Shown piece after piece: positions 1 through 64,000 of a stretch of 64,000 bases of DNA. The notes under the pieces were generated by a model, which was not told the DNA's origin, did no database searches, and worked only from the letters and a program-made list of their open reading frames with translations. The translations under genes and the position numbers were made by a program. The stretch's first letter is position 1, and the number at the start of each line of letters is the position of its first letter. Source of the stretch: Bacillota bacterium (GTDB lineage Bacteria > Bacillota > Clostridia > Acetivibrionales > DTU013); contig JAEXNT010000031.1 in NCBI GenBank assembly GCA_023439545.1, positions 25,994-89,993 on the forward strand, given 5' to 3'.

Positions 1-210
1 AGCATGTATTTCGACATCATAAGCAAGGATACAATAGCAGAAGGTGCAAAGCTGGTTTTCAAAAGAATGCCGGCTTTGTTTTTATGCAAGTCCTGCGGCA
101 GGGAATACGAAAAGCCAAAAAGCGGTTTCGACTGTCCGCATTGCGGCGGAGAAGGCAGGCTGACCGACGCGGGCAGGGAGTTCTATATCGAAAGTATGGA
201 GGTTGATTAA
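1..210 (+). CDS. hypA: Hydrogenase nickel-insertion protein HypA, C-terminal part (5' end lies outside the window)
   Basis: The frame is open to the window edge. It carries the C-terminal zinc motifs CKSC...CPHC. The stop at 208-210 abuts the hypB start. Confidence 0.85.
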   Translation, partial: SMYFDIISKDTIAEGAKLVFKRMPALFLCKSCGREYEKPKSGFDCPHCGGEGRLTDAGREFYIESMEVD

Positions 211-846
211 GTGGAAATAAAAGTAATGCAAAACATAATGGGCGCCAATGAAAAATTGGCTGAGGAGCTGAGGACCTACCTCGATGGGCATGGTATAACG
301 GAGATCAATGTGATGGCGTCCCCGGGCGCGGGCAAAACTTCTGTCATTATGAAGCTGATGCAGCTTTCAAAGCGCCGTTTCAGCGTTATCGAAGGGGATA
401 TCGCCTCGAGCATAGACGCCGAAAAGATCGACAGGATCGGAGTCCATGTAGTGCAGATCAATACGGGCGGGGAATGCCACCTTGATGCGAATATGATCAG
501 GACGGTCATTACCGGCGATGACGCTTTCGACAATACAGTACTCTTTATCGAGAACGTCGGCAACCTGATATGCCCGTCGTCCTTCGACCTCGGGGAAAAA
601 GTGAAGCTGGTCATAGCAAGCGTTCCCGAAGGGCATGACAAGCCTTTCAAATACACATCCATGTTTAGCGCCGCAGATGTTATAATACTTAATAAGATGG
701 ACCTCATGCCCTACATACAGTTCGACAAGGAGGCCTTCTACAAGGGTATCGCGGCTGTAAACAGCAGGGCGCGTGTCTTCGAAGTATCCTGCGCCACCGG
801 CGAGGGCTTCGACGAGCTGGTAGAGTGGCTTGACGGAGTAAGGTGA
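211..846 (+). CDS. hypB: Hydrogenase maturation GTPase HypB
   Basis: GTG start lies 8 nt after GGAGG (198-202). Motifs: P-loop SPGAGKTS, ECHLDA metal motif, NKMDL GTPase motif. Confidence 0.9.
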   Translation: MEIKVMQNIMGANEKLAEELRTYLDGHGITEINVMASPGAGKTSVIMKLMQLSKRRFSVIEGDIASSIDAEKIDRIGVHVVQINTGGECHLDANMIRTVITGDDAFDNTVLFIENVGNLICPSSFDLGEKVKLVIASVPEGHDKPFKYTSMFSAADVIILNKMDLMPYIQFDKEAFYKGIAAVNSRARVFEVSCATGEGFDELVEWLDGVR

Positions 847-879
847 CACCGGCGCGTCAGACCGAAGGGGTGGTGTTTT

Positions 880-1158
880 GTGAGATTCCGCACTGCAGGC
901 AATCCAGAAAGCAAAAAAGTATTGCTTATACATGCCATGTTTGTGACCCCGGACAGTTTTTCAGCTTTGGTCGAACGTTTGGAAAAGGACTATTTTATAA
1001 TCATGCCGACTTTGGGCACAAAAGAACCTGCCCGGCTTTGTACATTCCGGCTGAGAAGGTACAAGTCCGGCAGCATCGTCAAAAAAAAGGGGTATCGCCA
1101 TTGCGGTTATCTGCTGTCCCATCCTGATGAATATGCAGAAATGCTCAAAAACAAATAA
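880..1158 (+). pseudogene. Truncated alpha/beta-hydrolase fragment, N-terminal paralogue of the gene at 3937-4713
   Basis: 92-aa ORF. KKVLLIHAMF...LEKDYFIIMPT aligns with NPVIILLHGGG...LQKDYFIVTPV of the intact 258-aa hydrolase. The nucleophile elbow and C-terminal two thirds are absent. An A8 run sits at about 1079-1087. Confidence 0.5.
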
Positions 1159-1180
1159 TTCTATATTATCAATTTATTTA

Positions 1181-1209
1181 TTGACATATATTAGAAATAT
1201 CTTTATGAT
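1181..1209 (+). promoter_or_regulatory. Sigma-A type promoter of the tetR-ABC operon
   Basis: -35 TTGACA (1181-1186), 17-nt spacer, -10 TATGAT (1204-1209). Confidence 0.7.
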
Positions 1210-1212
1210 TAA

Positions 1213-1231
1213 CATACCGACAGTCGGTATG
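1213..1231. promoter_or_regulatory. Perfect palindrome, candidate TetR operator
   Basis: CATACCGAC-A-GTCGGTATG has 9-bp perfect arms. It lies between the -10 box and the tetR start codon. Confidence 0.65.
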
Positions 1232-1241
1232 GAGGCATGCT

Positions 1242-1817
1242 ATGTCTGAGAAACAGCCGAAAGAAGTACGTAAGGGGTCGCTATTAGACGCCGCGATAGA
1301 AGAATTCCTGGAAAAGGGGTACGAAGGCGCTTCCGTCGACGCAATCGCAAAAAGGGCAGGAGTCAGTAAGGGAGGCTTGTACCATCATTTCCGCAACAAG
1401 GAAGAGCTCATGCTCGGCGTCAATAAGAAGCTCTCGGAACCCATCTATGAAATGATCGAAAAAGCATGCTCGAACCCCAGCGTGATCGAAGGTATGAGGC
1501 AATATATACGGGATTATCTTTCTCACTGGGCTACCCGCCCGAAGGAACTGGGCTTCTATTTCCTATCCACGTCAAAAGCCTTTGAATCCGTTATTCTTAT
1601 GGATTATTACCGTGAATATATGAATGAATATACGGATATTATCACCGGACTCTATAAAAAGGCGGCCGACAGAGGGGAGATAGAGATAGAGGATCCCGAG
1701 GCATATGGTCTGGCTTTGATCGGTACGTTGGACGGTGTGCTGTCTTATGTGATCACCGGCTCGCAGACGGATATCACCGTACTTGCTGAACGGGTCGGAA
1801 AGGTGCTTCTTAGGTAG
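1242..1817 (+). CDS. TetR/AcrR family transcriptional regulator
   Basis: N-terminal helix-turn-helix (HTH) AIAKRAGVSKGGLYHHFRNKEEL; about 190 aa; first gene of the exporter operon. Confidence 0.9.
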   Translation: MSEKQPKEVRKGSLLDAAIEEFLEKGYEGASVDAIAKRAGVSKGGLYHHFRNKEELMLGVNKKLSEPIYEMIEKACSNPSVIEGMRQYIRDYLSHWATRPKELGFYFLSTSKAFESVILMDYYREYMNEYTDIITGLYKKAADRGEIEIEDPEAYGLALIGTLDGVLSYVITGSQTDITVLAERVGKVLLR

Positions 1818-1828
1818 GGGGGCTGATT

Positions 1829-2785
1829 TTGATTAGGAAAGAGCAAACGTCGTGTCTGTCTGTAGAAGGACTTACAAAGACCTTTAATGATCTGAAGGCT
1901 GTCGACAGTATAAGCTTTACTGTGAACAGAGGCGAGATTTTCGGCCTGCTTGGGCCCAACGGAGCGGGAAAGACTACTGTCATACGTATGATGTGCGGCT
2001 TATTGAGACCCGATGCAGGAAGGATAGTTTTCGGCGGTTTTAATGCGGGCGGCGCCGGCGGGGCATTCAGGGCAAAGATAGGGCTGTGCCCTCAGGACAT
2101 TGTTATATGGGAGATGCTTACTTGCTTCGAACAGCTGAAGTTTTCAGGGATCACCTACGGGCAGGCTGCCGGAGAGGCTTCAAAAAGAGCTGATGAGCTG
2201 CTTGAGTCGCTTTGGCTTTCCGAGAAACGGAATAGACTTGCAAAAACGCTCTCAGGCGGGATGCAGCGCCGGCTGAATATCGCATTGGCGCTCGTTCACG
2301 ATCCCGACCTTGTTATACTCGACGAACCCCAGGCAGGGCTGGATCCGCAAAGCAGGATCCTTGTCCGCGATTTTATACGAAGGCTTTCAAGAAAGAAGAC
2401 CGTCATACTGACGACACATGATATGGATGAGGCGGATCGGCTTTCGGACAGGGTCGCGATAATCGACCATGGCAGGATACTCTCCATGGATTCTCCCGAA
2501 GCTTTAAAAAATAAATCCGGTTTCGTAGACATACTGCAGATCCGTTTGGCGAATCCCGAGGAACAAAAGGTGCGGAATTGGATAAAATCCCTGCCTGAAG
2601 CCTTTTCTGAGAAGAAATACTCGGACGGACTTCTTCTGCTTGGAGGAAACGATTTGCCGGGACTGATCCCGCAGGCGGACAGAATGTTAAAAAACAGCGG
2701 GCTTGAAGCAGTAGATATTACGGTAAGAAAATGTACCCTGGAAGACGTATTCATTTCCATGACTGGAAGGGGGCTAAGGGAATGA
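1829..2785 (+). CDS. ABC transporter ATP-binding protein (ABC-2 exporter type)
   Basis: TTG start after a GGGGGG RBS. Walker A GPNGAGKTT, signature LSGGMQRRL, Walker B LVILDEP. Confidence 0.9.
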   Translation: MIRKEQTSCLSVEGLTKTFNDLKAVDSISFTVNRGEIFGLLGPNGAGKTTVIRMMCGLLRPDAGRIVFGGFNAGGAGGAFRAKIGLCPQDIVIWEMLTCFEQLKFSGITYGQAAGEASKRADELLESLWLSEKRNRLAKTLSGGMQRRLNIALALVHDPDLVILDEPQAGLDPQSRILVRDFIRRLSRKKTVILTTHDMDEADRLSDRVAIIDHGRILSMDSPEALKNKSGFVDILQIRLANPEEQKVRNWIKSLPEAFSEKKYSDGLLLLGGNDLPGLIPQADRMLKNSGLEAVDITVRKCTLEDVFISMTGRGLRE

Positions 2786-3924
2786 AGCTGGCGGCAGTTA
2801 TCATTAAAACGCTGAAGGAGAATATAAGGGATTGGAAGATACTTGTAATTGTACTGATCTTCTCCCCGTTTTTTATTTTTGTGATGAAGCTTTTTTACGG
2901 AGGAGAGTCGACTACCTATAAAATAGGCATACTAGACCTCGACGGAAGGCAGGCCGCAATGAGTTTGAAGCGGCAGCTTTCCAACTATGCGGCTATGGAA
3001 GGCAAGCTGGTATTCGATATTGTGGATTTGAACGGCAAGGATACCCTGATCTCGGATGTAAACGAAAAAAGAATAGATCTCGGTATCATAATCCCCAAAG
3101 ATTACACGGACAGGCTGCAGGATGTCGCATACGACAAAAAAGGCACTCCTGCCATCGTTGAATTTTACGGCAGCTTGGGCAATTCTAGATACATGCTCTC
3201 GTCCGCCGCAGCCTGGGGCCTGATACAGGGACAGGGCCTGGAAGCGGTCAAGGTAATGCTGCCTGCTGAAATCAGGGAAACTTTCACTGAGAAAAAAATC
3301 GTTGTGAATGAATTTGACGGCTTTGTTCCGGGATTGATATCCATGGGTGTACTAATGGTACTTTTTTCAGCTTCAGCTTCATTTGTACGTGAGGACGAGA
3401 AAAAGACGCTGATAAGGCTTAAACTGAGCAATGTAGGCGCATTCAACCTGCTGTTGGGGATAAGCATAGTGCAGGCTGTCATTGCAGTGGCCGCCACCAT
3501 GTTGTCTTACTGGACGGCGCTTGGCCTGGGTTACAAGCCGGTCGGAAAATTCGGTCCGGTTCTTTTTGTCGCTATACTCACCAGTCTTTCCATGATGCCG
3601 GTAAGCCTGATCACCGCAGCATTCCTCAAGTCGGCTTTCGATGTAGCGACTGTAGGCTGCTTTCCTTTTTTCATACTGCTTTTCTTTTCAGGCTGTATGT
3701 TCCCGCTTCCCGGGGTCAGGCTTTTTTCAATTGCGGGACATATTTTCAACGTTTTCGACATCCTGCCGCTTACCCATGCCAGCACGGCTTTCGGAAAGAT
3801 ACTGAACTCGGGAGCAGGGATAGCGGATGTTCTATATGAATTGTCCATGATTCTGCTGCTTACCGTTATCTATTTTATGATAGGACTGCTCCTTTACCGT
3901 AAAAGAAAGCTTTCGAGGGCATAG
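2782..3924 (+). CDS. ABC-2 type transporter permease
   Basis: ATGA start/stop overlap with the ATPase gene (MKLAAVIIK...). One N-terminal TM helix, a large loop and a C-terminal bundle of hydrophobic helices. Confidence 0.8.
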   Translation: MKLAAVIIKTLKENIRDWKILVIVLIFSPFFIFVMKLFYGGESTTYKIGILDLDGRQAAMSLKRQLSNYAAMEGKLVFDIVDLNGKDTLISDVNEKRIDLGIIIPKDYTDRLQDVAYDKKGTPAIVEFYGSLGNSRYMLSSAAAWGLIQGQGLEAVKVMLPAEIRETFTEKKIVVNEFDGFVPGLISMGVLMVLFSASASFVREDEKKTLIRLKLSNVGAFNLLLGISIVQAVIAVAATMLSYWTALGLGYKPVGKFGPVLFVAILTSLSMMPVSLITAAFLKSAFDVATVGCFPFFILLFFSGCMFPLPGVRLFSIAGHIFNVFDILPLTHASTAFGKILNSGAGIADVLYELSMILLLTVIYFMIGLLLYRKRKLSRA

Positions 3925-3936
3925 AATGAAAAATAT

Positions 3937-4713
3937 ATGGAGGTCAGAATTTTGATATTCAAGGACTTTGGGGATAAAAAGAATCCGGTTATCATTCTTC
4001 TGCATGGCGGCGGTTTATCATGGTGGTCATTCAAACCGCAGATCGAATCGCTGCAAAAGGATTATTTCATTGTCACGCCGGTTATTGACGGGCATGGCGA
4101 AGATTGGAACAATACTTTTATTAGCATAGCGAAATCGGCGGAACGGATTGTAGATTATATCAGGGATAATTGTAATGGAAAGGTTCATGCGATCTGCGGC
4201 CTTTCTCTAGGGGCTCAGATTGTTACGGAAGTCCTGTCCCGGGATCGCAGTATCACTGATAACGCAGTTATAGAAAGCGCCCTGGTCTATCCTTTGAAAA
4301 CAGCGACCGAATTAACCCTGCCAATGTACAAGCTGTGTTACGGTTTGATCAAAAAAAGATGGTATGCAAAATTGCAGGCCAAGATCCTGAATGTGCCCGA
4401 AGAATTATTTGAAGCTTATTATGAAGATAGTTCACGGATGACGAAAGAATCTCTGATCAATATTGCAAAAAGTAACGGAGATTATTCGATACCTCCGGCG
4501 CTGAGCAAAACCACGGCACGGGCGTTGATACTAGCCGGTGAGAAGGAACTGCCCGTGATGAAAAAGTCTGCTAAGGCATTGTATGATACTATAAGCGGCA
4601 GTTATTTGAAGGTTGTTAAGAACGCCGGGCATGGAGAGATCAGTCTGATTCGGACGGAAATGTATCTGGACTTGCTGAAACGTCTTTTTTCTAATTCGCT
4701 GGATAAGGAGTAA
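3937..4713 (+). CDS. Alpha/beta hydrolase
   Basis: Oxyanion-hole HGGG, nucleophile elbow GLSLGA, C-terminal GHGE. An alternative in-frame TTG start at 3952 lies 8 nt after GGAGG. Confidence 0.8.
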   Translation: MEVRILIFKDFGDKKNPVIILLHGGGLSWWSFKPQIESLQKDYFIVTPVIDGHGEDWNNTFISIAKSAERIVDYIRDNCNGKVHAICGLSLGAQIVTEVLSRDRSITDNAVIESALVYPLKTATELTLPMYKLCYGLIKKRWYAKLQAKILNVPEELFEAYYEDSSRMTKESLINIAKSNGDYSIPPALSKTTARALILAGEKELPVMKKSAKALYDTISGSYLKVVKNAGHGEISLIRTEMYLDLLKRLFSNSLDKE

Positions 4714-4744
4714 AACGGCGGCTGAGCGGCTGCCTCCGGGAGCA

Positions 4745-5878
4745 TCATTTTATCTCAAGCAGCGCCATAGTTACATCGTCCTGCAGTTCGTTCGCTCTTT
4801 TTATACCTGCAAACTGAAATGCCGATTTTTTGACCTCGAGCAGCAGCTTCCTGGGTTTCATATCGCTGTTCAGCAATACGTTGAGCAGGCGGTCTTCTCC
4901 GAATTGTTCATTTTCTGCATTCCTCATTTCAAGTATCCCGTCTGAGTAAAGGAAAAGCTTGTCGCCGGATTCCAATCTGATTGAGCCGTTTTTATAATCG
5001 GGCTTTTTCATCCAGTTGCTGATCGGTATACCGGGCATTTTAAGCAGTTCGAACTTATTTGCCCCGTATACTGCGGGAATTACGTTCAACCCCGCATTGG
5101 AGTACAGCATCGTTTTATCGTCAAGATCTATGATGGCATAGAAAATCGATATATATAATTCTTCGTCCAGTTTACTCTGGTTGAACTCGGCATAAAGCTC
5201 TTCGAGCGCCTTGGCCGGCGAAAGCAGCTTCTTGTTCAGCGTTGAACGAAGGAACACTGTCAGCAGTGAAGCGGGAACACCGTGTCCCGACACGTCGGCA
5301 AGGTACAGACCCAGATGTGAGCCGTCTATGTGGAAAATGTCGGCAAAATCCCCCCCGAGCGCTTCGCAGGGCATAAAGATCAGGGAATAATCCAGACGCC
5401 TATCCGAAAGGGGGCCGGGCAGCAGGCTTGTCTGAAGTTTGCGGGCCATATCCAGATTGTTTTTAAGCTTTTTGTTCTGCTCCTGCGTCTTTTTATACAA
5501 TTGCTTTAACTGTGTTGTTTCGCGGAGCACTTCAACCGCCGCGATTATTTTGCCTTCGGTATTTCTTAACGGGGAAGACATGACGGAAAAGTATCTGTCG
5601 TCGATCCGCTCTTCTTTTTCAAAGGATTTTCCCTGAAAGACGGCCTTCCTGGAGATACAGTTGCTGCAGGGTCTGCTGCGGCCAAGCACTTCATAACACT
5701 TCATGCATTCGGCATTATCGCCGACGCCTTCAGACATCGCCTTGTTCATAAACAGCACGTTGTTGTCACTGTCGACCACTCTTACCCAGTCGAACATACC
5801 ATTGACGATGTCTTCGATAAATGCCTGGTTTTTTCTCAACGATTCCGTAAGACCACCCCCCATGATAGATGATATCAA
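4745..5878 (-). CDS. PAS-domain PP2C (SpoIIE/RsbU-type) serine phosphatase
   Basis: C-terminal GGDFADIF...LADVSGHGVPAS...YSDGI PP2C motifs. The N-terminal PAS-like region carries CX2CX9CX2C. Confidence 0.85.
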   Translation of the reverse strand: MISSIMGGGLTESLRKNQAFIEDIVNGMFDWVRVVDSDNNVLFMNKAMSEGVGDNAECMKCYEVLGRSRPCSNCISRKAVFQGKSFEKEERIDDRYFSVMSSPLRNTEGKIIAAVEVLRETTQLKQLYKKTQEQNKKLKNNLDMARKLQTSLLPGPLSDRRLDYSLIFMPCEALGGDFADIFHIDGSHLGLYLADVSGHGVPASLLTVFLRSTLNKKLLSPAKALEELYAEFNQSKLDEELYISIFYAIIDLDDKTMLYSNAGLNVIPAVYGANKFELLKMPGIPISNWMKKPDYKNGSIRLESGDKLFLYSDGILEMRNAENEQFGEDRLLNVLLNSDMKPRKLLLEVKKSAFQFAGIKRANELQDDVTMALLEIK

Positions 5879-6033
5879 ATTAGCCAGGTTAAGTAAATCA
5901 CCCGGTCTCTTTATCCAATGAGTACCGGACTCTCATCCAATGAATATAAGATATTTGGCAGCCGCATGAAACAGTAGTAATAAAACCATAAACTCTGGAA
6001 ATAATATATAAAAAAGGGTAATCAGGAGTTAAG

Positions 6034-6633
6034 ATGCTGATAAAAACAGCCGCCGGACAGCAATATATCAACGTTAACAGCACAACTGCATTCCAGTGCT
6101 TTACGGATGTGCTGCATGCGCATATCACGAAGGCGCTCGGAAATGGCCGCAGGTCGCTCGTCTTTGTCTGTATCGGAACCGACAGATCCACCGGTGACAG
6201 CCTCGGTCCGCTTATAGGGCACAAGATATCCGGACTTAAGGCGAAAGGGTTGTATATCTACGGCAATCTGGAACACCCTGTTCACGCAAAGAATCTCGAA
6301 GAAATAACGAAGCGTATCACGAATGATTGCGACAACCCATTTGTAATCGCAATAGACGCATGTCTCGGGAGTATGGAGCATGTAGGCTGGATCGGGATCG
6401 GGGACGGTCCGATAAAGCCAGGCTCTGGCGTAAACAAGGAACTTGCGCCTGTAGGTGACATGTTCGTGACCGGGATAGTCAATTTCGGCGGGTTCATGGA
6501 CTTTCTTGTACTACAGAATACGCGCCTGCATATAGTAATGAAAATAGCCGACCTGATCGCAACGGGTATACGCTATGTCATGTGGAAGCTGGAAAAGGAC
6601 GGGGAGACCCAGCGTTCAAGCGGAATATCCTGA
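6034..6633 (+). CDS. yyaC: Spore protease YyaC-like protein (GPR/hydrogenase-protease fold)
   Basis: Hallmark VFVCIGTDRSTGDSLGPLIG motif; about 200 aa; AGGAG RBS. Confidence 0.8.
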   Translation: MLIKTAAGQQYINVNSTTAFQCFTDVLHAHITKALGNGRRSLVFVCIGTDRSTGDSLGPLIGHKISGLKAKGLYIYGNLEHPVHAKNLEEITKRITNDCDNPFVIAIDACLGSMEHVGWIGIGDGPIKPGSGVNKELAPVGDMFVTGIVNFGGFMDFLVLQNTRLHIVMKIADLIATGIRYVMWKLEKDGETQRSSGIS

Positions 6634-6747
6634 TAAGGTGATAATATACGGCTTTTTTCTGATATGTCCTGAATCCGGCATTTCATTTCGAAACTTATTT
6701 GTTCAGACATTTCTCTAATAATTCGTTATAATTATATAGAATGAGAT

Positions 6748-6895
6748 TTAAGGATCGGCTAAAATATTAGTTCCGATACTTTTATGGGGAATGGAGCGGG
6801 CTGGTCGCATACTTCGTATGCTGCTCGCCCATGTAGCCTGGTTAGTGTAGTTCCCCGTAAAAGCTTATCGGAAATTATATTTTAACGATTCCTAA
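6748..6895 (+). other. About 148-nt extended imperfect hairpin in the 5' leader of the 6935 gene (unclassified cis-regulatory RNA or MITE-like inverted repeat)
   Basis: Left arm TTAAGGATCGGCTAAAATATTAGTTCCGATACTTTTATGGGGAA pairs with right arm TTCCCCGTAAAAGCTTATCGGAAATTATATTTTAACGATTCCTAA. The inner core holds hairpin GCATAC-ttc-GTATGC. A candidate promoter (-10 TATAAT 6727-6732) lies just upstream. Confidence 0.5.
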
Positions 6896-6934
6896 GCGAA
6901 TTATCATTTCACATATAAGTTTCGGAGGTATTTT

Positions 6935-7459
6935 ATGAACAGAACAGGAAAGACAATCGGGGGAATATTCATATTAATCGGTATCATGTTCCTCCTCAAG
7001 AATTTTCACATATTCGAGCCTTTTTGGAGCGTATTTGATCTGGGCTTCATATTATCAAGGTTCTGGGCGGCTATCTTCATTATATTGCCGGGCATATTGT
7101 TTCACACGGGCTTTCTCTCCGGTAACAGAAGGAATCCCGGGCTGCTGGTGCCGGGCGGTATTTTGCTGGTAACGGGCGCAGCGCTTCAGATCGGCGCGCT
7201 TTTCGGCGGCTGGAACATAATCTGGCCACTATTCATTTTCGCACCCGCATTCGGATTATTTGAACTTTACTATTTTGGCAACAGGGAAAAGGGACTGCTG
7301 ATACCCGTCGGCATACTCACAGGGCTTTCGGCGCTGTTCTTCCTGTCGTTTTCACTTGGCAAGCTGATAAGCTTCAGCACGAAACCGTTCGTATTGCCGC
7401 TCATACTGATAGGAATAGGCATTGCAGTACTGTACAGGGGCAAAAGTAAAAAATACTGA
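6935..7459 (+). CDS. Polytopic membrane protein of unknown function
   Basis: 174 aa, almost entirely hydrophobic helices, GGAGG RBS. No catalytic motif recognised. Confidence 0.6.
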   Translation: MNRTGKTIGGIFILIGIMFLLKNFHIFEPFWSVFDLGFILSRFWAAIFIILPGILFHTGFLSGNRRNPGLLVPGGILLVTGAALQIGALFGGWNIIWPLFIFAPAFGLFELYYFGNREKGLLIPVGILTGLSALFFLSFSLGKLISFSTKPFVLPLILIGIGIAVLYRGKSKKY

Positions 7460-7534
7460 GAATTTTCCGTTTATCGCTCCGTTCCCGGGGGAATATAGTT
7501 AATGAAAATATATTGGAAACGGAGATGATATGTA

Positions 7535-7693
7535 ATGGATAAGTACGTTTGCACAGCTTGCGGTTATGTTTATGATCCTGCGGCAGGGGATCCGGATTCA
7601 GGGATCGCTCCCGGCACAAAATTCGAGGATATTCCGGAGGATTGGGTTTGCCCGGTTTGCGGAGTAGGAAAGGACATGTTCGAAAAAGAGTAA
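7535..7693 (+). CDS. rub: Rubredoxin (52 aa)
   Basis: Read directly from the DNA: [52 protein letters not shown]. It has both CxxCG knuckles and the conserved aromatic residues. It falls below the ORF-track length cutoff. Confidence 0.9.
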
Positions 7694-7711
7694 ATACTTG
7701 AAAATTTGTTA

Positions 7712-7739
7712 TTGATTCAGTAATATTTTATGTTATAAT
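7712..7739 (+). promoter_or_regulatory. glnA promoter with extended -10
   Basis: -35 TTGATT (7712-7717), 16-nt spacer, TGtTATAAT (-10 at 7734-7739). Confidence 0.65.
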
Positions 7740-7769
7740 GAAGACAATAAAAAACGGGCAAATCTGCTA

Positions 7770-7825
7770 TTAAGAACAAAGGCGTTCTTAAACGGGTCTA
7801 AATACCAGCTTAAGACGCTTTTTTT
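7770..7825 (+). promoter_or_regulatory. glnA leader with mutually exclusive hairpin and intrinsic terminator (attenuator)
   Basis: Perfect 8-bp hairpin TTAAGAAC-AAAGGC-GTTCTTAA (7770-7791). Its 3' arm is also the 5' arm of a terminator stem (7782-7791 with 7810-7818, one bulge) followed by T7 (7819-7825). Confidence 0.6.
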
Positions 7826-7850
7826 GATGTATTGCTCTGGAGGTGTTAGA

Positions 7851-9185
7851 ATGCCGAGTTACACTAAGGAAGATGTCATAAGGATTGTAGACGAGCAGGA
7901 CGTGCAATTCATAAGGCTGCAGTTCACGGATATATTCGGTACCCTTAAGAATGTAGCGATCACCGCAGGCCAGCTTGAGAAGGCTCTTGACAATAAATGC
8001 ATGTTTGATGGTTCGTCCATAGAAGGCTTTGTCAGGATAGAGGAATCCGACATGTACTTAAGGCCTGATATCAATACCTTTGTGATATTCCCATGGAGAC
8101 CGCAGACCGGTAAAGTGGCAAGGATGATATGTGATGTATACAACCCTGACGGAACGCCTTTTGCTGGCGACCCGAGATACATACTCAGGAGGACGCTTGA
8201 AAAGGCTGAAAAGATGGGTTATGATACGTTCAATGTAGGACCCGAATGTGAATTCTTCCTGTTCCTCACCGATTCCGAGGGTAACCCGACAACAGTAACG
8301 CACGACAACGGCGGATATTTCGACCTGGGACCCGTGGACCTGGGAGAGAACGCGAGAAGGGATATGTGTCTGGCGCTCGAAGAAATGGGTTTCGAGGTGG
8401 AGGCTTCCCATCATGAGGTAGCGCCGGGACAGCACGAAATTGATTTTAAATATGCCGACGCATTGACTTCCGCAGACGCCATACTCACCTTCAAACTGGT
8501 CGTCAAGACCATCGCGCAGAGGCACGGCCTGCACGCGACATTCATGCCGAAACCGATATACGGTATCGCAGGCTCCGGAATGCATGCCAACACCTCACTG
8601 TTCAAAAAAGGCAAGAACATGTTCTACGACGAAAATGATCCGCTGCAGCTGAGCCAGGATGCCTATTGGTTCATCGGTGGACTCATGAAAAACATGCGCT
8701 CGATGTCGGCTCTGACAAATCCGCTCATAAACTCCTATAAGAGGCTTGTGGCCGGGTATGAGGCGCCGGTATATATCGCCTGGTCTGCCAGGAACAGAAG
8801 CCCGCTGATCAGAGTACCCGCAGCCCGCGGAACGGCAACGAGGCTCGAACTGAGATGCCCCGATCCCAGCTGCAATCCGTACCTTGCTCTGGCAGCCGTA
8901 CTGGCCGCAGGACTGGATGGTATCGAGCACAAGATCCAGCCGCCTGCGCCCTGTAACAAGAATATATTCCATATGACCGCCGAAGAGAGGGCCGCCGACA
9001 ATATAGGCGAACTGCCGGGCAGCCTTGACGAAGCGATAGCGGAAATGAAGAACAGCAGCTTTATCAAAGCGGTTCTGGGAGATCATATTTTCAGCAAGTA
9101 TATCGAAGCCAAGGAAGAGGAATGCAGCGAATACAAGATGAGAATCAGCAAGTGGGAGATCGACAGCTACCTTATGAAATATTAG
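7851..9185 (+). CDS. glnA: Glutamine synthetase, type I
   Basis: Start MPSYTKEDV lies after a GGAGGTG RBS. Full-length GS-I pattern ([36 protein letters not shown]). Confidence 0.95.
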
Positions 9186-9211
9186 TTCGCTGTGTATCTT
9201 GGAGAAAAGTT

Positions 9212-9418
9212 ATGGCTGATAAATATTGTCTGGGCGACATAGTTGAATTTAAAAAGGACCACCCATGCGGGAGCAAACAGTGGGAGGTAATGAGAACCGG
9301 CGCCGATTTCCGCGTCAAATGCCTTGGCTGCGGGCATCAGGTGATGCTGCCCCGTCCCAAATTCGAAAAAAGTGTAAAAAAGATAATAAAATCAAATCTT
9401 CCCAATCCGGAGGCTTGA
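9212..9418 (+). CDS. DUF951 family small protein
   Basis: 68 aa: GDIVEFKKDHPCGSKQWEVMRTGADFRVKCLGCGHQVMLPR, the typical DUF951 zinc-ribbon-like pattern. Confidence 0.75.
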   Translation: MADKYCLGDIVEFKKDHPCGSKQWEVMRTGADFRVKCLGCGHQVMLPRPKFEKSVKKIIKSNLPNPEA

Positions 9419-9439
9419 CGATTCGTCAGGCCTCTTTTT
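9410..9439 (+). terminator. Intrinsic terminator after glnA-DUF951
   Basis: GAGGCTTGAC-gattc-GTCAGGCCTC followed by TTTTT. Confidence 0.8.
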
Positions 9440-9571
9440 ATAAACCTCATTTTTCGTATGCTTTCCGGCAATGATGAAATAATAAACGTACAAGGATGTT
9501 TAGCGTTCTCGGAGCGAGAATTTCCACTAAAGCATCCACCAAGGAAATTACGAAAATATGAGGATGATAAG

Positions 9572-10795
9572 ATGTATAATGACAGGAAAGGTTTCGGAAA
9601 GATATTGATAACTTCACTGGCCTGCTCGCTGATAGTAGGCTTGCTCGTTTTCTTCGCAGCTCCGCGGTATATCTCGCTTAACGAACCTGCCGGCAACAGG
9701 CAAAACGGCAGCGCTGCTCAGCAGCTGCAGGCGCCTGGCGGGAAGACTGCTTCCGGCACGGATCAAGTTAAAGCTCAGCAGCAATCCTTAAGCGGAGGTT
9801 CCGTTCTGAATGAGCTTGGCCTTGTAACCCCCGTAAGTCAGCTGGTCGCTCAAAAAGCCACCTCCGGGGTTGTAGGGATAACGGTCGAAAGGATCACACA
9901 GGATGGCGTCTTCAATAAGGATAGAGCAACCGAGGTAGGAGTCGGCTCAGGAGTAATCGTAAGTCAGGACGGGTATATTCTGACCAACAACCATGTTGCA
10001 GGAGGTAAAAGCAACAGGATAACGGTATCGTTTGCGGACGGAAGAAATGTGGACGGGGAAGTGGTCTGGGCGGATCCCGTTATTGATCTTGCGGCTGTCA
10101 AAGTGAATCTTACAGGTCTTACGACCCTTACTCTTGGTGACGCAACCAAGCTCCAGGTCGGAGAGCCGGCCGTTGCGATCGGAAATCCCCTGGGCCTTGA
10201 GTTTCAGCGATCGGTGACTTCGGGCATCATAAGTGCATTGAATAGGACCATCAGTATTGATACGGACGCGGGTACCAACTACATGGAGGATCTGATACAG
10301 ACGGACGCCAGCATAAACCCGGGAAACAGCGGCGGGCCGCTGCTTAATTCCAAAGGGGAAGTGATCGGGATCAATACGGTAAAGGTCGAAAGCGCCGAAG
10401 GCATGGGCTTCGCTATCCCGATAAATATTGCGAAACCGATCGTTTCAAAACTTACAGGTTCGGGGAAATTTGCAGAGCCCTATCTCGGGGTGTTCGCATA
10501 TGACCGTGTGGTATTCCCTTATATAGACGGAGCGCCCGACGTTCCGGACGGCGTATTTATCTCGAAAGTCGACAATGGCGGTCCCGCTTACCGTGCAGGA
10601 ATACGGCAGGGCTGCGTAATAAGCCAGATAGACGGCATAACGATCAATACGATGCTGCAGCTTAGAGAGTATCTTTATTCCAAAAGCCCCGGCGACACGA
10701 TCCGGCTGAGGCATCTGAAAAGAGATACAAACAAATGGGAAGATGCAACTGTCGTGCTTGCTGAAAAATCCAAGGATGGTATGATTACAAGATAA
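9572..10795 (+). CDS. htrA: HtrA/DegP-family serine protease with PDZ domain, membrane anchored
   Basis: Start MYNDRKGF after a GAGGA RBS. N-terminal TM helix, catalytic TNNHV, GNSGGPL, and a C-terminal PDZ domain. Confidence 0.9.
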   Translation: MYNDRKGFGKILITSLACSLIVGLLVFFAAPRYISLNEPAGNRQNGSAAQQLQAPGGKTASGTDQVKAQQQSLSGGSVLNELGLVTPVSQLVAQKATSGVVGITVERITQDGVFNKDRATEVGVGSGVIVSQDGYILTNNHVAGGKSNRITVSFADGRNVDGEVVWADPVIDLAAVKVNLTGLTTLTLGDATKLQVGEPAVAIGNPLGLEFQRSVTSGIISALNRTISIDTDAGTNYMEDLIQTDASINPGNSGGPLLNSKGEVIGINTVKVESAEGMGFAIPINIAKPIVSKLTGSGKFAEPYLGVFAYDRVVFPYIDGAPDVPDGVFISKVDNGGPAYRAGIRQGCVISQIDGITINTMLQLREYLYSKSPGDTIRLRHLKRDTNKWEDATVVLAEKSKDGMITR

Positions 10796-10916
10796 TTGTG
10801 GAAAATGAGGCACAGTATGTATATGCTGCATATGGTTCTGGCAACACTCTGGTATAGGGTCCGTTTGCTGACGGAACGGTTTCATGATAAACAAACGATA
10901 TGCGGGAGATGTACCG

Positions 10917-11204
10917 ATGGCTGATATAATGAAAAACAGCTTGAATTTTGAAAAAATGATGAGAATTTACCTCAGGCAGGCCAGGCTAAAGCTGGAAGGT
11001 GATCTGACGGGGACAAGGGAAGCGATACGCCTGATAGCGGGCGAAAAGACCAGAGATTTTGTCGAAGTAATGGATATCGGCCTTGGCAGGGAGGAAAGGG
11101 AGTTCCTGAAAATGTTGATCATAACCAGCATGCACCAGTCCTTTTGTTATGGATATGGTATCGGTAAAATAGAAGGAAGTACTAAAGATAGAATATACAT
11201 GTAA
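10917..11204 (+). CDS. Hypothetical protein
   Basis: 95-aa ORF with a GGGAGA RBS 7 nt upstream. No recognisable motif. Confidence 0.4.
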   Translation: MADIMKNSLNFEKMMRIYLRQARLKLEGDLTGTREAIRLIAGEKTRDFVEVMDIGLGREEREFLKMLIITSMHQSFCYGYGIGKIEGSTKDRIYM

Positions 11205-11278
11205 GGTTATGTAAATTTTAAGCGCAAGAAAGCATAAAAAAGGACTACTTAACAAAGTAATATAAGTGAAAAATTTCC

Positions 11279-11307
11279 TTGACACTGCCTGAGCATGCTG
11301 ATAGAAT
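11279..11307 (+). promoter_or_regulatory. Promoter of the ilv-leu operon
   Basis: -35 TTGACA (11279-11284), 17-nt spacer, -10 TAGAAT (11302-11307). Confidence 0.75.
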
Positions 11308-11327
11308 ATAATACAATTAATTTAAAG

Positions 11328-11590
11328 GCAGCGCAATGAAGGAAAGAAGACAGGTCCCGGGTTCTCAAGAGAGCCGGTGTTCGGTGCGAACCGGTGACAG
11401 GGATCTGTGGATAACTCGTTCCGGAGCTTCACTATTGCGATACGAATAATTGCAGTAATGACGTTGACTACGTTACAGTCAAGTACAAAAGTACTTGCCG
11501 AGGATAAGCTAAAGCTTGTCGAATCAGGGTGGTACCACGTTGGAAGTTTCCCTTCGTCCCTGCAGTAATGCAGTTGGCGAGGGGTTTTTT
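11328..11590 (+). promoter_or_regulatory. T-box riboswitch leader, probable Leu (CUC) specifier
   Basis: Stem I elements are ATGAAGGAAAGAAGA (K-turn region) and AGAGAG...GGTGCGAA. The specifier loop is GGATAA-CUC-G (CUC at 11415-11417). The T-box sequence is AATCAGGGTGGTACCACG (11522-11539). A terminator at 11549-11584 is followed by T6. Confidence 0.85.
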
Positions 11591-11613
11591 ATACCTGGGG
11601 GAGGGGAGAAATT

Positions 11614-13242
11614 ATGAAGATCACCGGAGCCGAAGCAATAATCAAAGCGCTTGAAATGGAACACACGGAAGTCGTGTTCGGTTATCCCGGCGCCGCGATC
11701 TCTCCGTTTTACGACGCGCTGCTGGGGAGTACCATCCGTCACATACTTACGAGACACGAACAGGGAGCTGCGCATGCCGCAAACGGATATGCGCGCGTAA
11801 CAGGGCGTACAGGGGTTTGCGTAGCTACTTCGGGACCCGGCGCAACGAATCTGATCACGGGCATAGCAAATGCATATATGGACAGCATACCGATCATAGC
11901 CATTACCGGGCAGGTCTCAGTCGGCATGATAGGCACGGATGCATTCCAGGAAGCCGATATCACAGGGGCGACCGCCCCGTTCAGCAAACACAATTATCTT
12001 GTCAAAAGGGCTGAGGACCTTCCGAGGATCATACATGAAGCCTTCCATATTGCGTCGACGGGTCGGCCGGGGCCGGTAGTTATAGATGTGCCTGTCGATG
12101 TTCAGACAAGCGTTATTGAGTTCAGATATCCCGATACGATTGATATAAAGGGTTACAAGCCTACCTGCAAAGGACACCCGATGCAGGTCAGAAAGGCCGC
12201 GGCAGCGTTGGAAGAGGCCGAGCGCCCTGTCATATGCGCCGGAGGGGGAGTCATTACTGCGAATGCTTCCGAAGAACTGTGCGAACTTGCAGAAAGGCGT
12301 AATATACCTGTTACGACGACTTTAATGGGGATTGGCTCCATACCTTCGGATCATCACTTACATTTCGGCATGGTAGGGACACATGGCAGCCAGACGGCCA
12401 ATTATGCGCTGCATCACGCGGATCTCGTCCTGTTCCTTGGCGCAAGAGTCGGTGACCGAGCTGTGGGAGCAGCCAGCTTGCTCGCAAACAAGGCAAGGAT
12501 CATCCATATAGATATAGATCCTGCGGAAATCGGAAAAAATATCGACACGTCGATACCTTTGGTGGGCGACGTAAGGCTGATATTGCAGGACATACTCGCA
12601 CTTGTGAAACCGGGCGGCAGGAAGGAATGGGCAGATACCATGGCCGAACAGAAACGGAAGAGGTCGAAGCTTCCCGGACCCGGCGCGGATTCATCCTTTG
12701 TAAGCCCCAAATACCTGCTTTCGACATTGTCCGGATATCTGCCCGGGAATGCCGTATTGGCTACCGAAGTGGGACAGAACCAGATCTGGACCGCAAATAA
12801 TTATGGCTTCAGCAGACCCAAAACCTTCATATCGTCCGGCGGACTCGGTACGATGGGTTACGGCCTGCCGGCCGCGATAGGCGCCAAGCTTGGAAGACCC
12901 GAGCTGCCGGTTATAGTCATAAGCGGCGACGGCAGCTTTCAGATGTCCATGCAGGAACTCGGGACAATGAAACAATATGATATAGACGTGAAAATAATTC
13001 TTTTCAACAACTGTCGTCTGGGCATGGTGCGCGAGCTTCAATTCTCCAAGCATGGAGGCCGCTATTCGCAGGTATGCCTGGACAGCAATCCGGATTTTGT
13101 CAGGCTGGTATCGGCATATGGCTTAAAAGGCGAGAGGATCACTTGCGACGCCATGGTAAAGCCGGCTCTCGAACGGTTGGCCTCATCGGAGGGGCCTTAC
13201 CTGCTCGAATGCTCTGTGGATCCCATGGAAGCTTCGCTGTAA
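11614..13242 (+). CDS. ilvB: Acetolactate synthase large subunit
   Basis: Thiamine-diphosphate enzyme pattern (GYPGAAI, GDGSFQM, NN...LGMV); 542 aa. Confidence 0.95.
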   Translation: MKITGAEAIIKALEMEHTEVVFGYPGAAISPFYDALLGSTIRHILTRHEQGAAHAANGYARVTGRTGVCVATSGPGATNLITGIANAYMDSIPIIAITGQVSVGMIGTDAFQEADITGATAPFSKHNYLVKRAEDLPRIIHEAFHIASTGRPGPVVIDVPVDVQTSVIEFRYPDTIDIKGYKPTCKGHPMQVRKAAAALEEAERPVICAGGGVITANASEELCELAERRNIPVTTTLMGIGSIPSDHHLHFGMVGTHGSQTANYALHHADLVLFLGARVGDRAVGAASLLANKARIIHIDIDPAEIGKNIDTSIPLVGDVRLILQDILALVKPGGRKEWADTMAEQKRKRSKLPGPGADSSFVSPKYLLSTLSGYLPGNAVLATEVGQNQIWTANNYGFSRPKTFISSGGLGTMGYGLPAAIGAKLGRPELPVIVISGDGSFQMSMQELGTMKQYDIDVKIILFNNCRLGMVRELQFSKHGGRYSQVCLDSNPDFVRLVSAYGLKGERITCDAMVKPALERLASSEGPYLLECSVDPMEASL

Positions 13243-13291
13243 CCGACGGATATGAGTTCAGTATTAAGTAATAAGGAAGGGGTTGGGGGAT

Positions 13292-14804
<1,513 letters not shown>

Positions 14805-14900
14805 ATAGAGAGAGGCGGGGGGCTTACCGCCGGATACTTATATATATGAGGGATAGCCGGCTTTCTTTAAGCCGGCGCAGGTATAGAAGGAGGTAATCGC

Positions 14901-16445
14901 ATGGCATCGAGGGTAAAGATATTTGATACTACACTGAGGGATGGGGAGCAAACCCCGGGAGTCAGTCTGAATATACAGGAAAAACTCGAGATCGCGCGTC
15001 AGCTGGCACGGCTGGGCGTAGACGTCATCGAGGCAGGTTTTGCCATATCGTCCCCCGGTGATTTTCTGGCAGTAAAGACTGTTGCCGAGAATGTAAAGGG
15101 AGCGACGATTGCAAGTCTCAGCAGGGCTGTCGAAAAGGATATAGACAGGGCCTGGGAAGCAGTATGCAACGCGGAGAGCCCGCGGATACACACATTTATC
15201 GCCACGTCGGACATTCATATGAAATACAAGCTGAAAATGACTGAGGAAGAGGTGCTTCAAAGGGCTGTCGCAATGGTGAAGCATGCAAAGAAGTACTGCG
15301 GTGACGTCGAGTTTTCAGCGGAGGACGCAAGCCGCACGAGAACTGAATTTTTGTACAGGGTCGTCGAAGAGGTCATCAAGGCGGGAGCTACTGTCGTCAA
15401 TATACCTGATACGGTAGGCTACGCCTATCCGGAAGAATTCGGGCTCCTGATAAAGGGGATCAGGGAAAATGTGCCGAATATCGATAAGGCAGAAATAAGC
15501 GTTCATTGTCATAACGATCTCGGCCTTGCAGTCGCCAACTCTCTCGAGGCGCTCAGAAACGGAGCGATTCAGCTGGAATGTACCGTTAACGGCATGGGAG
15601 AGCGTGCCGGCAATGCCTCGGTCGAAGAGATCATAATGGGCCTCCAGACCAGGAAGGATTTTTACGGCGAACTGGCACACAACATAGATACCAGGCAGAT
15701 ATACAGGACCAGCAAGCTGGTAAGCAGTCTGACCGGCGTGAATGTGCAGCCGAACAAGGCGATAGTGGGGGCGAATGCTTTTGCCCATGAATCCGGCATC
15801 CATCAGCATGGCGTAATGGCTGAAAAAAGCACCTATGAGATAATGACGCCTGAATCCATCGGACTTTCCCAGAATAGGATGGTGCTCGGCAAGCTTTCCG
15901 GGAAGCACGCTTTCGAGGAGAGGCTTAGGGAGATGGGCTACAACCTTGATCCAGACACTGTGACTACGGCATTTGAAAAATTCAAGGAACTTGCCGATAA
16001 AAAGAAGGAAGTACTCGACAGGGATATCGAGGCGCTCGTTGAGGATAAGATGTCCGAAGTCAACGAGGTTTACAAGCTTGACAGCTTCCAGATCAACAGC
16101 GGTAATAAGATAATCGCCACTGCGACCGTAAGCCTCCTGAGAAACGGGGAACCCGTGATGGAAGCGGCAACAGGCGATGGACCTGTAAACGCGGCATTCA
16201 AAGCCGTTGAGAGGACTGTAGGGTTTGAACTGGAGTTGCAGGATTACAGCCTCAAAGGTGTTACCGAGGGTACCGATGCTCTTGGCGAAGCCACTGTAAG
16301 AGTAATAAAGGACGACAGGATATATGTCGGAAGAGGCGTTAGCACAGACGTCATCGAAGCAAGTGTAAAGGCCTATATCAACGCTATAAACAGGGTAGTC
16401 AGCGATCACGGCAGGAAAGCTTCGAACGGGAAGGAGACCATATGA
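14901..16445 (+). CDS. leuA: 2-isopropylmalate synthase
   Basis: [18 protein letters not shown], and a C-terminal LeuA dimerisation/regulatory domain. Confidence 0.9.
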
Positions 16446-18001
16446 AGAAGATCGTCGTACTCGATTCCACTTTAAGGGACGGCGCCCAGGCACAGGGCAT
16501 CTCCTATACTGTGGAGGATAAGCTGAAGATCGTAAAGCGGCTCGATTCACTGGGAGTGGACTACATCGAAGCCGGGAACCCCGGCTCGAATCCCAAGGAT
16601 CTTGAGTTCTTTGAGAGAGTCAGGAAAATGAAACTCGTGAATTCAAGGATTATCGCCTTCGGCAGTACAAGAAGGGTGGGACTTCCGGTCGGGGACGACG
16701 CCAATGTAAAGTCACTCCTGGCTGCCGGTACCGAGGCCGTGGTCATTTTCGGCAAGTCATGGGATTTTCAGGTTACTGACATCCTGAAAACCAGCCTTGA
16801 CGAGAACCTGAGGATGATCTTCGATACGGTGAAATTCTTCAAGGACAATGGAAAAGAAGTCGTATACGATGCGGAACACTTTTTCGACGGTTACGGCTCA
16901 AATAAGGAATATGCCGTAAAAACTCTAAAGGCGGCGGCTGAAGCTGGCGCCGACAGTATTTGCCTGTGCGATACGAAGGGCGGTTACCTGCCCATGGATA
17001 TTTTTAATATTACGGCTGAGATGACGGCACAATTCGATGTGTATATTGGAATACACAGCCATAATGACAACGGGATGGCCGTGGCCGGCACTATCATGGC
17101 TGTACAGGCCGGCGCTACTCAGGTGCAGGGAACAATAAACGGCTTCGGCGAGAGATGCGGTAACGCAAATCTCTGCACCATTATCCCGACGTTACAGCTT
17201 AAAATGGGCTACAAATGCATACCTGAAGAGAATATGGCAGAAATGACTTCTGTTGCGCGCGCCGTCAGTGAAATAGCAAACGTAGTACACGACGAGAGGG
17301 CGCCTTACGTGGGAAGGGCGGCATTTGCGCACAAGGCCGGCATGCATGCCGACGCAGTCGTAAAAAATACGGCGGCGTATGAGATATTCGATCCCGAGAT
17401 GGTAGGCAATGAAAGGATATTCCTGATGTCCGAGGTAGCGGGACGCAGCGCGGTCCTGAGCGCCGTGAACAAGGTAGATCCGAACCTCAGGAAGGATTCT
17501 CCCGAGACCGTAAAAATAATTGAAAAGCTGAAGGAAATGGAGCATAACGGATACCAGTACGAAGGAGCCGAAAGCTCTTTCGAGCTGATAGTCAGAAAAG
17601 TGCTGGGCAAGTATCATCCTTCCTTTGAACTGAAGGATTTCAAGGTCATAGTGAACGAACCGGCCAAGGGAAACGAATACAATTCCTCGGCTATGATAAA
17701 GGTCAAGGTCGGCGATCAGGAGGAGATAACCGCCGCGGAGGGCGACGGACCTGTAAACGCGCTCGATAATGCAGCAAGAAAGGCGCTTTCGAGATTTTAC
17801 CCAAGTATACATGAAATGAAACTGACGGACTTCAAGGTTAGGGTACTCGATTCAACGGCAGCTACAGCCGCAAGGGTAAGAGTTCTTATAGAATCTACGG
17901 ATGGAAATGAGGTCTGGACCACGATCGGAGTTTCCACCGACATTATTGAAGCCAGCTGGAAGGCGCTTGTGGATTCAATCGAATACAAGCTCGGCTGCTG
18001 A
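16442..18001 (+). CDS. cimA: Citramalate synthase-like LeuA-family enzyme
   Basis: ATGA overlap with leu[19 protein letters not shown]; 519-aa long form typical of the CimA-type branch. The family is confident; the substrate is inferred. Confidence 0.65.
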
Positions 18002-18073
18002 TACCCGTTGCAATCCGGTACGCTTTTATGGTACAGTAATCTTGCCTGTCACCAAACGAAAGGTGGTATCGGA

Positions 18074-18349
18074 TTGACATTAAACGGCAAGCTCTTAATA
18101 GAAGGAAGGCTGGTCAGGGAAGCTTCGGCAGAGGATAACGAGGAGGCTCACAGCTTCAGGGACAAACTGGAGAAGTGTCTCATCGACCTGTGCGCCGTCA
18201 TGGAGATTCCCGTTCCGCTTTGGCTTAAAAAGAACACGCGCGAACTCGCCATCTTCAGAAAGACATTTTTTACTTCGGAACAATTCATAGAAAAAGTCTG
18301 GTTTGACAAATTTGAAATACTACTGCTCGGGAGCGAATTGAGAAAATAA
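18074..18349 (+). CDS. Hypothetical protein
   Basis: In-frame TTG lies 7 nt after AAGGTGG. 91 aa, no motif recognised. The ORF-track start at 18008 lacks an RBS. Confidence 0.4.
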   Translation: MTLNGKLLIEGRLVREASAEDNEEAHSFRDKLEKCLIDLCAVMEIPVPLWLKKNTRELAIFRKTFFTSEQFIEKVWFDKFEILLLGSELRK

Positions 18350-18530
18350 TCCGGTTTTTTTGCTGTCTTTCAAATATTTTTGCGCGGCTTCCTGCTCAGC
18401 AAGCCCCTTGAGTTCGGTCAGCTGGCTGGCCTGCCGGAGTTCTCGCCCAAATAACCCATTGGCGACATGTTGTAGTAAATTAGGACATTTGCAGGATTTA
18501 CTTTTGTTCCCTGCATAACTTAAAAATCTA

Positions 18531-18559
18531 TTGCATTACTAAAGCTCATGTGCTAAAAT
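18531..18559 (+). promoter_or_regulatory. Strong promoter upstream of the asnA leader
   Basis: -35 TTGCAT (18531-18536), 17-nt spacer ending in TGc, -10 TAAAAT (18554-18559). Confidence 0.6.
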
Positions 18560-18611
18560 TAAAACAGTATAATTTAGAACATGTATACAGCGGTGTATAC
18601 GAAAATAGCCG

Positions 18612-18665
18612 ATAGGCATACTCGACGATGAGGATATATTTTCGAGGTATGCCTATTTATTTTTG
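18612..18665 (+). terminator. Intrinsic terminator inside the asnA leader (attenuator or end of a small RNA)
   Basis: 14-bp stem ATAGGCATAC(-)TCGA / TCGAGGTATGCCTAT followed by TTATTTTTG. Confidence 0.75.
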
Positions 18666-18753
18666 AAATTTTGACAACAACAAGCTGCATAATGCGTTAC
18701 AAGATAGCCTTATGTAAATATATTTGGTACTGCTATAAAAGAGGTGAAAAATC

Positions 18754-19767
18754 ATGAAAGAAAAATTGGTTTTACCTTCTGATTATCAAACCTGCCTCGA
18801 CATAATGGAAACTGAGGAGGCGATAAAGCTTCTGAAAGACTTCTTTGAAAACAACCTGTCGAAAGCGTTGAACCTGAGACGGGTTTCTGCGCCTTTATTC
18901 GTGAAACCCGAGACGGGCCTCAACGATAACCTGAACGGCGTAGAAAGGCCTGTAGCTTTTGACGTCAAAGGTTTTAACGGAGATACTGTCGAGGTTGTGC
19001 AATCCCTTGCCAAATGGAAACGTATGGCGCTGAAACGCTACGGTTTCAGGGTTGGAAGAGGGCTGTGCACCGATATGTACGCCATCCGCAGGGATGAAGA
19101 GCTGGATAACCTGAGCTCCGTCTATGTCGATCAATGGGACTGGGAAAAGGTCATCAGAAAAGAGAATAGAAATACCGAAACATTATTGAAAACGGTATCA
19201 AGCATATATGATGTCTTCAAAAGGGCAGAGAGCTATATCTGCAGCGTTTATCCCAAGCTTGCAAAAATGCTCCCGGAAAGGATATTTATCATTACCTCAC
19301 AGGAGCTTGAAGACCTGTATCCGGAGCTTACGCCAAAACAGAGGGAAGAAGCGATCACAAGGGAAAAGAAGGCTGTATTCCTGATGAAGATAGGAGGGCC
19401 GCTCAAATCTGGAATCAAGCATGATGAACGGGCTCCCGACTACGATGATTGGGAATTGAACGGAGACATAATCTTTTGGTATCCCGTATTGAATAAGCCA
19501 TTTGAGATATCCTCCATGGGCATCAGGGTGGATGAGTTTTCTCTCGTAAAGCAGCTGAAAATAGCAGGCTGCGAGGAACGCTTGAATATGAAATTCCACA
19601 GGGACCTGATCGAGGGCAAACTGCCGTATACCATAGGCGGTGGGATCGGCCAGTCCAGATTGTTCATGTTTCTGCTCAACAAGGCTCATATCGGCGAGGT
19701 ACAGGCTTCGGTATGGCCGGAGGACGTCGTGGAAGCCTGCGCGGACGCTAATATTGCGATACTTTGA
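18754..19767 (+). CDS. asnA: Aspartate-ammonia ligase (asparagine synthetase A)
   Basis: VYVDQWDWEKV, RAPDYDDW, GGGIGQSRL; collinear with E. coli AsnA. Confidence 0.95.
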   Translation: MKEKLVLPSDYQTCLDIMETEEAIKLLKDFFENNLSKALNLRRVSAPLFVKPETGLNDNLNGVERPVAFDVKGFNGDTVEVVQSLAKWKRMALKRYGFRVGRGLCTDMYAIRRDEELDNLSSVYVDQWDWEKVIRKENRNTETLLKTVSSIYDVFKRAESYICSVYPKLAKMLPERIFIITSQELEDLYPELTPKQREEAITREKKAVFLMKIGGPLKSGIKHDERAPDYDDWELNGDIIFWYPVLNKPFEISSMGIRVDEFSLVKQLKIAGCEERLNMKFHRDLIEGKLPYTIGGGIGQSRLFMFLLNKAHIGEVQASVWPEDVVEACADANIAIL

Positions 19768-19863
19768 AATTTTCCGGTGCATTATGGATCGGGTGCAAGT
19801 TTTTTATTTGGAAGGTATTAACGTATTAGAAGCTGCCAAAGCGCATATAAATAAAATTAGACT

Positions 19864-19892
19864 AAATGCATAATAAACATTATGCATTTTTT
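19864..19892 (+). terminator. Intrinsic terminator after asnA
   Basis: AAATGCATAAT-aaac-ATTATGCATTT followed by a T run. Confidence 0.8.
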
Positions 19893-19991
19893 AATTTGGA
19901 ATATGGCGAAGCCTTGTTCAAAAATCAATGGCGCTCGATGCACCGGTGATTTTTAATTAATTACGTTTGCTTATTTTGCGGAGGTGTAGTT

Positions 19992-20693
19992 TTGGGCAGG
20001 TACAGGCTTGCTGCAATATATATTCTGGCAATACTATTTGTGCTGTCGGTGACGCAGATTTTTATCGATGCACAGGCCGAAGCTTCACAGCATGCCGGTG
20101 TCCATGAGGAAAAAAGGGAGTATACGGTATTTATCGAAATAGAGGATAAAACTTTATATCTGCTGGAAAACGGCAAATGCATAAAGGAATACAGGATAGC
20201 ATCCGGAATGTCCGGACTGCCGTCGCCTCTGGGCAACTGGAAGATAATCGAGAAAGGCGATTGGGGCGAGGGCTTTGGAGGTAGGTGGATGGGGCTTGAC
20301 GTACCCTGGGGCACATACGGTATCCACGGTACGCTTGCCGACGGTTCGATCGGCTCGGCAGCCAGCCACGGCTGCATACGGATGTTCAGCGAAGACGTGG
20401 CCGAGCTCTACAGCCTTGTGCCGGTAGGAACGGATGTTGTCATTGTTAACGGGCAGTTCGGACCTTTCGGCAGGGGCTTTTCCGAGATCAACCCTGGTGA
20501 CAGGGGCTCGGATGTTTATGCCATACAGCAGAGACTCAAACAGCTGGGATTTTATAACGGTCCGATCGATGGAATATATGAGGATGACCTGAAAAAGGCG
20601 CTGCACAAATTCCAGAGAGCCAACAAGCTTGAAGCGCAGAATACGATCACATATGAATGCTGGCTGAAGATGGATTTCAAGGAGTTTGAGTAA
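19992..20693 (+). CDS. L,D-transpeptidase (YkuD domain) with C-terminal peptidoglycan-binding domain
   Basis: TTG start after GGAGGTG. Signal/anchor helix, active site SHGCIRM, and a PG_binding_1-like C-terminus (VYAIQQRLKQLGFY). Confidence 0.85.
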   Translation: MGRYRLAAIYILAILFVLSVTQIFIDAQAEASQHAGVHEEKREYTVFIEIEDKTLYLLENGKCIKEYRIASGMSGLPSPLGNWKIIEKGDWGEGFGGRWMGLDVPWGTYGIHGTLADGSIGSAASHGCIRMFSEDVAELYSLVPVGTDVVIVNGQFGPFGRGFSEINPGDRGSDVYAIQQRLKQLGFYNGPIDGIYEDDLKKALHKFQRANKLEAQNTITYECWLKMDFKEFE

Positions 20694-20699
20694 GGCTCG

Positions 20700-20945
20700 G
20701 GCGGTTCAGACAGATACGGGTATCCGCTTCGTCGAATACAGGCTGCAGAAGCAATGCTCACTTTCGTGCGGGCGCTGATCATTCGACATCCCTGTCTCAC
20801 ATCAAGCGCCTGCGGCGTCCCTGCCGCAGGTTCGGCAGACTTGACACCGCACTCAAGTTTCGCAATACTTCACAGCCTGTAACTTTTCCTTCGCACGATA
20901 CCTTTTATCCGGCTGAACCACCCGTCCCCGACAGGCTTTATAACG
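20700..20945. other. GC-rich non-coding element with terminal inverted repeats and several internal stems
   Basis: CGGGCGGTTCAGACAGATACGGGTATC (left) is complementary to GATACCTTTTATCCGGCTGAACCACCCG (right). Internal stems are GCGGGCGCTGAT/ATCAAGCGCCTGC and CCTGCGGC-gtccct-GCCGCAGG. No credible ORF. Confidence 0.35.
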
Positions 20946-20981
20946 CATGATCAATGTATCCGCCTGCCTTGCTCGTGATAA

Positions 20982-22355
20982 TTATTCAAGGCACACGTTC
21001 TGAGCGCGTAATGTTTTGCGAAGCTCTGAAATATCGATTTCCCGAACGCTTACGCCCGCTTTTGCGGCAAGTGCGGCAGCCGTGCCGACAGCCTGGCCCT
21101 GGGCCATGCAGGAACCGGTATTTCTTGTCGACATGTGAGCCTCCCAGGTTGATGTGATAAGACGGCCGGCAACAAGCATGCCATCCAGGCCCTTTGGTAT
21201 AAATGCACGGTACGGAATGCCGTAATATCCGGCATCCTTGATCATGATTCTCGGAGCGCAGTCATGGAACCCGTAAAGCATGACTTCATCGTCGAATCTC
21301 GCACAGTTGACGATCTCGTCAAGCGTCATTTCATGCTCACATTCTATTATTCTCGTGAGACGTACTCCTAATGATACAGGCGTCCAGTTGACATAAGCGT
21401 GTTCAAATCCCGGAACGTGCTTGATAAGCATAGCTGCAAGCTTCATAGCCTGCCTGCGTATTTTCATCTCCGCATTTGACAGCTCGACCGTATTTGTCGC
21501 ATCAACGCTGCGTAAATTACAGGAGTTGATGTATGTGAAATTATTCTCGTGCAGGGCAAATCCCAGCGGGCCCCACATACCGTTCGATTCCATAAACTCT
21601 TTGAAAACCGGAAGCTTCTTCAGCTCAAATCCAAGGCGTATTATATCGTCTACTTCACTGCCCTTGTCGCCGCGGATCAGCTGGTTGACCATGCCGTTTT
21701 CCTCAAGAAATTTCACAAGCCTTGGCATATCGACGTTGCACATTCCAAAAGGGAAACCTACGTTGGTCTTATCATGACGTTTCACGAAGCTTGCTCCCGC
21801 AAACGCGGCAACATCGCCGTCACCTGTCGTATCGATGACCGTATTGGCAAGGATGGCTTCACGGCCCGATTTACCTTCAATAATGATACCTTTGACGGTA
21901 TTGCCTTCTTTTACGGCGTCGACGACCATTACGTGCAGAAGTACCCGGACTCCCGCCTCCTCCAGCATCTGAAAGATTACGTCCTTGAAAATTTCCCAGT
22001 CGATAAGGGTTATTCTCGAATCGTAGCTGCCGCCCTTATCCTGTTCAAGATGTCCCAGGCAGCCGCCGTTTTCAATCATGCGCTCGACGATCTCCTCGGG
22101 AATACCCTTGATCACCTGCTTCTCTTCGGCTCCAGGGAAAGCTTTATAAAGATTGAAGAAGCTGTGAATGGGTCCTGCTCCGTTAATAAGCGTACCGCCC
22201 AAAAAGCCGTATCGATCGGCAAGTATGGTACCGGCTCCGTTCCTGGCCGCAGCTATGGCGGCAACTACGCCCGCCGTGCCGCCTCCGGCGATTACGACGT
22301 CGCATTCGTAGCTGACCGGCGTTTTTTTGTTTTCAATAATAAACTTATCGCTCAT
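20982..22355 (-). CDS. FAD-dependent oxidoreductase (GIDA/FAD_oxidored-like)
   Basis: N-terminal dinucleotide fold DVVIAGGGTAGVVAAIAAAR; 457 aa; 27 bp downstream of the GH5 gene. Confidence 0.75.
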   Translation of the reverse strand: MSDKFIIENKKTPVSYECDVVIAGGGTAGVVAAIAAARNGAGTILADRYGFLGGTLINGAGPIHSFFNLYKAFPGAEEKQVIKGIPEEIVERMIENGGCLGHLEQDKGGSYDSRITLIDWEIFKDVIFQMLEEAGVRVLLHVMVVDAVKEGNTVKGIIIEGKSGREAILANTVIDTTGDGDVAAFAGASFVKRHDKTNVGFPFGMCNVDMPRLVKFLEENGMVNQLIRGDKGSEVDDIIRLGFELKKLPVFKEFMESNGMWGPLGFALHENNFTYINSCNLRSVDATNTVELSNAEMKIRRQAMKLAAMLIKHVPGFEHAYVNWTPVSLGVRLTRIIECEHEMTLDEIVNCARFDDEVMLYGFHDCAPRIMIKDAGYYGIPYRAFIPKGLDGMLVAGRLITSTWEAHMSTRNTGSCMAQGQAVGTAAALAAKAGVSVREIDISELRKTLRAQNVCLE

Positions 22356-22382
22356 AATAAAACCTTTCCTGGCATATCGTTT

Positions 22383-23852
22383 TCATTGCTGCAGCCTGTT
22401 TTTTAATATTTCCATATATGGCTTGTTGATATTGCATTTGTCAAATGAGAAGGATTTCATTATCCTTATGATATCCTCATCGCTGCAATCTATGAACTTT
22501 GCGGCATATTCAGGCTGCAGCACGCCCGCTGCAAATCCCGTCAGCAATGCATAACCCATACACTTCTGGAAGGTTCCGAAGGTATAGTTGGGAGCCTCGT
22601 CGAGCAGGGACATCATATACTTTGTAAAATCCCTGGTCACCATTTTACCGGGGCATTCGCTGCGCCAGGCTGTGAAGTTTTCAGCTCCAAGAAGGCCTTT
22701 CAGCCGCTGAACAGCAGCCACACGCTGCATATATTCGCTTTCGGGCTCGAGAGTGACCCAGCCCATGGTGCCGCAATCCTTGAAAGTCCATGTAGTCCAA
22801 TGCAGCCCGAGCTCGTTCATTGCCCTTAGCTGATCGTTCATGGAGGCAAGGCGGTATTTGTTATCTTCCTCGCCCGTGCAGTACTGTGAACCGAATTCGC
22901 CGACCCAAAGCGGGACCTGGTATTTTTCAGAGAACTGCCAGCCCTCGGACTCCTTCAGGTGCTTTATCTGCTGCTCGTAGTCCCAATAACAGCTTTCCTC
23001 TATACGGTCGTTATGAAGCATCGCATAGTGGCCGGGATACTCCCCGGGCCCGAAGCTCGATACGATATAGTCGTGTGACGAATAAACGAGGTTATCCGCA
23101 AAAGGCGCTTCCATCCCTGCAAAATTGTGACCGTACGAGTCGCCTTCGATAAAAATGATATGTTTGGGATCTATTTCCCTGATCCTGTCTACGGCGGTAT
23201 GGATTACACGGTTGAATCTTTCGTAATCCGAATGGAAATTCTCATACATGTTGAAGGGGTAATCGCCCGAGCGCGCGTTCGAACTGGGCTCATTCAGCAG
23301 CTCATAGCCTGCCACGGCAGGGCAATCCCTGAAGCGCCTCGCTATTTCCTGCAGCAGAGCAAAATAACGTTTCTGGTAGCATGCGTCGCGCCAAAACAAT
23401 GAAACACCGCGGTCGTTATCGCTGTGCCAATGGGAATTCTGCCAGCCCTGGACGGCATGCATATCGAGTATCACATATATTCCGTATTTTTCGCAGACCT
23501 CCAGAATGCTTTTCAGTAATTCGAAGCCCTCTTCCTTATATTCGAAAGGATGCTCATCATCCTCAAAATGGCGGTAGTTCAAGGCAAGACGCACGCATGT
23601 CGCACCCTGCTCCTTTATAAAACGTATGTCCGCTTCGGCAAGGAAATTGGCGATCATTTCGTTAAAAAACAGCCTGGCTTTGTCTTCGCCGAGCTTTTGG
23701 GCAACATGCTCACGAAGTGAAATTTCCGTGCCGGGAAAACCATTGATAAAGTTCTCCATATTCATCCAGCCGCCCACGCAGGTTCCGCGCAGAAACACCT
23801 GCCTGCCGGATTCCGTCAGTATCTGTTTGCCTTGGGTATGAAGATATTCCAT
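22383..23852 (-). CDS. Glycoside hydrolase family 5, intracellular
   Basis: Acid/base YELLNEP, nucleophile WVGEFG, no signal peptide. Confidence 0.8.
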   Translation of the reverse strand: MEYLHTQGKQILTESGRQVFLRGTCVGGWMNMENFINGFPGTEISLREHVAQKLGEDKARLFFNEMIANFLAEADIRFIKEQGATCVRLALNYRHFEDDEHPFEYKEEGFELLKSILEVCEKYGIYVILDMHAVQGWQNSHWHSDNDRGVSLFWRDACYQKRYFALLQEIARRFRDCPAVAGYELLNEPSSNARSGDYPFNMYENFHSDYERFNRVIHTAVDRIREIDPKHIIFIEGDSYGHNFAGMEAPFADNLVYSSHDYIVSSFGPGEYPGHYAMLHNDRIEESCYWDYEQQIKHLKESEGWQFSEKYQVPLWVGEFGSQYCTGEEDNKYRLASMNDQLRAMNELGLHWTTWTFKDCGTMGWVTLEPESEYMQRVAAVQRLKGLLGAENFTAWRSECPGKMVTRDFTKYMMSLLDEAPNYTFGTFQKCMGYALLTGFAAGVLQPEYAAKFIDCSDEDIIRIMKSFSFDKCNINKPYMEILKNRLQQ

Positions 23853-24107
23853 AGTAATTATCTTCCTTTCATGCGTTTTTTTGTCCGAGCTTTCTGATAA
23901 TTTCTTATAAACGTAAAAACCGTCAATAACGTGATACTAGCATAAATACCGTAATATATAAATATGGTTTTTTGTCAACATTTTTACCTCTCCGATGAAA
24001 AGCCAGATTTTATTAACAAAGATGTTGATATTTTTTAGTACTAGGCGGACGATTTTTGTGTGAATATAATTTTATACGAAATATAAAATTTGCGGGGGGT
24101 TACATTA

Positions 24108-25532
24108 ATGAAAAAGATTAAAGCTCTGAGTTTGATCTTGAGTATGTTCATGCTGGTATCCGTTGCGGCATGCTCTAACTCCGGAACATCGGACGGGGAA
24201 GCCTCGGCTTCAACAGCGGCAACAGCGGCCGGAACTACGGGTGGTTCCGCGGCGGCGCCTGCTGTTGATACCATTACAATGTGGTCTAACGATACACATG
24301 ACCAATCCGTCTACAACAAGGTAATTGAAGATTTCAACAACACGACCGGCAAGGAAAAAGGAATCGTCGTAAATTACACGGTATACGGAAGCGACTACTA
24401 CAATGCTCTCGATGTAGCCGTCACCGCAGGTGAAGGCCCCGATATTTTCAAATCCAACAAGGTCGGCAAGTATTCCGAGGCAGGCTATATTATGCCCTGG
24501 GACGATATCCCGGCTCTGAAGACCTTTGTTGACAGGTTTGCCGGCTATAATGCACCCGGATACGGTCTGTTCGGCGGAAAAACTTACGCTGTTCCGATCC
24601 GTGTTACAAATTACGGTCTCGCCCTGAATATGGACATATTCAAAAAGAATAATCTTAAAGAGCCTGCAACCTGGGATGAGATGAGAGAGGCAGCAAAGGT
24701 CATCACCAAGAACGGCAAAGGTCAGATCTACGGTTATGATCTGGCAATGGGCTACGGCAGCTACAATTACTTTTATGTAAATCTTCCGAGCGCCGCAACT
24801 ACCGGTGACGAATATTTCAACCACACAACCGGCAAATACGATTTCGTGTCGCTTGAAGGCTTCTTCAATCATTTGCGCGACATAATAAAGGACGGCAGCA
24901 TGTTCCCCGGCTTCGAAACAATGGATGGGGATACTGCAAGAGCACAGTTTTCGGCAGGTAACATCGGTATGGTCGGCGTAATGTCTTCAGACGTTGCTAC
25001 CTTCAAAAACCAATTCCCCTGCAATTTTGAATGGAAGGTCATACCGTACCCTGTAAAGGATGCAAGCCAGCATTACAAGTATCCGACCGGCGTTTCACTG
25101 TCCTACGTGATCAGCTCGAACGTCGCGAAAAAAGGCGTACAGGATAAGGTTGCCGATTTCCTGAACGTTCTCTACTCCGACAAGACCTTTGTCGACACCT
25201 ACCAAAACCAGTTCGACATATCGATCCTCGGTGATGAGATTACAAGCAAGGCTTCTGTCGATAAACTCGATCCGAACTGGGTGACCTTCTCGGATATGGA
25301 TATCTTCGCAATCAAGAAGCCTAATCCTGACAGTGACCTCAGCATAGAAGGCGAGTCGTACCAGGATGTGTACAACAAGATAATCACAGGCATGGCGGAT
25401 GTGCACACTGCGCTTGCGGATCTTGACAAACGTTACAATGAAGCCCTCGACGTTGCTGTTAAAGACGGCAAGGTCAAAATCGAGAATTATATCGACAAAA
25501 ATATAAGCGAAAAGATGGCTTGGACCAAATAA
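24108..25532 (+). CDS. ABC sugar transporter substrate-binding lipoprotein
   Basis: MKKIKALSLILSMFMLVSVAAC lipobox, Ser/Ala/Thr linker, family-1 SBP length. Confidence 0.85.
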   Translation: MKKIKALSLILSMFMLVSVAACSNSGTSDGEASASTAATAAGTTGGSAAAPAVDTITMWSNDTHDQSVYNKVIEDFNNTTGKEKGIVVNYTVYGSDYYNALDVAVTAGEGPDIFKSNKVGKYSEAGYIMPWDDIPALKTFVDRFAGYNAPGYGLFGGKTYAVPIRVTNYGLALNMDIFKKNNLKEPATWDEMREAAKVITKNGKGQIYGYDLAMGYGSYNYFYVNLPSAATTGDEYFNHTTGKYDFVSLEGFFNHLRDIIKDGSMFPGFETMDGDTARAQFSAGNIGMVGVMSSDVATFKNQFPCNFEWKVIPYPVKDASQHYKYPTGVSLSYVISSNVAKKGVQDKVADFLNVLYSDKTFVDTYQNQFDISILGDEITSKASVDKLDPNWVTFSDMDIFAIKKPNPDSDLSIEGESYQDVYNKIITGMADVHTALADLDKRYNEALDVAVKDGKVKIENYIDKNISEKMAWTK

Positions 25533-25566
25533 ACCTCAGATTTAAAACGTAAGTCGAATTCAGCAG

Positions 25567-25615
25567 TGCCTCTAAATCAAAGAACCCGAATAATGTCCAT
25601 GATTTAGAGGCATTT
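25567..25615 (+). terminator. Stem-loop between the SBP and permease genes (partial terminator or mRNA stabiliser)
   Basis: 13-bp stem TGCCTCTAAATCA / TGATTTAGAGGCA followed by TTTGCTCTT. Confidence 0.5.
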
Positions 25616-25658
25616 GCTCTTATTCGGCCTTATTTCTCAATAAAAAGGCGGTGTTCTT

Positions 25659-26582
25659 TTGAAAAAGGGAAAAAACGCTCTGCGCGCAGGCGCATCGGAC
25701 AGGATACAGGAAGTTTTGATGATATCCCCGATGTTTATAGGATTCTTGCTTTTTTCGATATATCCTATCATATGGGTTTTAAGATGGGCATTCTTCAAAT
25801 ATAACGGGTATTCGACCCCTGTGTTTATAGGCTTTGACAACTTCGTAAGGGCATTCTCGCGGGACCCCTCATATTGGAGCGCGCTGGGAAACACATTTAT
25901 CATAGCCGGACTTAAAATGGTGGTTGAGATACCGCTGGCCCTGATTCTGGCGGTACTTCTTAACAACAAGGTCAGATTCAGCTCCGCATTCCGTGTCGTA
26001 TACTTTCTGCCCTCCGTATTCAGCATAGCGGTCGTAGGATTGATTTTCTCCATAATGTTCAGCTCCTATAACGGTATCGTCAATGCGATTTTACGGCAAT
26101 TCGGCCTGACAGCCACGAATATAGGCTGGTTCAGCGATAAATGGCACGCCCTGTTTGTAATTATACTGGTTTCGCTCTGGACTACCTTCGGCCTGAACAT
26201 GATTTACTTTCTGACCGGACTGCAGAACATTCCGGCGGCGATGTATGAAAGCGCGTCAATCGACGGCGCAAGTGAAACCCAGATGTTTTTTCATATCACG
26301 ATACCGCTGGTTGCACCCGTACTGCAGCTTGTCATAATGCTCAGCGTCCTGGGAACGCTTAAAATGACGGATTTGATACTCGTCCTGACCAACGGTGCGC
26401 CAGGCGGCTCGACCGAGGTCGTAATGACGGATATTTTCAAGTATTTCTTCTCATACGGGGACACTGCGGCGACAGATGTTCAGTATGGATATGCCTCTGC
26501 TCTTGCCGTTATCACAGCCATAATACTGTGCATTGTAACGGCCATCTATCTGAGGGCCTCCAGAAAAATGCAGGAAGTATAA
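25659..26582 (+). CDS. ABC sugar transporter permease (MalF/UgpA-like)
   Basis: Six hydrophobic helices; EAA loop YESASIDGASETQMFFHITIPL. Confidence 0.85.
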   Translation: MKKGKNALRAGASDRIQEVLMISPMFIGFLLFSIYPIIWVLRWAFFKYNGYSTPVFIGFDNFVRAFSRDPSYWSALGNTFIIAGLKMVVEIPLALILAVLLNNKVRFSSAFRVVYFLPSVFSIAVVGLIFSIMFSSYNGIVNAILRQFGLTATNIGWFSDKWHALFVIILVSLWTTFGLNMIYFLTGLQNIPAAMYESASIDGASETQMFFHITIPLVAPVLQLVIMLSVLGTLKMTDLILVLTNGAPGGSTEVVMTDIFKYFFSYGDTAATDVQYGYASALAVITAIILCIVTAIYLRASRKMQEV

Positions 26583-26603
26583 AGACGAAAGGGGAAAAGC
26601 GAA

Positions 26604-27452
26604 GTGAAAATTACGGGCAGAGCCATAGCAAAGGTTGTCATCTATCTGTTGCTGTTAATAATAACGATTTTTGCGGTTTTTCCGATCATATATATATTGC
26701 TGAGTTCTTTCAAGTCTACTCAGGAAATACTTGTGGGCGGCACAAAGCTTATACCGGTGCAGTGGCATTTTGACAATTACGTTAAGGCATGGAACCTTGC
26801 CAATTTCGGCAAACTGACTTTCAACAGCATTTATTATGCGTTTTTTATCGTAATCGGCTCCATAGCTGCTTCGATAACCTCCGGCTATGTATTTTCCAGA
26901 GGCAGGACCAGGGTAACGAAGTTTATATACAGGATGGTGCTTGCTTCCCTTTTCGTATCGATAGGAACGCTTGCTCTGTATCCCCAGCTGAGCCTTGCGA
27001 AGGTGTTCGGCCTGAGCGGATCCCTTTGGGGGCCTATTGTTATCAGGGTTTTTGGGATGAATGCAACCGAAGTTTTTATCGCAACCGGCAATATCAACCA
27101 GATACCCAGGGAAATAGATGAGGCTGCGAAAATCGACGGCTGTAATTTTTTCAGGATATTCTGGCAGATTATTTTCCCGCTGTGCAAGCCTCTTATTGCC
27201 ACTGTCGGATTGATTTCCTTCCGTACGGCCTGGAGCGACTACCTGCTTCCGTACGTGTTCACGATATCCAAAAAATCAATGTGGCCTCTGGTTGTCGGCG
27301 TCGTCAGCCTTAAGTCGAACGGCGAAGCGGTATCGCAGTGGAGCTTGATGCTTGCCGGAATAAGCATATCCATTTTGCCGATGATGATAATTTATCTCCT
27401 GCTCAACCGTTACTTTATTGCCGGACTTACGGAAGGTTCGGTAAAAGGCTAA
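26604..27452 (+). CDS. ABC sugar transporter permease (MalG/UgpE-like)
   Basis: GTG start; EAA loop DEAAKIDGCNFFRIFWQIIFPL. Confidence 0.85.
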   Translation: MKITGRAIAKVVIYLLLLIITIFAVFPIIYILLSSFKSTQEILVGGTKLIPVQWHFDNYVKAWNLANFGKLTFNSIYYAFFIVIGSIAASITSGYVFSRGRTRVTKFIYRMVLASLFVSIGTLALYPQLSLAKVFGLSGSLWGPIVIRVFGMNATEVFIATGNINQIPREIDEAAKIDGCNFFRIFWQIIFPLCKPLIATVGLISFRTAWSDYLLPYVFTISKKSMWPLVVGVVSLKSNGEAVSQWSLMLAGISISILPMMIIYLLLNRYFIAGLTEGSVKG

Positions 27453-27647
27453 AACTTCAGTTATTCAGTATAATTCCGATTTATACGCAATCTGACCGTT
27501 GAGGGCCGAAGCTGATGCTTTGCCGGAATCACCGGTCTTTTTGCCATTGTAATATTTACCGCATCCTGGTTTATGGATTTATCCCGGTTATCGGTTTATA
27601 ATTAAAACAATGTTTTCAGGCATAGACTACCTGATGTTAAGGAACCG

Positions 27648-29204
27648 GTGCAGCAGATGTTTTATACGATTGGCTTGCTGATGTTGTTTTCGCTGATTCT
27701 CATAATATTCGATCACAAGGACCGCTATTGCTACCTTTTCGTAATGATGGCCCTCGGGGCTATGATTGCCTTTTTTTCAATAATATTGCATATCAATATG
27801 TTCGGGAGCTACTACTATTACAACGACGACTTTTTTTACAAACTCGATTACAATATATACAAGCTTATAACCGAAAATGTTAAAATCCCGATATCGATGA
27901 ATATCAGGCTCATGAATGCCGGCGTGGCTTTGTATCTTTTTGCGATGCCGGTATTCTATATGGAATTCTGTAAAAGCGCTTTCCGCAGAATCAAATTCAA
28001 AATGCTTAACAGAGTTTCCGGCTATGCGTTATTCTTGATCCCGGTCATGTCCATGCTGATTTATGATCCGAAAGTTTCGACAATGGCTTATATAAAATAC
28101 CATCAAAGCGGAAACAAAGAGCTTTTCTTCAATGCCTTAAGCGCTGCCAATACGGTCTACAAGCTGCTCGTCCTGTTTGCCATGCTTCTTCCGATTGCGG
28201 TCCTGTTTATTTATACTTCCAGAACCAAGATATTGTACATGAAAAAAAGAATAGCGCTGCTGGCCTCCGGACTGTTTCTTTTCGATGCGATATTCTATAT
28301 ATTCTTTTACGTAGGCCCTTTCAGCGTATCCGTATCGAAGGTCAGCAGAAGCGGGTTCTGGATATTCGAAAATTTCCAGATCAAAACCTACAGCCTGTAT
28401 TTTGTAGCGCCTCTGTTCGCATTATCCACCATATCCATTTGTATATTTATTCTGCTGAGCTTCAGGATGGATGTTTCGGCGACTCCGTTCTTCGGGAGGA
28501 AACTCCAGAAAAACTTCAACCTTATGAACGACATCCTTAGTGAAACTTTGCACTCGCAAAAGAATCTGCTATTTGCCTTTCAGATACTGGCCAATAAAAT
28601 CGACGAAAAGGTCGAGGGCGATAAGGGAAAAGATGAAATAGGCAGGCTGAAGGCTTTGACCGACAGCTCGCTGCACGATACGGCGGCAATGCTCGACAGC
28701 CTGCGTGAGATCAAGTATCACTACATTAACAATGGCATCGCGGGCATTGTAGACGAAGCGGTATCACAGATCTCAGTGCCCGATAATATCACGATCGAAT
28801 GGGAGGCCGGCGCTTACAAGGGTCAAAAGCTAAACGGCATGTTCGACAGGTATCATTTATGTAAAGCGCTCGTCAATGTTATAAATAATTCGATAGAGGC
28901 TATTAATAAATCGGGCAGGCCGAGTGGAAGAATAACTATCGAAATAACTTATATTTTCAACTGGATCGTTGTCTCAATCACGGACAACGGAACAGGAATA
29001 AAAAGGTCCTCAATTAACAAGATATTTACTCCGCATTATTCCAGTAAAAGCGGCAGGTTCAACTGGGGGTTGGGCCTGTCTTATACTTACAGGGTAGTAA
29101 AAGCGCACCTCGGGCAGATTAAAATCGACAGCAGGTTCGGCAAATATACGTCTGTACTAATTATGCTGCCTTTGAGCAGGGGAGGAAAAGATGGCCGGGA
29201 TTAA
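27648..29204 (+). CDS. Polytopic membrane sensor histidine kinase
   Basis: About 280 aa of TM helices, then an HATPase_c domain (N box NVINNSIEA, DNGTGI, GLGLS). The start may be GTG 27648 or ATG 27657. Confidence 0.75.
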   Translation: MQQMFYTIGLLMLFSLILIIFDHKDRYCYLFVMMALGAMIAFFSIILHINMFGSYYYYNDDFFYKLDYNIYKLITENVKIPISMNIRLMNAGVALYLFAMPVFYMEFCKSAFRRIKFKMLNRVSGYALFLIPVMSMLIYDPKVSTMAYIKYHQSGNKELFFNALSAANTVYKLLVLFAMLLPIAVLFIYTSRTKILYMKKRIALLASGLFLFDAIFYIFFYVGPFSVSVSKVSRSGFWIFENFQIKTYSLYFVAPLFALSTISICIFILLSFRMDVSATPFFGRKLQKNFNLMNDILSETLHSQKNLLFAFQILANKIDEKVEGDKGKDEIGRLKALTDSSLHDTAAMLDSLREIKYHYINNGIAGIVDEAVSQISVPDNITIEWEAGAYKGQKLNGMFDRYHLCKALVNVINNSIEAINKSGRPSGRITIEITYIFNWIVVSITDNGTGIKRSSINKIFTPHYSSKSGRFNWGLGLSYTYRVVKAHLGQIKIDSRFGKYTSVLIMLPLSRGGKDGRD

Positions 29205-29865
29205 ACTGATTATTGCCGATGATAATGAAGAAATAAGGAATCATCTGTGCGAAATAATTGAAAAGGAATCGGATGATATCGATGTTATCGGTCTTGCAAA
29301 AAGCGGTCGGGAATCAATTGAACTGACCAGGGAGCTCGTGCCGGACGTGGTGCTTATGGACGTGCAGATGGAGACCCGCACAGCCGGTATAGAAGCCATA
29401 GAACAGATAAACGGAATTTATCCCGGAGTGAAATGCATCATGCTGACCATACATGAAAATGAGGAATACATGTTTAGAGCCTATATGGCCGGAGCTGTAG
29501 ATTATATAGTCAAAACCGACCCTACCGAAAAAATCATAAAATCCATACACGATGTGATTGACAACAGGCTGCTGCTGCGTCCGGAGGTTGCACACAAAAT
29601 CATCAACGAATACCATCGTATCAAGGAAACGCATGTGCGGATGAAGGAAACTCTGCAGGTGATGATGATGATAAGCGCAACGGAGTATGAGATACTGCAA
29701 ATGGTCTATAACGGATATACCTATAAGAATATCGCCGAAAAGAGGTATGTTGAGGAGACAACGATCCGGTCGCAGGTGAACCATATACTGAAAAAGTTCG
29801 GCAAGAAAAGGATGAAGGATGTTATCGACCTTTTACGCGAATTGAAAATTTTCGATAAGGACTGA
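29191..29865 (+). CDS. Response regulator, NarL/LuxR (DegU-like) family
   Basis: REC domain (DD...VVLMDVQM), C-terminal LuxR-type HTH. Overlaps the kinase gene by 14 nt. Confidence 0.85.
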   Translation: MAGIKLIIADDNEEIRNHLCEIIEKESDDIDVIGLAKSGRESIELTRELVPDVVLMDVQMETRTAGIEAIEQINGIYPGVKCIMLTIHENEEYMFRAYMAGAVDYIVKTDPTEKIIKSIHDVIDNRLLLRPEVAHKIINEYHRIKETHVRMKETLQVMMMISATEYEILQMVYNGYTYKNIAEKRYVEETTIRSQVNHILKKFGKKRMKDVIDLLRELKIFDKD

Positions 29866-29910
29866 TACAGGCACAGGTATTAGGATTGATAATAGCATGG
29901 GCTGTTGTGC

Positions 29911-29952
29911 AATAATAAAAAACCGGCGGGATGACTGTCGGTCATCCGCCGG
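29911..29952 (-). terminator. Intrinsic terminator of the minus-strand rpiB-tkt operon
   Basis: Stem CCGGCGG(G)ATGAC / GTCATCCGCCGG. The T run on the minus strand is the A run at 29917-29922 on plus. Confidence 0.7.
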
Positions 29953-30016
29953 AATAATGCCTTGGACTGCTTACTTTATGACTGCCTCACTAAATTCTGC
30001 TGCTTTAAAACTCCGG

Positions 30017-30949
30017 CTACTTTAAGAAGTCCAACGCCGATTTTTCTATACCCTTCGCGTCGAGACCATAGTAGGCGAGCAGCTCGTCATACGGGCCCGA
30101 GCTTGCATAGGTCTTGGGTATCCCCAGACGCTTCACTCTTACCGGGCATTTTGAGCTGCATAACTCGGAAACCAGTGTTCCCAGGCCGCCGTCCGCGTAA
30201 TGCTCTTCCACGGTGATGATGCCTTTTGTTTTCAGCGCCGATTCTATGACCAGTTCCTCGTCGATCGGACATACTGTCGGCATGCCAATCAGCCGGATAG
30301 AAACGCCTTGCTTTGAAAGGTTTTCGGCGGCTTCCACCGCGGCTTTTGTCGTGGAACCCGTGGATATTATGGTTACGTCTGTGCCCTCTCTGATGATGCG
30401 GCCCTTTCCGATTACGAAGGGCTGCTCGTCGAACAGGACGGGGATCTTCGGATTTCCGATGCGCATGTAGACCGGCCCCTCATGCTCCATCATGGCTTTT
30501 ACCGCCGTCCTTATTTCTGTCGGATCCTGCGGCGCAAGGACCACAACGCCCGGGATCATCCTTATGATGGCGAAATCCTCGAGAGAGTGATGGGTCGCGC
30601 CCAGGTCGGAATAGGATATGCCGCAGTTACGGCCTACGACCTTGACATTCTGCTTCATATAGCCCAGATCATTCCTGAACATCTCGAACGGTCTTGATGT
30701 CACAAAAGGAGCGATAGCGCAGAATACCGGTATCCTGCCTGTCGTTGCAAGGCCTGAGGCAACGCCTATTACGCCCTGTTCCATGATTCCGCATTCAAAG
30801 TACCTGCCCGGATATTGTTTTACAAAATCTCCGAATCCGGAGCTTTTCCCGCTGTCTGCGGAAAGAACGACTATTTTTTCATTTTCTTTGGCCAGCTCTG
30901 TTACCGCTTTGCCGAATTCTTTCCTCGGATCAAGATATTCTCCGATCAT
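30017..30949 (-). CDS. Transketolase, C-terminal (pyrimidine-binding) subunit, copy 1
   Basis: 310 aa; ECGIMEQ, split-type transketolase; overlaps the N-terminal subunit gene by 4 nt. Confidence 0.9.
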   Translation of the reverse strand: MIGEYLDPRKEFGKAVTELAKENEKIVVLSADSGKSSGFGDFVKQYPGRYFECGIMEQGVIGVASGLATTGRIPVFCAIAPFVTSRPFEMFRNDLGYMKQNVKVVGRNCGISYSDLGATHHSLEDFAIIRMIPGVVVLAPQDPTEIRTAVKAMMEHEGPVYMRIGNPKIPVLFDEQPFVIGKGRIIREGTDVTIISTGSTTKAAVEAAENLSKQGVSIRLIGMPTVCPIDEELVIESALKTKGIITVEEHYADGGLGTLVSELCSSKCPVRVKRLGIPKTYASSGPYDELLAYYGLDAKGIEKSALDFLK

Positions 30950-31809
30950 CTATTTTCACCTGATTTCTGCTCCAGAGCCAGAGTTTTGTTTTTGATTTCC
31001 TTTTCAGCCTCTTCAGCCTCTTCCTTGGATGGACTCCAATAATGGAATGCAGCGTTGCCTTCTCCTTCGGACAACCCCTTGCATTTGACGGTGCGGGCGA
31101 TTATAGCCGTAGGCCTGCCCTTTTCCAGGGGTATCGAGTCGAGGGTTTCTACTATCTCCTGCATGCTGTTGCCGTCTATATTCCTTACTGCCCAGCCGAA
31201 TGCCCTGAAGCGCTCGTCTATGGGCGTCATGTTCATGACGTCCTCCACTTTTCCGCTGATCTGAAGACCATTGTAATCGACAAATAAAACAATATTGTCC
31301 AGATGATAATGGGATGCCACCGAGGCCGCCTCCCAGTTGGAGCCTTCCGGCAGTTCGCCGTCTCCCATCACGACATATATCCTTGCAGCCGGATGCTCAT
31401 CCCTCATGCCCAGCGCCATACCGCAGGCTATCGATAAACCGTGTCCCAGCGCGCCCGTATTTGCTTCCACTCCAGGCAGCTTGTGCATGTCCGGATGACC
31501 CGGGATCTTTGAATGCAGGCTACCGTAGGTATCCAGCACCTCCTTTGTGAAATACCCCTTTTCTGCAAGCACTGCGTATTGAGCCAGGCACTTATGGCCT
31601 GCCGACAAAATAAAACGGTCCCTGTCTTCTTTTTTGGGATTCCTGGGATCGATATTCATCGAGTGAAAGTAAACGGCTGTGACTATATCCAGGCAGGAGA
31701 ACGCCCCGCCTATGTGGCCGTGTTCGCTGGCCTTGATCATTCGTATCACATTTTCACGGCATTTTGATGCCGTCAGTTCCAAAGCGGCTATTTCATTCAA
31801 ATCTGCCAT
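30946..31809 (-). CDS. Transketolase, N-terminal (ThDP-binding) subunit, copy 1
   Basis: GHIGGAFS, SAGH, GDGELPEGSNWEA motifs. Confidence 0.9.
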   Translation of the reverse strand: MADLNEIAALELTASKCRENVIRMIKASEHGHIGGAFSCLDIVTAVYFHSMNIDPRNPKKEDRDRFILSAGHKCLAQYAVLAEKGYFTKEVLDTYGSLHSKIPGHPDMHKLPGVEANTGALGHGLSIACGMALGMRDEHPAARIYVVMGDGELPEGSNWEAASVASHYHLDNIVLFVDYNGLQISGKVEDVMNMTPIDERFRAFGWAVRNIDGNSMQEIVETLDSIPLEKGRPTAIIARTVKCKGLSEGEGNAAFHYWSPSKEEAEEAEKEIKNKTLALEQKSGENR

Positions 31810-32249
31810 CAGATCTCACCTTTTTCATAAGAGACTATTCTGTCGACTTTTGATTTAGACCTCGAATTCGGATCGTAGGCCAATCCTAGATATTCTTTTA
31901 CAAAGCATTTTGCCGATTCTATCCCGGTAACCTGCGCACCCATTGTAATAATGTTGGCGTTATTGCTGAGCTGCGCCCTCTGCGCCTGGTATATATCGGT
32001 GACCAAAGCCGCGTAGGCGCCTTTGACTTTGTTGGCTGCAATACTGACGCCGATGCCCGTCCCGCAGATCAGGACGCCCCTGTCGCATTTGCCTGCCGCA
32101 ACGTCGGTAGCTACTTTAATTGCAGTGTTTGCGTAAATTGGATCGTCGCTGCCGTAATCCACGCATTCGTGCCCCAATGATTCGATATACGGGATCAATG
32201 CCATTTTAAAATCTGTTGCGTTAGGATCGCACCCGATAGCTATTTTCAT
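31809..32249 (-). CDS. rpiB: RpiB/LacAB-family sugar-phosphate isomerase
   Basis: MKIAIGCD..., ICGTGIGVSIAANK; 146 aa; TGATG overlap with the tkt gene. Confidence 0.85.
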   Translation of the reverse strand: MKIAIGCDPNATDFKMALIPYIESLGHECVDYGSDDPIYANTAIKVATDVAAGKCDRGVLICGTGIGVSIAANKVKGAYAALVTDIYQAQRAQLSNNANIITMGAQVTGIESAKCFVKEYLGLAYDPNSRSKSKVDRIVSYEKGEI

Positions 32250-32290
32250 ATCATTACCTCCATTTTATTGAATATCCGGTTTGAATTTTA

Positions 32291-32335
32291 ACTTGTATAT
32301 ACCTGTATAATATAATAAGGTTTCTGATTTGTCAA
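32291..32335 (-). promoter_or_regulatory. Promoter plus GTATATAC-core operator (site A) for rpiB-tkt
   Basis: On the minus strand: TTGACA (32335-32330), 17-nt spacer, TATTAT (32312-32307), then ACAGGTATATACAAGT (32306-32291). Confidence 0.7.
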
Positions 32336-32413
32336 CTGCATGCTGATCGTTATTGAATGAATGCATCGCAAAAGTGAAACAAAAGAACCGCCCCTGCGTT
32401 TCAGTTAATAATC

Positions 32414-32460
32414 TTGACTGTAGGTAATGCCGATGCTAGAATAAAGCTGTATATACAGGT
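32414..32460 (+). promoter_or_regulatory. Promoter plus operator (site B) for the kinase-dhaKL operon
   Basis: TTGACT (32414-32419), 17-nt spacer, TAGAAT (32437-32442), then AGCTGTATATACAGGT (32445-32460, a 12-bp perfect palindrome). Confidence 0.7.
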
Positions 32461-32612
32461 AAGTACAGTGGTATATAGTTATAATTACTGTAATAATAAG
32501 TCATTATAAGCTTAATGGCTGAAAAAATATACAGTTTATTTGTTCCAAGCAGGATGTTCAGCGCCCTTGAGGCGCGAATTACAATTAAAACATCCGAAAA
32601 GGAGAAAAACGT

Positions 32613-33953
32613 ATGGAAAAGACTCTTCTTCAAAGACTTGACACCGATATGGACGCAGAGCTGGCCAGGCTCATCGGGCTATTCAGGGAGAATAAGGCGC
32701 CCGTTTTCAATTCCTACATGAAAGAACACTTCAGGATTGCCAAGAGCAAGCCCGACGAATTTTCAAACCACCCGCCCGTATTGGCAATCTCACTGGGCGG
32801 AACCAATCTCAAGCTTATGATCGCAGGGATGAAGAACGGCACGATGATGGTCGAGCATGTCAGGGCGATGCAGATCCCCGCACACCCGGTTGAATTCACC
32901 GAATTTTTTGACGAGATACTGATGTGTGACGAGTATATAAAAAATTACCTGAGCAAAAATGAAAATACTTACGTAGGCTTTTCCTTCCCGATGGCTATCT
33001 TTGACGGCGTACCCTTTCATCCCACAAAAGTTCCCAATTTAAAGGGAGTCATCATACGGGATATGGACGACCTGAGCCAGAAATTCAATTTTGGAAATAA
33101 TTTTAATACTTACCTGAAGAATCGTGGCTTCCATCCGGTCGAGCTGTTTTACCAGTCCGATGGCATCATTGCGCACCACGGCGCAGTAGCGCTATGCGAT
33201 ACGGAGCTCGAAGACAGCACCACGCTGATCATTTGCGGCACGGGCATGGCGACCGGCGACGAGGAAAATTACATCCAGCTGGGTATAGCTGAAATAATAG
33301 ATAATGATGAAGAAATATATCCCGCCTCTGAAACGGAGAATCACCAGTACCAATATGCATTGGCGGGCAAGGGACTGTTCGGGTTGATGAGAAGATGCAT
33401 CGGGATCGCATCGGAAGAACCGGGATCGCACGTTGCAGGGCATGATCTGAGCGAGTATTTTACGGACTCACAGGGCTCGAAGACGACTGTTCAGATATGG
33501 GAAAGCAGCCTTGAAGGGTGTATCCCGGAGGATGTGGCCGGAACGATATCGGACAGGGTCGGTCCCGAAGCTTACGCCGAGCTGCAGAAAATAGCGGGAA
33601 AAATCGTGGAAAGGGTCATTGGTTCGATCGCAAACAGCGTTGTTTCCACGATTGTAAAGATGGGTCCCGCCGCAAATAAAAAGGGCCATCTGGTATTTTT
33701 CGAGGGCAGCGTCGTAAACAACAGAAATATTTTGCCGAGGGTAAAGACCGAGATAGCCCGGAGGATCAATAATGCAGCGTTATACAGCCGCATTGGGGTA
33801 CCGCAGCCCTTGCTGCCTGATATGGAAAGATCGCTGAAGCCTTTGAAAGCCTGCGGGGGGCTTCCCGAAGCATTGCTTGCGGACGTCGACATCACGCTGA
33901 TAGGAGCGGCGTCATCTGTCATGGCGGAGACCTGTCTGAGAAAGCAGGGATAA
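32613..33953 (+). CDS. Hexokinase-family (ASKHA) sugar kinase, paralogue 1
   Basis: Collinear with eukaryote-type hexokinase motifs: LAISLGGTNLKL (phosphate-1), GFSFP, IICGTGMA (phosphate-2), AGKGLFGLMRR, FFEGSVV. 446 aa. Confidence 0.6.
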   Translation: MEKTLLQRLDTDMDAELARLIGLFRENKAPVFNSYMKEHFRIAKSKPDEFSNHPPVLAISLGGTNLKLMIAGMKNGTMMVEHVRAMQIPAHPVEFTEFFDEILMCDEYIKNYLSKNENTYVGFSFPMAIFDGVPFHPTKVPNLKGVIIRDMDDLSQKFNFGNNFNTYLKNRGFHPVELFYQSDGIIAHHGAVALCDTELEDSTTLIICGTGMATGDEENYIQLGIAEIIDNDEEIYPASETENHQYQYALAGKGLFGLMRRCIGIASEEPGSHVAGHDLSEYFTDSQGSKTTVQIWESSLEGCIPEDVAGTISDRVGPEAYAELQKIAGKIVERVIGSIANSVVSTIVKMGPAANKKGHLVFFEGSVVNNRNILPRVKTEIARRINNAALYSRIGVPQPLLPDMERSLKPLKACGGLPEALLADVDITLIGAASSVMAETCLRKQG

Positions 33954-34053
33954 ACGAATGAAGCGGCAAAACATACGAACTGGTATGACGCTGCCCAGGT
34001 TGGCGACAGCCGTAAGGGCGGCGGTATATTAAATATAATAGGCGGGTGACTAT

Positions 34054-35052
34054 ATGAAAAAAATTCTGAACAAGAACGAAAGTTTCGTGGATGAAAGCCT
34101 GGAAGGCATCCTGGCGGCACACGGCGATATGCTGAAGGCTTGCGGCAGCGATATAAGAGCCGTTTTCAGGGCGGACTGCCCCGTGAAAAACAAGGTTGCC
34201 ATAGTAACGGGAGGCGGCTACGGACACCTGCCCGTTTTCCTGGGATATGTGGGTAAAGGCCTTGCGGATGGCGTTGCGGTCGGAAATGTATTCACTTCTC
34301 CGAGCTGCGATACGATCATAAACGTCACCAGAGAGGTCGACGGCGGAAAAGGCGTGCTTTACCTGTTCGGGAACTATGTCGGAGACGGCATGAATTTCGA
34401 TATGGCCGGGGAGATCGTCGGGCTCGACGGCATAGAGACAAGGATCGTAAAGGTTTCGGACGATATAGCCTCTGCGCCGCGAGAAAGCTGGCAGCAAAGG
34501 CGTGGCGTGGCGGGGCTGTTTTTCGTTTATAAAACTGCAGGCGCAAAAGCCGAGCAGCTGGCTGACCTCGAAGAAGTGCAGAGAATTGCTGAAAAAACCG
34601 CAGAACGCACCGCGACGATGGGCATAGCCATGTCCTCCTGCTGGGTGCCGGGGGCGGGGAGGCCTATATTCGAGATCAGTGAGGAAGATATCGAGGTAGG
34701 CATGGGGATCCATGGAGAACCGGGGGTAGAGCGCATTAAACTGGAAACTTCCAAAGAGATCGCGCAAAGAATAGTACCGAGGCTGGTCGAAGACCTGGGA
34801 CTGAACGACAAGTCCAGGGTTTCGGTGCTTGTCAACGGTTTGGGCTCCACGACTCGTGAAGAGCTTTATATACTGTACAGGGATGTCGATCAGCTGCTTA
34901 AGAGTTTCGGGATTACTACAGTGAAGGTTTTCGTAGGCGAGTACGCCACATCGCTGGAGATGGCGGGAGCCTCGGTCTCCATACTGGAGCTTGACGATGA
35001 ATTGACCGGGCTTTTGGAAGCGTCGGCATGTTCGCCTTTTATCAAATTATAG
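34054..35052 (+). CDS. dhaK: Dihydroxyacetone-kinase family, DhaK (substrate-binding) subunit
   Basis: GGGYGHLPVFLGYVGKG, NVFTSPS, GMGIHGEPG (covalent His retained). Confidence 0.85.
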   Translation: MKKILNKNESFVDESLEGILAAHGDMLKACGSDIRAVFRADCPVKNKVAIVTGGGYGHLPVFLGYVGKGLADGVAVGNVFTSPSCDTIINVTREVDGGKGVLYLFGNYVGDGMNFDMAGEIVGLDGIETRIVKVSDDIASAPRESWQQRRGVAGLFFVYKTAGAKAEQLADLEEVQRIAEKTAERTATMGIAMSSCWVPGAGRPIFEISEEDIEVGMGIHGEPGVERIKLETSKEIAQRIVPRLVEDLGLNDKSRVSVLVNGLGSTTREELYILYRDVDQLLKSFGITTVKVFVGEYATSLEMAGASVSILELDDELTGLLEASACSPFIKL

Positions 35053-35064
35053 GGAGTGGGTAAA

Positions 35065-35691
35065 ATGGCAATAGGAATAAATCAAGTTATCGAGGTCTTG
35101 TTGAAATCGGCGGAAGTAATAACCGCGTCCAAGGATCAACTCGAACAGCTCGACAGTGCCTCAGGCGACGGGGACCTCGGGATATCCATGAAAAGAGGGG
35201 CAGACGCCATCAAAGCAGTTCTGTCCGCCATAGGCGCTGAAAACGATATAGGAAACCTGCTTATTAAGTGCGCGATGGCCTTCAACAAGGAGGCTCCCTC
35301 AACGCTCGGAACGCTGTTGTCCTCCGCGATGCTGGCGGCAGGGAAGGAAACAAAAGGCAGAAGTGAGCTATCGGAAGGCGATGTTGTCAAACTTGCGCAG
35401 ATAATGACAAAAAGTATAATGGATCGCGGCAAGGCGGCTCTTGGAGATAAAACCATACTTGACGCCATGATCCCGATGAGCGAAGCCATGAGCAACAGCT
35501 TCGAACAGGGCGGAAGCCTTGCCGAATCGGTCAATGCCGGCGCTGCTGCGGCTGCGGCAGGGGCGGAAGCTACGAAGGAGCTCGTTGCAAAGGCTGGTAG
35601 GGCCAAATGGATAGGGGAGCGTACGAACGGCTTTCTTGACGGCGGCGCGGTGCTGTGTTCGATAGTCATAAACCACCTGGCGAAGGTTTAG
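35065..35691 (+). CDS. dhaL: Dihydroxyacetone-kinase family, DhaL (nucleotide-binding) subunit
   Basis: ATG lies 8 nt after AGGGAG. DSASGDGDLG Mg/ADP site. About 208 aa. Confidence 0.85.
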   Translation: MAIGINQVIEVLLKSAEVITASKDQLEQLDSASGDGDLGISMKRGADAIKAVLSAIGAENDIGNLLIKCAMAFNKEAPSTLGTLLSSAMLAAGKETKGRSELSEGDVVKLAQIMTKSIMDRGKAALGDKTILDAMIPMSEAMSNSFEQGGSLAESVNAGAAAAAAGAEATKELVAKAGRAKWIGERTNGFLDGGAVLCSIVINHLAKV

Positions 35692-35815
35692 AACTTTTTA
35701 TCGGGTTGAAGTGAAAGAGCCCGGCGCACCTGGAGGTTTATGGAACATGGCAAAAATTTTTGCGCCGCCTAACAATACAGCTTATGTGCTAACGCAATAA
35801 GCTTGCTTGTTCAGA

Positions 35816-35847
35816 AATAGCAGGTGCTCGATGTGCCTGCTATTTTT
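35816..35847 (+). terminator. Intrinsic terminator after dhaL
   Basis: AATAGCAGG-tgctcgatgtg-CCTGCTATT followed by a T run. Confidence 0.8.
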
Positions 35848-35857
35848 ATATAGCCGA

Positions 35858-35902
35858 TTGACAGAGGTGAACATATAGAGTATTATACTTGTATATACAG
35901 CT
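35858..35902 (+). promoter_or_regulatory. Promoter plus operator (site C) ahead of a roughly 200-nt leader and gntR
   Basis: TTGACA (35858-35863), 17-nt spacer, TATTAT (35881-35886), then ACTTGTATATACAGCT (35887-35902). Confidence 0.7.
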
Positions 35903-36065
35903 TTAGTCAGGTTAATACGAAATCAGATTGAAGGCTGTCAGCCCGAAGCGACGGCAAAGGGCAAGCCTACGATCCCGGCGATTCTGTAACGCTCCTTGAT
36001 AATTCAATATTTACAGAGGTCCTGAAGTGCGGCGGCGTCATATTGGTATCGGCATTTTGTAAAAG

Positions 36066-36094
36066 TTGACAATGTCCGATAAATTAACTATAAT
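36066..36094 (+). promoter_or_regulatory. Second, operator-less promoter immediately upstream of gntR
   Basis: TTGACA (36066-36071), 17-nt spacer, TATAAT (36089-36094). Confidence 0.6.
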
Positions 36095-36120
36095 TTTCAT
36101 ATATTATGGAAGGTAAAATT

Positions 36121-36840
36121 ATGCTTGAACGTTCGAATCCGAAGCCCTTATATCTGCAATTGACAGAGATAATAAGGGAAAAAATCCATAACGGCGAATG
36201 GGAAGCCAATAATCCGATACCATCGGAGAATGAGCTCAGCAAGATTTACGGACTGAGCAGGATGACCGTCAGATCCGTTATCACTCAATTCGTTTCCGAG
36301 GGCTTGCTGTACCGTGTACCAGGCAAGGGTACCTTTGTAGCAGAGCCTAAGATCACTGCGAAGTCTTTGTCCTATGCCGGCATAAGGGAACAGCTCGAAC
36401 AAATGGGATATGCGATATCTACCCGGATACTGAGCACCGAGACAATCGGCGCCGCCGGTCAGGTCGCGGAAAACCTGGCTTTGGAAAGCGGCAGTCCCGT
36501 ATATATGATAAAAAGGCTGAGGTACATCGGTGAAAATCCTCTCAGCCTGCATGTGAGCTATGTGCCCGTGGAAATGTGCAAAGGCCTCGATTCTGAAAAA
36601 CTGGAGAAGGAGCAGCTTTGTGTCGTACTCAAAAATGAGTACGGCCTGTCGCGCGGCAAAGTAGTTGAAACTCTCGAATCCTGTATGGCAACGACAACCG
36701 AAGCGAAGCTTCTGGAAATAAAGGCGAACCATCCTCTGCTGCTGCTTGAAGATATCATATATTCCGGCGACGGGATACCTTTCGAATATTCAAAAGTCCT
36801 TTTCAGAGGCGACAAGATCAAGATCAAAATGGAATTCTGA
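36121..36840 (+). CDS. GntR-family regulator, HutC subfamily (UTRA effector domain)
   Basis: Winged HTH ...PSENELSKIYGLSRMTVRSVITQFVSEGLLYRVPGKGTFV. The ATG at 36121 has a GGAAGG RBS. The ORF-track start at 36106 is too close to the -10 box. Confidence 0.85.
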   Translation: MLERSNPKPLYLQLTEIIREKIHNGEWEANNPIPSENELSKIYGLSRMTVRSVITQFVSEGLLYRVPGKGTFVAEPKITAKSLSYAGIREQLEQMGYAISTRILSTETIGAAGQVAENLALESGSPVYMIKRLRYIGENPLSLHVSYVPVEMCKGLDSEKLEKEQLCVVLKNEYGLSRGKVVETLESCMATTTEAKLLEIKANHPLLLLEDIIYSGDGIPFEYSKVLFRGDKIKIKMEF

Positions 36841-36966
36841 CAGTGTTTTCTGAATATGCTCTGCCGACTGATTTTCGCAAATATGCGAAAGTCTTTTTGC
36901 GCATCTCTTTTTAGCCTTGATTATAGCTATGAAACCATTCTTTTATTTCACTAAGGGGGAAATAAT

Positions 36967-38313
36967 ATGAGCAACAACTTACCATTTTGCCGGTTGAATT
37001 GCAGCCTGGGCTCATTGCTGAGTCCGGCCAATGAAGAAGGAAATATCGCCATAATAAGTTCCGATGAAGATTATGTCAGGAGAGTCCAGGACAAACCCCT
37101 CGGACTTGACGAGTTTATAAAATTGAAGGATTTTGTGAAATACATCGGAGTAACCCAAAACTTCAGGGAGATCGTCGACTTCTTCAAATCTCCGAAGGGA
37201 GAAACGCCGGCTGGTTTCCGCGTGGAATACGTGCTGGAGGGTAGTGTTCTGAAAGCCGATCTGGCGAGGGACATCGCCTATGACCGGAACGGAATCAGGC
37301 GGCCGACGAATCTGCTGTTTTCAGCAGATTCCGCGAACCCGTACGAGGTGGCGCCTGTAAGTAACCTCCTTGCCAATCTGACCTGCAACCCCGGGATAAT
37401 ATACGATCTTTTCATAAACAACCCGAAAGCCAATATTGGCAATAAATATAAGACAAGAGACGAGGTCATGGAGGAGATCGGCAGAATACTGGGTCCCGGC
37501 GCCGATATAAGCGTCGAGCTGAACAATCCCTTCTCCGCTTCGGAACAGGAGATTCTCGAGGAAGCTGCGAAATTCAAGGAGATGCTCTCGAAATACAGGG
37601 TTGTTATAAAAGTGCCGCATACCGGTCCCGTCAACAAGGATAACGTCGGGGAGCTTCTGATCGGGGATAAGAAATTCCAGAGACGTTACAGCGACGGCTC
37701 CGTAGAGGACATGTTCAGGGGCCATAACCTGGCGCTCATGCTCCACGAACACGGATACAGGGTCAACTTCACGCTGATGTTCGAGCCGTACCAGACAGCG
37801 CTGGCGCTCCAGGCCAGGCCGTATTTCATCAACAGCTTCATCAGGCACAGGGGCGCCCACACACACATGATAAAAGGACTTCTTGAAGCATACAATACCA
37901 GCGGAGAGACGGCTTTCCTGAAACAGCTGCGCAGTTATATGATCGATACCGATTACTTCTCGGCAAAGGACACGGACATAGACTTTTTCAAGGTGAAGGA
38001 AACCGCAGAGCTTTTTGTTGAACAGAGAAATGCGGATACTGTTGAAGGATCAGACGGTCTCGACGGAGTGAGGCACAACCTCAGGTGGCTGAGGCAGGCC
38101 AACCTGCCCGATACCAGGCTTATAATCTGCAGCATGGAAGGTGAAAGGAACTACCCCGATATCGACAGGCTGTTGACAGAAGAGGAATTCAGAGATATGG
38201 TAGGTAAAGTGGTCATTACGGCAGAGCCCGGATACCTCGCTAGATTCACCTCGACTCCGCAGGTAGTGGCTTACCAGAGAAGATTCATGAATGCGGCAAA
38301 CGGACAAAAGTAA
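36967..38313 (+). CDS. Transaldolase/fructose-6-P-aldolase superfamily protein, long form with an N-terminal extension of about 110 aa
   Basis: Collinear with Fsa/Tal motifs: FSADSANP...NLTCNPGII, VVIKVPHT (Schiff-base Lys), NFTLMFEPYQTALALQARPYFINSFIRHRG. 448 aa, versus about 220 aa for Fsa-type enzymes. Confidence 0.6.
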   Translation: MSNNLPFCRLNCSLGSLLSPANEEGNIAIISSDEDYVRRVQDKPLGLDEFIKLKDFVKYIGVTQNFREIVDFFKSPKGETPAGFRVEYVLEGSVLKADLARDIAYDRNGIRRPTNLLFSADSANPYEVAPVSNLLANLTCNPGIIYDLFINNPKANIGNKYKTRDEVMEEIGRILGPGADISVELNNPFSASEQEILEEAAKFKEMLSKYRVVIKVPHTGPVNKDNVGELLIGDKKFQRRYSDGSVEDMFRGHNLALMLHEHGYRVNFTLMFEPYQTALALQARPYFINSFIRHRGAHTHMIKGLLEAYNTSGETAFLKQLRSYMIDTDYFSAKDTDIDFFKVKETAELFVEQRNADTVEGSDGLDGVRHNLRWLRQANLPDTRLIICSMEGERNYPDIDRLLTEEEFRDMVGKVVITAEPGYLARFTSTPQVVAYQRRFMNAANGQK

Positions 38314-38330
38314 AAGGAGAAATGTAATAG

Positions 38331-39899
38331 ATGTGGCAGGCGGCTATCCCGTTTTCTAATGTTTTTATTGCCGCCGTAATTGCGGCGGCGCCTATAATAT
38401 GGATATTGTTCGGCATGCTGAAGCTTCAGCTGCCATCGTACAAAACAGGGCTCATAGCGCTTGCGATGGTGGCGCTGTCTGCGCTCCTGATATGGAAGAT
38501 GCCTGCCGGGCTGCTGATCCAGTCCGTCGTGGAAGGTGTGATGCTCGGTCTTTTCCCCATAATATGGGTCATATTTGCAGCCATATTCACCTATAACCTT
38601 CTCGTAAAGAGCGGCGCAATGGAAAAGATAAAGCGGATGCTTTCGAGCATATCGACGGATCCCCGTGCGCAGGTGATCATAATAGCATTTGCCTTCGGTG
38701 GGTTCATGGAGGCCACGGCAGGCTTCGGGACCGCTGTTGCGATCCCTGTGACCATTCTTATTTCAATGGGTTTCGAAGCTGAGCTTGCAGCCGTACTGTG
38801 CCTCGTCGCGAACACTGTGCCTGTGGCTTTCGGAGTCGTGGGCATACCTGTCATAACGCTCGCACAGCTGACAGGTCTGCCGCTTGGAGAGGTTTCGTTC
38901 AACACCGCGCTTCAACTGCTGCCGTTATCCGTGGTATTGCCTTTGATACTTGTCATCATAACTACCGGAAGGATCAGGGACGTAAAGGGAATGATCCCTG
39001 CAGCAGTCGTCAGCGGCATCACCTTTGCGGCAGGCCAGACACTGGTCGCGTGGGCCGTGGGTCCGGAGCTTGCTGCGGTAGTCGGTTCGATACTTGCCCT
39101 GGCGGCTTCTGTAGTGTGCGTCAGACTGCAGGGAAACAAAAAAGTCTGGCAATTCCCGGGCCGGATACAAACCGGTGCGGAGAAGGGCCCGAAGGTCGGG
39201 TTGGTTGAAGGTCTCAAGGCCTGGAGCCCATATATTTTTATCCTGGTATTCGTACTTGCTACCAGGCTGCTGCCCGCGCTGAGTTTTCTGAACAAGGCGC
39301 CGTTCACGGTGAAGCGCCTGTTCTATACCGGCAAGGGCGGATCGCCTATGAGCTTCCAGCTCCTGTCCAACCCCGGTACGATCATACTGATTGCAGCCAT
39401 ACTCGGCGGACTGATCCAAAGGGTAAGCTTCAAGGATATCCTCTCAGTCGGTTGGATGACGCTGAAGCAGATTACGAAAACAACGGTTACCGTGTTGACG
39501 ATCATACCTCTTTCGAAGGTAATGGGCTACAGCGGTATGATCTCAGTGATTTCGACGGGACTTACCAACGTGACGGGATCGTTCTTCCCTCTCATTTCGC
39601 CCTTCATAGGCGCACTGGGAACGTTCATAACGGGCAGCGATACTTCCGCTAACGCTTTATTCGGCGAATTGCAGAGGCAGACGGCGCAGCAGATCGGGAG
39701 CAGCCCGGCCTGGCTGGCAGCCTCCAATGCTGCCGGTGCGACCATCGGGAAGATGATATCGCCGCAAAGTATTGCAATAGCGGTTTCAGCCATAGGCTTG
39801 CCGGAGCTTGAAGGAAAGATTATGAAAAGGACTCTGAAATATGCAGTTGTTTTCGTAGTAGTCCTTGGAATAATAGTATACGCGGGTAATATAGGTTGA
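38331..39899 (+). CDS. L-lactate/glycolate permease (LctP) family transporter
   Basis: 522 aa, polytopic. The conserved FAFGGFMEATAGFGTAVAIP segment is typical of the LctP family. Confidence 0.8.
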   Translation: MWQAAIPFSNVFIAAVIAAAPIIWILFGMLKLQLPSYKTGLIALAMVALSALLIWKMPAGLLIQSVVEGVMLGLFPIIWVIFAAIFTYNLLVKSGAMEKIKRMLSSISTDPRAQVIIIAFAFGGFMEATAGFGTAVAIPVTILISMGFEAELAAVLCLVANTVPVAFGVVGIPVITLAQLTGLPLGEVSFNTALQLLPLSVVLPLILVIITTGRIRDVKGMIPAAVVSGITFAAGQTLVAWAVGPELAAVVGSILALAASVVCVRLQGNKKVWQFPGRIQTGAEKGPKVGLVEGLKAWSPYIFILVFVLATRLLPALSFLNKAPFTVKRLFYTGKGGSPMSFQLLSNPGTIILIAAILGGLIQRVSFKDILSVGWMTLKQITKTTVTVLTIIPLSKVMGYSGMISVISTGLTNVTGSFFPLISPFIGALGTFITGSDTSANALFGELQRQTAQQIGSSPAWLAASNAAGATIGKMISPQSIAIAVSAIGLPELEGKIMKRTLKYAVVFVVVLGIIVYAGNIG

Positions 39900-39907
39900 C
39901 GGTCACC

Positions 39908-39933
39908 GGCCGGCGTATTGACATACGCCGGCC
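39908..39933 (+). terminator. GC-rich stem-loop after the permease gene (no T run)
   Basis: GGCCGGCGTAT-tgac-ATACGCCGGCC. Confidence 0.4.
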
Positions 39934-40015
39934 ATGAACGCATAATATTGATTACACCGCATAAATTGCATGCGAGCCTCGCAATTTCGTCCGGGTTAAG
40001 CATGGGGGATATTGA

Positions 40016-41515
40016 ATGATCAAAGTTATGATCGTGGAAGATGTGGATATCATAAGGGAGGATGTCATACGGCTGATCAACTGGCAGGAACACGGTTTTA
40101 TCGTGATAGCCGAAGCCAGGAACGGCGAGATGGGTCTCGAAATGTTCAGGAAGCACAAGCCTGAAATTGTCATTACCGATATCAGGATGCCTGTCATGAC
40201 CGGCCTCGATATGATACAGGAGATACAGAAGACCGACAAGGATACGCAGTTCATTCTCTTGACGGACTACGGCGAGTTCGAGTATGCAAAAAAGGCCATG
40301 TATCTGGACGTCCATTCTTATCTTCTGAAATATGAACTGGACGATGACATGTTGCTCCGCGAACTCGAAAAAGTGCGCGCAATCGTTGAAAAACAGCGGA
40401 ATATAAACAGGATGACGAAGTCGGAATATCTCAAGGATTGGCTCATCCATGGCAAACGGGAAGCGGACGATCCCCAAAGCTTTTTTGGCTGGTACGGCCA
40501 CTGCTCCCTGATCGTAATAGATGCAAAAGGCTTCGACCGTAAGTCGTCCGAGCTTTATAACGACCTGCGGGAACAGCTGAATTCCGAAGCTCAGACTTAT
40601 GAATTCGAATATATAGAAATGTCCCCGCAGGAGTATGTCATTTTTTTAAAGGTATCCGAAAGCTTCAGCGAGTTGAAAAGCATGAATTATATAAGGACGT
40701 TTATCAGCCGCCTGCAGACATTGTTCAGGGAGACTTGCGCATTGGAGACGGCCGCCGCCGTGGGCGCGTATATCTATGGCTCTGGTGATGTCGCCGACGC
40801 CTACAGAAAAACAAAAAAACTTTTGCAGCAGAAAGTTTTTTACCCGAAAAGCTGCATCATAGATTTCCCCCCGCCGGAGCCTCCGGCAGCCCGGAAAGAG
40901 GAGGTCGCGCAGCTCCTGAAGTCCATCAGGTCCAATATACAAAACCTTAATGCCGACGAACTGCACGATCAGATACCCAGGCTTTTTACAGGCCTTCTGC
41001 GCGCGATCAAAAGTACCGAGCTGCTTGAAAACAGCGTCAGAGAACTTACCTTTGCGATCGCGAGCCGCAGCGTTCAGGGAAAAACGGACAACATGGGCGA
41101 AGTGCTTGATGAGATCATGGACTCCGTTCGCAATTATAACGTATATGTGCTTGCCGAGCTCTTCGACAAGGCGATAGAAATGCTAGGCGCCGATTTCGGT
41201 ACACGGTATTCCAAGCGTGTGAATGCCATCATAAGATACATTTCCGAGCATTACGGCGATGATATCAGTCTCTATGACCTTTCAAAGGAACTGGACCTCA
41301 GCGTGATTTATATCAGCCAGTTATTCAAGAAGGAAGTGGGCATTACCTTCTCGGCGTATCTGACGAAGGTCAGGATCGATAAGGCGATCGAGCTGCTCAG
41401 GACAGGACGCTACAAGGTGTACGAAGTGAGTAAAATGGTCGGCTATCAGACGGTCCAGTATTTCAGCAATATATTCAAAAAGGAAACCGGCAAAAAACCG
41501 GGCGATTTCTGTTAA
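40016..41515 (+). CDS. Response regulator with AraC-type HTH output (YesN-like)
   Basis: REC domain (VITDIRMPVMTG) plus C-terminal AraC HTH pair. 499 aa. Confidence 0.85.
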   Translation: MIKVMIVEDVDIIREDVIRLINWQEHGFIVIAEARNGEMGLEMFRKHKPEIVITDIRMPVMTGLDMIQEIQKTDKDTQFILLTDYGEFEYAKKAMYLDVHSYLLKYELDDDMLLRELEKVRAIVEKQRNINRMTKSEYLKDWLIHGKREADDPQSFFGWYGHCSLIVIDAKGFDRKSSELYNDLREQLNSEAQTYEFEYIEMSPQEYVIFLKVSESFSELKSMNYIRTFISRLQTLFRETCALETAAAVGAYIYGSGDVADAYRKTKKLLQQKVFYPKSCIIDFPPPEPPAARKEEVAQLLKSIRSNIQNLNADELHDQIPRLFTGLLRAIKSTELLENSVRELTFAIASRSVQGKTDNMGEVLDEIMDSVRNYNVYVLAELFDKAIEMLGADFGTRYSKRVNAIIRYISEHYGDDISLYDLSKELDLSVIYISQLFKKEVGITFSAYLTKVRIDKAIELLRTGRYKVYEVSKMVGYQTVQYFSNIFKKETGKKPGDFC

Positions 41516-41585
41516 GGCTCGGCTAACGGAAGTCATATTTCAATGATCTCTGAAAGCGGCCGGCTTTGTACAAGGGTGCCTCGTA

Positions 41586-41631
41586 TTGACTGAGCCCGGC
41601 CATTGTGCTATATTTTACTGTATATACAAGT
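41586..41631 (+). promoter_or_regulatory. Promoter plus operator (site D) for the GH2-kinase operon
   Basis: TTGACT (41586-41591), 17-nt spacer, TATATT (41609-41614), then TACTGTATATACAAGT (41616-41631). Confidence 0.7.
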
Positions 41632-41742
41632 AAATACATATATAGAGCTTAATTTCTTCTATATGATGTCATAAAAATAGACGGCATGCCAAAAATAAGC
41701 CGGTAATGCATCGCTTCAGGAGTACAAATACGGAGGTATAAG

Positions 41743-44241
41743 ATGAAAAACACTGTAATACTCAAAGAAGGATGGTCGATCAGAAAAATAAATCCCGCTG
41801 ACAGTCTTGACGAAAAGCGGATAGCGGAGTACTCGGCGGGTAACAGCGGGGAACTGTCTGCCGGGATGCCCGCACAGGTCCATGAAATATTGCTGGGGTA
41901 CGGTAAGATAGAAGATCCGACAGTTCTGGGGAATACTGAAAAATGTCTCTGGGTGTCCGAATCCGACTGGATATACAAATGCGAATTCAATGCAACCAAA
42001 GCAGGCAAAAGGCAGTATCTGAACTTCAAAGGGCTCGACACACTGGCTGACATCTATCTGAACGGCAGTCATATCGCCAGCCATAACGATATGTACATTC
42101 CACTCAGGGTAGATGTGACAGAGACCTTGAGGGATACCAATACGCTTCTCGTCCATTTTCACTCGCCCCAGGAATATCTCAGGCATCACAGCTGCGCCGC
42201 GATCGACAGCGGCAAGGTGGCAAAGCATAAATTACTCAGAAAGCCCGTGCATGATTTTATAGATTTTCTTGGTACAAAGCCGTATTTTACAAATATAGGC
42301 ATATTCGCCGACGTCATACTCGAGACGGCGGAGGAATGTGAGCTCGTATACGCCGACATACAGGCGAAGCTCAGCGATGATTACAAGAACGGTATTTTGC
42401 AGATAACTGCGGACGGTCTGGGCCGGCTCGAGAACGGTTCACTGGAGATCACTGTCACTGCGCCCGACGGGAAGGTTTGCGGTAAGCTTTCGGTGAACCT
42501 CGGAAAAACCGGGGCGGACGAATGGGCTAAGAATGCCAGGCTTTCAATTGAGGAACCTGCCCTTTGGTGGCCGCGCACTCTCGGCGGACAGCCCCTCTAC
42601 AAGGTTGAGGTCGGTTTGACGGACAACGGTGTTCTGACGGATAAAGTTGTAAAGAACATAGGTTTCAGGAAGATAGAAATGGCCGAGCCGTTTGACTTTA
42701 CCATAAACGGGAGGCCTTTGAAGCTCTGGGGGGCGTGTTTCGCGCCTACGCAGAGGTTAACCAACGTATGGAGCAGCAGGATTGCCAATACTCTTATGGA
42801 TATGGTCGAGAACGCCAACATGAATATCATGAGGATATGGGGCGAGGGAGTGCCGTACCCGGACGAATTGTACGATGAGGCGGACAAGAGGGGACTCCTG
42901 CTCTGGCAGGAATTCTACATGAGCTACGGAATGCATCCGGATGAAGAGTGGTACAAGGAACTCTGCAGAAAAGAAGCCGAATATGTTGTAAAGAGATTGA
43001 AGAACCGCGCTTCGGTTTTGATGTGGTGCGGCGGCAACGAGACCTCGATGAGTGTGCAATACGACCACCCGGGCGAGAAATGCTACGGTGACGAGATCTA
43101 TCTCGAAGATTACAAGAAAATATGCGAAAGCTTGGATCCGGACCGGTATTATCATCCGACTTCACCCTACGGAGGCGCTTTTGCGAACAGTCCGCGCGAG
43201 GGCGATACCCATGGGTATACTCATATCTGGTACGTACCGGGAGCCGATTACCCCGTATTCCTTTCCGAGAATACAAGGGTTTCGACGCCTGCCCTGAAAA
43301 GCATGAAAAAATACATGGGGGATAAGCTGTGGCCCGATGGCTATACGCCAATGGTGAGAAACCATCAGGAGCCTCCGATGCCGGAAACATGGATTGAGCG
43401 TGCTCCCGGCGGCGTATGGGAACGAACCAAAAATTTTGAGAAGTTCTATGACGCCGATAATCCGGAAGACCTTATCTACAGGCTGAGCTCGGCGCACACA
43501 CAGCATATAAGGGAAACGGCGGAAAGATCGAGAAGGGGCAGGCCTGCATACGATACTTCCGGTAAAAGGATCTGCAAGGGGCATACCGTATGGAAGCTGA
43601 ATGAACCGTATCCGGCCTTCTATTCAAGCATGATAGACTATTACCTCGAGCCGAATATGCCGTATTATGCTTTAAGGCGGGCCAACGAACCCGTACTGCT
43701 TTCGTTCGACGTAGGTAACGACATATACCTGTGGATCGTTAATGACAGCGCCGTTGCGGCAGGAGGGACTGTAGTCTGCGACCTGTTCAACCCGAGGACA
43801 AACTCTGTGATAAAGGAAATGAGGAAGGAAGTAACCGTATCGCCCGATGAATCCAAGGTCATTTTCAGGCTAGACGAATTCGGTCAGTTCAGGCGTGAGA
43901 ATTTCCTCTACGCACGGCTTGAGGACAAAAACGGGAACGTCATTGCCAGAACCAACGATTACGTCGACAGCGAGCGTTATTTGTACTTCCCCGACGCAGC
44001 TCTCAAATTGCGGCAGGAGGGAGAAGAGCTTGTAATAAAGGCGGATAAATTCGCAAGGTGCATAGAGCTGTCGGGCAACGATAACGGAGATGAATTCGGC
44101 TGGTTCTTCCAGGACAATTATTTTGATCTGATGCCCTGGGAAACGAAGAGGGTCAGGGTCCTCGGGAAACACAGCAAGGGGCTGGTCACGGCCAAAGCCC
44201 GGTTTTCTTCGCACAGGGCGGAAATACAATACAAAAAGTAA
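41743..44241 (+). CDS. Glycoside hydrolase family 2, beta-mannosidase-like, paralogue 1 (intracellular)
   Basis: 832 aa. RIWGEGVPY...LLLWQEF, acid/base WCGGNE, nucleophile region FLSEN. No signal peptide. Confidence 0.8.
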   Translation: MKNTVILKEGWSIRKINPADSLDEKRIAEYSAGNSGELSAGMPAQVHEILLGYGKIEDPTVLGNTEKCLWVSESDWIYKCEFNATKAGKRQYLNFKGLDTLADIYLNGSHIASHNDMYIPLRVDVTETLRDTNTLLVHFHSPQEYLRHHSCAAIDSGKVAKHKLLRKPVHDFIDFLGTKPYFTNIGIFADVILETAEECELVYADIQAKLSDDYKNGILQITADGLGRLENGSLEITVTAPDGKVCGKLSVNLGKTGADEWAKNARLSIEEPALWWPRTLGGQPLYKVEVGLTDNGVLTDKVVKNIGFRKIEMAEPFDFTINGRPLKLWGACFAPTQRLTNVWSSRIANTLMDMVENANMNIMRIWGEGVPYPDELYDEADKRGLLLWQEFYMSYGMHPDEEWYKELCRKEAEYVVKRLKNRASVLMWCGGNETSMSVQYDHPGEKCYGDEIYLEDYKKICESLDPDRYYHPTSPYGGAFANSPREGDTHGYTHIWYVPGADYPVFLSENTRVSTPALKSMKKYMGDKLWPDGYTPMVRNHQEPPMPETWIERAPGGVWERTKNFEKFYDADNPEDLIYRLSSAHTQHIRETAERSRRGRPAYDTSGKRICKGHTVWKLNEPYPAFYSSMIDYYLEPNMPYYALRRANEPVLLSFDVGNDIYLWIVNDSAVAAGGTVVCDLFNPRTNSVIKEMRKEVTVSPDESKVIFRLDEFGQFRRENFLYARLEDKNGNVIARTNDYVDSERYLYFPDAALKLRQEGEELVIKADKFARCIELSGNDNGDEFGWFFQDNYFDLMPWETKRVRVLGKHSKGLVTAKARFSSHRAEIQYKK

Positions 44242-44284
44242 GCTGCAGTAAAAAAGCTGTTAACGGTAAAAGGAGGTAGCCGGT

Positions 44285-45622
44285 ATGAAGGATTTGATCT
44301 CCAGGCTGAGGGTAGATCCCGACAGGGATCTCAAAAGGCTTCTGGAAGCTATGGACAATAACGGGGTCTCCATACTGCCCACCGGCATGGAAAGGCATTT
44401 TGAGATAGCCAGGCTTAAGCCGGCCGGGTTCCGGAACCACGATACCGTGCTCGGCATTTCCATAGGCGGTTCGAATACGAAGGTAATCCTTGCATCCATG
44501 AGAGACGGGAGGCTGGTCATCCATCATCTTGCCGCCAGGGCGAACCCTCTGACGAAAACGCACTATACCGATTACTTCGATTCCTTTTTGTTTGGGGATA
44601 AAGCAATCAGGGAATACATGAGTAATTCCAAAGACCTGTGCGTCGGCATATCCGTGGCGGTTCCCATAATTGACGGAGTACCGTTCCATAAGCACAAGAT
44701 ACCTACTATAGAAGGCCTGATCGCGCGTGATTATGAGAGGGACGCGGCGACCCATAACATATATGAAAACATGCGGGCATACCTGAAAGAGCGGGGAGTG
44801 GCGGTAAGGTCGCTGTTTTGCCAGTTCGATTCCATAGTGGCAAACTACGGCGGCGCATCGCTCAGCGAGCTCGGACCGGATGAAAAGACAATGCTGCTTG
44901 TCTGCGGTACCGGGCTGGCAGCCGCTATAGAGCAGAATACGGTGTCTATCGGGATGGCCGACGTATTCGACAAAACTCTTGATGACGATACCCTTCTGCC
45001 TTTTGACCTTACCGAAGGCCATCAATACCAGTATGCGATTGCGGGAAAAGGCCTCTATGGCCTTATGGAGAGGGCTGTCAGACTAAAGGCGCGAGAGGCG
45101 GGTTCGAAGCTGCAATCGTTCGATCCCGCAGTTTATTTCAAAACAGCTTACGACACCAGATCGGTAGTAGAGTTGTGGGAAAGTACGCTGGGACACGGTA
45201 TCATGGGAAAAGCAAAGGAAATATTGAGCGAGGCCGGCTCCGATATGTTTTTTGAGCTGCAGGACATCGCTTCCGCAATAGTTGAGCGTGCCATTACAGG
45301 GCTCGCTAACTGTGCGGCGGCGGCGATCTACGCGGACTCTTCCGCCGGCGGCAAACCGCATACCGTATTTTTCGAGGGTAGTATAGCCTTGAACGGGAAT
45401 ATGCTGCCAAGGATCAAAAACGAGATCATCCACAGGATCGGCTCGAGCCCTGCGTATGACGAACTGAATATTCCCAGGCCTCCGGTACCTTTGCTGTGCA
45501 AGACCCCGATGCCTGTTATTTCAGATAATGCGGGTATTCCGGAAAGGGAATTGCAGCAGGTAGACCTGACTGTAAAGGGAGCCGTAACCTCGGCTATAGC
45601 CGAAGATATCCTTAAAGCCTGA
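44285..45622 (+). CDS. Hexokinase-family (ASKHA) sugar kinase, paralogue 2
   Basis: Collinear with the 32613 gene: LGISIGGSNTKV, GISVAVP, LLVCGTGLA, HQYQYAIAGKGLYGLMER, VFFEGSIA. Confidence 0.6.
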   Translation: MKDLISRLRVDPDRDLKRLLEAMDNNGVSILPTGMERHFEIARLKPAGFRNHDTVLGISIGGSNTKVILASMRDGRLVIHHLAARANPLTKTHYTDYFDSFLFGDKAIREYMSNSKDLCVGISVAVPIIDGVPFHKHKIPTIEGLIARDYERDAATHNIYENMRAYLKERGVAVRSLFCQFDSIVANYGGASLSELGPDEKTMLLVCGTGLAAAIEQNTVSIGMADVFDKTLDDDTLLPFDLTEGHQYQYAIAGKGLYGLMERAVRLKAREAGSKLQSFDPAVYFKTAYDTRSVVELWESTLGHGIMGKAKEILSEAGSDMFFELQDIASAIVERAITGLANCAAAAIYADSSAGGKPHTVFFEGSIALNGNMLPRIKNEIIHRIGSSPAYDELNIPRPPVPLLCKTPMPVISDNAGIPERELQQVDLTVKGAVTSAIAEDILKA

Positions 45623-45826
45623 TCCGTGATTAAAAAGCCAGCCAGATACTGCCGTACCAAAACCAATCACAGTGTGGTACACTATATGCTAACCAAGCCC
45701 GGGACGAAATCCCCGGGCGCCCGCATTGCTGCACATTGCAAAGGTATGGTACCTTCAGCAACTCTATTTATGACCGTATACATAATCTTGTTTTTGCTTA
45801 TGTACAGTTATGGGGAGGTGACGGCA

Positions 45827-47539
45827 ATGCGAAACAGGTTCAAAACAAACAAGGTTTTCCTTAAAATATTTCTGGTAACGGCTTTGGCAGTGGTTATATC
45901 CGTAACCAGCTGTCTGCTGTTTATACTTTCATATTTCAGATCCAATTTCCAGAATCTCCTGTTCGAAAGGACCCAGGATTCCGTTTTGAAAATGACCGAT
46001 CAGGTGTCAAACAATCTTGAAGAGCTTTCTTCGCTTGGCCAGATAATAGCGTTCGACGATTCAGTACAGAGTACGCTGATCAAAACGAATTCTCCTGAAG
46101 GAGTTTTTGATTATTTCTCTACGGTCCAGGCAGGCAAACAGGTGCTAAAAAAATATGCCAATCTGCGTTCGGATATAGTATACGATATCGTGCTTGTCAA
46201 TAAAAACGGACAAATACTGGAGATGGACAATAATTATGTTAATTTGTTCAATTCCGATAATTACTCGCAGGTGAAATCCGACAGGACCGGATTCATACCT
46301 CCTCAAAACTATACTTATAATGTCAATATCGGGCATTGGAATATCGTATCGCATGTCTCTAATGTATACAGCAAGAAAGATTTTTCTTTTATCGGTAAAA
46401 TAGTGATAGTGGCAAATAACAACTCTGTTATAGAAAATCTTCTTACTTTTGAAAGTAATTCGGGAATAAATCTTGCATTATATGATCCGGATGGAAAATT
46501 GTTCTATTCTTCGGACAATACCCGCGATTTTCAAAACGAATACAGAAATTCGCCGTCCAGCCATGATTTTTACTTCAAGCAAAATCTGTCGCTCAAGGAC
46601 TGGTATGTGGTCTGCAGCGTTTCTGGCAACATAATCAATAACAATATAAATAATACTTACAGGATGATTTTCTTCATACTTCTGATGGTCCTGATTATTC
46701 TGATGATAATTATCTACAGCCTTGTGCTGAATATAACCAACCCTTTGTACAAGCTGATAGAAGGAATGAGGCGGGTATCCAGGGGCGAACGCAGGGTCAG
46801 CCTGTCAATAAATACGAACGACGAGATAGAAGAAGTCTCCCACGTTTTCAACGAGATGGTGCGCAACGTCGAGACAAGCACGCAGGAACTGCTCGAGAGC
46901 CAGGTCAAGGAAAACGAAGCCAAGATCAGGATGCTGATATACCAGATAAATCCGCATTTTATTTACAATACCCTGAATTGCGTCATATGCCTTGCCAGAA
47001 AAAATGACAACGAAGGCATCATCTCATTGATGCGGACCTTCATTACTCTGCTTCGCGGTGTTATAAGCACGGATACGAACAGCTTTGAATTTATTAAGGA
47101 TGAGATGGAATACATCAATAATTATGTAGACGTATTGAAGTACAGTTACAACAACATCCCTTCCGTTACGTGGGACGTCGATCAGGATCTTATGGAAAAC
47201 AGGATATTGAAGCAGATATTGTACCCGCTCGTGGAAAACAGCATATTCCACGGGATATTGCCTGTCGAGCATCCATGCCGGCTGACGGTATCCATAAAGC
47301 ACGAAGGTGATGCGATAAGGGTCACTGTTGCCGATAACGGACGTGGGATGACTGACGAGGAGTTTGGCAGACTTAAGGAGGATTTCATTGTAAATGAGGC
47401 TGTAGACGGCAAGCATATAGGCCTCCAGAACATCAACAAGCGCCTGATGCTGATCTTCGGGCCGAAGAGCGCGCTTTCAGTAAAAAGCCGTATTGGCGAG
47501 GGCACTGAAATATCGTTTTCATATATAAAAAAGTTATAA
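45827..47539 (+). CDS. Sensor histidine kinase, YesM/LytS-like (His_kinase + HATPase_c)
   Basis: ATG after a GGGGAGGTG RBS. Two TM helices flank an extracytoplasmic domain, followed by HAMP, QINPHFIYNTLN and an HATPase domain. Confidence 0.85.
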   Translation: MRNRFKTNKVFLKIFLVTALAVVISVTSCLLFILSYFRSNFQNLLFERTQDSVLKMTDQVSNNLEELSSLGQIIAFDDSVQSTLIKTNSPEGVFDYFSTVQAGKQVLKKYANLRSDIVYDIVLVNKNGQILEMDNNYVNLFNSDNYSQVKSDRTGFIPPQNYTYNVNIGHWNIVSHVSNVYSKKDFSFIGKIVIVANNNSVIENLLTFESNSGINLALYDPDGKLFYSSDNTRDFQNEYRNSPSSHDFYFKQNLSLKDWYVVCSVSGNIINNNINNTYRMIFFILLMVLIILMIIIYSLVLNITNPLYKLIEGMRRVSRGERRVSLSINTNDEIEEVSHVFNEMVRNVETSTQELLESQVKENEAKIRMLIYQINPHFIYNTLNCVICLARKNDNEGIISLMRTFITLLRGVISTDTNSFEFIKDEMEYINNYVDVLKYSYNNIPSVTWDVDQDLMENRILKQILYPLVENSIFHGILPVEHPCRLTVSIKHEGDAIRVTVADNGRGMTDEEFGRLKEDFIVNEAVDGKHIGLQNINKRLMLIFGPKSALSVKSRIGEGTEISFSYIKKL

Positions 47540-47620
47540 ATAATAATAGTTTTGTTATGTATAACCCTTAAAATAAAAGTTCTATACTTGCAATATAAAA
47601 TTCAAGGAGGAGGCAGTAAA

Positions 47621-48985
47621 ATGAAAAAGTTTAACAAAGTACTAATTGTTTTGCTTACTCTAGCAATGCTGATCTCTGTGGCTGCTTGCGGCAATACCGC
47701 CAGCAACACAACCGGCAACACAACCACGGCAAGTGCTTCGACCGCGGCTGAAGCATCCACGGCTCCGGCAGCAACAGCTCCGGCTGGTGACAAAGCAATC
47801 ACTATCTGGTGCTGGGACAACAGCGACACCCGTAAACAGATGCATGGTGATTTTACCAAGGAAATGGGTATTACTGTAAACCTGACGTCGGTACTCGCTA
47901 TCGATATGGCCCAGAAGCTGCAGACTACTCTTGCAGCCGGCGGCGAAATGCCTGATATCGCATGGTCTGAAGCTACGTATCGTGGCGCGCTTCTGAACCT
48001 CGGTATCTGGGAAGACATCACAAAGGCTCCGTACAGCTTCGACACCTCCAAGGTTCTGGATTACCTCGTACAGCTCGAAACCTCGGTAGACGGTCAGTAT
48101 ATTGGACCTGAATGCCCGTCGGTAGCTGGTATCGCTTACAAGCGTGAACTTGCAAAGCAATACTTTGGAACTGACGACCCGGCAGAGCTCGAAAAGATGT
48201 TCCCGACCTGGAACGACTTTATAACCAAAGGCAAGGAAGTTCAGCAGAAATCCAACGGCAAGGTATTCATGTTCTCAAGCCTTGGAGCTCTCGGACTGAT
48301 TCTCAAAGGACAGGGCGCAACTCCGTTTGTAAACGGCGAAAAGATAACCTTCGCTGATTCAATGAAGCCGATACTCACACAGGTATCCGAATTTGCAAAA
48401 GCAGGCGTTATCGACGTATATGATTATGACTCCGCTGAAGAAGGCGCATCCTATGCAACAAAGGAAGATATCTTCTATCCTTGCGCCAACTGGTCGGTTA
48501 AGTTCACTATCGAGACCAACGACAAGAACGGCAACAACAAGTGGGGCTTCATGCTTCCTCCCGGAGGCGGCTTTGCAATGGGCGGTACCGTTATGGCGGT
48601 TCCGGCGGCTGCTAAGCACAAAGAAGACGCTGTAACCTATATCAAGTACTTCTTCCAGGATGAAAGAGGAGCAGCTCTCCAGAAGAAATACAAAGGCAAC
48701 TTCTCGCCTTTCAAACCGATCTACGAAAAGTCTGAACCTTTCTATACTACTCCTGACCCGTTCTTCGCAAATCAGGACGTTATGAAGGACATCCAGACCC
48801 GTGTTCTCCCGAGCATCAAGAACGTAAGGACTCCTGTTCCGTATGATCAGGCTATCAACGACGCATACAACCTCGCACTCAAGAGCATCAACGCAGCCAA
48901 AGGCAATGTAAATATTGACGATCTTCTCAAGACAATGGCTGACCAGCTTATCACCAACAACCCTGGACTGACCCGCGAGAACTAG
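47621..48985 (+). CDS. ABC sugar transporter substrate-binding lipoprotein
   Basis: MKKFNKVLIVLLTLAMLISVAAC lipobox after an AGGAGGAGG RBS, followed by a Thr/Ala-rich linker. Confidence 0.85.
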   Translation: MKKFNKVLIVLLTLAMLISVAACGNTASNTTGNTTTASASTAAEASTAPAATAPAGDKAITIWCWDNSDTRKQMHGDFTKEMGITVNLTSVLAIDMAQKLQTTLAAGGEMPDIAWSEATYRGALLNLGIWEDITKAPYSFDTSKVLDYLVQLETSVDGQYIGPECPSVAGIAYKRELAKQYFGTDDPAELEKMFPTWNDFITKGKEVQQKSNGKVFMFSSLGALGLILKGQGATPFVNGEKITFADSMKPILTQVSEFAKAGVIDVYDYDSAEEGASYATKEDIFYPCANWSVKFTIETNDKNGNNKWGFMLPPGGGFAMGGTVMAVPAAAKHKEDAVTYIKYFFQDERGAALQKKYKGNFSPFKPIYEKSEPFYTTPDPFFANQDVMKDIQTRVLPSIKNVRTPVPYDQAINDAYNLALKSINAAKGNVNIDDLLKTMADQLITNNPGLTREN

Positions 48986-49040
48986 TCGCGAGCCGGACAG
49001 GTATAAAAGAGATGTTTGATTTGAACGTATGATATGTGGT

Positions 49041-49069
49041 AAGAGGAGGTTGCGAAAGCTCCTCCTCTT
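49041..49069 (+). terminator. Stem-loop between the SBP and permease genes
   Basis: AAGAGGAGG-ttgcgaaagct-CCTCCTCTT with no strong T run. Confidence 0.45.
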
Positions 49070-49111
49070 ATTATATGCTCCCTAAAAGATATCCGAAAGC
49101 GCGGTGAATTT

Positions 49112-50011
49112 ATGAAAGCTAAAAGAAAACAGAAATCACCAATTACGCCGTACACGATGATAGCTCCGTTTTTTATCTTATACTTTACTTTCAGCCTTTT
49201 TCCAATGCTTTTTTCATTGGGTGTCAGCTTCTTTAACTGGAGTGGTTTCGGACAGGCAAAATTTGTTGGTATAGAGAACTATGTGCGGGTATTTCATGAT
49301 CCCAACTTTTATAAAGCAATAAAGAATGTATTGATTATATTCTGCTTCTCAATCCCGATAGAACTGGCGCTGGGCCTGATGACGGCGACAGCGCTGAAGG
49401 ACTTCTTCTCGAAGACACGCGGCGCATTCCAGCTGTTTAACTTCCTTCCGTATATTACTACGCCTGTTGCAGTCGGTATCATTTTCTCGCTGATGTTCGA
49501 CTGGAAGTCGGGTGTTGTAAACGAATTGATAACGGCGCTCGGAGGTACCTCTGTTTACTGGCTGGGTGTACCGTGGGCATCGAGAGCGGTTGTCGTGGCT
49601 ATGATAGTATGGAAGGGCTACGGCTATAACATGGTTATGTTCCTGGCCGGTCTGTCGACGATCCCGGGTGACCTTTATGAAGCGGCCAAGATCGACGGAG
49701 CCAACTGGTGGCAGGGCTTCAGGAAGATTACCCTTCCGATGCTCAGGCCGATCTTCGTATTTGTTGTCACCACAAGCATCATTAATGCCTGGAAGCTGTT
49801 CGACGAACCTCAGCTGCTATTCTCCGGCAACACACAGCCGATCGGCGGACCGGAGCGCTCAGTCCTGACGGTCATCATGAGATACTATGAATCCGCTTTC
49901 CGTCAGTTCCAGTTCGGTTACGGCTCAGCCATAGCTTATGTACTATTTATAATCATTGCGATTTTCTCGATCGTCAGCGTTAAGTCGATGAATCGCGATA
50001 ACACTATATGA
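49112..50011 (+). CDS. ABC sugar transporter permease
   Basis: EAA loop YEAAKIDGANWWQGFRKITLPM; six helices. Confidence 0.85.
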   Translation: MKAKRKQKSPITPYTMIAPFFILYFTFSLFPMLFSLGVSFFNWSGFGQAKFVGIENYVRVFHDPNFYKAIKNVLIIFCFSIPIELALGLMTATALKDFFSKTRGAFQLFNFLPYITTPVAVGIIFSLMFDWKSGVVNELITALGGTSVYWLGVPWASRAVVVAMIVWKGYGYNMVMFLAGLSTIPGDLYEAAKIDGANWWQGFRKITLPMLRPIFVFVVTTSIINAWKLFDEPQLLFSGNTQPIGGPERSVLTVIMRYYESAFRQFQFGYGSAIAYVLFIIIAIFSIVSVKSMNRDNTI

Positions 50012-50024
50012 GGAGGTGGGACAA

Positions 50025-50852
50025 ATGGAAGAAAAGAAAAGTCTGTATGCAAAGTTACCGGTCAATATCCTTATCGGATTGCTTTCATTAGTAGCGTTGT
50101 TCCCATTCTACCTCATGCTGATAATGGGCACCCACTTGAACGAGGATCTGTATACGGGCATCAAGCTGCTGCCGGGAAATTATTTCTGGGAAAATCTTAA
50201 TACGGTAATGATGATCGACTACCCGAGATATTACCTGAACAGTCTCACGATCGCCATCTGTAATACAATGGGCGCTATTCTGGTAAGCTCGCTGGGCGGC
50301 TACGCTTTTGCGAAGTACAATTTCAAAGGGAAAAAGGGATTTTTCACCTTTGTTATAGCAACTCTCGCAATACCGATGCAGCTGGGTCTTGTCGGATATG
50401 TGCTGGAAATGAAGGCCCTGGGTATAGTCAACACCATCCTGCCGATGATATTCAGCGGTATGGCAAGCGGCTTCGGCACCTTCTTTATGACGCAGTTCAT
50501 AGGTTCCTCGGTCCCTAACGAGATACTCGAGAGCGGACGAATCGACGGATGTACCGATTACGGTATTTTCTTCAAGCTTGTTATCCCGATAATCAAACCT
50601 GCATTCATTACTATAGGACTTCTGATATTCCTGTGGTCATGGAATAGCTACATGGTTCCGCTCGTTATCGTAACGAGGAAGGAATGCTACACAATTCCGC
50701 TGTCCATCGCCATGATCAGTACGGAATTCCGTACGGACTATGCGGCACGTATTTTATCGCTGGCATTTTCTACTATTCCGATCGTAGGATTATTTGCCTT
50801 CGGTTCCAAATATCTGATCCAGGGCTTGACTGCAGGCAGCGTCAAGGGCTGA
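50025..50852 (+). CDS. ABC sugar transporter permease
   Basis: ATG lies 8 nt after AGGAGG. EAA loop LESGRIDGCTDYGIFFKLVIPI. Confidence 0.85.
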   Translation: MEEKKSLYAKLPVNILIGLLSLVALFPFYLMLIMGTHLNEDLYTGIKLLPGNYFWENLNTVMMIDYPRYYLNSLTIAICNTMGAILVSSLGGYAFAKYNFKGKKGFFTFVIATLAIPMQLGLVGYVLEMKALGIVNTILPMIFSGMASGFGTFFMTQFIGSSVPNEILESGRIDGCTDYGIFFKLVIPIIKPAFITIGLLIFLWSWNSYMVPLVIVTRKECYTIPLSIAMISTEFRTDYAARILSLAFSTIPIVGLFAFGSKYLIQGLTAGSVKG

Positions 50853-50874
50853 TCGATCCGAGGTGTTTTTAGAC

Positions 50875-53295
50875 ATGAAACAGAAAATCATTTTATCAAA
50901 AGGCTGGACACTGAAGGATTGCGATACTCAAAAAGAGTATGCAATCCCTGCCATGCCGATGCAGGTCCATTCGATACTGCAGCAAAACGGCGCCATCGGC
51001 GACGGTTATATTTACGGAGATACTTCCGACTGCCGCTGGGTGCAGGAGCATGAATGGACATATACTTCGAACTTCACCTGTGAAGATTGCGGCAAAACTG
51101 CATTTATAAGCGTCGGGGGCCTCGATACTTTTGCCGACGTCTTCCTGAACGGAGAATTGATCGGAAGCCATGAGGATTTTTACCTTTCCGCCCGGTTCGA
51201 CGTGACAGGCAAGCTGCGTCCCGCAAATACGCTAAGCTTTTTATTCCGTTCCGTTCCGAGGATACTTGAGGAATGTGAGGCGCGCAATACGCACCCGGAC
51301 CGCATAGCGCCGTACAGGATGATCCGCAAGAACTTCCACGATTTCATCACCTATCTCGGCGCGAAGCCGGATCTCATGAGAGTCGGCACATTTACGGACG
51401 TGGTGCTCGAACTGACGGATACTCTTGAAATAAAGGACTTTTCCGTAGATTATGTATTAAACGACGCACTGACGTCTGCCGAGGTTACGGTCAGAACCGA
51501 AACGACTGCCGCATGCGACCTGAAAATACATGTGACCGGCAATGGTACCGACCTTTCCTACCCTGTTAAAGCGACAGTCAGCGGACAGGCCGTACTGGAT
51601 TTCAAGCTGGAGGAGCTCCTGCTCTGGTATCCCCGCAATTACGGTGACCAACCGCTTTATTCCTTTACGGTCGAAGCGTTTTCGGCCGATGGTCGCGTTT
51701 GCGACGCCGCGGAGAAAGTGATCGGTTTCCGTAAGGTCGTTATGATAAACAATCTCAATTTTGAGATCAACCATATACCTGTCAAGCTCTGGGGAGCAAA
51801 TCTCACTCCGATAGACGGCAAATCGGCGGTTATCGACCGTGAACGCCTGATGAAGGTGTTCGAACTTGCATATGACTGTAATATCAACACTATTCGCGTA
51901 TGGGGCGAGGGCGAACGTTACGACGATGAATTTTACAATGAAGCCGACCGTAAGGGCATACTGATCTGGCAGGAGTTCTTCTCGGGAAATTCGGCATATC
52001 CGACGGACACCCATATAAGGTCGCTTATACGCCGTGAGGCCGAGGAGCTTGTACTGCGCCTGCGACATCATCCGTCGCTGCTCATGTGGTGCGGCGGGAA
52101 CGAGACCTATCTCAACAGGGATTTCGGATATCCGGGGGAAGAGTATTACGGCTCGGAAATAGTGGAGAAGGATTACCGCGAGGTCTGTGCGGCACTCGAC
52201 AACGGACGCTACTACCATGTGACTTCGCCGTGCGGCGGGGCATATTCGAACGATCCTTATGTCGGCGATACCCACAGCTATACAAATACCTGGTTCGTTC
52301 CAGGCGGCGACTACCCCAACTTTGTCAGTGAAAACCTGAGAGTGGCTCTGCCGGTATCATACAGCCTGATGCGCTATCTGAGGCTGGACAAAAGGCCGGC
52401 TGTCACATCGCTTATGAAGGACGGTTCCGATTATCCGTGGCCGAAGGAATGGAATGCTATCACTTCGGCCGATTCATACTACAAGATACCGCCCGTAGAG
52501 CAGTTCTACGACGCATATGATTTCGATTCGCTGGTTTACCGGTTCGGAGCGGCGGCAGGGGCATACCTGCGCGAATCGGTAGAAAGATACCGCCGCGGAA
52601 AGCCCGTGTGGGATTCCCAGGGACAGCGCAGGTGCCAGGGCCATTTCGTATGGAAGCTCAACACCACAAGGCCGCATATTTATAGTTCTATTATCGACTA
52701 TTATCTCGAACCGGGCATGCCGTATTATGCTTTGAAGCGGGCTTATGAGCCCGTGCTTGTCTCATTTGAGATAAGCGATCACATATACGCGTGGATCGTA
52801 AATGACAGCAATGAGACAGTAGAGGGCAGGCTTAGGCTTCAACTGTTCAACACCGCGGCGAACCAGGTCGAGATGGAGTTTTCCGTACCGGTGCGCGTTA
52901 CACCGGGGCAGTCCCGGTTGATAACGAACCTGGACGAATTCGGGCAGTTCCCGCGTAACAGGCTGATAGTAGGAAGACTTTTGAAGAACGACGGTACCCG
53001 GATATCGACAGTCAGCATATTTGCGGACATTGAACGCCACTTATCCTTCCCCGACGCCAGGCTTTCGATGGAGATCGAAGGAGATGAGCTCGTAATCGAA
53101 ACCGACTGCTTTGCAAGGTGCGTCGAGCTCTCCGGCGAAAAGGACGGGGATCCGTTCGGGTTCTATTTCTCCGACAATTATTTTGATCTCCTTCCGGGTG
53201 AAATAAAACGCATTAGAATAAAGACCGGGCATAATGGAGGAAATATAACGGCAAAAGCACATTACGCAAAATCAAAAACAATACTTGAATTATAA
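50875..53295 (+). CDS. Glycoside hydrolase family 2, beta-mannosidase-like, paralogue 2
   Basis: RVWGEGERY...ILIWQEF, WCGGNE, FVSEN. No signal peptide. ATG after a GAGGTG RBS. Confidence 0.8.
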   Translation: MKQKIILSKGWTLKDCDTQKEYAIPAMPMQVHSILQQNGAIGDGYIYGDTSDCRWVQEHEWTYTSNFTCEDCGKTAFISVGGLDTFADVFLNGELIGSHEDFYLSARFDVTGKLRPANTLSFLFRSVPRILEECEARNTHPDRIAPYRMIRKNFHDFITYLGAKPDLMRVGTFTDVVLELTDTLEIKDFSVDYVLNDALTSAEVTVRTETTAACDLKIHVTGNGTDLSYPVKATVSGQAVLDFKLEELLLWYPRNYGDQPLYSFTVEAFSADGRVCDAAEKVIGFRKVVMINNLNFEINHIPVKLWGANLTPIDGKSAVIDRERLMKVFELAYDCNINTIRVWGEGERYDDEFYNEADRKGILIWQEFFSGNSAYPTDTHIRSLIRREAEELVLRLRHHPSLLMWCGGNETYLNRDFGYPGEEYYGSEIVEKDYREVCAALDNGRYYHVTSPCGGAYSNDPYVGDTHSYTNTWFVPGGDYPNFVSENLRVALPVSYSLMRYLRLDKRPAVTSLMKDGSDYPWPKEWNAITSADSYYKIPPVEQFYDAYDFDSLVYRFGAAAGAYLRESVERYRRGKPVWDSQGQRRCQGHFVWKLNTTRPHIYSSIIDYYLEPGMPYYALKRAYEPVLVSFEISDHIYAWIVNDSNETVEGRLRLQLFNTAANQVEMEFSVPVRVTPGQSRLITNLDEFGQFPRNRLIVGRLLKNDGTRISTVSIFADIERHLSFPDARLSMEIEGDELVIETDCFARCVELSGEKDGDPFGFYFSDNYFDLLPGEIKRIRIKTGHNGGNITAKAHYAKSKTILEL

Positions 53296-53311
53296 GGAAG
53301 AGGTGTACATT

Positions 53312-54253
53312 ATGGTATTAAATTCATTTGGAAAAACGGATCTCAAGGTTTCCGACGTAGGCTTCGGCGCATGGGCAATAGGCGGACTGGGCTGGGGTGA
53401 AGGACCTGATGATGTAAATGCTGTGGAAGCATTGAAAAAGGCATGGGATCTCGGCGTCAATTTCTACGATACATGCGACGCATACGGCAACGGCCACAGC
53501 GAAACGCTTATCGGCGAATTCCTCAAAGGAAGGCGCAATGAAGCCGTTATCGTCACAAAAGGCGGCACGAACTACCGTGTACCCGAACGCAGCAAGAATT
53601 TCTCCCACGACTATCTCATGATGTGTCTTGATGAGAGCCTGCAGCGCCTGCAGACCGATTTCGTGGACGTTTACCTGCTCCATGTGCCGAACGCTGAATG
53701 GCAGGAAAAGGGCAAGGTATTTGAGACCCTCAAGGAAATGAAGAAATCCGGCAAAGCCCGCTATGTCGGTCTCGCAATGTGGCAGGCAGGAGATACGATG
53801 CATGCTTACGAGCATGATACCGAGAATGTTATCGACGTACTCGAGGTCCCGTTCAATATTCTGAACAAAACAAACATCGAAGTCGTAAGAATAGCTAAGG
53901 AACGCAACATTGCAGTGCTGACAAGCCAGCCTCTCGCCAGCGGCATCCTGACCGGAAAATACGGCAGCGATACAAAGTTCGCAGACGGCGACAACCGTAA
54001 GGGCTTCTGGTCTGAGGAACGATTTGCGTCGGTCATCCCCGACATGAAGATCGTCGAGGAATGTGTAAAAGAAACCGGCCTGACCATGGCTCAGCTCGCA
54101 CTTGCCTACAACCTCAGCTATCCGGGCATCCACAGTGTAATTCCGGGCGCCAAGAACGCCTCGCAGGTTGAGAAGAACGTATCCGCAAGCGGAAAGCGCC
54201 TCGACCAGGATATTATGAATAAGCTTGCACAGACCAAGGGCTTCATATTCTAA
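53312..54253 (+). CDS. Aldo/keto reductase
   Basis: FGAWAIGG, DTCDAYGNGHSE, VTKGG, typical AKR tetrad context. Confidence 0.85.
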   Translation: MVLNSFGKTDLKVSDVGFGAWAIGGLGWGEGPDDVNAVEALKKAWDLGVNFYDTCDAYGNGHSETLIGEFLKGRRNEAVIVTKGGTNYRVPERSKNFSHDYLMMCLDESLQRLQTDFVDVYLLHVPNAEWQEKGKVFETLKEMKKSGKARYVGLAMWQAGDTMHAYEHDTENVIDVLEVPFNILNKTNIEVVRIAKERNIAVLTSQPLASGILTGKYGSDTKFADGDNRKGFWSEERFASVIPDMKIVEECVKETGLTMAQLALAYNLSYPGIHSVIPGAKNASQVEKNVSASGKRLDQDIMNKLAQTKGFIF

Positions 54254-54259
54254 AAAATT

Positions 54260-54307
54260 CAGAGGGGGATGCCAGGCCGTAATTACGACGCCTGGTATCC
54301 CCCTCTG
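54260..54307 (+). terminator. Long GC-rich stem-loop after the AKR gene
   Basis: CAGAGGGGGATGCCAGGC / GCCTGGTATCCCCCTCTG, an 18-nt-arm stem with one mismatch and a weak T tract. Confidence 0.5.
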
Positions 54308-54339
54308 ACTAATCTTGTTTTGTATGGAAAGAGGATATT

Positions 54340-56847
54340 ATGAAAACCAGACTTTGCCTTACTGAAAACTGGGAGCTGTTAAAAATAATACCTGCCGGGA
54401 GCATCGATCCTGAAAATCCCGTCCCTGAAACAGGCAGAGAACCCGCAGGCTGGATTTCCGTAAAGAAGATGCCTTCACAGGTTCACGACGTTCTGATTGA
54501 TGAGGGTTACCTGCCGGAGGAAATACGGATAGGCTGGTGCGAATCAGGCGAATGGGTGGGGGATTACGACTGGGTCTACAGATGCCGTTTCGACAGGGAA
54601 CGTGAAGCAAGCGCCGTCCGCCTTTTCTTCGGAGGACTCGACACGATAGCCGACGTTTACCTGAACGGTGTCAAGGCAGGCAGCCACGACAACTTTTACC
54701 TGCCGCAGACGATAGACATAACGCAATATATAGCTGAACACAACACGCTGGTGATACACTTCCATAATATCGAGGACGTGCTCGACAAGCTCACCCTGCC
54801 AAAGGAATGGGAAAAGACCGTCCTGAAATTCAAAATGCTGCGCAAGCCGAAGCACGATTTCCCTGCGGGCGTTACCGAAGGGGCGTCCTACCAGGGTGCT
54901 GTTCCATATTTCGAACCTATTGGCATTTTCCAGCCCGTCTATATAGATTACGTCGACGAAGCCGAATTTACCTGGGACCATATAATTCCCTCCGTTGAAG
55001 CTCCGTATACCGAGGGCAACCTTACAATTACGCTGAAAGGTACAAACGGCGATTCGGTAAAAATCATTGTGTGCGATCCTGAGGGAAACACAGTCATATC
55101 CGATGAAAAATCCGTATCAGGTACATGGAGGCAGCCCTTCAAGCTTGCAGTAAAGGATCCGGAGCTCTGGAACCCGCGCGGTTTCGGAGGCCAGGCCCGT
55201 TACTCCGTTGAAATGCTGCTGATGAGCAATGGGCAGGTTGCGGACAGGATGGAGAAGAAGATCGGTTTCCGCGAAGTCATACAGGACGGTGACCTGGGCT
55301 TCAGGATAAACGGCAGGACGGTCCGCCTGTGGGGCGGAAGCATGGATCCCTTCCAAGATTATACGCACTGCTGGGAGTCGAAACGCGTGCACCGCATCCT
55401 TGATATGTGCGAAAATGCAAACATGAACACGCTGCGCATATGGGGCGAAGGCGTCCCGTATGAGGACGAACTTTACGATGAGGCGGACAGGCGCGGCATA
55501 TTGATATGGCAGGAATTCTACCTCGGGAACGGAGCATATCCGAACAATCCCGAATACCGGGAAGCCTGCAGGCAGGAGGCCATCCACCTCATACTTCGCC
55601 TGCGCTGGCGCCCGTCGCTGCTGCTGTGGTGCGGAGGAAACGAAACCATAATGGGCTCCGAATACATCGACCGCGACATGCACGCGTACGGCAGCGAGAT
55701 GGTGCTCGAAGATTACCCGGCCCTTGTGGACTATTATGACAACGGCAGGTTTTACTTCCCCAATTCGCCGTATGGCGGGGAATGGGCAAACGATCCCCGT
55801 CAGGGAGATTTCCACGTTTATGACGGAGTTTGGGCTTACCCTTACGCAGAGTATCCCAACTTCATAGGGGAAGACATACGCTGCGCGCCTCCCGTGATGC
55901 ACAGTCTGAAACGCATGATAAAGGGCGACCTCTGGCCTGAAGAGTACAGCGGCAAACTGACCCATGGTGACAGGTTCCCCATGCCCGACAGCTGGATGGA
56001 GCGCAGCCATCATTCGGCACTGGGCCATATAAAGACAGGACCTTACTGGGAATACTACGACGCAGATACGCCCGAAGATCATCTGTACCGCTTCGCGGCA
56101 GCCGCGGGCCAGTCCATGCGCCGCTGCATCGAGAAAGTACGCCAGGGCAGCAGGGACGGCGACGTACCGGTAAACAAGCGCATAAAGGGCCATTTTGCAT
56201 GCAAGCTGCTCGATACCTGGCCCAAGGTATACTGTGCCATTATCGACTTCTTCCAGGAGGGCTTCCATTCGTACTATGCCACTGCTGCGGCACAGCGCCC
56301 GATCGCTCTGAGCTTTCAGATAACTCCTAACAGTTACCGTCTGTGGCTCGCCAATGACAGCAGCATCGATGTGAAGGGTGAAGTCACCTTCGGAATGTTC
56401 GATATCGAAAAAAATGAATTTGTCCTGACGGACAAGGTCGACGCAGAGATGCTCAAGGGTCATTCCGGCATTGTGCTGAACCTCGACAAATACAAATTCT
56501 TCTGGAAGACGCTGCTTCTGTATGCTACGTTCACTGACAAGGAAAACGGAATTTATGACCGTGTGAATGATTTTGTCGACGTAGAGCGTCATTACAAATT
56601 CCCGGATGCGAAGCTCAGGGTAATGGTGGAGGGCGATGAGCTCGTAATAACCACCGATAAGTTCGCGCGCTGCATCGAAATCACCGCCGGAAATGAAGAG
56701 ACCGAATTCGGATGGCTGTTCTCTGAAAATTACTTCGACCTGTTCCCTGGTGAAGTCAAACGCGTCAGGATAGTGGCCGGCGGCAGCGCTGAAATAACCG
56801 TGAAGCCGCATTATGCGGATGCTGTTAAGGTAAAATACAGTAAATAA
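54340..56847 (+). CDS. Glycoside hydrolase family 2, beta-mannosidase-like, paralogue 3
   Basis: RIWGEGVPY...ILIWQEF, WCGGNE, FIGED. No signal peptide. Confidence 0.8.
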   Translation: MKTRLCLTENWELLKIIPAGSIDPENPVPETGREPAGWISVKKMPSQVHDVLIDEGYLPEEIRIGWCESGEWVGDYDWVYRCRFDREREASAVRLFFGGLDTIADVYLNGVKAGSHDNFYLPQTIDITQYIAEHNTLVIHFHNIEDVLDKLTLPKEWEKTVLKFKMLRKPKHDFPAGVTEGASYQGAVPYFEPIGIFQPVYIDYVDEAEFTWDHIIPSVEAPYTEGNLTITLKGTNGDSVKIIVCDPEGNTVISDEKSVSGTWRQPFKLAVKDPELWNPRGFGGQARYSVEMLLMSNGQVADRMEKKIGFREVIQDGDLGFRINGRTVRLWGGSMDPFQDYTHCWESKRVHRILDMCENANMNTLRIWGEGVPYEDELYDEADRRGILIWQEFYLGNGAYPNNPEYREACRQEAIHLILRLRWRPSLLLWCGGNETIMGSEYIDRDMHAYGSEMVLEDYPALVDYYDNGRFYFPNSPYGGEWANDPRQGDFHVYDGVWAYPYAEYPNFIGEDIRCAPPVMHSLKRMIKGDLWPEEYSGKLTHGDRFPMPDSWMERSHHSALGHIKTGPYWEYYDADTPEDHLYRFAAAAGQSMRRCIEKVRQGSRDGDVPVNKRIKGHFACKLLDTWPKVYCAIIDFFQEGFHSYYATAAAQRPIALSFQITPNSYRLWLANDSSIDVKGEVTFGMFDIEKNEFVLTDKVDAEMLKGHSGIVLNLDKYKFFWKTLLLYATFTDKENGIYDRVNDFVDVERHYKFPDAKLRVMVEGDELVITTDKFARCIEITAGNEETEFGWLFSENYFDLFPGEVKRVRIVAGGSAEITVKPHYADAVKVKYSK

Positions 56848-56960
56848 TTTTCTATTTACTTATGGATTAATTTCTATATAATGTTATATTAGTGGTAGAC
56901 TAATAAATTAGACTCTGGTTTATATTTCAAATATCTGATTATTTTAAAGGGGATGATGAA

Positions 56961-58010
56961 ATGCATGGAAAGATGAAAGTAGCGGTAATGACTGACATCG
57001 GCAAAATGGAATTCGTGGAGAGGGACATTCCTCAGGCAAAGCCGGGAGAAGTCCTGGTCAAAATAGAATGCGTGGGAGTCTGCGGCTCGGATCTGCATTA
57101 CTTCGAAACGGGCAGAATAGGCAATTTCATAGTAAAACCGCCATTCGTGCTCGGGCATGAGGCGAGCGGAGTCGTAGTCGAGGCAGGCGCCGGTGTAACC
57201 GGCCTGAAGCCTGGAGACCGGGTTGCGCTTGAGCCTGGAAAGACCTGCGGGCATTGCGAATACTGCAGAAATGGATTGTACAACCTGTGCCCGGACGTCG
57301 AGTTCTTTGCCACGCCGCCATATGACGGAGTTTTTCAGGAGTATGTGGCGCATGAAGCCGATCTGTGCTTCAAGCTCCCGGATAATGTGAGCATGATGTC
57401 CGGAGCTCTGATAGAACCGCTGGCCGTCGGTTTCCACGCCGCGAACCAGGCCGGCGCCCACGTCGGGCAGACTGCAATGATAACTGGTTCCGGCTGCATC
57501 GGGCTTGTTACGCTGCTGGCGTTGAAATCCATGGGTATCACCGAGATCTATGTGTCCGATATCGAGCAGAAGAGACTGGACAAGGCGTTGGAACTCGGTG
57601 CGACGAAGGTCATTAACGCCAGGCTGCAGGATCCGGTGAAAACAGTCATGGAGCTGACGGGCGGAAGAGGCGTCGATATAGCGTTCGAGACTGCCGGCGC
57701 CGAAATAACGGCGGGACAGCTCATTGAGGTAACCCACAAGGGCGGCACGATAGTCTTTGTAGGCTACAGCGGGAAGGGCAGCATCAACCTGCCCGTTAAC
57801 ATGGCGCTGGATAAAGAGCTTACTATGAAGACGATTTTCCGCTACAGGCATATTTATCCGATGGCGATCAAAGCAGTTGCCGGCGGCAATATCGATCCCG
57901 AAAAGATCGTGACGGCCCGTTTTGATTTCGACGATATACAGAGAGCCATGGACGAGAGCATCAACAACAAGGCGGAGATTGTCAAGTCAGTTATACAAAT
58001 AGCGAAGTAG
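56961..58010 (+). CDS. Zinc-dependent polyol dehydrogenase (sorbitol/L-iditol dehydrogenase-like MDR)
   Basis: CGSDLH, GHEASG, structural-zinc CGHCEYCRNGLYNLC, GSGCIG Rossmann motif. An alternative start is at 56973. Confidence 0.85.
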   Translation: MHGKMKVAVMTDIGKMEFVERDIPQAKPGEVLVKIECVGVCGSDLHYFETGRIGNFIVKPPFVLGHEASGVVVEAGAGVTGLKPGDRVALEPGKTCGHCEYCRNGLYNLCPDVEFFATPPYDGVFQEYVAHEADLCFKLPDNVSMMSGALIEPLAVGFHAANQAGAHVGQTAMITGSGCIGLVTLLALKSMGITEIYVSDIEQKRLDKALELGATKVINARLQDPVKTVMELTGGRGVDIAFETAGAEITAGQLIEVTHKGGTIVFVGYSGKGSINLPVNMALDKELTMKTIFRYRHIYPMAIKAVAGGNIDPEKIVTARFDFDDIQRAMDESINNKAEIVKSVIQIAK

Positions 58011-58074
58011 ACGATAGGAAAGCAGTTATTAAATTTCAGGCAATTCATAAAAATCACTGTCTTATTCCAGAACT

Positions 58075-58110
58075 GCCCGGTTTCAACCTTTTGAAACCGG
58101 GCTTCTTCTG
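58075..58110 (+). terminator. Intrinsic terminator after the dehydrogenase gene
   Basis: GCCCGGTTTCAA-cctt-TTGAAACCGGGC followed by TTCTTCT. Confidence 0.75.
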
Positions 58111-58197
58111 ATATATCCGACATTTTGTTTAAATATGCTTACAGGCGTGCTATAATAGTTGTGGTAATACATACTACAAGCAAATTTGGAGGATTCA

Positions 58198-59427
58198 ATG
58201 ACACTTCGAAAAGACGCAGACCAGATCATTACAGCCGCAATCCAATCGGCGCTGCCGGATGCGGCAGTGGAGCGTGCGCTCAATAGCAGGAGCTTCCCCG
58301 GCAGGGTATTTCTTGTTTCAGTCGGAAAAGCCGCCTGGCAAATGGCAAAAACGGCTGCGGATTTTTTGGGAGATAAGGTTACGGATGGCCTGGTTATAAC
58401 AAAATATGAGCATTCAAAAGGGGAAATAGCACGTGTTCGCGTGTTTGAGGCCGGGCATCCCATGCCCGACGCCAATTCCTTTCTGGCGGCAGAGGAAGCG
58501 CTAAAATTGACGTCAGGTTTACTCCCCGACGATACCGTGCTTTTTCTATTATCGGGCGGAGGGTCTGCACTGTTTGAAAAGCCGCTGGTACCGCCGGCGG
58601 AGCTGCAGGACATAACAAAACAGCTGCTTGCCTGCGGCGCTGATATTGTAGAAATGAACATCGTCCGTAAGAGGCTTTCTGCTGTAAAGGGCGGGCGGTT
58701 TGCGCTGCATTGTAAGCCTGCGAAGGTATTTACCATCGTCTTGTCGGACATTATCGGAGATCCGCTCGATATGATCGCGTCGGGACCGGCATACCCCGAT
58801 TCGTCAACCTGCGAGCAAGCGATGGAAATTGTAAAAAGGTACGATTTGCATCTTTCCGGACAGGCTCTGGATTGCCTCAAAACTGAGATGCCTAAAACGC
58901 TGGAGAACGTGGAGACGCTTGTGACAGGCAGCGTCAGACAACTGTGCGCTTCTGCCGAGGCGACATGCATCAAGCTGGGATACCGTCCGATTGTTCTGAC
59001 GGACAGCCTGTGCTGTACCGCAAGGGATGCAGGAAGCTTTCTCGCGTCCGTTGCGCGGTATCATGCCAAAACGGATGTATCGCTTGCGTTTATTGCAGGC
59101 GGTGAAACTGTGGTGCAGTTGAAAGGAAACGGCAGGGGAGGCAGGAATCAGGAACTTGCTCTGGCGGCGGCGGCAGGCATTGACGGTCTCGAGGATACCG
59201 CGTTATTTTCCTTGGGTTCAGACGGGACGGACGGACCCACAGATGCTGCCGGCGGCTATGTGGACGGACATACCGCACATGTGCTTTCGGAGGCTGGAAT
59301 ATCTATTTTGGGCGAGCTTGAAAACAATAATGCGTATTTTGCCCTGGGAAAATGCGGCGGTCTTGTTAAAACCGGAGCAACCGGCACCAACGTGAACGAT
59401 CTGTCGGTTCTATTGATTAAAAGATAA
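58198..59427 (+). CDS. Glycerate 2-kinase-like protein (DUF4147 + MOFRL, TtuD/GckA type)
   Basis: ATG lies 5 nt after GGAGG. Contains SGGGSALF, and GGETVV...GRGGRNQE in the MOFRL domain. Confidence 0.8.
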   Translation: MTLRKDADQIITAAIQSALPDAAVERALNSRSFPGRVFLVSVGKAAWQMAKTAADFLGDKVTDGLVITKYEHSKGEIARVRVFEAGHPMPDANSFLAAEEALKLTSGLLPDDTVLFLLSGGGSALFEKPLVPPAELQDITKQLLACGADIVEMNIVRKRLSAVKGGRFALHCKPAKVFTIVLSDIIGDPLDMIASGPAYPDSSTCEQAMEIVKRYDLHLSGQALDCLKTEMPKTLENVETLVTGSVRQLCASAEATCIKLGYRPIVLTDSLCCTARDAGSFLASVARYHAKTDVSLAFIAGGETVVQLKGNGRGGRNQELALAAAAGIDGLEDTALFSLGSDGTDGPTDAAGGYVDGHTAHVLSEAGISILGELENNNAYFALGKCGGLVKTGATGTNVNDLSVLLIKR

Positions 59428-59440
59428 AGAAAAATATAAT

Positions 59441-59480
59441 AAGCACAGACGCCTCTGCTTTTGCGGAGGCGTCTGTGCTT
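59441..59480. terminator. Stem-loop between convergent genes (bidirectional terminator candidate)
   Basis: AAGCACAGACGCCTC / GAGGCGTCTGTGCTT, a 15-bp stem, A/T-rich on both sides. Confidence 0.6.
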
Positions 59481-59516
59481 TAGGAGAGGTTGCTATATAA
59501 GAATTAGATTTTTTGA

Positions 59517-60404
59517 TCAGGGTTTTTTTATCTCCGCTTTCCCGATTTCCTCGTAATAATTTGCTATGGCGCTGTGATCACACTGGCCGCAGTTATTGGC
59601 ATGGAGGTATTGAAGCATTTCCATCACGGACGCTGTCAATGGCAGAGGTGAGCCGACACTGTGTCCGGTTTCCAACGCATTGTTAAGATCTTTTATGTGC
59701 AGGTCTACTTTGAAGCCCGGTTTGAAGTTACGGTCAAGTATCATAGGCGCCTTTGCATTCATCACGGTTGAACCGGCAAGGCCGCCTTTTATCGCATTAA
59801 AAACCAACTCGGGATCAACGCCGGCCTTGGTTGCCAAAAGAAACGCTTCTGAGACTGCCGCAATATTAACTGCCACTATGATTTGGTTAGCCAGCTTTGT
59901 TGTATTACCCGCGCCTATATTGCCGCAATAAACTGCGCTGCCTCCCATAGCCATCAGGATATTATAGACACGATCGAAGATTTCTTTCCTGCCTCCGACC
60001 ATTATGGATAGCGTACCGTCGATCGCTTTGGGTTCTCCGCCTGAAACAGGTGCATCCAGCATTTCCACACCCTTTTCTGCGCATGCCTTGTAAACTTCCT
60101 GGGAGGCGAGCGGCGCGATGGAGCTCATATCGATAAGAATACTGCCCGGCTTCGCGCCTTCCAGAACGCCGTTTTTACCGAGGACGGCCGCCTTGACATG
60201 GGGGGAGTTGGGCACCATGGTAATGATGATCTCGCTTTGCGCGGCAGCGTCCCTGGCGGAATCGGCTGCAGCAGCGCCAAGAGTGGTCAGAGCGCTTATA
60301 TTTTCAGCAGTAATATCGTAAACAGCCAGTTCATAGCCCTTTTTCAGCAGATTTTTTGCCATGGGCTTGCCCATGATACCAAGTCCGATAAAACCAATTT
60401 TCAT
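59517..60404 (-). CDS. Beta-hydroxyacid dehydrogenase (tartronate-semialdehyde reductase / 3-hydroxyisobutyrate dehydrogenase family)
   Basis: MKIGFIGLGIMGKPMAKNL Rossmann start; 295 aa; GarR/LtnD-like layout. Confidence 0.8.
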   Translation of the reverse strand: MKIGFIGLGIMGKPMAKNLLKKGYELAVYDITAENISALTTLGAAAADSARDAAAQSEIIITMVPNSPHVKAAVLGKNGVLEGAKPGSILIDMSSIAPLASQEVYKACAEKGVEMLDAPVSGGEPKAIDGTLSIMVGGRKEIFDRVYNILMAMGGSAVYCGNIGAGNTTKLANQIIVAVNIAAVSEAFLLATKAGVDPELVFNAIKGGLAGSTVMNAKAPMILDRNFKPGFKVDLHIKDLNNALETGHSVGSPLPLTASVMEMLQYLHANNCGQCDHSAIANYYEEIGKAEIKKP

Positions 60405-60418
60405 AATATCTACCTCCG

Positions 60419-61354
60419 TTATTTCGCAAGATTGTACATGCTTTCGATTGCAGTCCTTATGCTTTGCGTCGTCAGGCCCAGATAATCCAGTATTTCATCA
60501 TATGAGTGTGCGCTGCATCCAAAATGGTCGTGAATACCCATATGCTCCATGGGTCTGCCGAGGTGACGGACAGCGCGTCCGATTGCCGATCCGAGCCCGC
60601 CGATCACGCTGTGTTCTTCGGCAGTCACTATAGCTTTGCAGCTGCCGGCCAGATCGCATATCACCTGATCGCTGAGCGGCTTGATGGTGCTCACATTGAC
60701 CACCTTGACGGAAATGCTTCCTTCGACAAGCCGGGCGGCTTCCAAAGCTTTGACACACATGAAACCCGTGGCAAACACAGCTATGTCGCTGCCTTCCCGA
60801 AGAACAGAGGGGACTCCGATCTCAAACGGAGCGTCTTCGGATGTCACGTTATCGTAACTGTTACGGTTGAGACGTATATAGCAGGGACCATTGTGCGCCG
60901 CCATTGCGCGGACGGCCTTGACGGTTTCGTTTGCGTCGACGGGGCATAAGACCGTCATGTTGGGAATGGCGCTCATTATTGCCATATCCTCCACTGACTG
61001 ATGCGTCGCGCCGTCTCCAAAATCGGAGCAGCCGGAGGAAGAGCCGCAGATTTTGACATTTAAGCGGCCTATGGCGACCGTCTGACGGATCTGATCGTAG
61101 GCGCGGCCTGCTGAAAACACCGCGAAGGAGTTGGTAAAGGCGGTTTTGCCCGATAGTGCAAGGCCCGCCGCAACTGATGTCATGTTGGCTTCGGCAATGC
61201 CCATTTCAAAATAACGTTCGGGAAAAGCGTTCTGAAACATAAAAGACATGGTGGATTTTCCAAGATCGGCTTCGAGTACGACGATATTCGGGTTCTCTTC
61301 TCCCAAAGCCACCAGTGTCGAGCCGTAAGCAGTTCTTTGATTATTGCAACTCAT
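60419..61354 (-). CDS. Transketolase, C-terminal subunit, copy 2
   Basis: FEMGIAEANM; 311 aa; a diverged paralogue of 30017-30949. Confidence 0.9.
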   Translation of the reverse strand: MSCNNQRTAYGSTLVALGEENPNIVVLEADLGKSTMSFMFQNAFPERYFEMGIAEANMTSVAAGLALSGKTAFTNSFAVFSAGRAYDQIRQTVAIGRLNVKICGSSSGCSDFGDGATHQSVEDMAIMSAIPNMTVLCPVDANETVKAVRAMAAHNGPCYIRLNRNSYDNVTSEDAPFEIGVPSVLREGSDIAVFATGFMCVKALEAARLVEGSISVKVVNVSTIKPLSDQVICDLAGSCKAIVTAEEHSVIGGLGSAIGRAVRHLGRPMEHMGIHDHFGCSAHSYDEILDYLGLTTQSIRTAIESMYNLAK

Positions 61355-61372
61355 TGTTTTCTCCTTTCGCCA

Positions 61373-62203
61373 TCAGGCCAGTTCGCGCAATGCGCGCTCA
61401 TAGTTTTCTTCAGTCAGTGCGGCGTTATGGAATGCGGCATTGTTCTCAGCGAAGCTGACGCCCCGTCCCTTCACTGTGTGTGCTATGATTACTGTGGGCT
61501 GACCTTCAATTTGGCCGGCTTCGTCAAAAGCAGTGAGGATTTGTTCCATATTATGACCGTCGATATCGATGACATGCCATCCGAAAGCGCTCAATTTCTC
61601 ATTAAGCGGGTTGGTATTGAGGCGTTCCACTACTGGCCCTGTCGCCTGAAGATCGTTTTTGTCGATGATCGCGATGAGGTTATCCGTTTTGTAGGCGCTT
61701 GCGGCCATCGCAGCCTCCCAGATCTGTCCCTCGGCTATCTCGCCGTCTCCCATCAGCACATATACCTTGCGTGAAATTTTGTTGAGGCGCATACCGAGCG
61801 CCATACCGAGTCCAATAGAGAGTCCCTGACCAAGCGAGCCAGTTCCGGCTTCGACGCCGGGGGTTTTCAATACGTCAGGATGGCCTTGCAGATGCGAACC
61901 GATGGCTTTGGTTGTCTTCAGATCCTCCACGGGGAAGAATCCGGCCTCGGCCAAAGCGGCATATTGCAGGATGGCGACATGACCCTTGCTGAGCAGAAAT
62001 CTGTCGCGGTCAGGGTTTTTGGGCTGAGATGGGTCATAATGCATTTTATGAAAATAGAGTGCCGCGACGATATCTGCTGCGGAGTTGGAACCGCCGATAT
62101 GACCGGCGACCCCCACGCCCATGCTGACTATTACGTCACGTCTAAGCTGCTGCGCTTTCGCAGTCAGGAATTCCAGATGTTGCTTACTGTACATATCTGT
62201 CAT
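61373..62203 (-). CDS. Transketolase, N-terminal subunit, copy 2
   Basis: GHIGGSNS, SKGH, GDGEIAEGQIWEA. Its ATG overlaps the stop of the upstream isomerase gene (ATGA). Confidence 0.9.
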   Translation of the reverse strand: MTDMYSKQHLEFLTAKAQQLRRDVIVSMGVGVAGHIGGSNSAADIVAALYFHKMHYDPSQPKNPDRDRFLLSKGHVAILQYAALAEAGFFPVEDLKTTKAIGSHLQGHPDVLKTPGVEAGTGSLGQGLSIGLGMALGMRLNKISRKVYVLMGDGEIAEGQIWEAAMAASAYKTDNLIAIIDKNDLQATGPVVERLNTNPLNEKLSAFGWHVIDIDGHNMEQILTAFDEAGQIEGQPTVIIAHTVKGRGVSFAENNAAFHNAALTEENYERALRELA

Positions 62204-63057
62204 CTCCTTTCATTTTGTTCGAAGTGATTCTTTTGTTCGAAGGAATTCTTTTGTTCGAAGTAATTCTTGAGAAGTCTGAGCGTTGCGGGCGCGTCCCTGT
62301 TCAGATCCGATGAGTACGCCTCGCAGCTGATACGCCCGTCATATCCCGCCTCGATTACAGTGCTGCAAAACTCCCGGTAAAGCTCTTCAGATCCGTCGCC
62401 TTCACGCGGAAAGACGCGTCCCGCCGGGTTTGCAACATGGATATGGGCAAGGTAAGCCTTACCGTATTCGGAAATGTGCGACAGAGGCTCGTTTTCTTCC
62501 ACCAGATGATAAAGATCGGCCAGAACCCTGACCTGTTTGCCGCCCACATCGCGGGCAAGCTGTACGCCCTCTTCGAAGGTATTGATGATATTGCATTCGG
62601 CTTTACGCAAAGGCTCGATGGTAATGGTCATACCATACCGGGACGCCACCGTGTCCGCATATTTCAAGAGGCGGGCGATCTGCGCATAGGCCTCCGGTTT
62701 GCTGAAGCCCTCCGGATACCTTTTGGCGCCGCCGCTTCCGAAAACGATATTTTCAGCGCCCAACTTCACAGCTGCAACGACAGCCCTGTCCACATAGGAG
62801 AAAACCGCGTCGAAATCAACCTCCGGCCCTGTTAATCTCATAGCGGGAGAGAAAAAGTTGTTGCAGCTTGCACACTGAAGTCCGCTTTCGTTTAAGTCTT
62901 CGAGCAGCCGGTTGAATCCCGCTTCAGGCAGGCTCATGATCTCTGCGAGCGGCAGCTCGGCGTAGTCATAGCCGATGCGGCGAAATAGCGCCAGATGTTC
63001 CGAGCCGGTACCGTCGGGTGTATTGGACAACATGTTTAAGCAGCAGCCGTATTTCAT
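62200..63057 (-). CDS. Sugar-phosphate isomerase/epimerase (xylose-isomerase-like TIM barrel)
   Basis: Start MKYGCCLNML at 63057. AP_endonuc_2-type pattern (ITIEPL, HIHVANP). The repetitive C-terminal tail is encoded by an 18-bp tandem repeat. Confidence 0.75.
   Translation of the reverse strand: MKYGCCLNMLSNTPDGTGSEHLALFRRIGYDYAELPLAEIMSLPEAGFNRLLEDLNESGLQCASCNNFFSPAMRLTGPEVDFDAVFSYVDRAVVAAVKLGAENIVFGSGGAKRYPEGFSKPEAYAQIARLLKYADTVASRYGMTITIEPLRKAECNIINTFEEGVQLARDVGGKQVRVLADLYHLVEENEPLSHISEYGKAYLAHIHVANPAGRVFPREGDGSEELYREFCSTVIEAGYDGRISCEAYSSDLNRDAPATLRLLKNYFEQKNSFEQKNHFEQNERR
62213..62266. repeat. 3 x 18-bp tandem repeat at the 3' end of the isomerase gene
   Basis: The plus strand reads TTTTGTTCGAAG(TG/GA/TA)ATTC three times (62213-62230, 62231-62248, 62249-62266). 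It encodes FEQKNx hexapeptide repeats on the minus strand. Confidence 0.9.
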
Positions 63058-63141
63058 AAGATAGTGATCCTTTGCAATTATTAATTTAATATATCCAGAT
63101 GATTGCAATGCATCTGCAGGATTAAATATGTTACGAGTTAA

Positions 63142-63170
63142 ATTGTAATACATATTACATAACACGTCAA
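63142..63170 (-). promoter_or_regulatory. Promoter of the isomerase-tkt-reductase operon, overlapped by the palindrome TGTAATA-CA-TATTACA
   Basis: On the minus strand: TTGACG (63170-63165), 17-nt spacer, TACAAT (63147-63142). The palindrome at 63144-63159 covers the spacer and the -10 box. Confidence 0.6.
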
Positions 63171-63191
63171 TGCCTTTTTAACTATAGAAAG

Positions 63192-63243
63192 TTGACAGAT
63201 GCCAATATTTTAATTAGAATTAGATTGTAATAATATAATACAA
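63192..63243 (+). promoter_or_regulatory. Promoter of the FadR-type gntR gene plus a second TTGTAATA-type operator
   Basis: TTGACA (63192-63197), 17-nt spacer, TAGAAT (63215-63220), then TTGTAATAATATAATACAA (63225-63243) 4 nt downstream. Confidence 0.6.
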
Positions 63244-63267
63244 CTAACGTATATTGGAAGGTAAAAT

Positions 63268-63981
63268 ATGCCGGTTCAATCGATTGATCGTCAAAATATA
63301 TCCGAGATGGTTTTTAAGCAGCTTATGGAGCTCATCTCCTCAGGTGAATGGAAGCAGGGGGAGAAGATTCCCGCGGAAACCGAGCTCGCCGAGACCATGG
63401 GGGTCTCGCGCGTTTCCATTCGTGCGGCCTTGCAAAAGCTTTCGAGCCTTGGGCTCATTGAGCGCAAGCAGGGGCACGGTACTATCGTATGCGATCTTTC
63501 AAGCGGCCAGCAGATTAACGGTCTGGTTCCTATACTGGTGCTTTTGCCGCCCGACATACAATCCATGAATGAATACCGGCTGATCCTCGAATGCGGTGCG
63601 GCGGAATTGGCTGCGCTTCGCTGCGATGATAAGATCATAAAAAGACTCGAAGACAATCTGGACGAGATGGAGCGCTTAAATGTAGAAAACAAAGACAGCG
63701 CGAGCGTTGACGTAGACTTTCATTATATTATTGCCGAAGCGACGAAAAATCCGCTTATCATCAAAACTCACCAGATCATGAGGGAATCCTTCCTGGAGTG
63801 TATGAGGACATATAAGCGTCTGACGGATGTCCGCGCAGGCTTCTACTATCATCGTAATCTGATCGAGGCCCTTCGCAACAGGGATTCTTTCGGTGCAAGA
63901 AGAATTATGGAGGAGCACCTCAAGAAAAATCAGATAGACCTGGAACGGGCCATGGAAAAGGCCGAAATTACTAAAGAATAG
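63268..63981 (+). CDS. GntR-family regulator, FadR subfamily (FCD domain)
   Basis: Winged HTH ...PAETELAETMGVSRVSIRAALQKLSSLGLIERKQGHGTIV plus an all-helical C-terminal domain. Confidence 0.85.
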   Translation: MPVQSIDRQNISEMVFKQLMELISSGEWKQGEKIPAETELAETMGVSRVSIRAALQKLSSLGLIERKQGHGTIVCDLSSGQQINGLVPILVLLPPDIQSMNEYRLILECGAAELAALRCDDKIIKRLEDNLDEMERLNVENKDSASVDVDFHYIIAEATKNPLIIKTHQIMRESFLECMRTYKRLTDVRAGFYYHRNLIEALRNRDSFGARRIMEEHLKKNQIDLERAMEKAEITKE

Positions 63982-64000
63982 AATCAAAAAATATCGAGAG

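What the first reader, a model, noticed from the sequence alone, without database searches (positions are those of the whole stretch)
56961..63981. Second transketolase-centred module with polyol dehydrogenase, MOFRL glycerate kinase, beta-hydroxyacid dehydrogenase and TIM-barrel isomerase under a FadR-type GntR
The minus-strand operon runs isomerase, tktN, tktC, then GarR-like reductase. It converges on a plus-strand Zn-polyol dehydrogenase and a glycerate-2-kinase-like gene.

The parts recall three known schemes (recalled from memory):
- acid-sugar (threonate/erythronate) pathways, which pair an LtnD-type dehydrogenase with an OtnI-type TIM-barrel isomerase
- the glycerate pathway, which uses tartronate semialdehyde reductase and glycerate kinase
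- the D-apiose transketolase route, which pairs a TIM-barrel isomerase with a split transketolase

The specific combination, with a transketolase in place of a DUF1537 kinase and decarboxylase, matches none of them as far as I know. This is a candidate variant C4/C5 sugar or sugar-acid pathway.
Basis: inference. Interest (0 to 1): 0.6.

Follow-up and report, generated by a model that had tools for sequence, protein, structure and literature searches.

The report
Transketolase sugar-acid cassette beside apiose genes
The genes are real and form a widespread but apparently uncharacterised bacterial cassette that seems to split a sugar acid with a transketolase and recover the rest as glycerate, and in this genome it sits directly beside genes for the plant sugar apiose that lie just past the window end.

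Summary
All seven genes are present and intact. GarR passes NCBI's equivalog cut-offs for tartronate semialdehyde reductase. The kinase matches the Thermotoga MOFRL "glycerate kinase, putative" structure. The split transketolase keeps its cofactor motifs.

The window stops at the regulator. A contig identical to the window's last 5.7 kb continues with a Zn-dehydrogenase, a TIM barrel, D-apionate lactonase-like and oxidoisomerase-like genes, a 3-oxoisoapionate decarboxylase-like TIM barrel and an ABC transporter.

The isomerase-transketolase-GarR cassette is not unique. Transketolase accompanies the isomerase in 42 of 53 well-flanked loci from other species. It usually comes with a GntR regulator, a dehydrogenase, a transporter (often a carboxylate type) and one of two unrelated glycerate kinases.

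A 15-nt operator is shared by the isomerase and kinase promoters. The Zn-dehydrogenase at 56961 lacks it and has its own promoter and terminator.

Best reading, inferred: the transketolase cleaves an unphosphorylated ketol sugar acid (here probably 3-oxo-isoapionate) into a C2 unit and a C3 oxo-acid, which goes to glycerate and 2-phosphoglycerate. No characterised operon I could reach matches. The substrate is unproven, and L-erythrulose is the main rival.

The parts
56961..58010 (+). Zn-dependent alcohol/polyol dehydrogenase (ADH349); doubtful member of the system
   Evidence: Pfam ADH_N and ADH_zinc_N. The best NCBIfam hit is L-idonate 5-dehydrogenase at 250 bits, below the 469 cut-off. It has its own promoter-like site at 56855-56882 and is followed by a strong terminator. 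No GntR#1 operator was found upstream. It keeps this position only in L001 and L002.
58075..58102 (+). Intrinsic terminator after the Zn-ADH gene
   Evidence: Perfect 12-bp stem (7 G-C pairs), 4-nt loop, followed by a T-rich tail.
58128..58178 (+). Glycerate kinase promoter (TTTAAA-17-TATAAT, with TG) and operator GTAATACATACTACA at 58164-58178
   Evidence: Promoter scan. The 15-mer matches the isomerase-promoter operator at 14 of 15 positions. These are the only two places in 64 kb within 3 mismatches. The motif is conserved upstream of the kinase in L003 and L004.
58198..59427 (+). MOFRL-type glycerate 2-kinase
   Evidence: DUF4147 + MOFRL domains. PDB 2B8N, 'glycerate kinase, putative', scores 396 bits. 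In other cassette loci a PF02595 glycerate kinase takes its place.
59441..59480 (.). Likely bidirectional terminator between the convergent kinase and GarR genes
   Evidence: 18-nt inverted repeat, 94% complementary, 4-nt loop, flanked by A-rich and T-rich runs.
59517..60404 (-). GarR, tartronate semialdehyde (2-hydroxy-3-oxopropionate) reductase
   Evidence: Passes two NCBIfam equivalog cut-offs: 491 against 397 and 425 against 340.75. PDB 1VPD, E=1e-126. Present in 37 of 42 well-flanked cassette loci.
60419..61354 (-). Split transketolase, pyrimidine-binding/C-terminal subunit
   Evidence: Transket_pyr + Transketolase_C. PDB 6YAJ, E=1.6e-79. Head-group residues are R7, S34, S106 and R164. 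The canonical His is replaced by Ser in 59 of 61 cassette homologues.
61373..62194 (-). Split transketolase, ThDP-binding N-terminal subunit
   Evidence: Transketolase_N. PDB 6YAK, E=3.9e-85, with the GDGE...N and GH.GGS motifs aligned.
62200..63057 (-). Xylose-isomerase-like TIM-barrel isomerase/epimerase (ISO), first gene of the operon
   Evidence: AP_endonuc_2. Far below all NCBIfam cut-offs: IolO 58, Hyi 56.7, OtnI 43. Invariant E148, D181, H207 and E246 across 43 homologues. Within two genes of transketolase in 38 of 53 well-flanked loci.
63142..63170 (-). Operon promoter TTGACG-17-TACAAT, overlapped by the palindromic operator TGTAATAcaTATTACA (63144-63159)
   Evidence: The operator is conserved at this position in L002-L007, and a related motif occurs at cassette promoters in distant genera.
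63192..63240 (+). Promoter of the regulator gene (TTGACA-17-TAGAAT) with a second, imperfect operator-like repeat
   Evidence: The 16-nt direct repeat GA[AG]TTA[AG]ATTGTAATA occurs at 63135-63150 and 63217-63232. Sequence.
63268..63981 (+). FadR-subfamily GntR regulator (GntR#1), divergent from the operon
   Evidence: GntR + FCD domains. A GntR homologue accompanies 34 of 42 well-flanked cassette loci.

Best explanation
GntR#1, the isomerase, the split transketolase, GarR and the glycerate kinase form a conserved catabolic cassette. The Zn-ADH (ADH340) and TIM barrel just past the window end probably belong to it too. I read it as a kinase-independent 'transketolase shunt' for sugar acids that carry a terminal ketol group (HOCH2-CO-).

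Proposed steps:
1. A dehydrogenase creates the ketol sugar acid. In this genome that is the D-apionate oxidoisomerase ApnO, encoded about 4.3 kb beyond the window end.
2. The transketolase transfers the C2 ketol to glyceraldehyde-3-phosphate, giving xylulose-5-phosphate. A C3 oxo-acid is left: tartronate semialdehyde from a linear 4-keto-pentonate, or hydroxypyruvate from 3-oxo-isoapionate.
3. The TIM-barrel enzyme either sets the donor's stereochemistry or interconverts hydroxypyruvate and tartronate semialdehyde.
4. GarR reduces tartronate semialdehyde to D-glycerate.
5. The kinase makes 2-phosphoglycerate.

GntR#1 represses the operon and the kinase gene through the operator GTAATACATAYTACA. 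Here the cassette would serve as the lower pathway of an oxidative D-apiose route: uptake by the ABC system, then apionolactone, apionate and 3-oxo-isoapionate.

Shown by the data: gene identities, conserved synteny, the shared operator, and the apionate genes next door. Inferred: every substrate, the role of the isomerase, and the acceptor.
For: Enzyme identities:
- GarR passes equivalog cut-offs and matches 1VPD at E=1e-126.
- The kinase matches 2B8N at 396 bits.

Glycerate is the end product:
- 18 of 42 well-flanked cassette loci carry a glycerate kinase of either of two unrelated families, 12 PF02595 and 6 MOFRL.
- In the apionate-linked relative L094, a PF02595 kinase sits directly after GarR in place of the MOFRL one.
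- A few loci add a 2-hydroxyacid dehydrogenase, sometimes adjacent to the kinase.

The substrate looks like an acid that is not phosphorylated:
- TRAP, TTT or GntP carboxylate transporters occur in 13 of 42 loci.
- The compact operon in L041 is GntR-SDR-DctPQM-ISO-TKN-TKC-GarR-GlxK, and its only kinase is the glycerate kinase.
- The cassette transketolase keeps both head-group arginines and the serine, and has a clade-specific His-to-Ser change.

Co-regulation: the operator at the isomerase and kinase promoters is shared and phylogenetically conserved.

Link to apiose:
- The window is 100% identical to L089 over 5,673 bp. L089 continues with ADH340, a TIM barrel, ApnL-like, ApnO-like (PDB 5T57, E=5e-66), OiaC-like, SBP and ABC genes.
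- The same juxtaposition is kept in L002-L004, L007/L094 and L083, and in Clostridium sp. AM58-1XD, L045.
- Window-type cassettes have no transporter of their own, whereas 33 of 42 generic ones have one nearby.
- The apionate block is joined to different downstream modules in other genomes. The transketolase cassette occupies that slot here.

Precedent (established knowledge): AptAB cleaves apulose-4-phosphate, as I recall at a tertiary carbinol (MetaCyc PWY-8089, cited in PMC13001218). Sulfo-TK cleaves an unphosphorylated anionic ketose with glyceraldehyde-3-phosphate as acceptor (PMC9594981).
Against: - No enzyme was assayed, and no substrate is shown.
- The locus also keeps an OiaC-like TIM barrel overlapping ApnO. 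It is about 48% identical to proteins that JGI names 3-oxoisoapionate decarboxylase. That enzyme would turn 3-oxo-isoapionate into L-erythrulose and bypass the proposed cleavage.
- The apionate block has its own regulator and its own operator (AWCATATRAYGTAT, found only upstream of ApnL). The two modules are therefore separately controlled and could be mere neighbours.
- Most cassette loci (38 of 42) have no apionate genes, so the cassette's ancestral substrate is something else.
- In L045, ApnL is split and OiaC is truncated, which weakens that independent juxtaposition.
- The isomerase would need different roles with linear and branched donors.
- The key apiose paper (Carter et al. 2018) was not readable here. 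I cannot exclude that it already discusses this gene neighbourhood.
Confidence: 0.4

Rival explanations
1. Erythrulose cleavage. ApnO and the OiaC-like decarboxylase make L-erythrulose, as in the known decarboxylase route for D-apionate. The cassette transketolase then uses L-erythrulose as ketol donor (L-erythrulose + G3P gives Xu5P + glycolaldehyde). It would replace the LerK/LerI/DerI steps. GarR, the kinase and the isomerase would serve another purpose or a side branch.
For: - The OiaC-like gene is always coupled to ApnO and is conserved.
- No erythrulose kinase or isomerase lies in the locus; V-ATPase genes follow GntR#2.
- In L045, TKN-TKC-ISO follow the apionate block without GarR.
- L-erythrulose is a classical transketolase donor (established knowledge).
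Against: - It leaves GarR, the operator-linked glycerate kinase and the isomerase without a role. It also leaves toxic glycolaldehyde without an outlet.
- The generic cassette points to an acid substrate and a glycerate product, given its carboxylate transporters and two glycerate kinase families.
- Only 2 of 5 carbons would be recovered.
Confidence: 0.2
2. Neighbours only. The cassette degrades some other pentonate or pentose through the same transketolase, tartronate semialdehyde and glycerate logic, and is merely adjacent to a mobile apionate block in this lineage.
For: - There are two separate regulators and operator sets.
- The apionate block occurs as a self-contained unit elsewhere: L084-L086, L092, L097.
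- 38 of 42 cassette loci lack apionate genes.
- The ADH340-TIM278 pair also accompanies the isomerase in L061, where no apionate genes are visible on the short contig.
Against: - The window-type cassette has no transporter other than the apionate-block ABC system.
- The adjacency persists over 66-87% isomerase identity and recurs in a Clostridium sp. genome, L045.
- The site upstream of ADH340 in L004, L007 and L094 reads GTAATACATATAACG(TAT), overlapping both operator motifs.
Confidence: 0.2
3. A GarR-like LtnD/DenD oxidises threonate or erythronate, an OtnI-like isomerase makes 3-oxo-tetronate, and the transketolase (in place of OtnK/OtnC) cleaves it to glyoxylate plus a C2 unit.
For: - The family-level resemblance: a beta-hydroxyacid dehydrogenase plus a PF01261 isomerase.
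- 3-oxo-tetronate carries a ketol group (chemistry).
- Carboxylate transporters occur in many cassette loci.
Against: - The reductase passes the GarR cut-offs and fails ThreonDh (195 against 350).
- The isomerase fails OtnI (43 against 325).
- Glyoxylate has no outlet in the cassette.
- The conserved glycerate kinases and the extra dehydrogenase would have no role.
Confidence: 0.07
4. An ordinary pentose-phosphate split transketolase that happens to sit among unrelated sugar genes, or a sulfoquinovose sulfo-TK cluster.
For: - Split transketolases are common housekeeping enzymes in Bacillota (established knowledge).
- The sulfo-TK TK-plus-isomerase layout looks superficially similar (PMC11659671).
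Against: - Tight conserved synteny with ISO, GarR, GK, GntR and transporters across genera, and a shared operator.
- No YihQ, SqvD, SqwI (PF02502) or SqwF (PF00465) was seen among the annotated window genes or the recurrent gene clusters of cassette loci. The SF-transketolase residues (Ala and Asp) are not present (PMC9594981, PMC11659671).
- A second split transketolase lies in the same window.
Confidence: 0.04

Closest known systems
Apulose-4-phosphate transketolase route for D-apiose (ApsI, AplK, AptA/AptB; MetaCyc PWY-8089)
   Same: A split transketolase paired with a PF01261 TIM-barrel isomerase in a locus connected with D-apiose. As I recall, that transketolase cleaves next to a tertiary carbinol.
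   Different: - There is no FGGY kinase, so the donor would be unphosphorylated.
- The subunits are 42% and 34% identical to E. coli SE15 AptA/AptB homologues.
- Head-group residues are R,S,S,R here against A,T,N,G.
- GarR and a glycerate kinase are attached, which that route lacks.
Oxidative D-apionate pathway with the xylose-isomerase-family decarboxylase (ApsD, ApnL, ApnO, OiaC, then LerK/LerI/DerI)
   Same: ApnL-like, ApnO-like and OiaC-like genes and an ABC transporter lie immediately beyond the window end.
   Different: No LerK, LerI or DerI is present. The transketolase-GarR-kinase cassette stands where other genomes carry FGGY plus class II aldolase, or DUF1537 plus PdxA.
Glycerate pathways: gcl-hyi-glxR-glxK (glyoxylate) and garL-garR-garK (glucarate/galactarate) of E. 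coli
   Same: A C-C bond enzyme yields tartronate semialdehyde, GarR/GlxR reduces it to D-glycerate, and a glycerate kinase follows. In the gcl operon a ThDP enzyme and a PF01261 isomerase are also adjacent.
   Different: A transketolase stands in place of glyoxylate carboligase or the GarL aldolase. The isomerase is far below the Hyi cut-off. In this genome the kinase is MOFRL type.
Sulfo-TK pathway for sulfoquinovose (SqvD, SqwGH, SqwI, SqwF)
   Same: A split transketolase cleaves an unphosphorylated, anionic ketose with G3P as acceptor, and the leftover aldehyde is reduced. It occurs in anaerobic Bacillota and is sometimes combined with transaldolases. Some cassette loci also carry transaldolases.
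   Different: The accessory families differ: SqwI is PF02502, SqwF is PF00465 and SqvD is FucI-like (PMC9594981). Here the anion would be a carboxylate and the product is fed into glycolysis rather than excreted. The transketolase head-group residues differ (PMC11659671).
DUF1537 acid-sugar pathways (LtnD/DenD, OtnI, OtnK, OtnC)
   Same: A beta-hydroxyacid dehydrogenase and a PF01261 isomerase acting on small sugar acids.
   Different: The curated models for LtnD and OtnI are not met. No DUF1537 kinase or class II aldolase-type decarboxylase is in the locus.

Membership tests
Apulose-4-phosphate transketolase pathway (AptAB route) | FGGY apulose kinase (AplK) encoded with the transketolase | tested here: not met
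   No FGGY gene lies in window 56.9-64 kb or in the 17 kb continuation. An AplK-like hit (25-26% identity) appears in only 3 distant loci.
Apulose-4-phosphate transketolase pathway (AptAB route) | Transketolase subunits orthologous to AptA/AptB | tested here: not met
   42% and 34% identity to the E. coli SE15 homologues, no closer than to the window's other split transketolase. Four head-group residues differ: R,S,S,R against A,T,N,G.
Oxidative D-apionate pathway | D-apionate oxidoisomerase ApnO | tested here: met
   The neighbour gene (L001:3870-4730) matches PDB 5T57 over its full length, E=5e-66. 5T57 is named ApnO in bioRxiv 10.1101/2020.08.24.261826. JGI names homologues of about 50% identity D-apionate oxidoisomerase. 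The gene lies outside the window.
Oxidative D-apionate pathway | D-apionate lactonase ApnL | tested here: inconclusive
   Precomputed Pfam Apionate_lact_N/M hits. NCBIfam NF049900 scores 298 bits, below its 750 cut-off.
Oxidative D-apionate pathway | 3-oxoisoapionate decarboxylase followed by erythrulose kinase and isomerases | tested here: inconclusive
   The TIM barrel overlapping ApnO is 48-49% identical to two proteins JGI names 3-oxoisoapionate decarboxylase. No LerK, LerI or DerI candidates are in the locus. Activity is untested.
Tartronate semialdehyde reductase (GarR/GlxR) | Score above the curated equivalog cut-off | tested here: met
   NF008592 scores 491.1 against 397. TIGR01505 scores 425.3 against 340.75. 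PDB 1VPD scores 425 bits.
MOFRL glycerate 2-kinase | DUF4147 + MOFRL architecture and similarity to a solved glycerate kinase | tested here: met
   Pfam scores are 263 and 115 bits. PDB 2B8N scores 396 bits. The archaeal NCBIfam equivalogs are below cut-off (243 against 550), so regiospecificity is inferred.
DUF1537 tetronate pathway (LtnD/OtnI/OtnK/OtnC) | LtnD-type dehydrogenase and OtnI isomerase above cut-off, plus a DUF1537 kinase | tested here: not met
   ThreonDh scores 195 against 350. OxoTetrIsom scores 43 against 325. No SBD_N/NBD_C gene is in the locus.
Hydroxypyruvate isomerase (Hyi) | Score above the TIGR03234 or PRK09997 cut-off | tested here: not met
   56.7 against 353 and 36.3 against 465. 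It may still work like Hyi, but that is untested.
Sulfo-TK pathway | YihQ, SqvD (FucI-like), SqwI (PF02502) and SqwF (PF00465) present; SF-transketolase head-group residues Ala and Asp | tested here: not met
   None of these families was seen among the window genes scanned or among the recurrent gene clusters of cassette loci. The transketolase has Ser and Ser at those positions. Family assignments are from PMC9594981 and PMC11659671.
FadR-subfamily GntR regulators | N-terminal GntR HTH plus C-terminal FCD domain; palindromic operator at the target promoter | tested here: met
   GntR scores 70 bits and FCD 88 bits. The palindrome TGTAATAcaTATTACA overlaps the -10 region of the operon promoter. 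Binding itself is not testable here.

The most novel reading that the evidence does not exclude
A fifth, carbon-conserving route for D-apiose. A split transketolase cleaves unphosphorylated 3-oxo-isoapionate into a C2 unit (giving xylulose-5-phosphate) and hydroxypyruvate, which is recovered as 2-phosphoglycerate. This would be one member of a widespread, undescribed family of 'carboxy-TK' pathways, the carboxylate counterpart of sulfo-TK. Anaerobic Bacillota, including gut and rumen lineages, would use them to ferment pentonic and related sugar acids with no sugar kinase.
Probability: 0.3. Interest if true: 0.75.

Novelty: new variant of a known kind. Interest (0 to 1): 0.62.

Why it matters
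If the model holds, transketolase would be a recurrent catabolic C-C lyase for unphosphorylated acidic sugars, not only a pentose-phosphate enzyme. Until now that role is known only from the apulose-4-phosphate and sulfoquinovose cases.

It would assign a function to a cassette present in dozens of anaerobic species, among them Faecalicatena, Robinsoniella, Enterocloster, Anaerofilum, Youngiibacter and Flexilinea.

It would also add a carbon-efficient lower branch to the breakdown of apiose, a pectin sugar. The transketolase clade has an altered head-group pocket and could be of use in biocatalysis. The operator and regulator pair gives a direct experimental handle for finding the inducer.

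Tried and rejected
- **Plasmid search.** A megablast of the region against plasmids found nothing.
- **Exact-protein look-ups.** Look-ups using the longest-ORF starts failed until the isomerase start was corrected.
- **Carter et al. 2018.** The paper could not be read by DOI, PMC id or PubMed id. Statements about the known apiose enzymes rest on secondary papers, JGI names and memory.
- **Literature searches.** Searches for a transketolase / tartronate semialdehyde / apionate / erythrulose pathway found nothing relevant.
- **Metagenome scan with ApnO.** It gave only six loci.
- **TRAP binding protein.** Its PDB matches carry no ligand names and did not identify the substrate.
- **Cassette dehydrogenases.** They are equidistant (about 30-35% identity) from both Zn-ADHs of this genome, so no orthology could be assigned.
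- **Transketolases next to ApnO in L088 and L095.** These belong to other clades, and the L095 one comes with an FGGY kinase. They do not support the cassette-apionate link.
- **Apionate-block operator.** It is absent from the cassette promoters.
- **Sulfo-TK reading.** Considered and rejected on accessory families and transketolase residues.
- **Structure prediction.** I did not run structure prediction or fold search, because fold similarity would not have separated the competing substrates.

Full report
**1. The observation**

- Zn-ADH: 56961-58010 (+).
- DUF4147/MOFRL kinase: 58186-59427 (+).
- Beta-hydroxyacid dehydrogenase: 59517-60404 (-).
- Transketolase Pyr/C half: 60419-61354 (-).
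- Transketolase N half: 61373-62203 (-).
- AP_endonuc_2 TIM barrel: 62200-63165 (-).
- GntR+FCD regulator: 63268-63981 (+).

Three gene starts need correction.

- The isomerase begins at the ATG at 63057, behind an AAAGGA ribosome-binding site. Only this 285-aa form is on record in public assemblies.
- The ENA gene calls on the identical contig give a 273-aa transketolase N half and a 409-aa kinase. These correspond to starts at 62194 and 58198.

Curated models sharpen two identities.

- The reductase passes the equivalog cut-offs for 2-hydroxy-3-oxopropionate (tartronate semialdehyde) reductase, 491 against 397 and 425 against 341. It fails the cut-offs for L-threonate dehydrogenase (195 against 350) and sulfolactaldehyde reductase (223 against 348). 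Its best solved relative is the tartronate semialdehyde reductase structure 1VPD, E=1e-126.
- The kinase matches 2B8N, 'glycerate kinase, putative', at 396 bits.

The transketolase halves match the Carboxydothermus split transketolase (E=4e-85 and 2e-79) with the cofactor motifs in place.

The TIM barrel matches no curated family. IolO scores 58, Hyi 57 and OtnI 43 bits, all far below cut-off. It does keep an invariant Glu-Asp-His-Glu set across 43 homologues.

**2. Transcription units and regulation**

The four minus-strand genes are 5-18 bp apart.

In the 210-bp gap between the isomerase and the regulator there are two divergent promoter-like sites, TTGACG-17-TACAAT (-) and TTGACA-17-TAGAAT (+). 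A perfect palindrome, TGTAATAcaTATTACA (63144-63159), overlaps the -10 region of the operon promoter.

The same 15-mer, matching at 14 of 15 positions, lies just after the -10 of the kinase promoter (58164-58178). Within three mismatches, these are the only two places in the 64-kb window.

The motif is conserved at both positions in orthologous loci, and upstream of the next dehydrogenase gene in L003, L004, L006 and L007. A related motif (up to two mismatches) sits at dehydrogenase or transketolase promoters of cassettes in distant genera: L015, L028, L031, L053, L056, L057 and L070.

The kinase is therefore very probably co-regulated with the operon.

The Zn-ADH at 56961 is different.

- It has its own promoter-like site.
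- It is followed by a 12-bp-stem terminator (58075-58102).
- It lacks the operator.
- It keeps this position only in the closest relative.

An 18-nt inverted repeat (59441-59480) between the convergent kinase and GarR genes looks like a bidirectional terminator.

**3. What lies beyond the window**

An ENA metagenome contig (ERZ24911385 NODE_191, 86 kb) is 100% identical to window 58328-64000 and continues it. After the regulator come, on the same strand:

- a second Zn-ADH (340 aa);
- a TIM barrel of 278 aa, IolO-like but below cut-off;
- a 634-aa protein with Apionate_lact_N/M domains (NCBIfam D-apionate lactonase, 298 bits, below the 750 cut-off);
- a 286-aa PGDH_C protein that matches PDB 5T57 over its full length, E=5e-66;
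- an overlapping 285-aa TIM barrel, 48-49% identical to proteins JGI names 3-oxoisoapionate decarboxylase;
- a sugar-binding protein, an ABC ATPase-permease fusion and a permease;
- a second GntR/FCD regulator, then unrelated V-ATPase genes.

PDB 5T57 is the D-apionate oxidoisomerase ApnO according to bioRxiv 10.1101/2020.08.24.261826. JGI names homologues of about 50% identity the same way.

The finding is thus one half of a D-apiose/D-apionate utilisation locus.

**4. The cassette is widespread**

I scanned one genome per species with an alignment of isomerase homologues. This gave 80 loci, mostly Clostridia (Lachnospiraceae, Oscillospiraceae, Youngiibacter, Robinsoniella, Faecalicatena, Enterocloster, Anaerofilum), plus Flexilinea and others.

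Of the 53 loci with at least 4 kb on both sides, 42 carry both transketolase halves within 9 kb. In 38 of the 53, a transketolase half lies within two genes of the isomerase. Among those 42 loci:

| Feature | Loci (of 42) |
|---|---|
| GarR | 37 |
| GntR | 34 |
| Zn-ADH or SDR | 34 |
| Any transporter | 33 |
| TRAP, TTT or GntP carboxylate carrier | 13 |
| Glycerate kinase (12 PF02595, 6 MOFRL) | 18 |
| Apionate genes | 4 |

A few loci add a 2-hydroxyacid dehydrogenase, sometimes next to the kinase. Some carry transaldolases.

A compact example is L041: GntR-SDR-DctPQM-ISO-TKN-TKC-GarR-GlxK. The only kinase there is the glycerate kinase.

The cassette transketolase keeps both head-group arginines and the serine. 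It replaces the canonical histidine with serine in 59 of 61 sequences.

**5. How the cassette most likely works**

Two non-homologous glycerate kinases recur at the same place, and GarR meets equivalog standard. Together these make D-glycerate the near-certain end product and tartronate semialdehyde (or hydroxypyruvate) its precursor.

The carboxylate transporters, the upstream dehydrogenases and the absence of a sugar kinase point to an unphosphorylated keto sugar acid as the transketolase donor.

The chemistry then follows, as inference:

- A terminal ketol acid HOCH2-CO-CHOH-CHOH-COO- (a 4-keto-pentonate) gives tartronate semialdehyde plus a C2 unit.
- The branched 3-oxo-isoapionate, HOCH2-CO-C(OH)(CH2OH)-COO-, gives hydroxypyruvate. 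A Hyi-like reaction would convert that to tartronate semialdehyde.

The closest precedents are the apulose-4-phosphate transketolase (PMC13001218, citing Carter et al.) and sulfo-TK, which cleaves an unphosphorylated anionic ketose with glyceraldehyde-3-phosphate as acceptor (PMC9594981).

The layout also echoes two E. coli pathways, from established knowledge:

- gcl-hyi-glxR-glxK, which is a ThDP enzyme, a PF01261 isomerase, a tartronate semialdehyde reductase and a glycerate kinase;
- garL-garR-garK.

Here a transketolase stands in place of the carboligase or aldolase.

**6. The link to apiose, and its weak points**

In favour of a functional link:

- The juxtaposition is kept across relatives with 66-87% isomerase identity: L002-L004, L007/L094 and L083.
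- It recurs in Clostridium sp. AM58-1XD (L045), where ApnL-ApnO-OiaC-SBP-ABC-TKN-TKC-ISO lie on one strand.
- In L094, a PF02595 kinase directly follows GarR in place of the MOFRL kinase.
- Window-type cassettes have no transporter other than the apionate ABC system.
- In other genomes the same apionate block is joined to alternative downstream modules. These are FGGY kinase plus class II aldolase (L097, L085), PdxA plus DUF1537 kinase (L087, L096), or nothing nearby (L084, L090, L092).

Against it:

- The apionate block has its own regulator. Its operator (AWCATATRAYGTAT) occurs three to five times upstream of ApnL in the window-type loci and is absent from the cassette promoters.
- The conserved OiaC-like gene should divert 3-oxo-isoapionate to L-erythrulose.
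- In L045, ApnL is split and OiaC is truncated.
- The transketolases next to ApnO in L088 and L095 belong to other clades. The L095 one comes with an FGGY kinase, an isomerase and an apiosidase, which is the known apulose-type layout.

My estimates are as follows.

| Reading | Confidence |
|---|---|
| General mechanism (transketolase cleaves a keto sugar acid, C3 goes to glycerate) | about 0.65 |
| That mechanism with 3-oxo-isoapionate as the donor in this genome | about 0.4 |
| L-erythrulose as the donor | about 0.2 |
| Mere adjacency to the apionate block | about 0.2 |

**7. Comparison with the known systems**

- **AptAB route:** not a member. There is no kinase, identity is 42% and 34%, and the head-group residues differ.
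- **DUF1537 tetronate pathways:** not a member. The LtnD and OtnI models fail, and there is no DUF1537 kinase.
- **Sulfo-TK:** not a member. The accessory families and the transketolase residues differ.
- **Classical glycerate pathways:** not a member. There is no Gcl or GarL, and the isomerase fails the Hyi model.

It shares its glycerate end with the glycerate pathways and its cleavage logic with the AptAB and sulfo-TK routes.

Full-text searches for a transketolase-dependent sugar-acid or apionate pathway returned nothing. However, the primary apiose paper could not be read.

**8. Verdict**

I rate it a new variant of a known kind: a widely conserved, apparently uncharacterised transketolase-GarR-glycerate kinase cassette, here attached to the oxidative D-apiose genes. 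The substrate and the role of the isomerase remain to be shown by experiment.

Noticed in passing
window 30017-39899: The first split transketolase (30017-31809, minus strand) sits near DhaK/DhaL (34054-35691), a GntR/UTRA regulator, a weak transaldolase-like 448-aa gene and a lactate/glycolate-permease family gene. Its C-terminal subunit has head-group residues R,S,N,N, unlike the second module. It could conceivably handle erythrulose or dihydroxyacetone-type products.
   Followed up: partly
window 62213-62268: The 3' end of the isomerase gene carries an 18-bp tandem repeat (3.1 copies, 92% matches) that encodes FEQKN-type repeats. This makes the protein about 12-15 residues longer than its homologues of 265-273 aa.
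   Followed up: partly
L083 (JGI Ga0209123_1002158), whole 17.4-kb contig: The isomerase is at one end and kinase/GarR/TKC at the other, with the regulator, ADH340, TIM278 and the whole apionate block between them. This implies either two cassette copies flanking the block or a circular or tandem arrangement.
   Followed up: no
L095 (Christensenellales MAG JBMNLV010000014.1) 1-10864: One locus holds both D-apiose routes. LacI-TKN-TKC-FGGY kinase-Fucose_iso_C-Apiosidase lies divergent from Gfo/Idh/MocA dehydrogenase-TIM barrel-ApnL-ApnO.
   Followed up: partly
L089 7860-8075 (about 2.2 kb beyond the window end): Five copies (within two mismatches) of the motif AWCATATRAYGTAT are clustered upstream of the ApnL-like gene, and relatives show similar clusters. 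This is a likely operator array for the second GntR/FCD regulator. The site upstream of ADH340 in L004, L007 and L094 overlaps both operator types.
   Followed up: partly
L052, L056, L057, L070, L034: Some cassette loci carry a parallel SDR - IolO-like TIM barrel - transaldolase (- GarR) set. A transaldolase could yield tartronate semialdehyde from a 5-keto-hexonate, which would be a carboxylate counterpart of sulfo-TAL.
   Followed up: no
window 41743-56847: Upstream of the finding lie three GH2 beta-mannosidase-like genes, an aldo-keto reductase, a CUT1 ABC transporter and a His_kinase/AraC-type two-component pair. This looks like a separate oligosaccharide utilisation unit.
   Followed up: no
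L009-L013 (Youngiibacter and relatives) about 6000-13500: The cassette is preceded by TctC/TctA tricarboxylate-type transporter genes and a PdxA-family dehydrogenase, between the regulator and the Zn-ADH. This hints at a different entry substrate.
   Followed up: no
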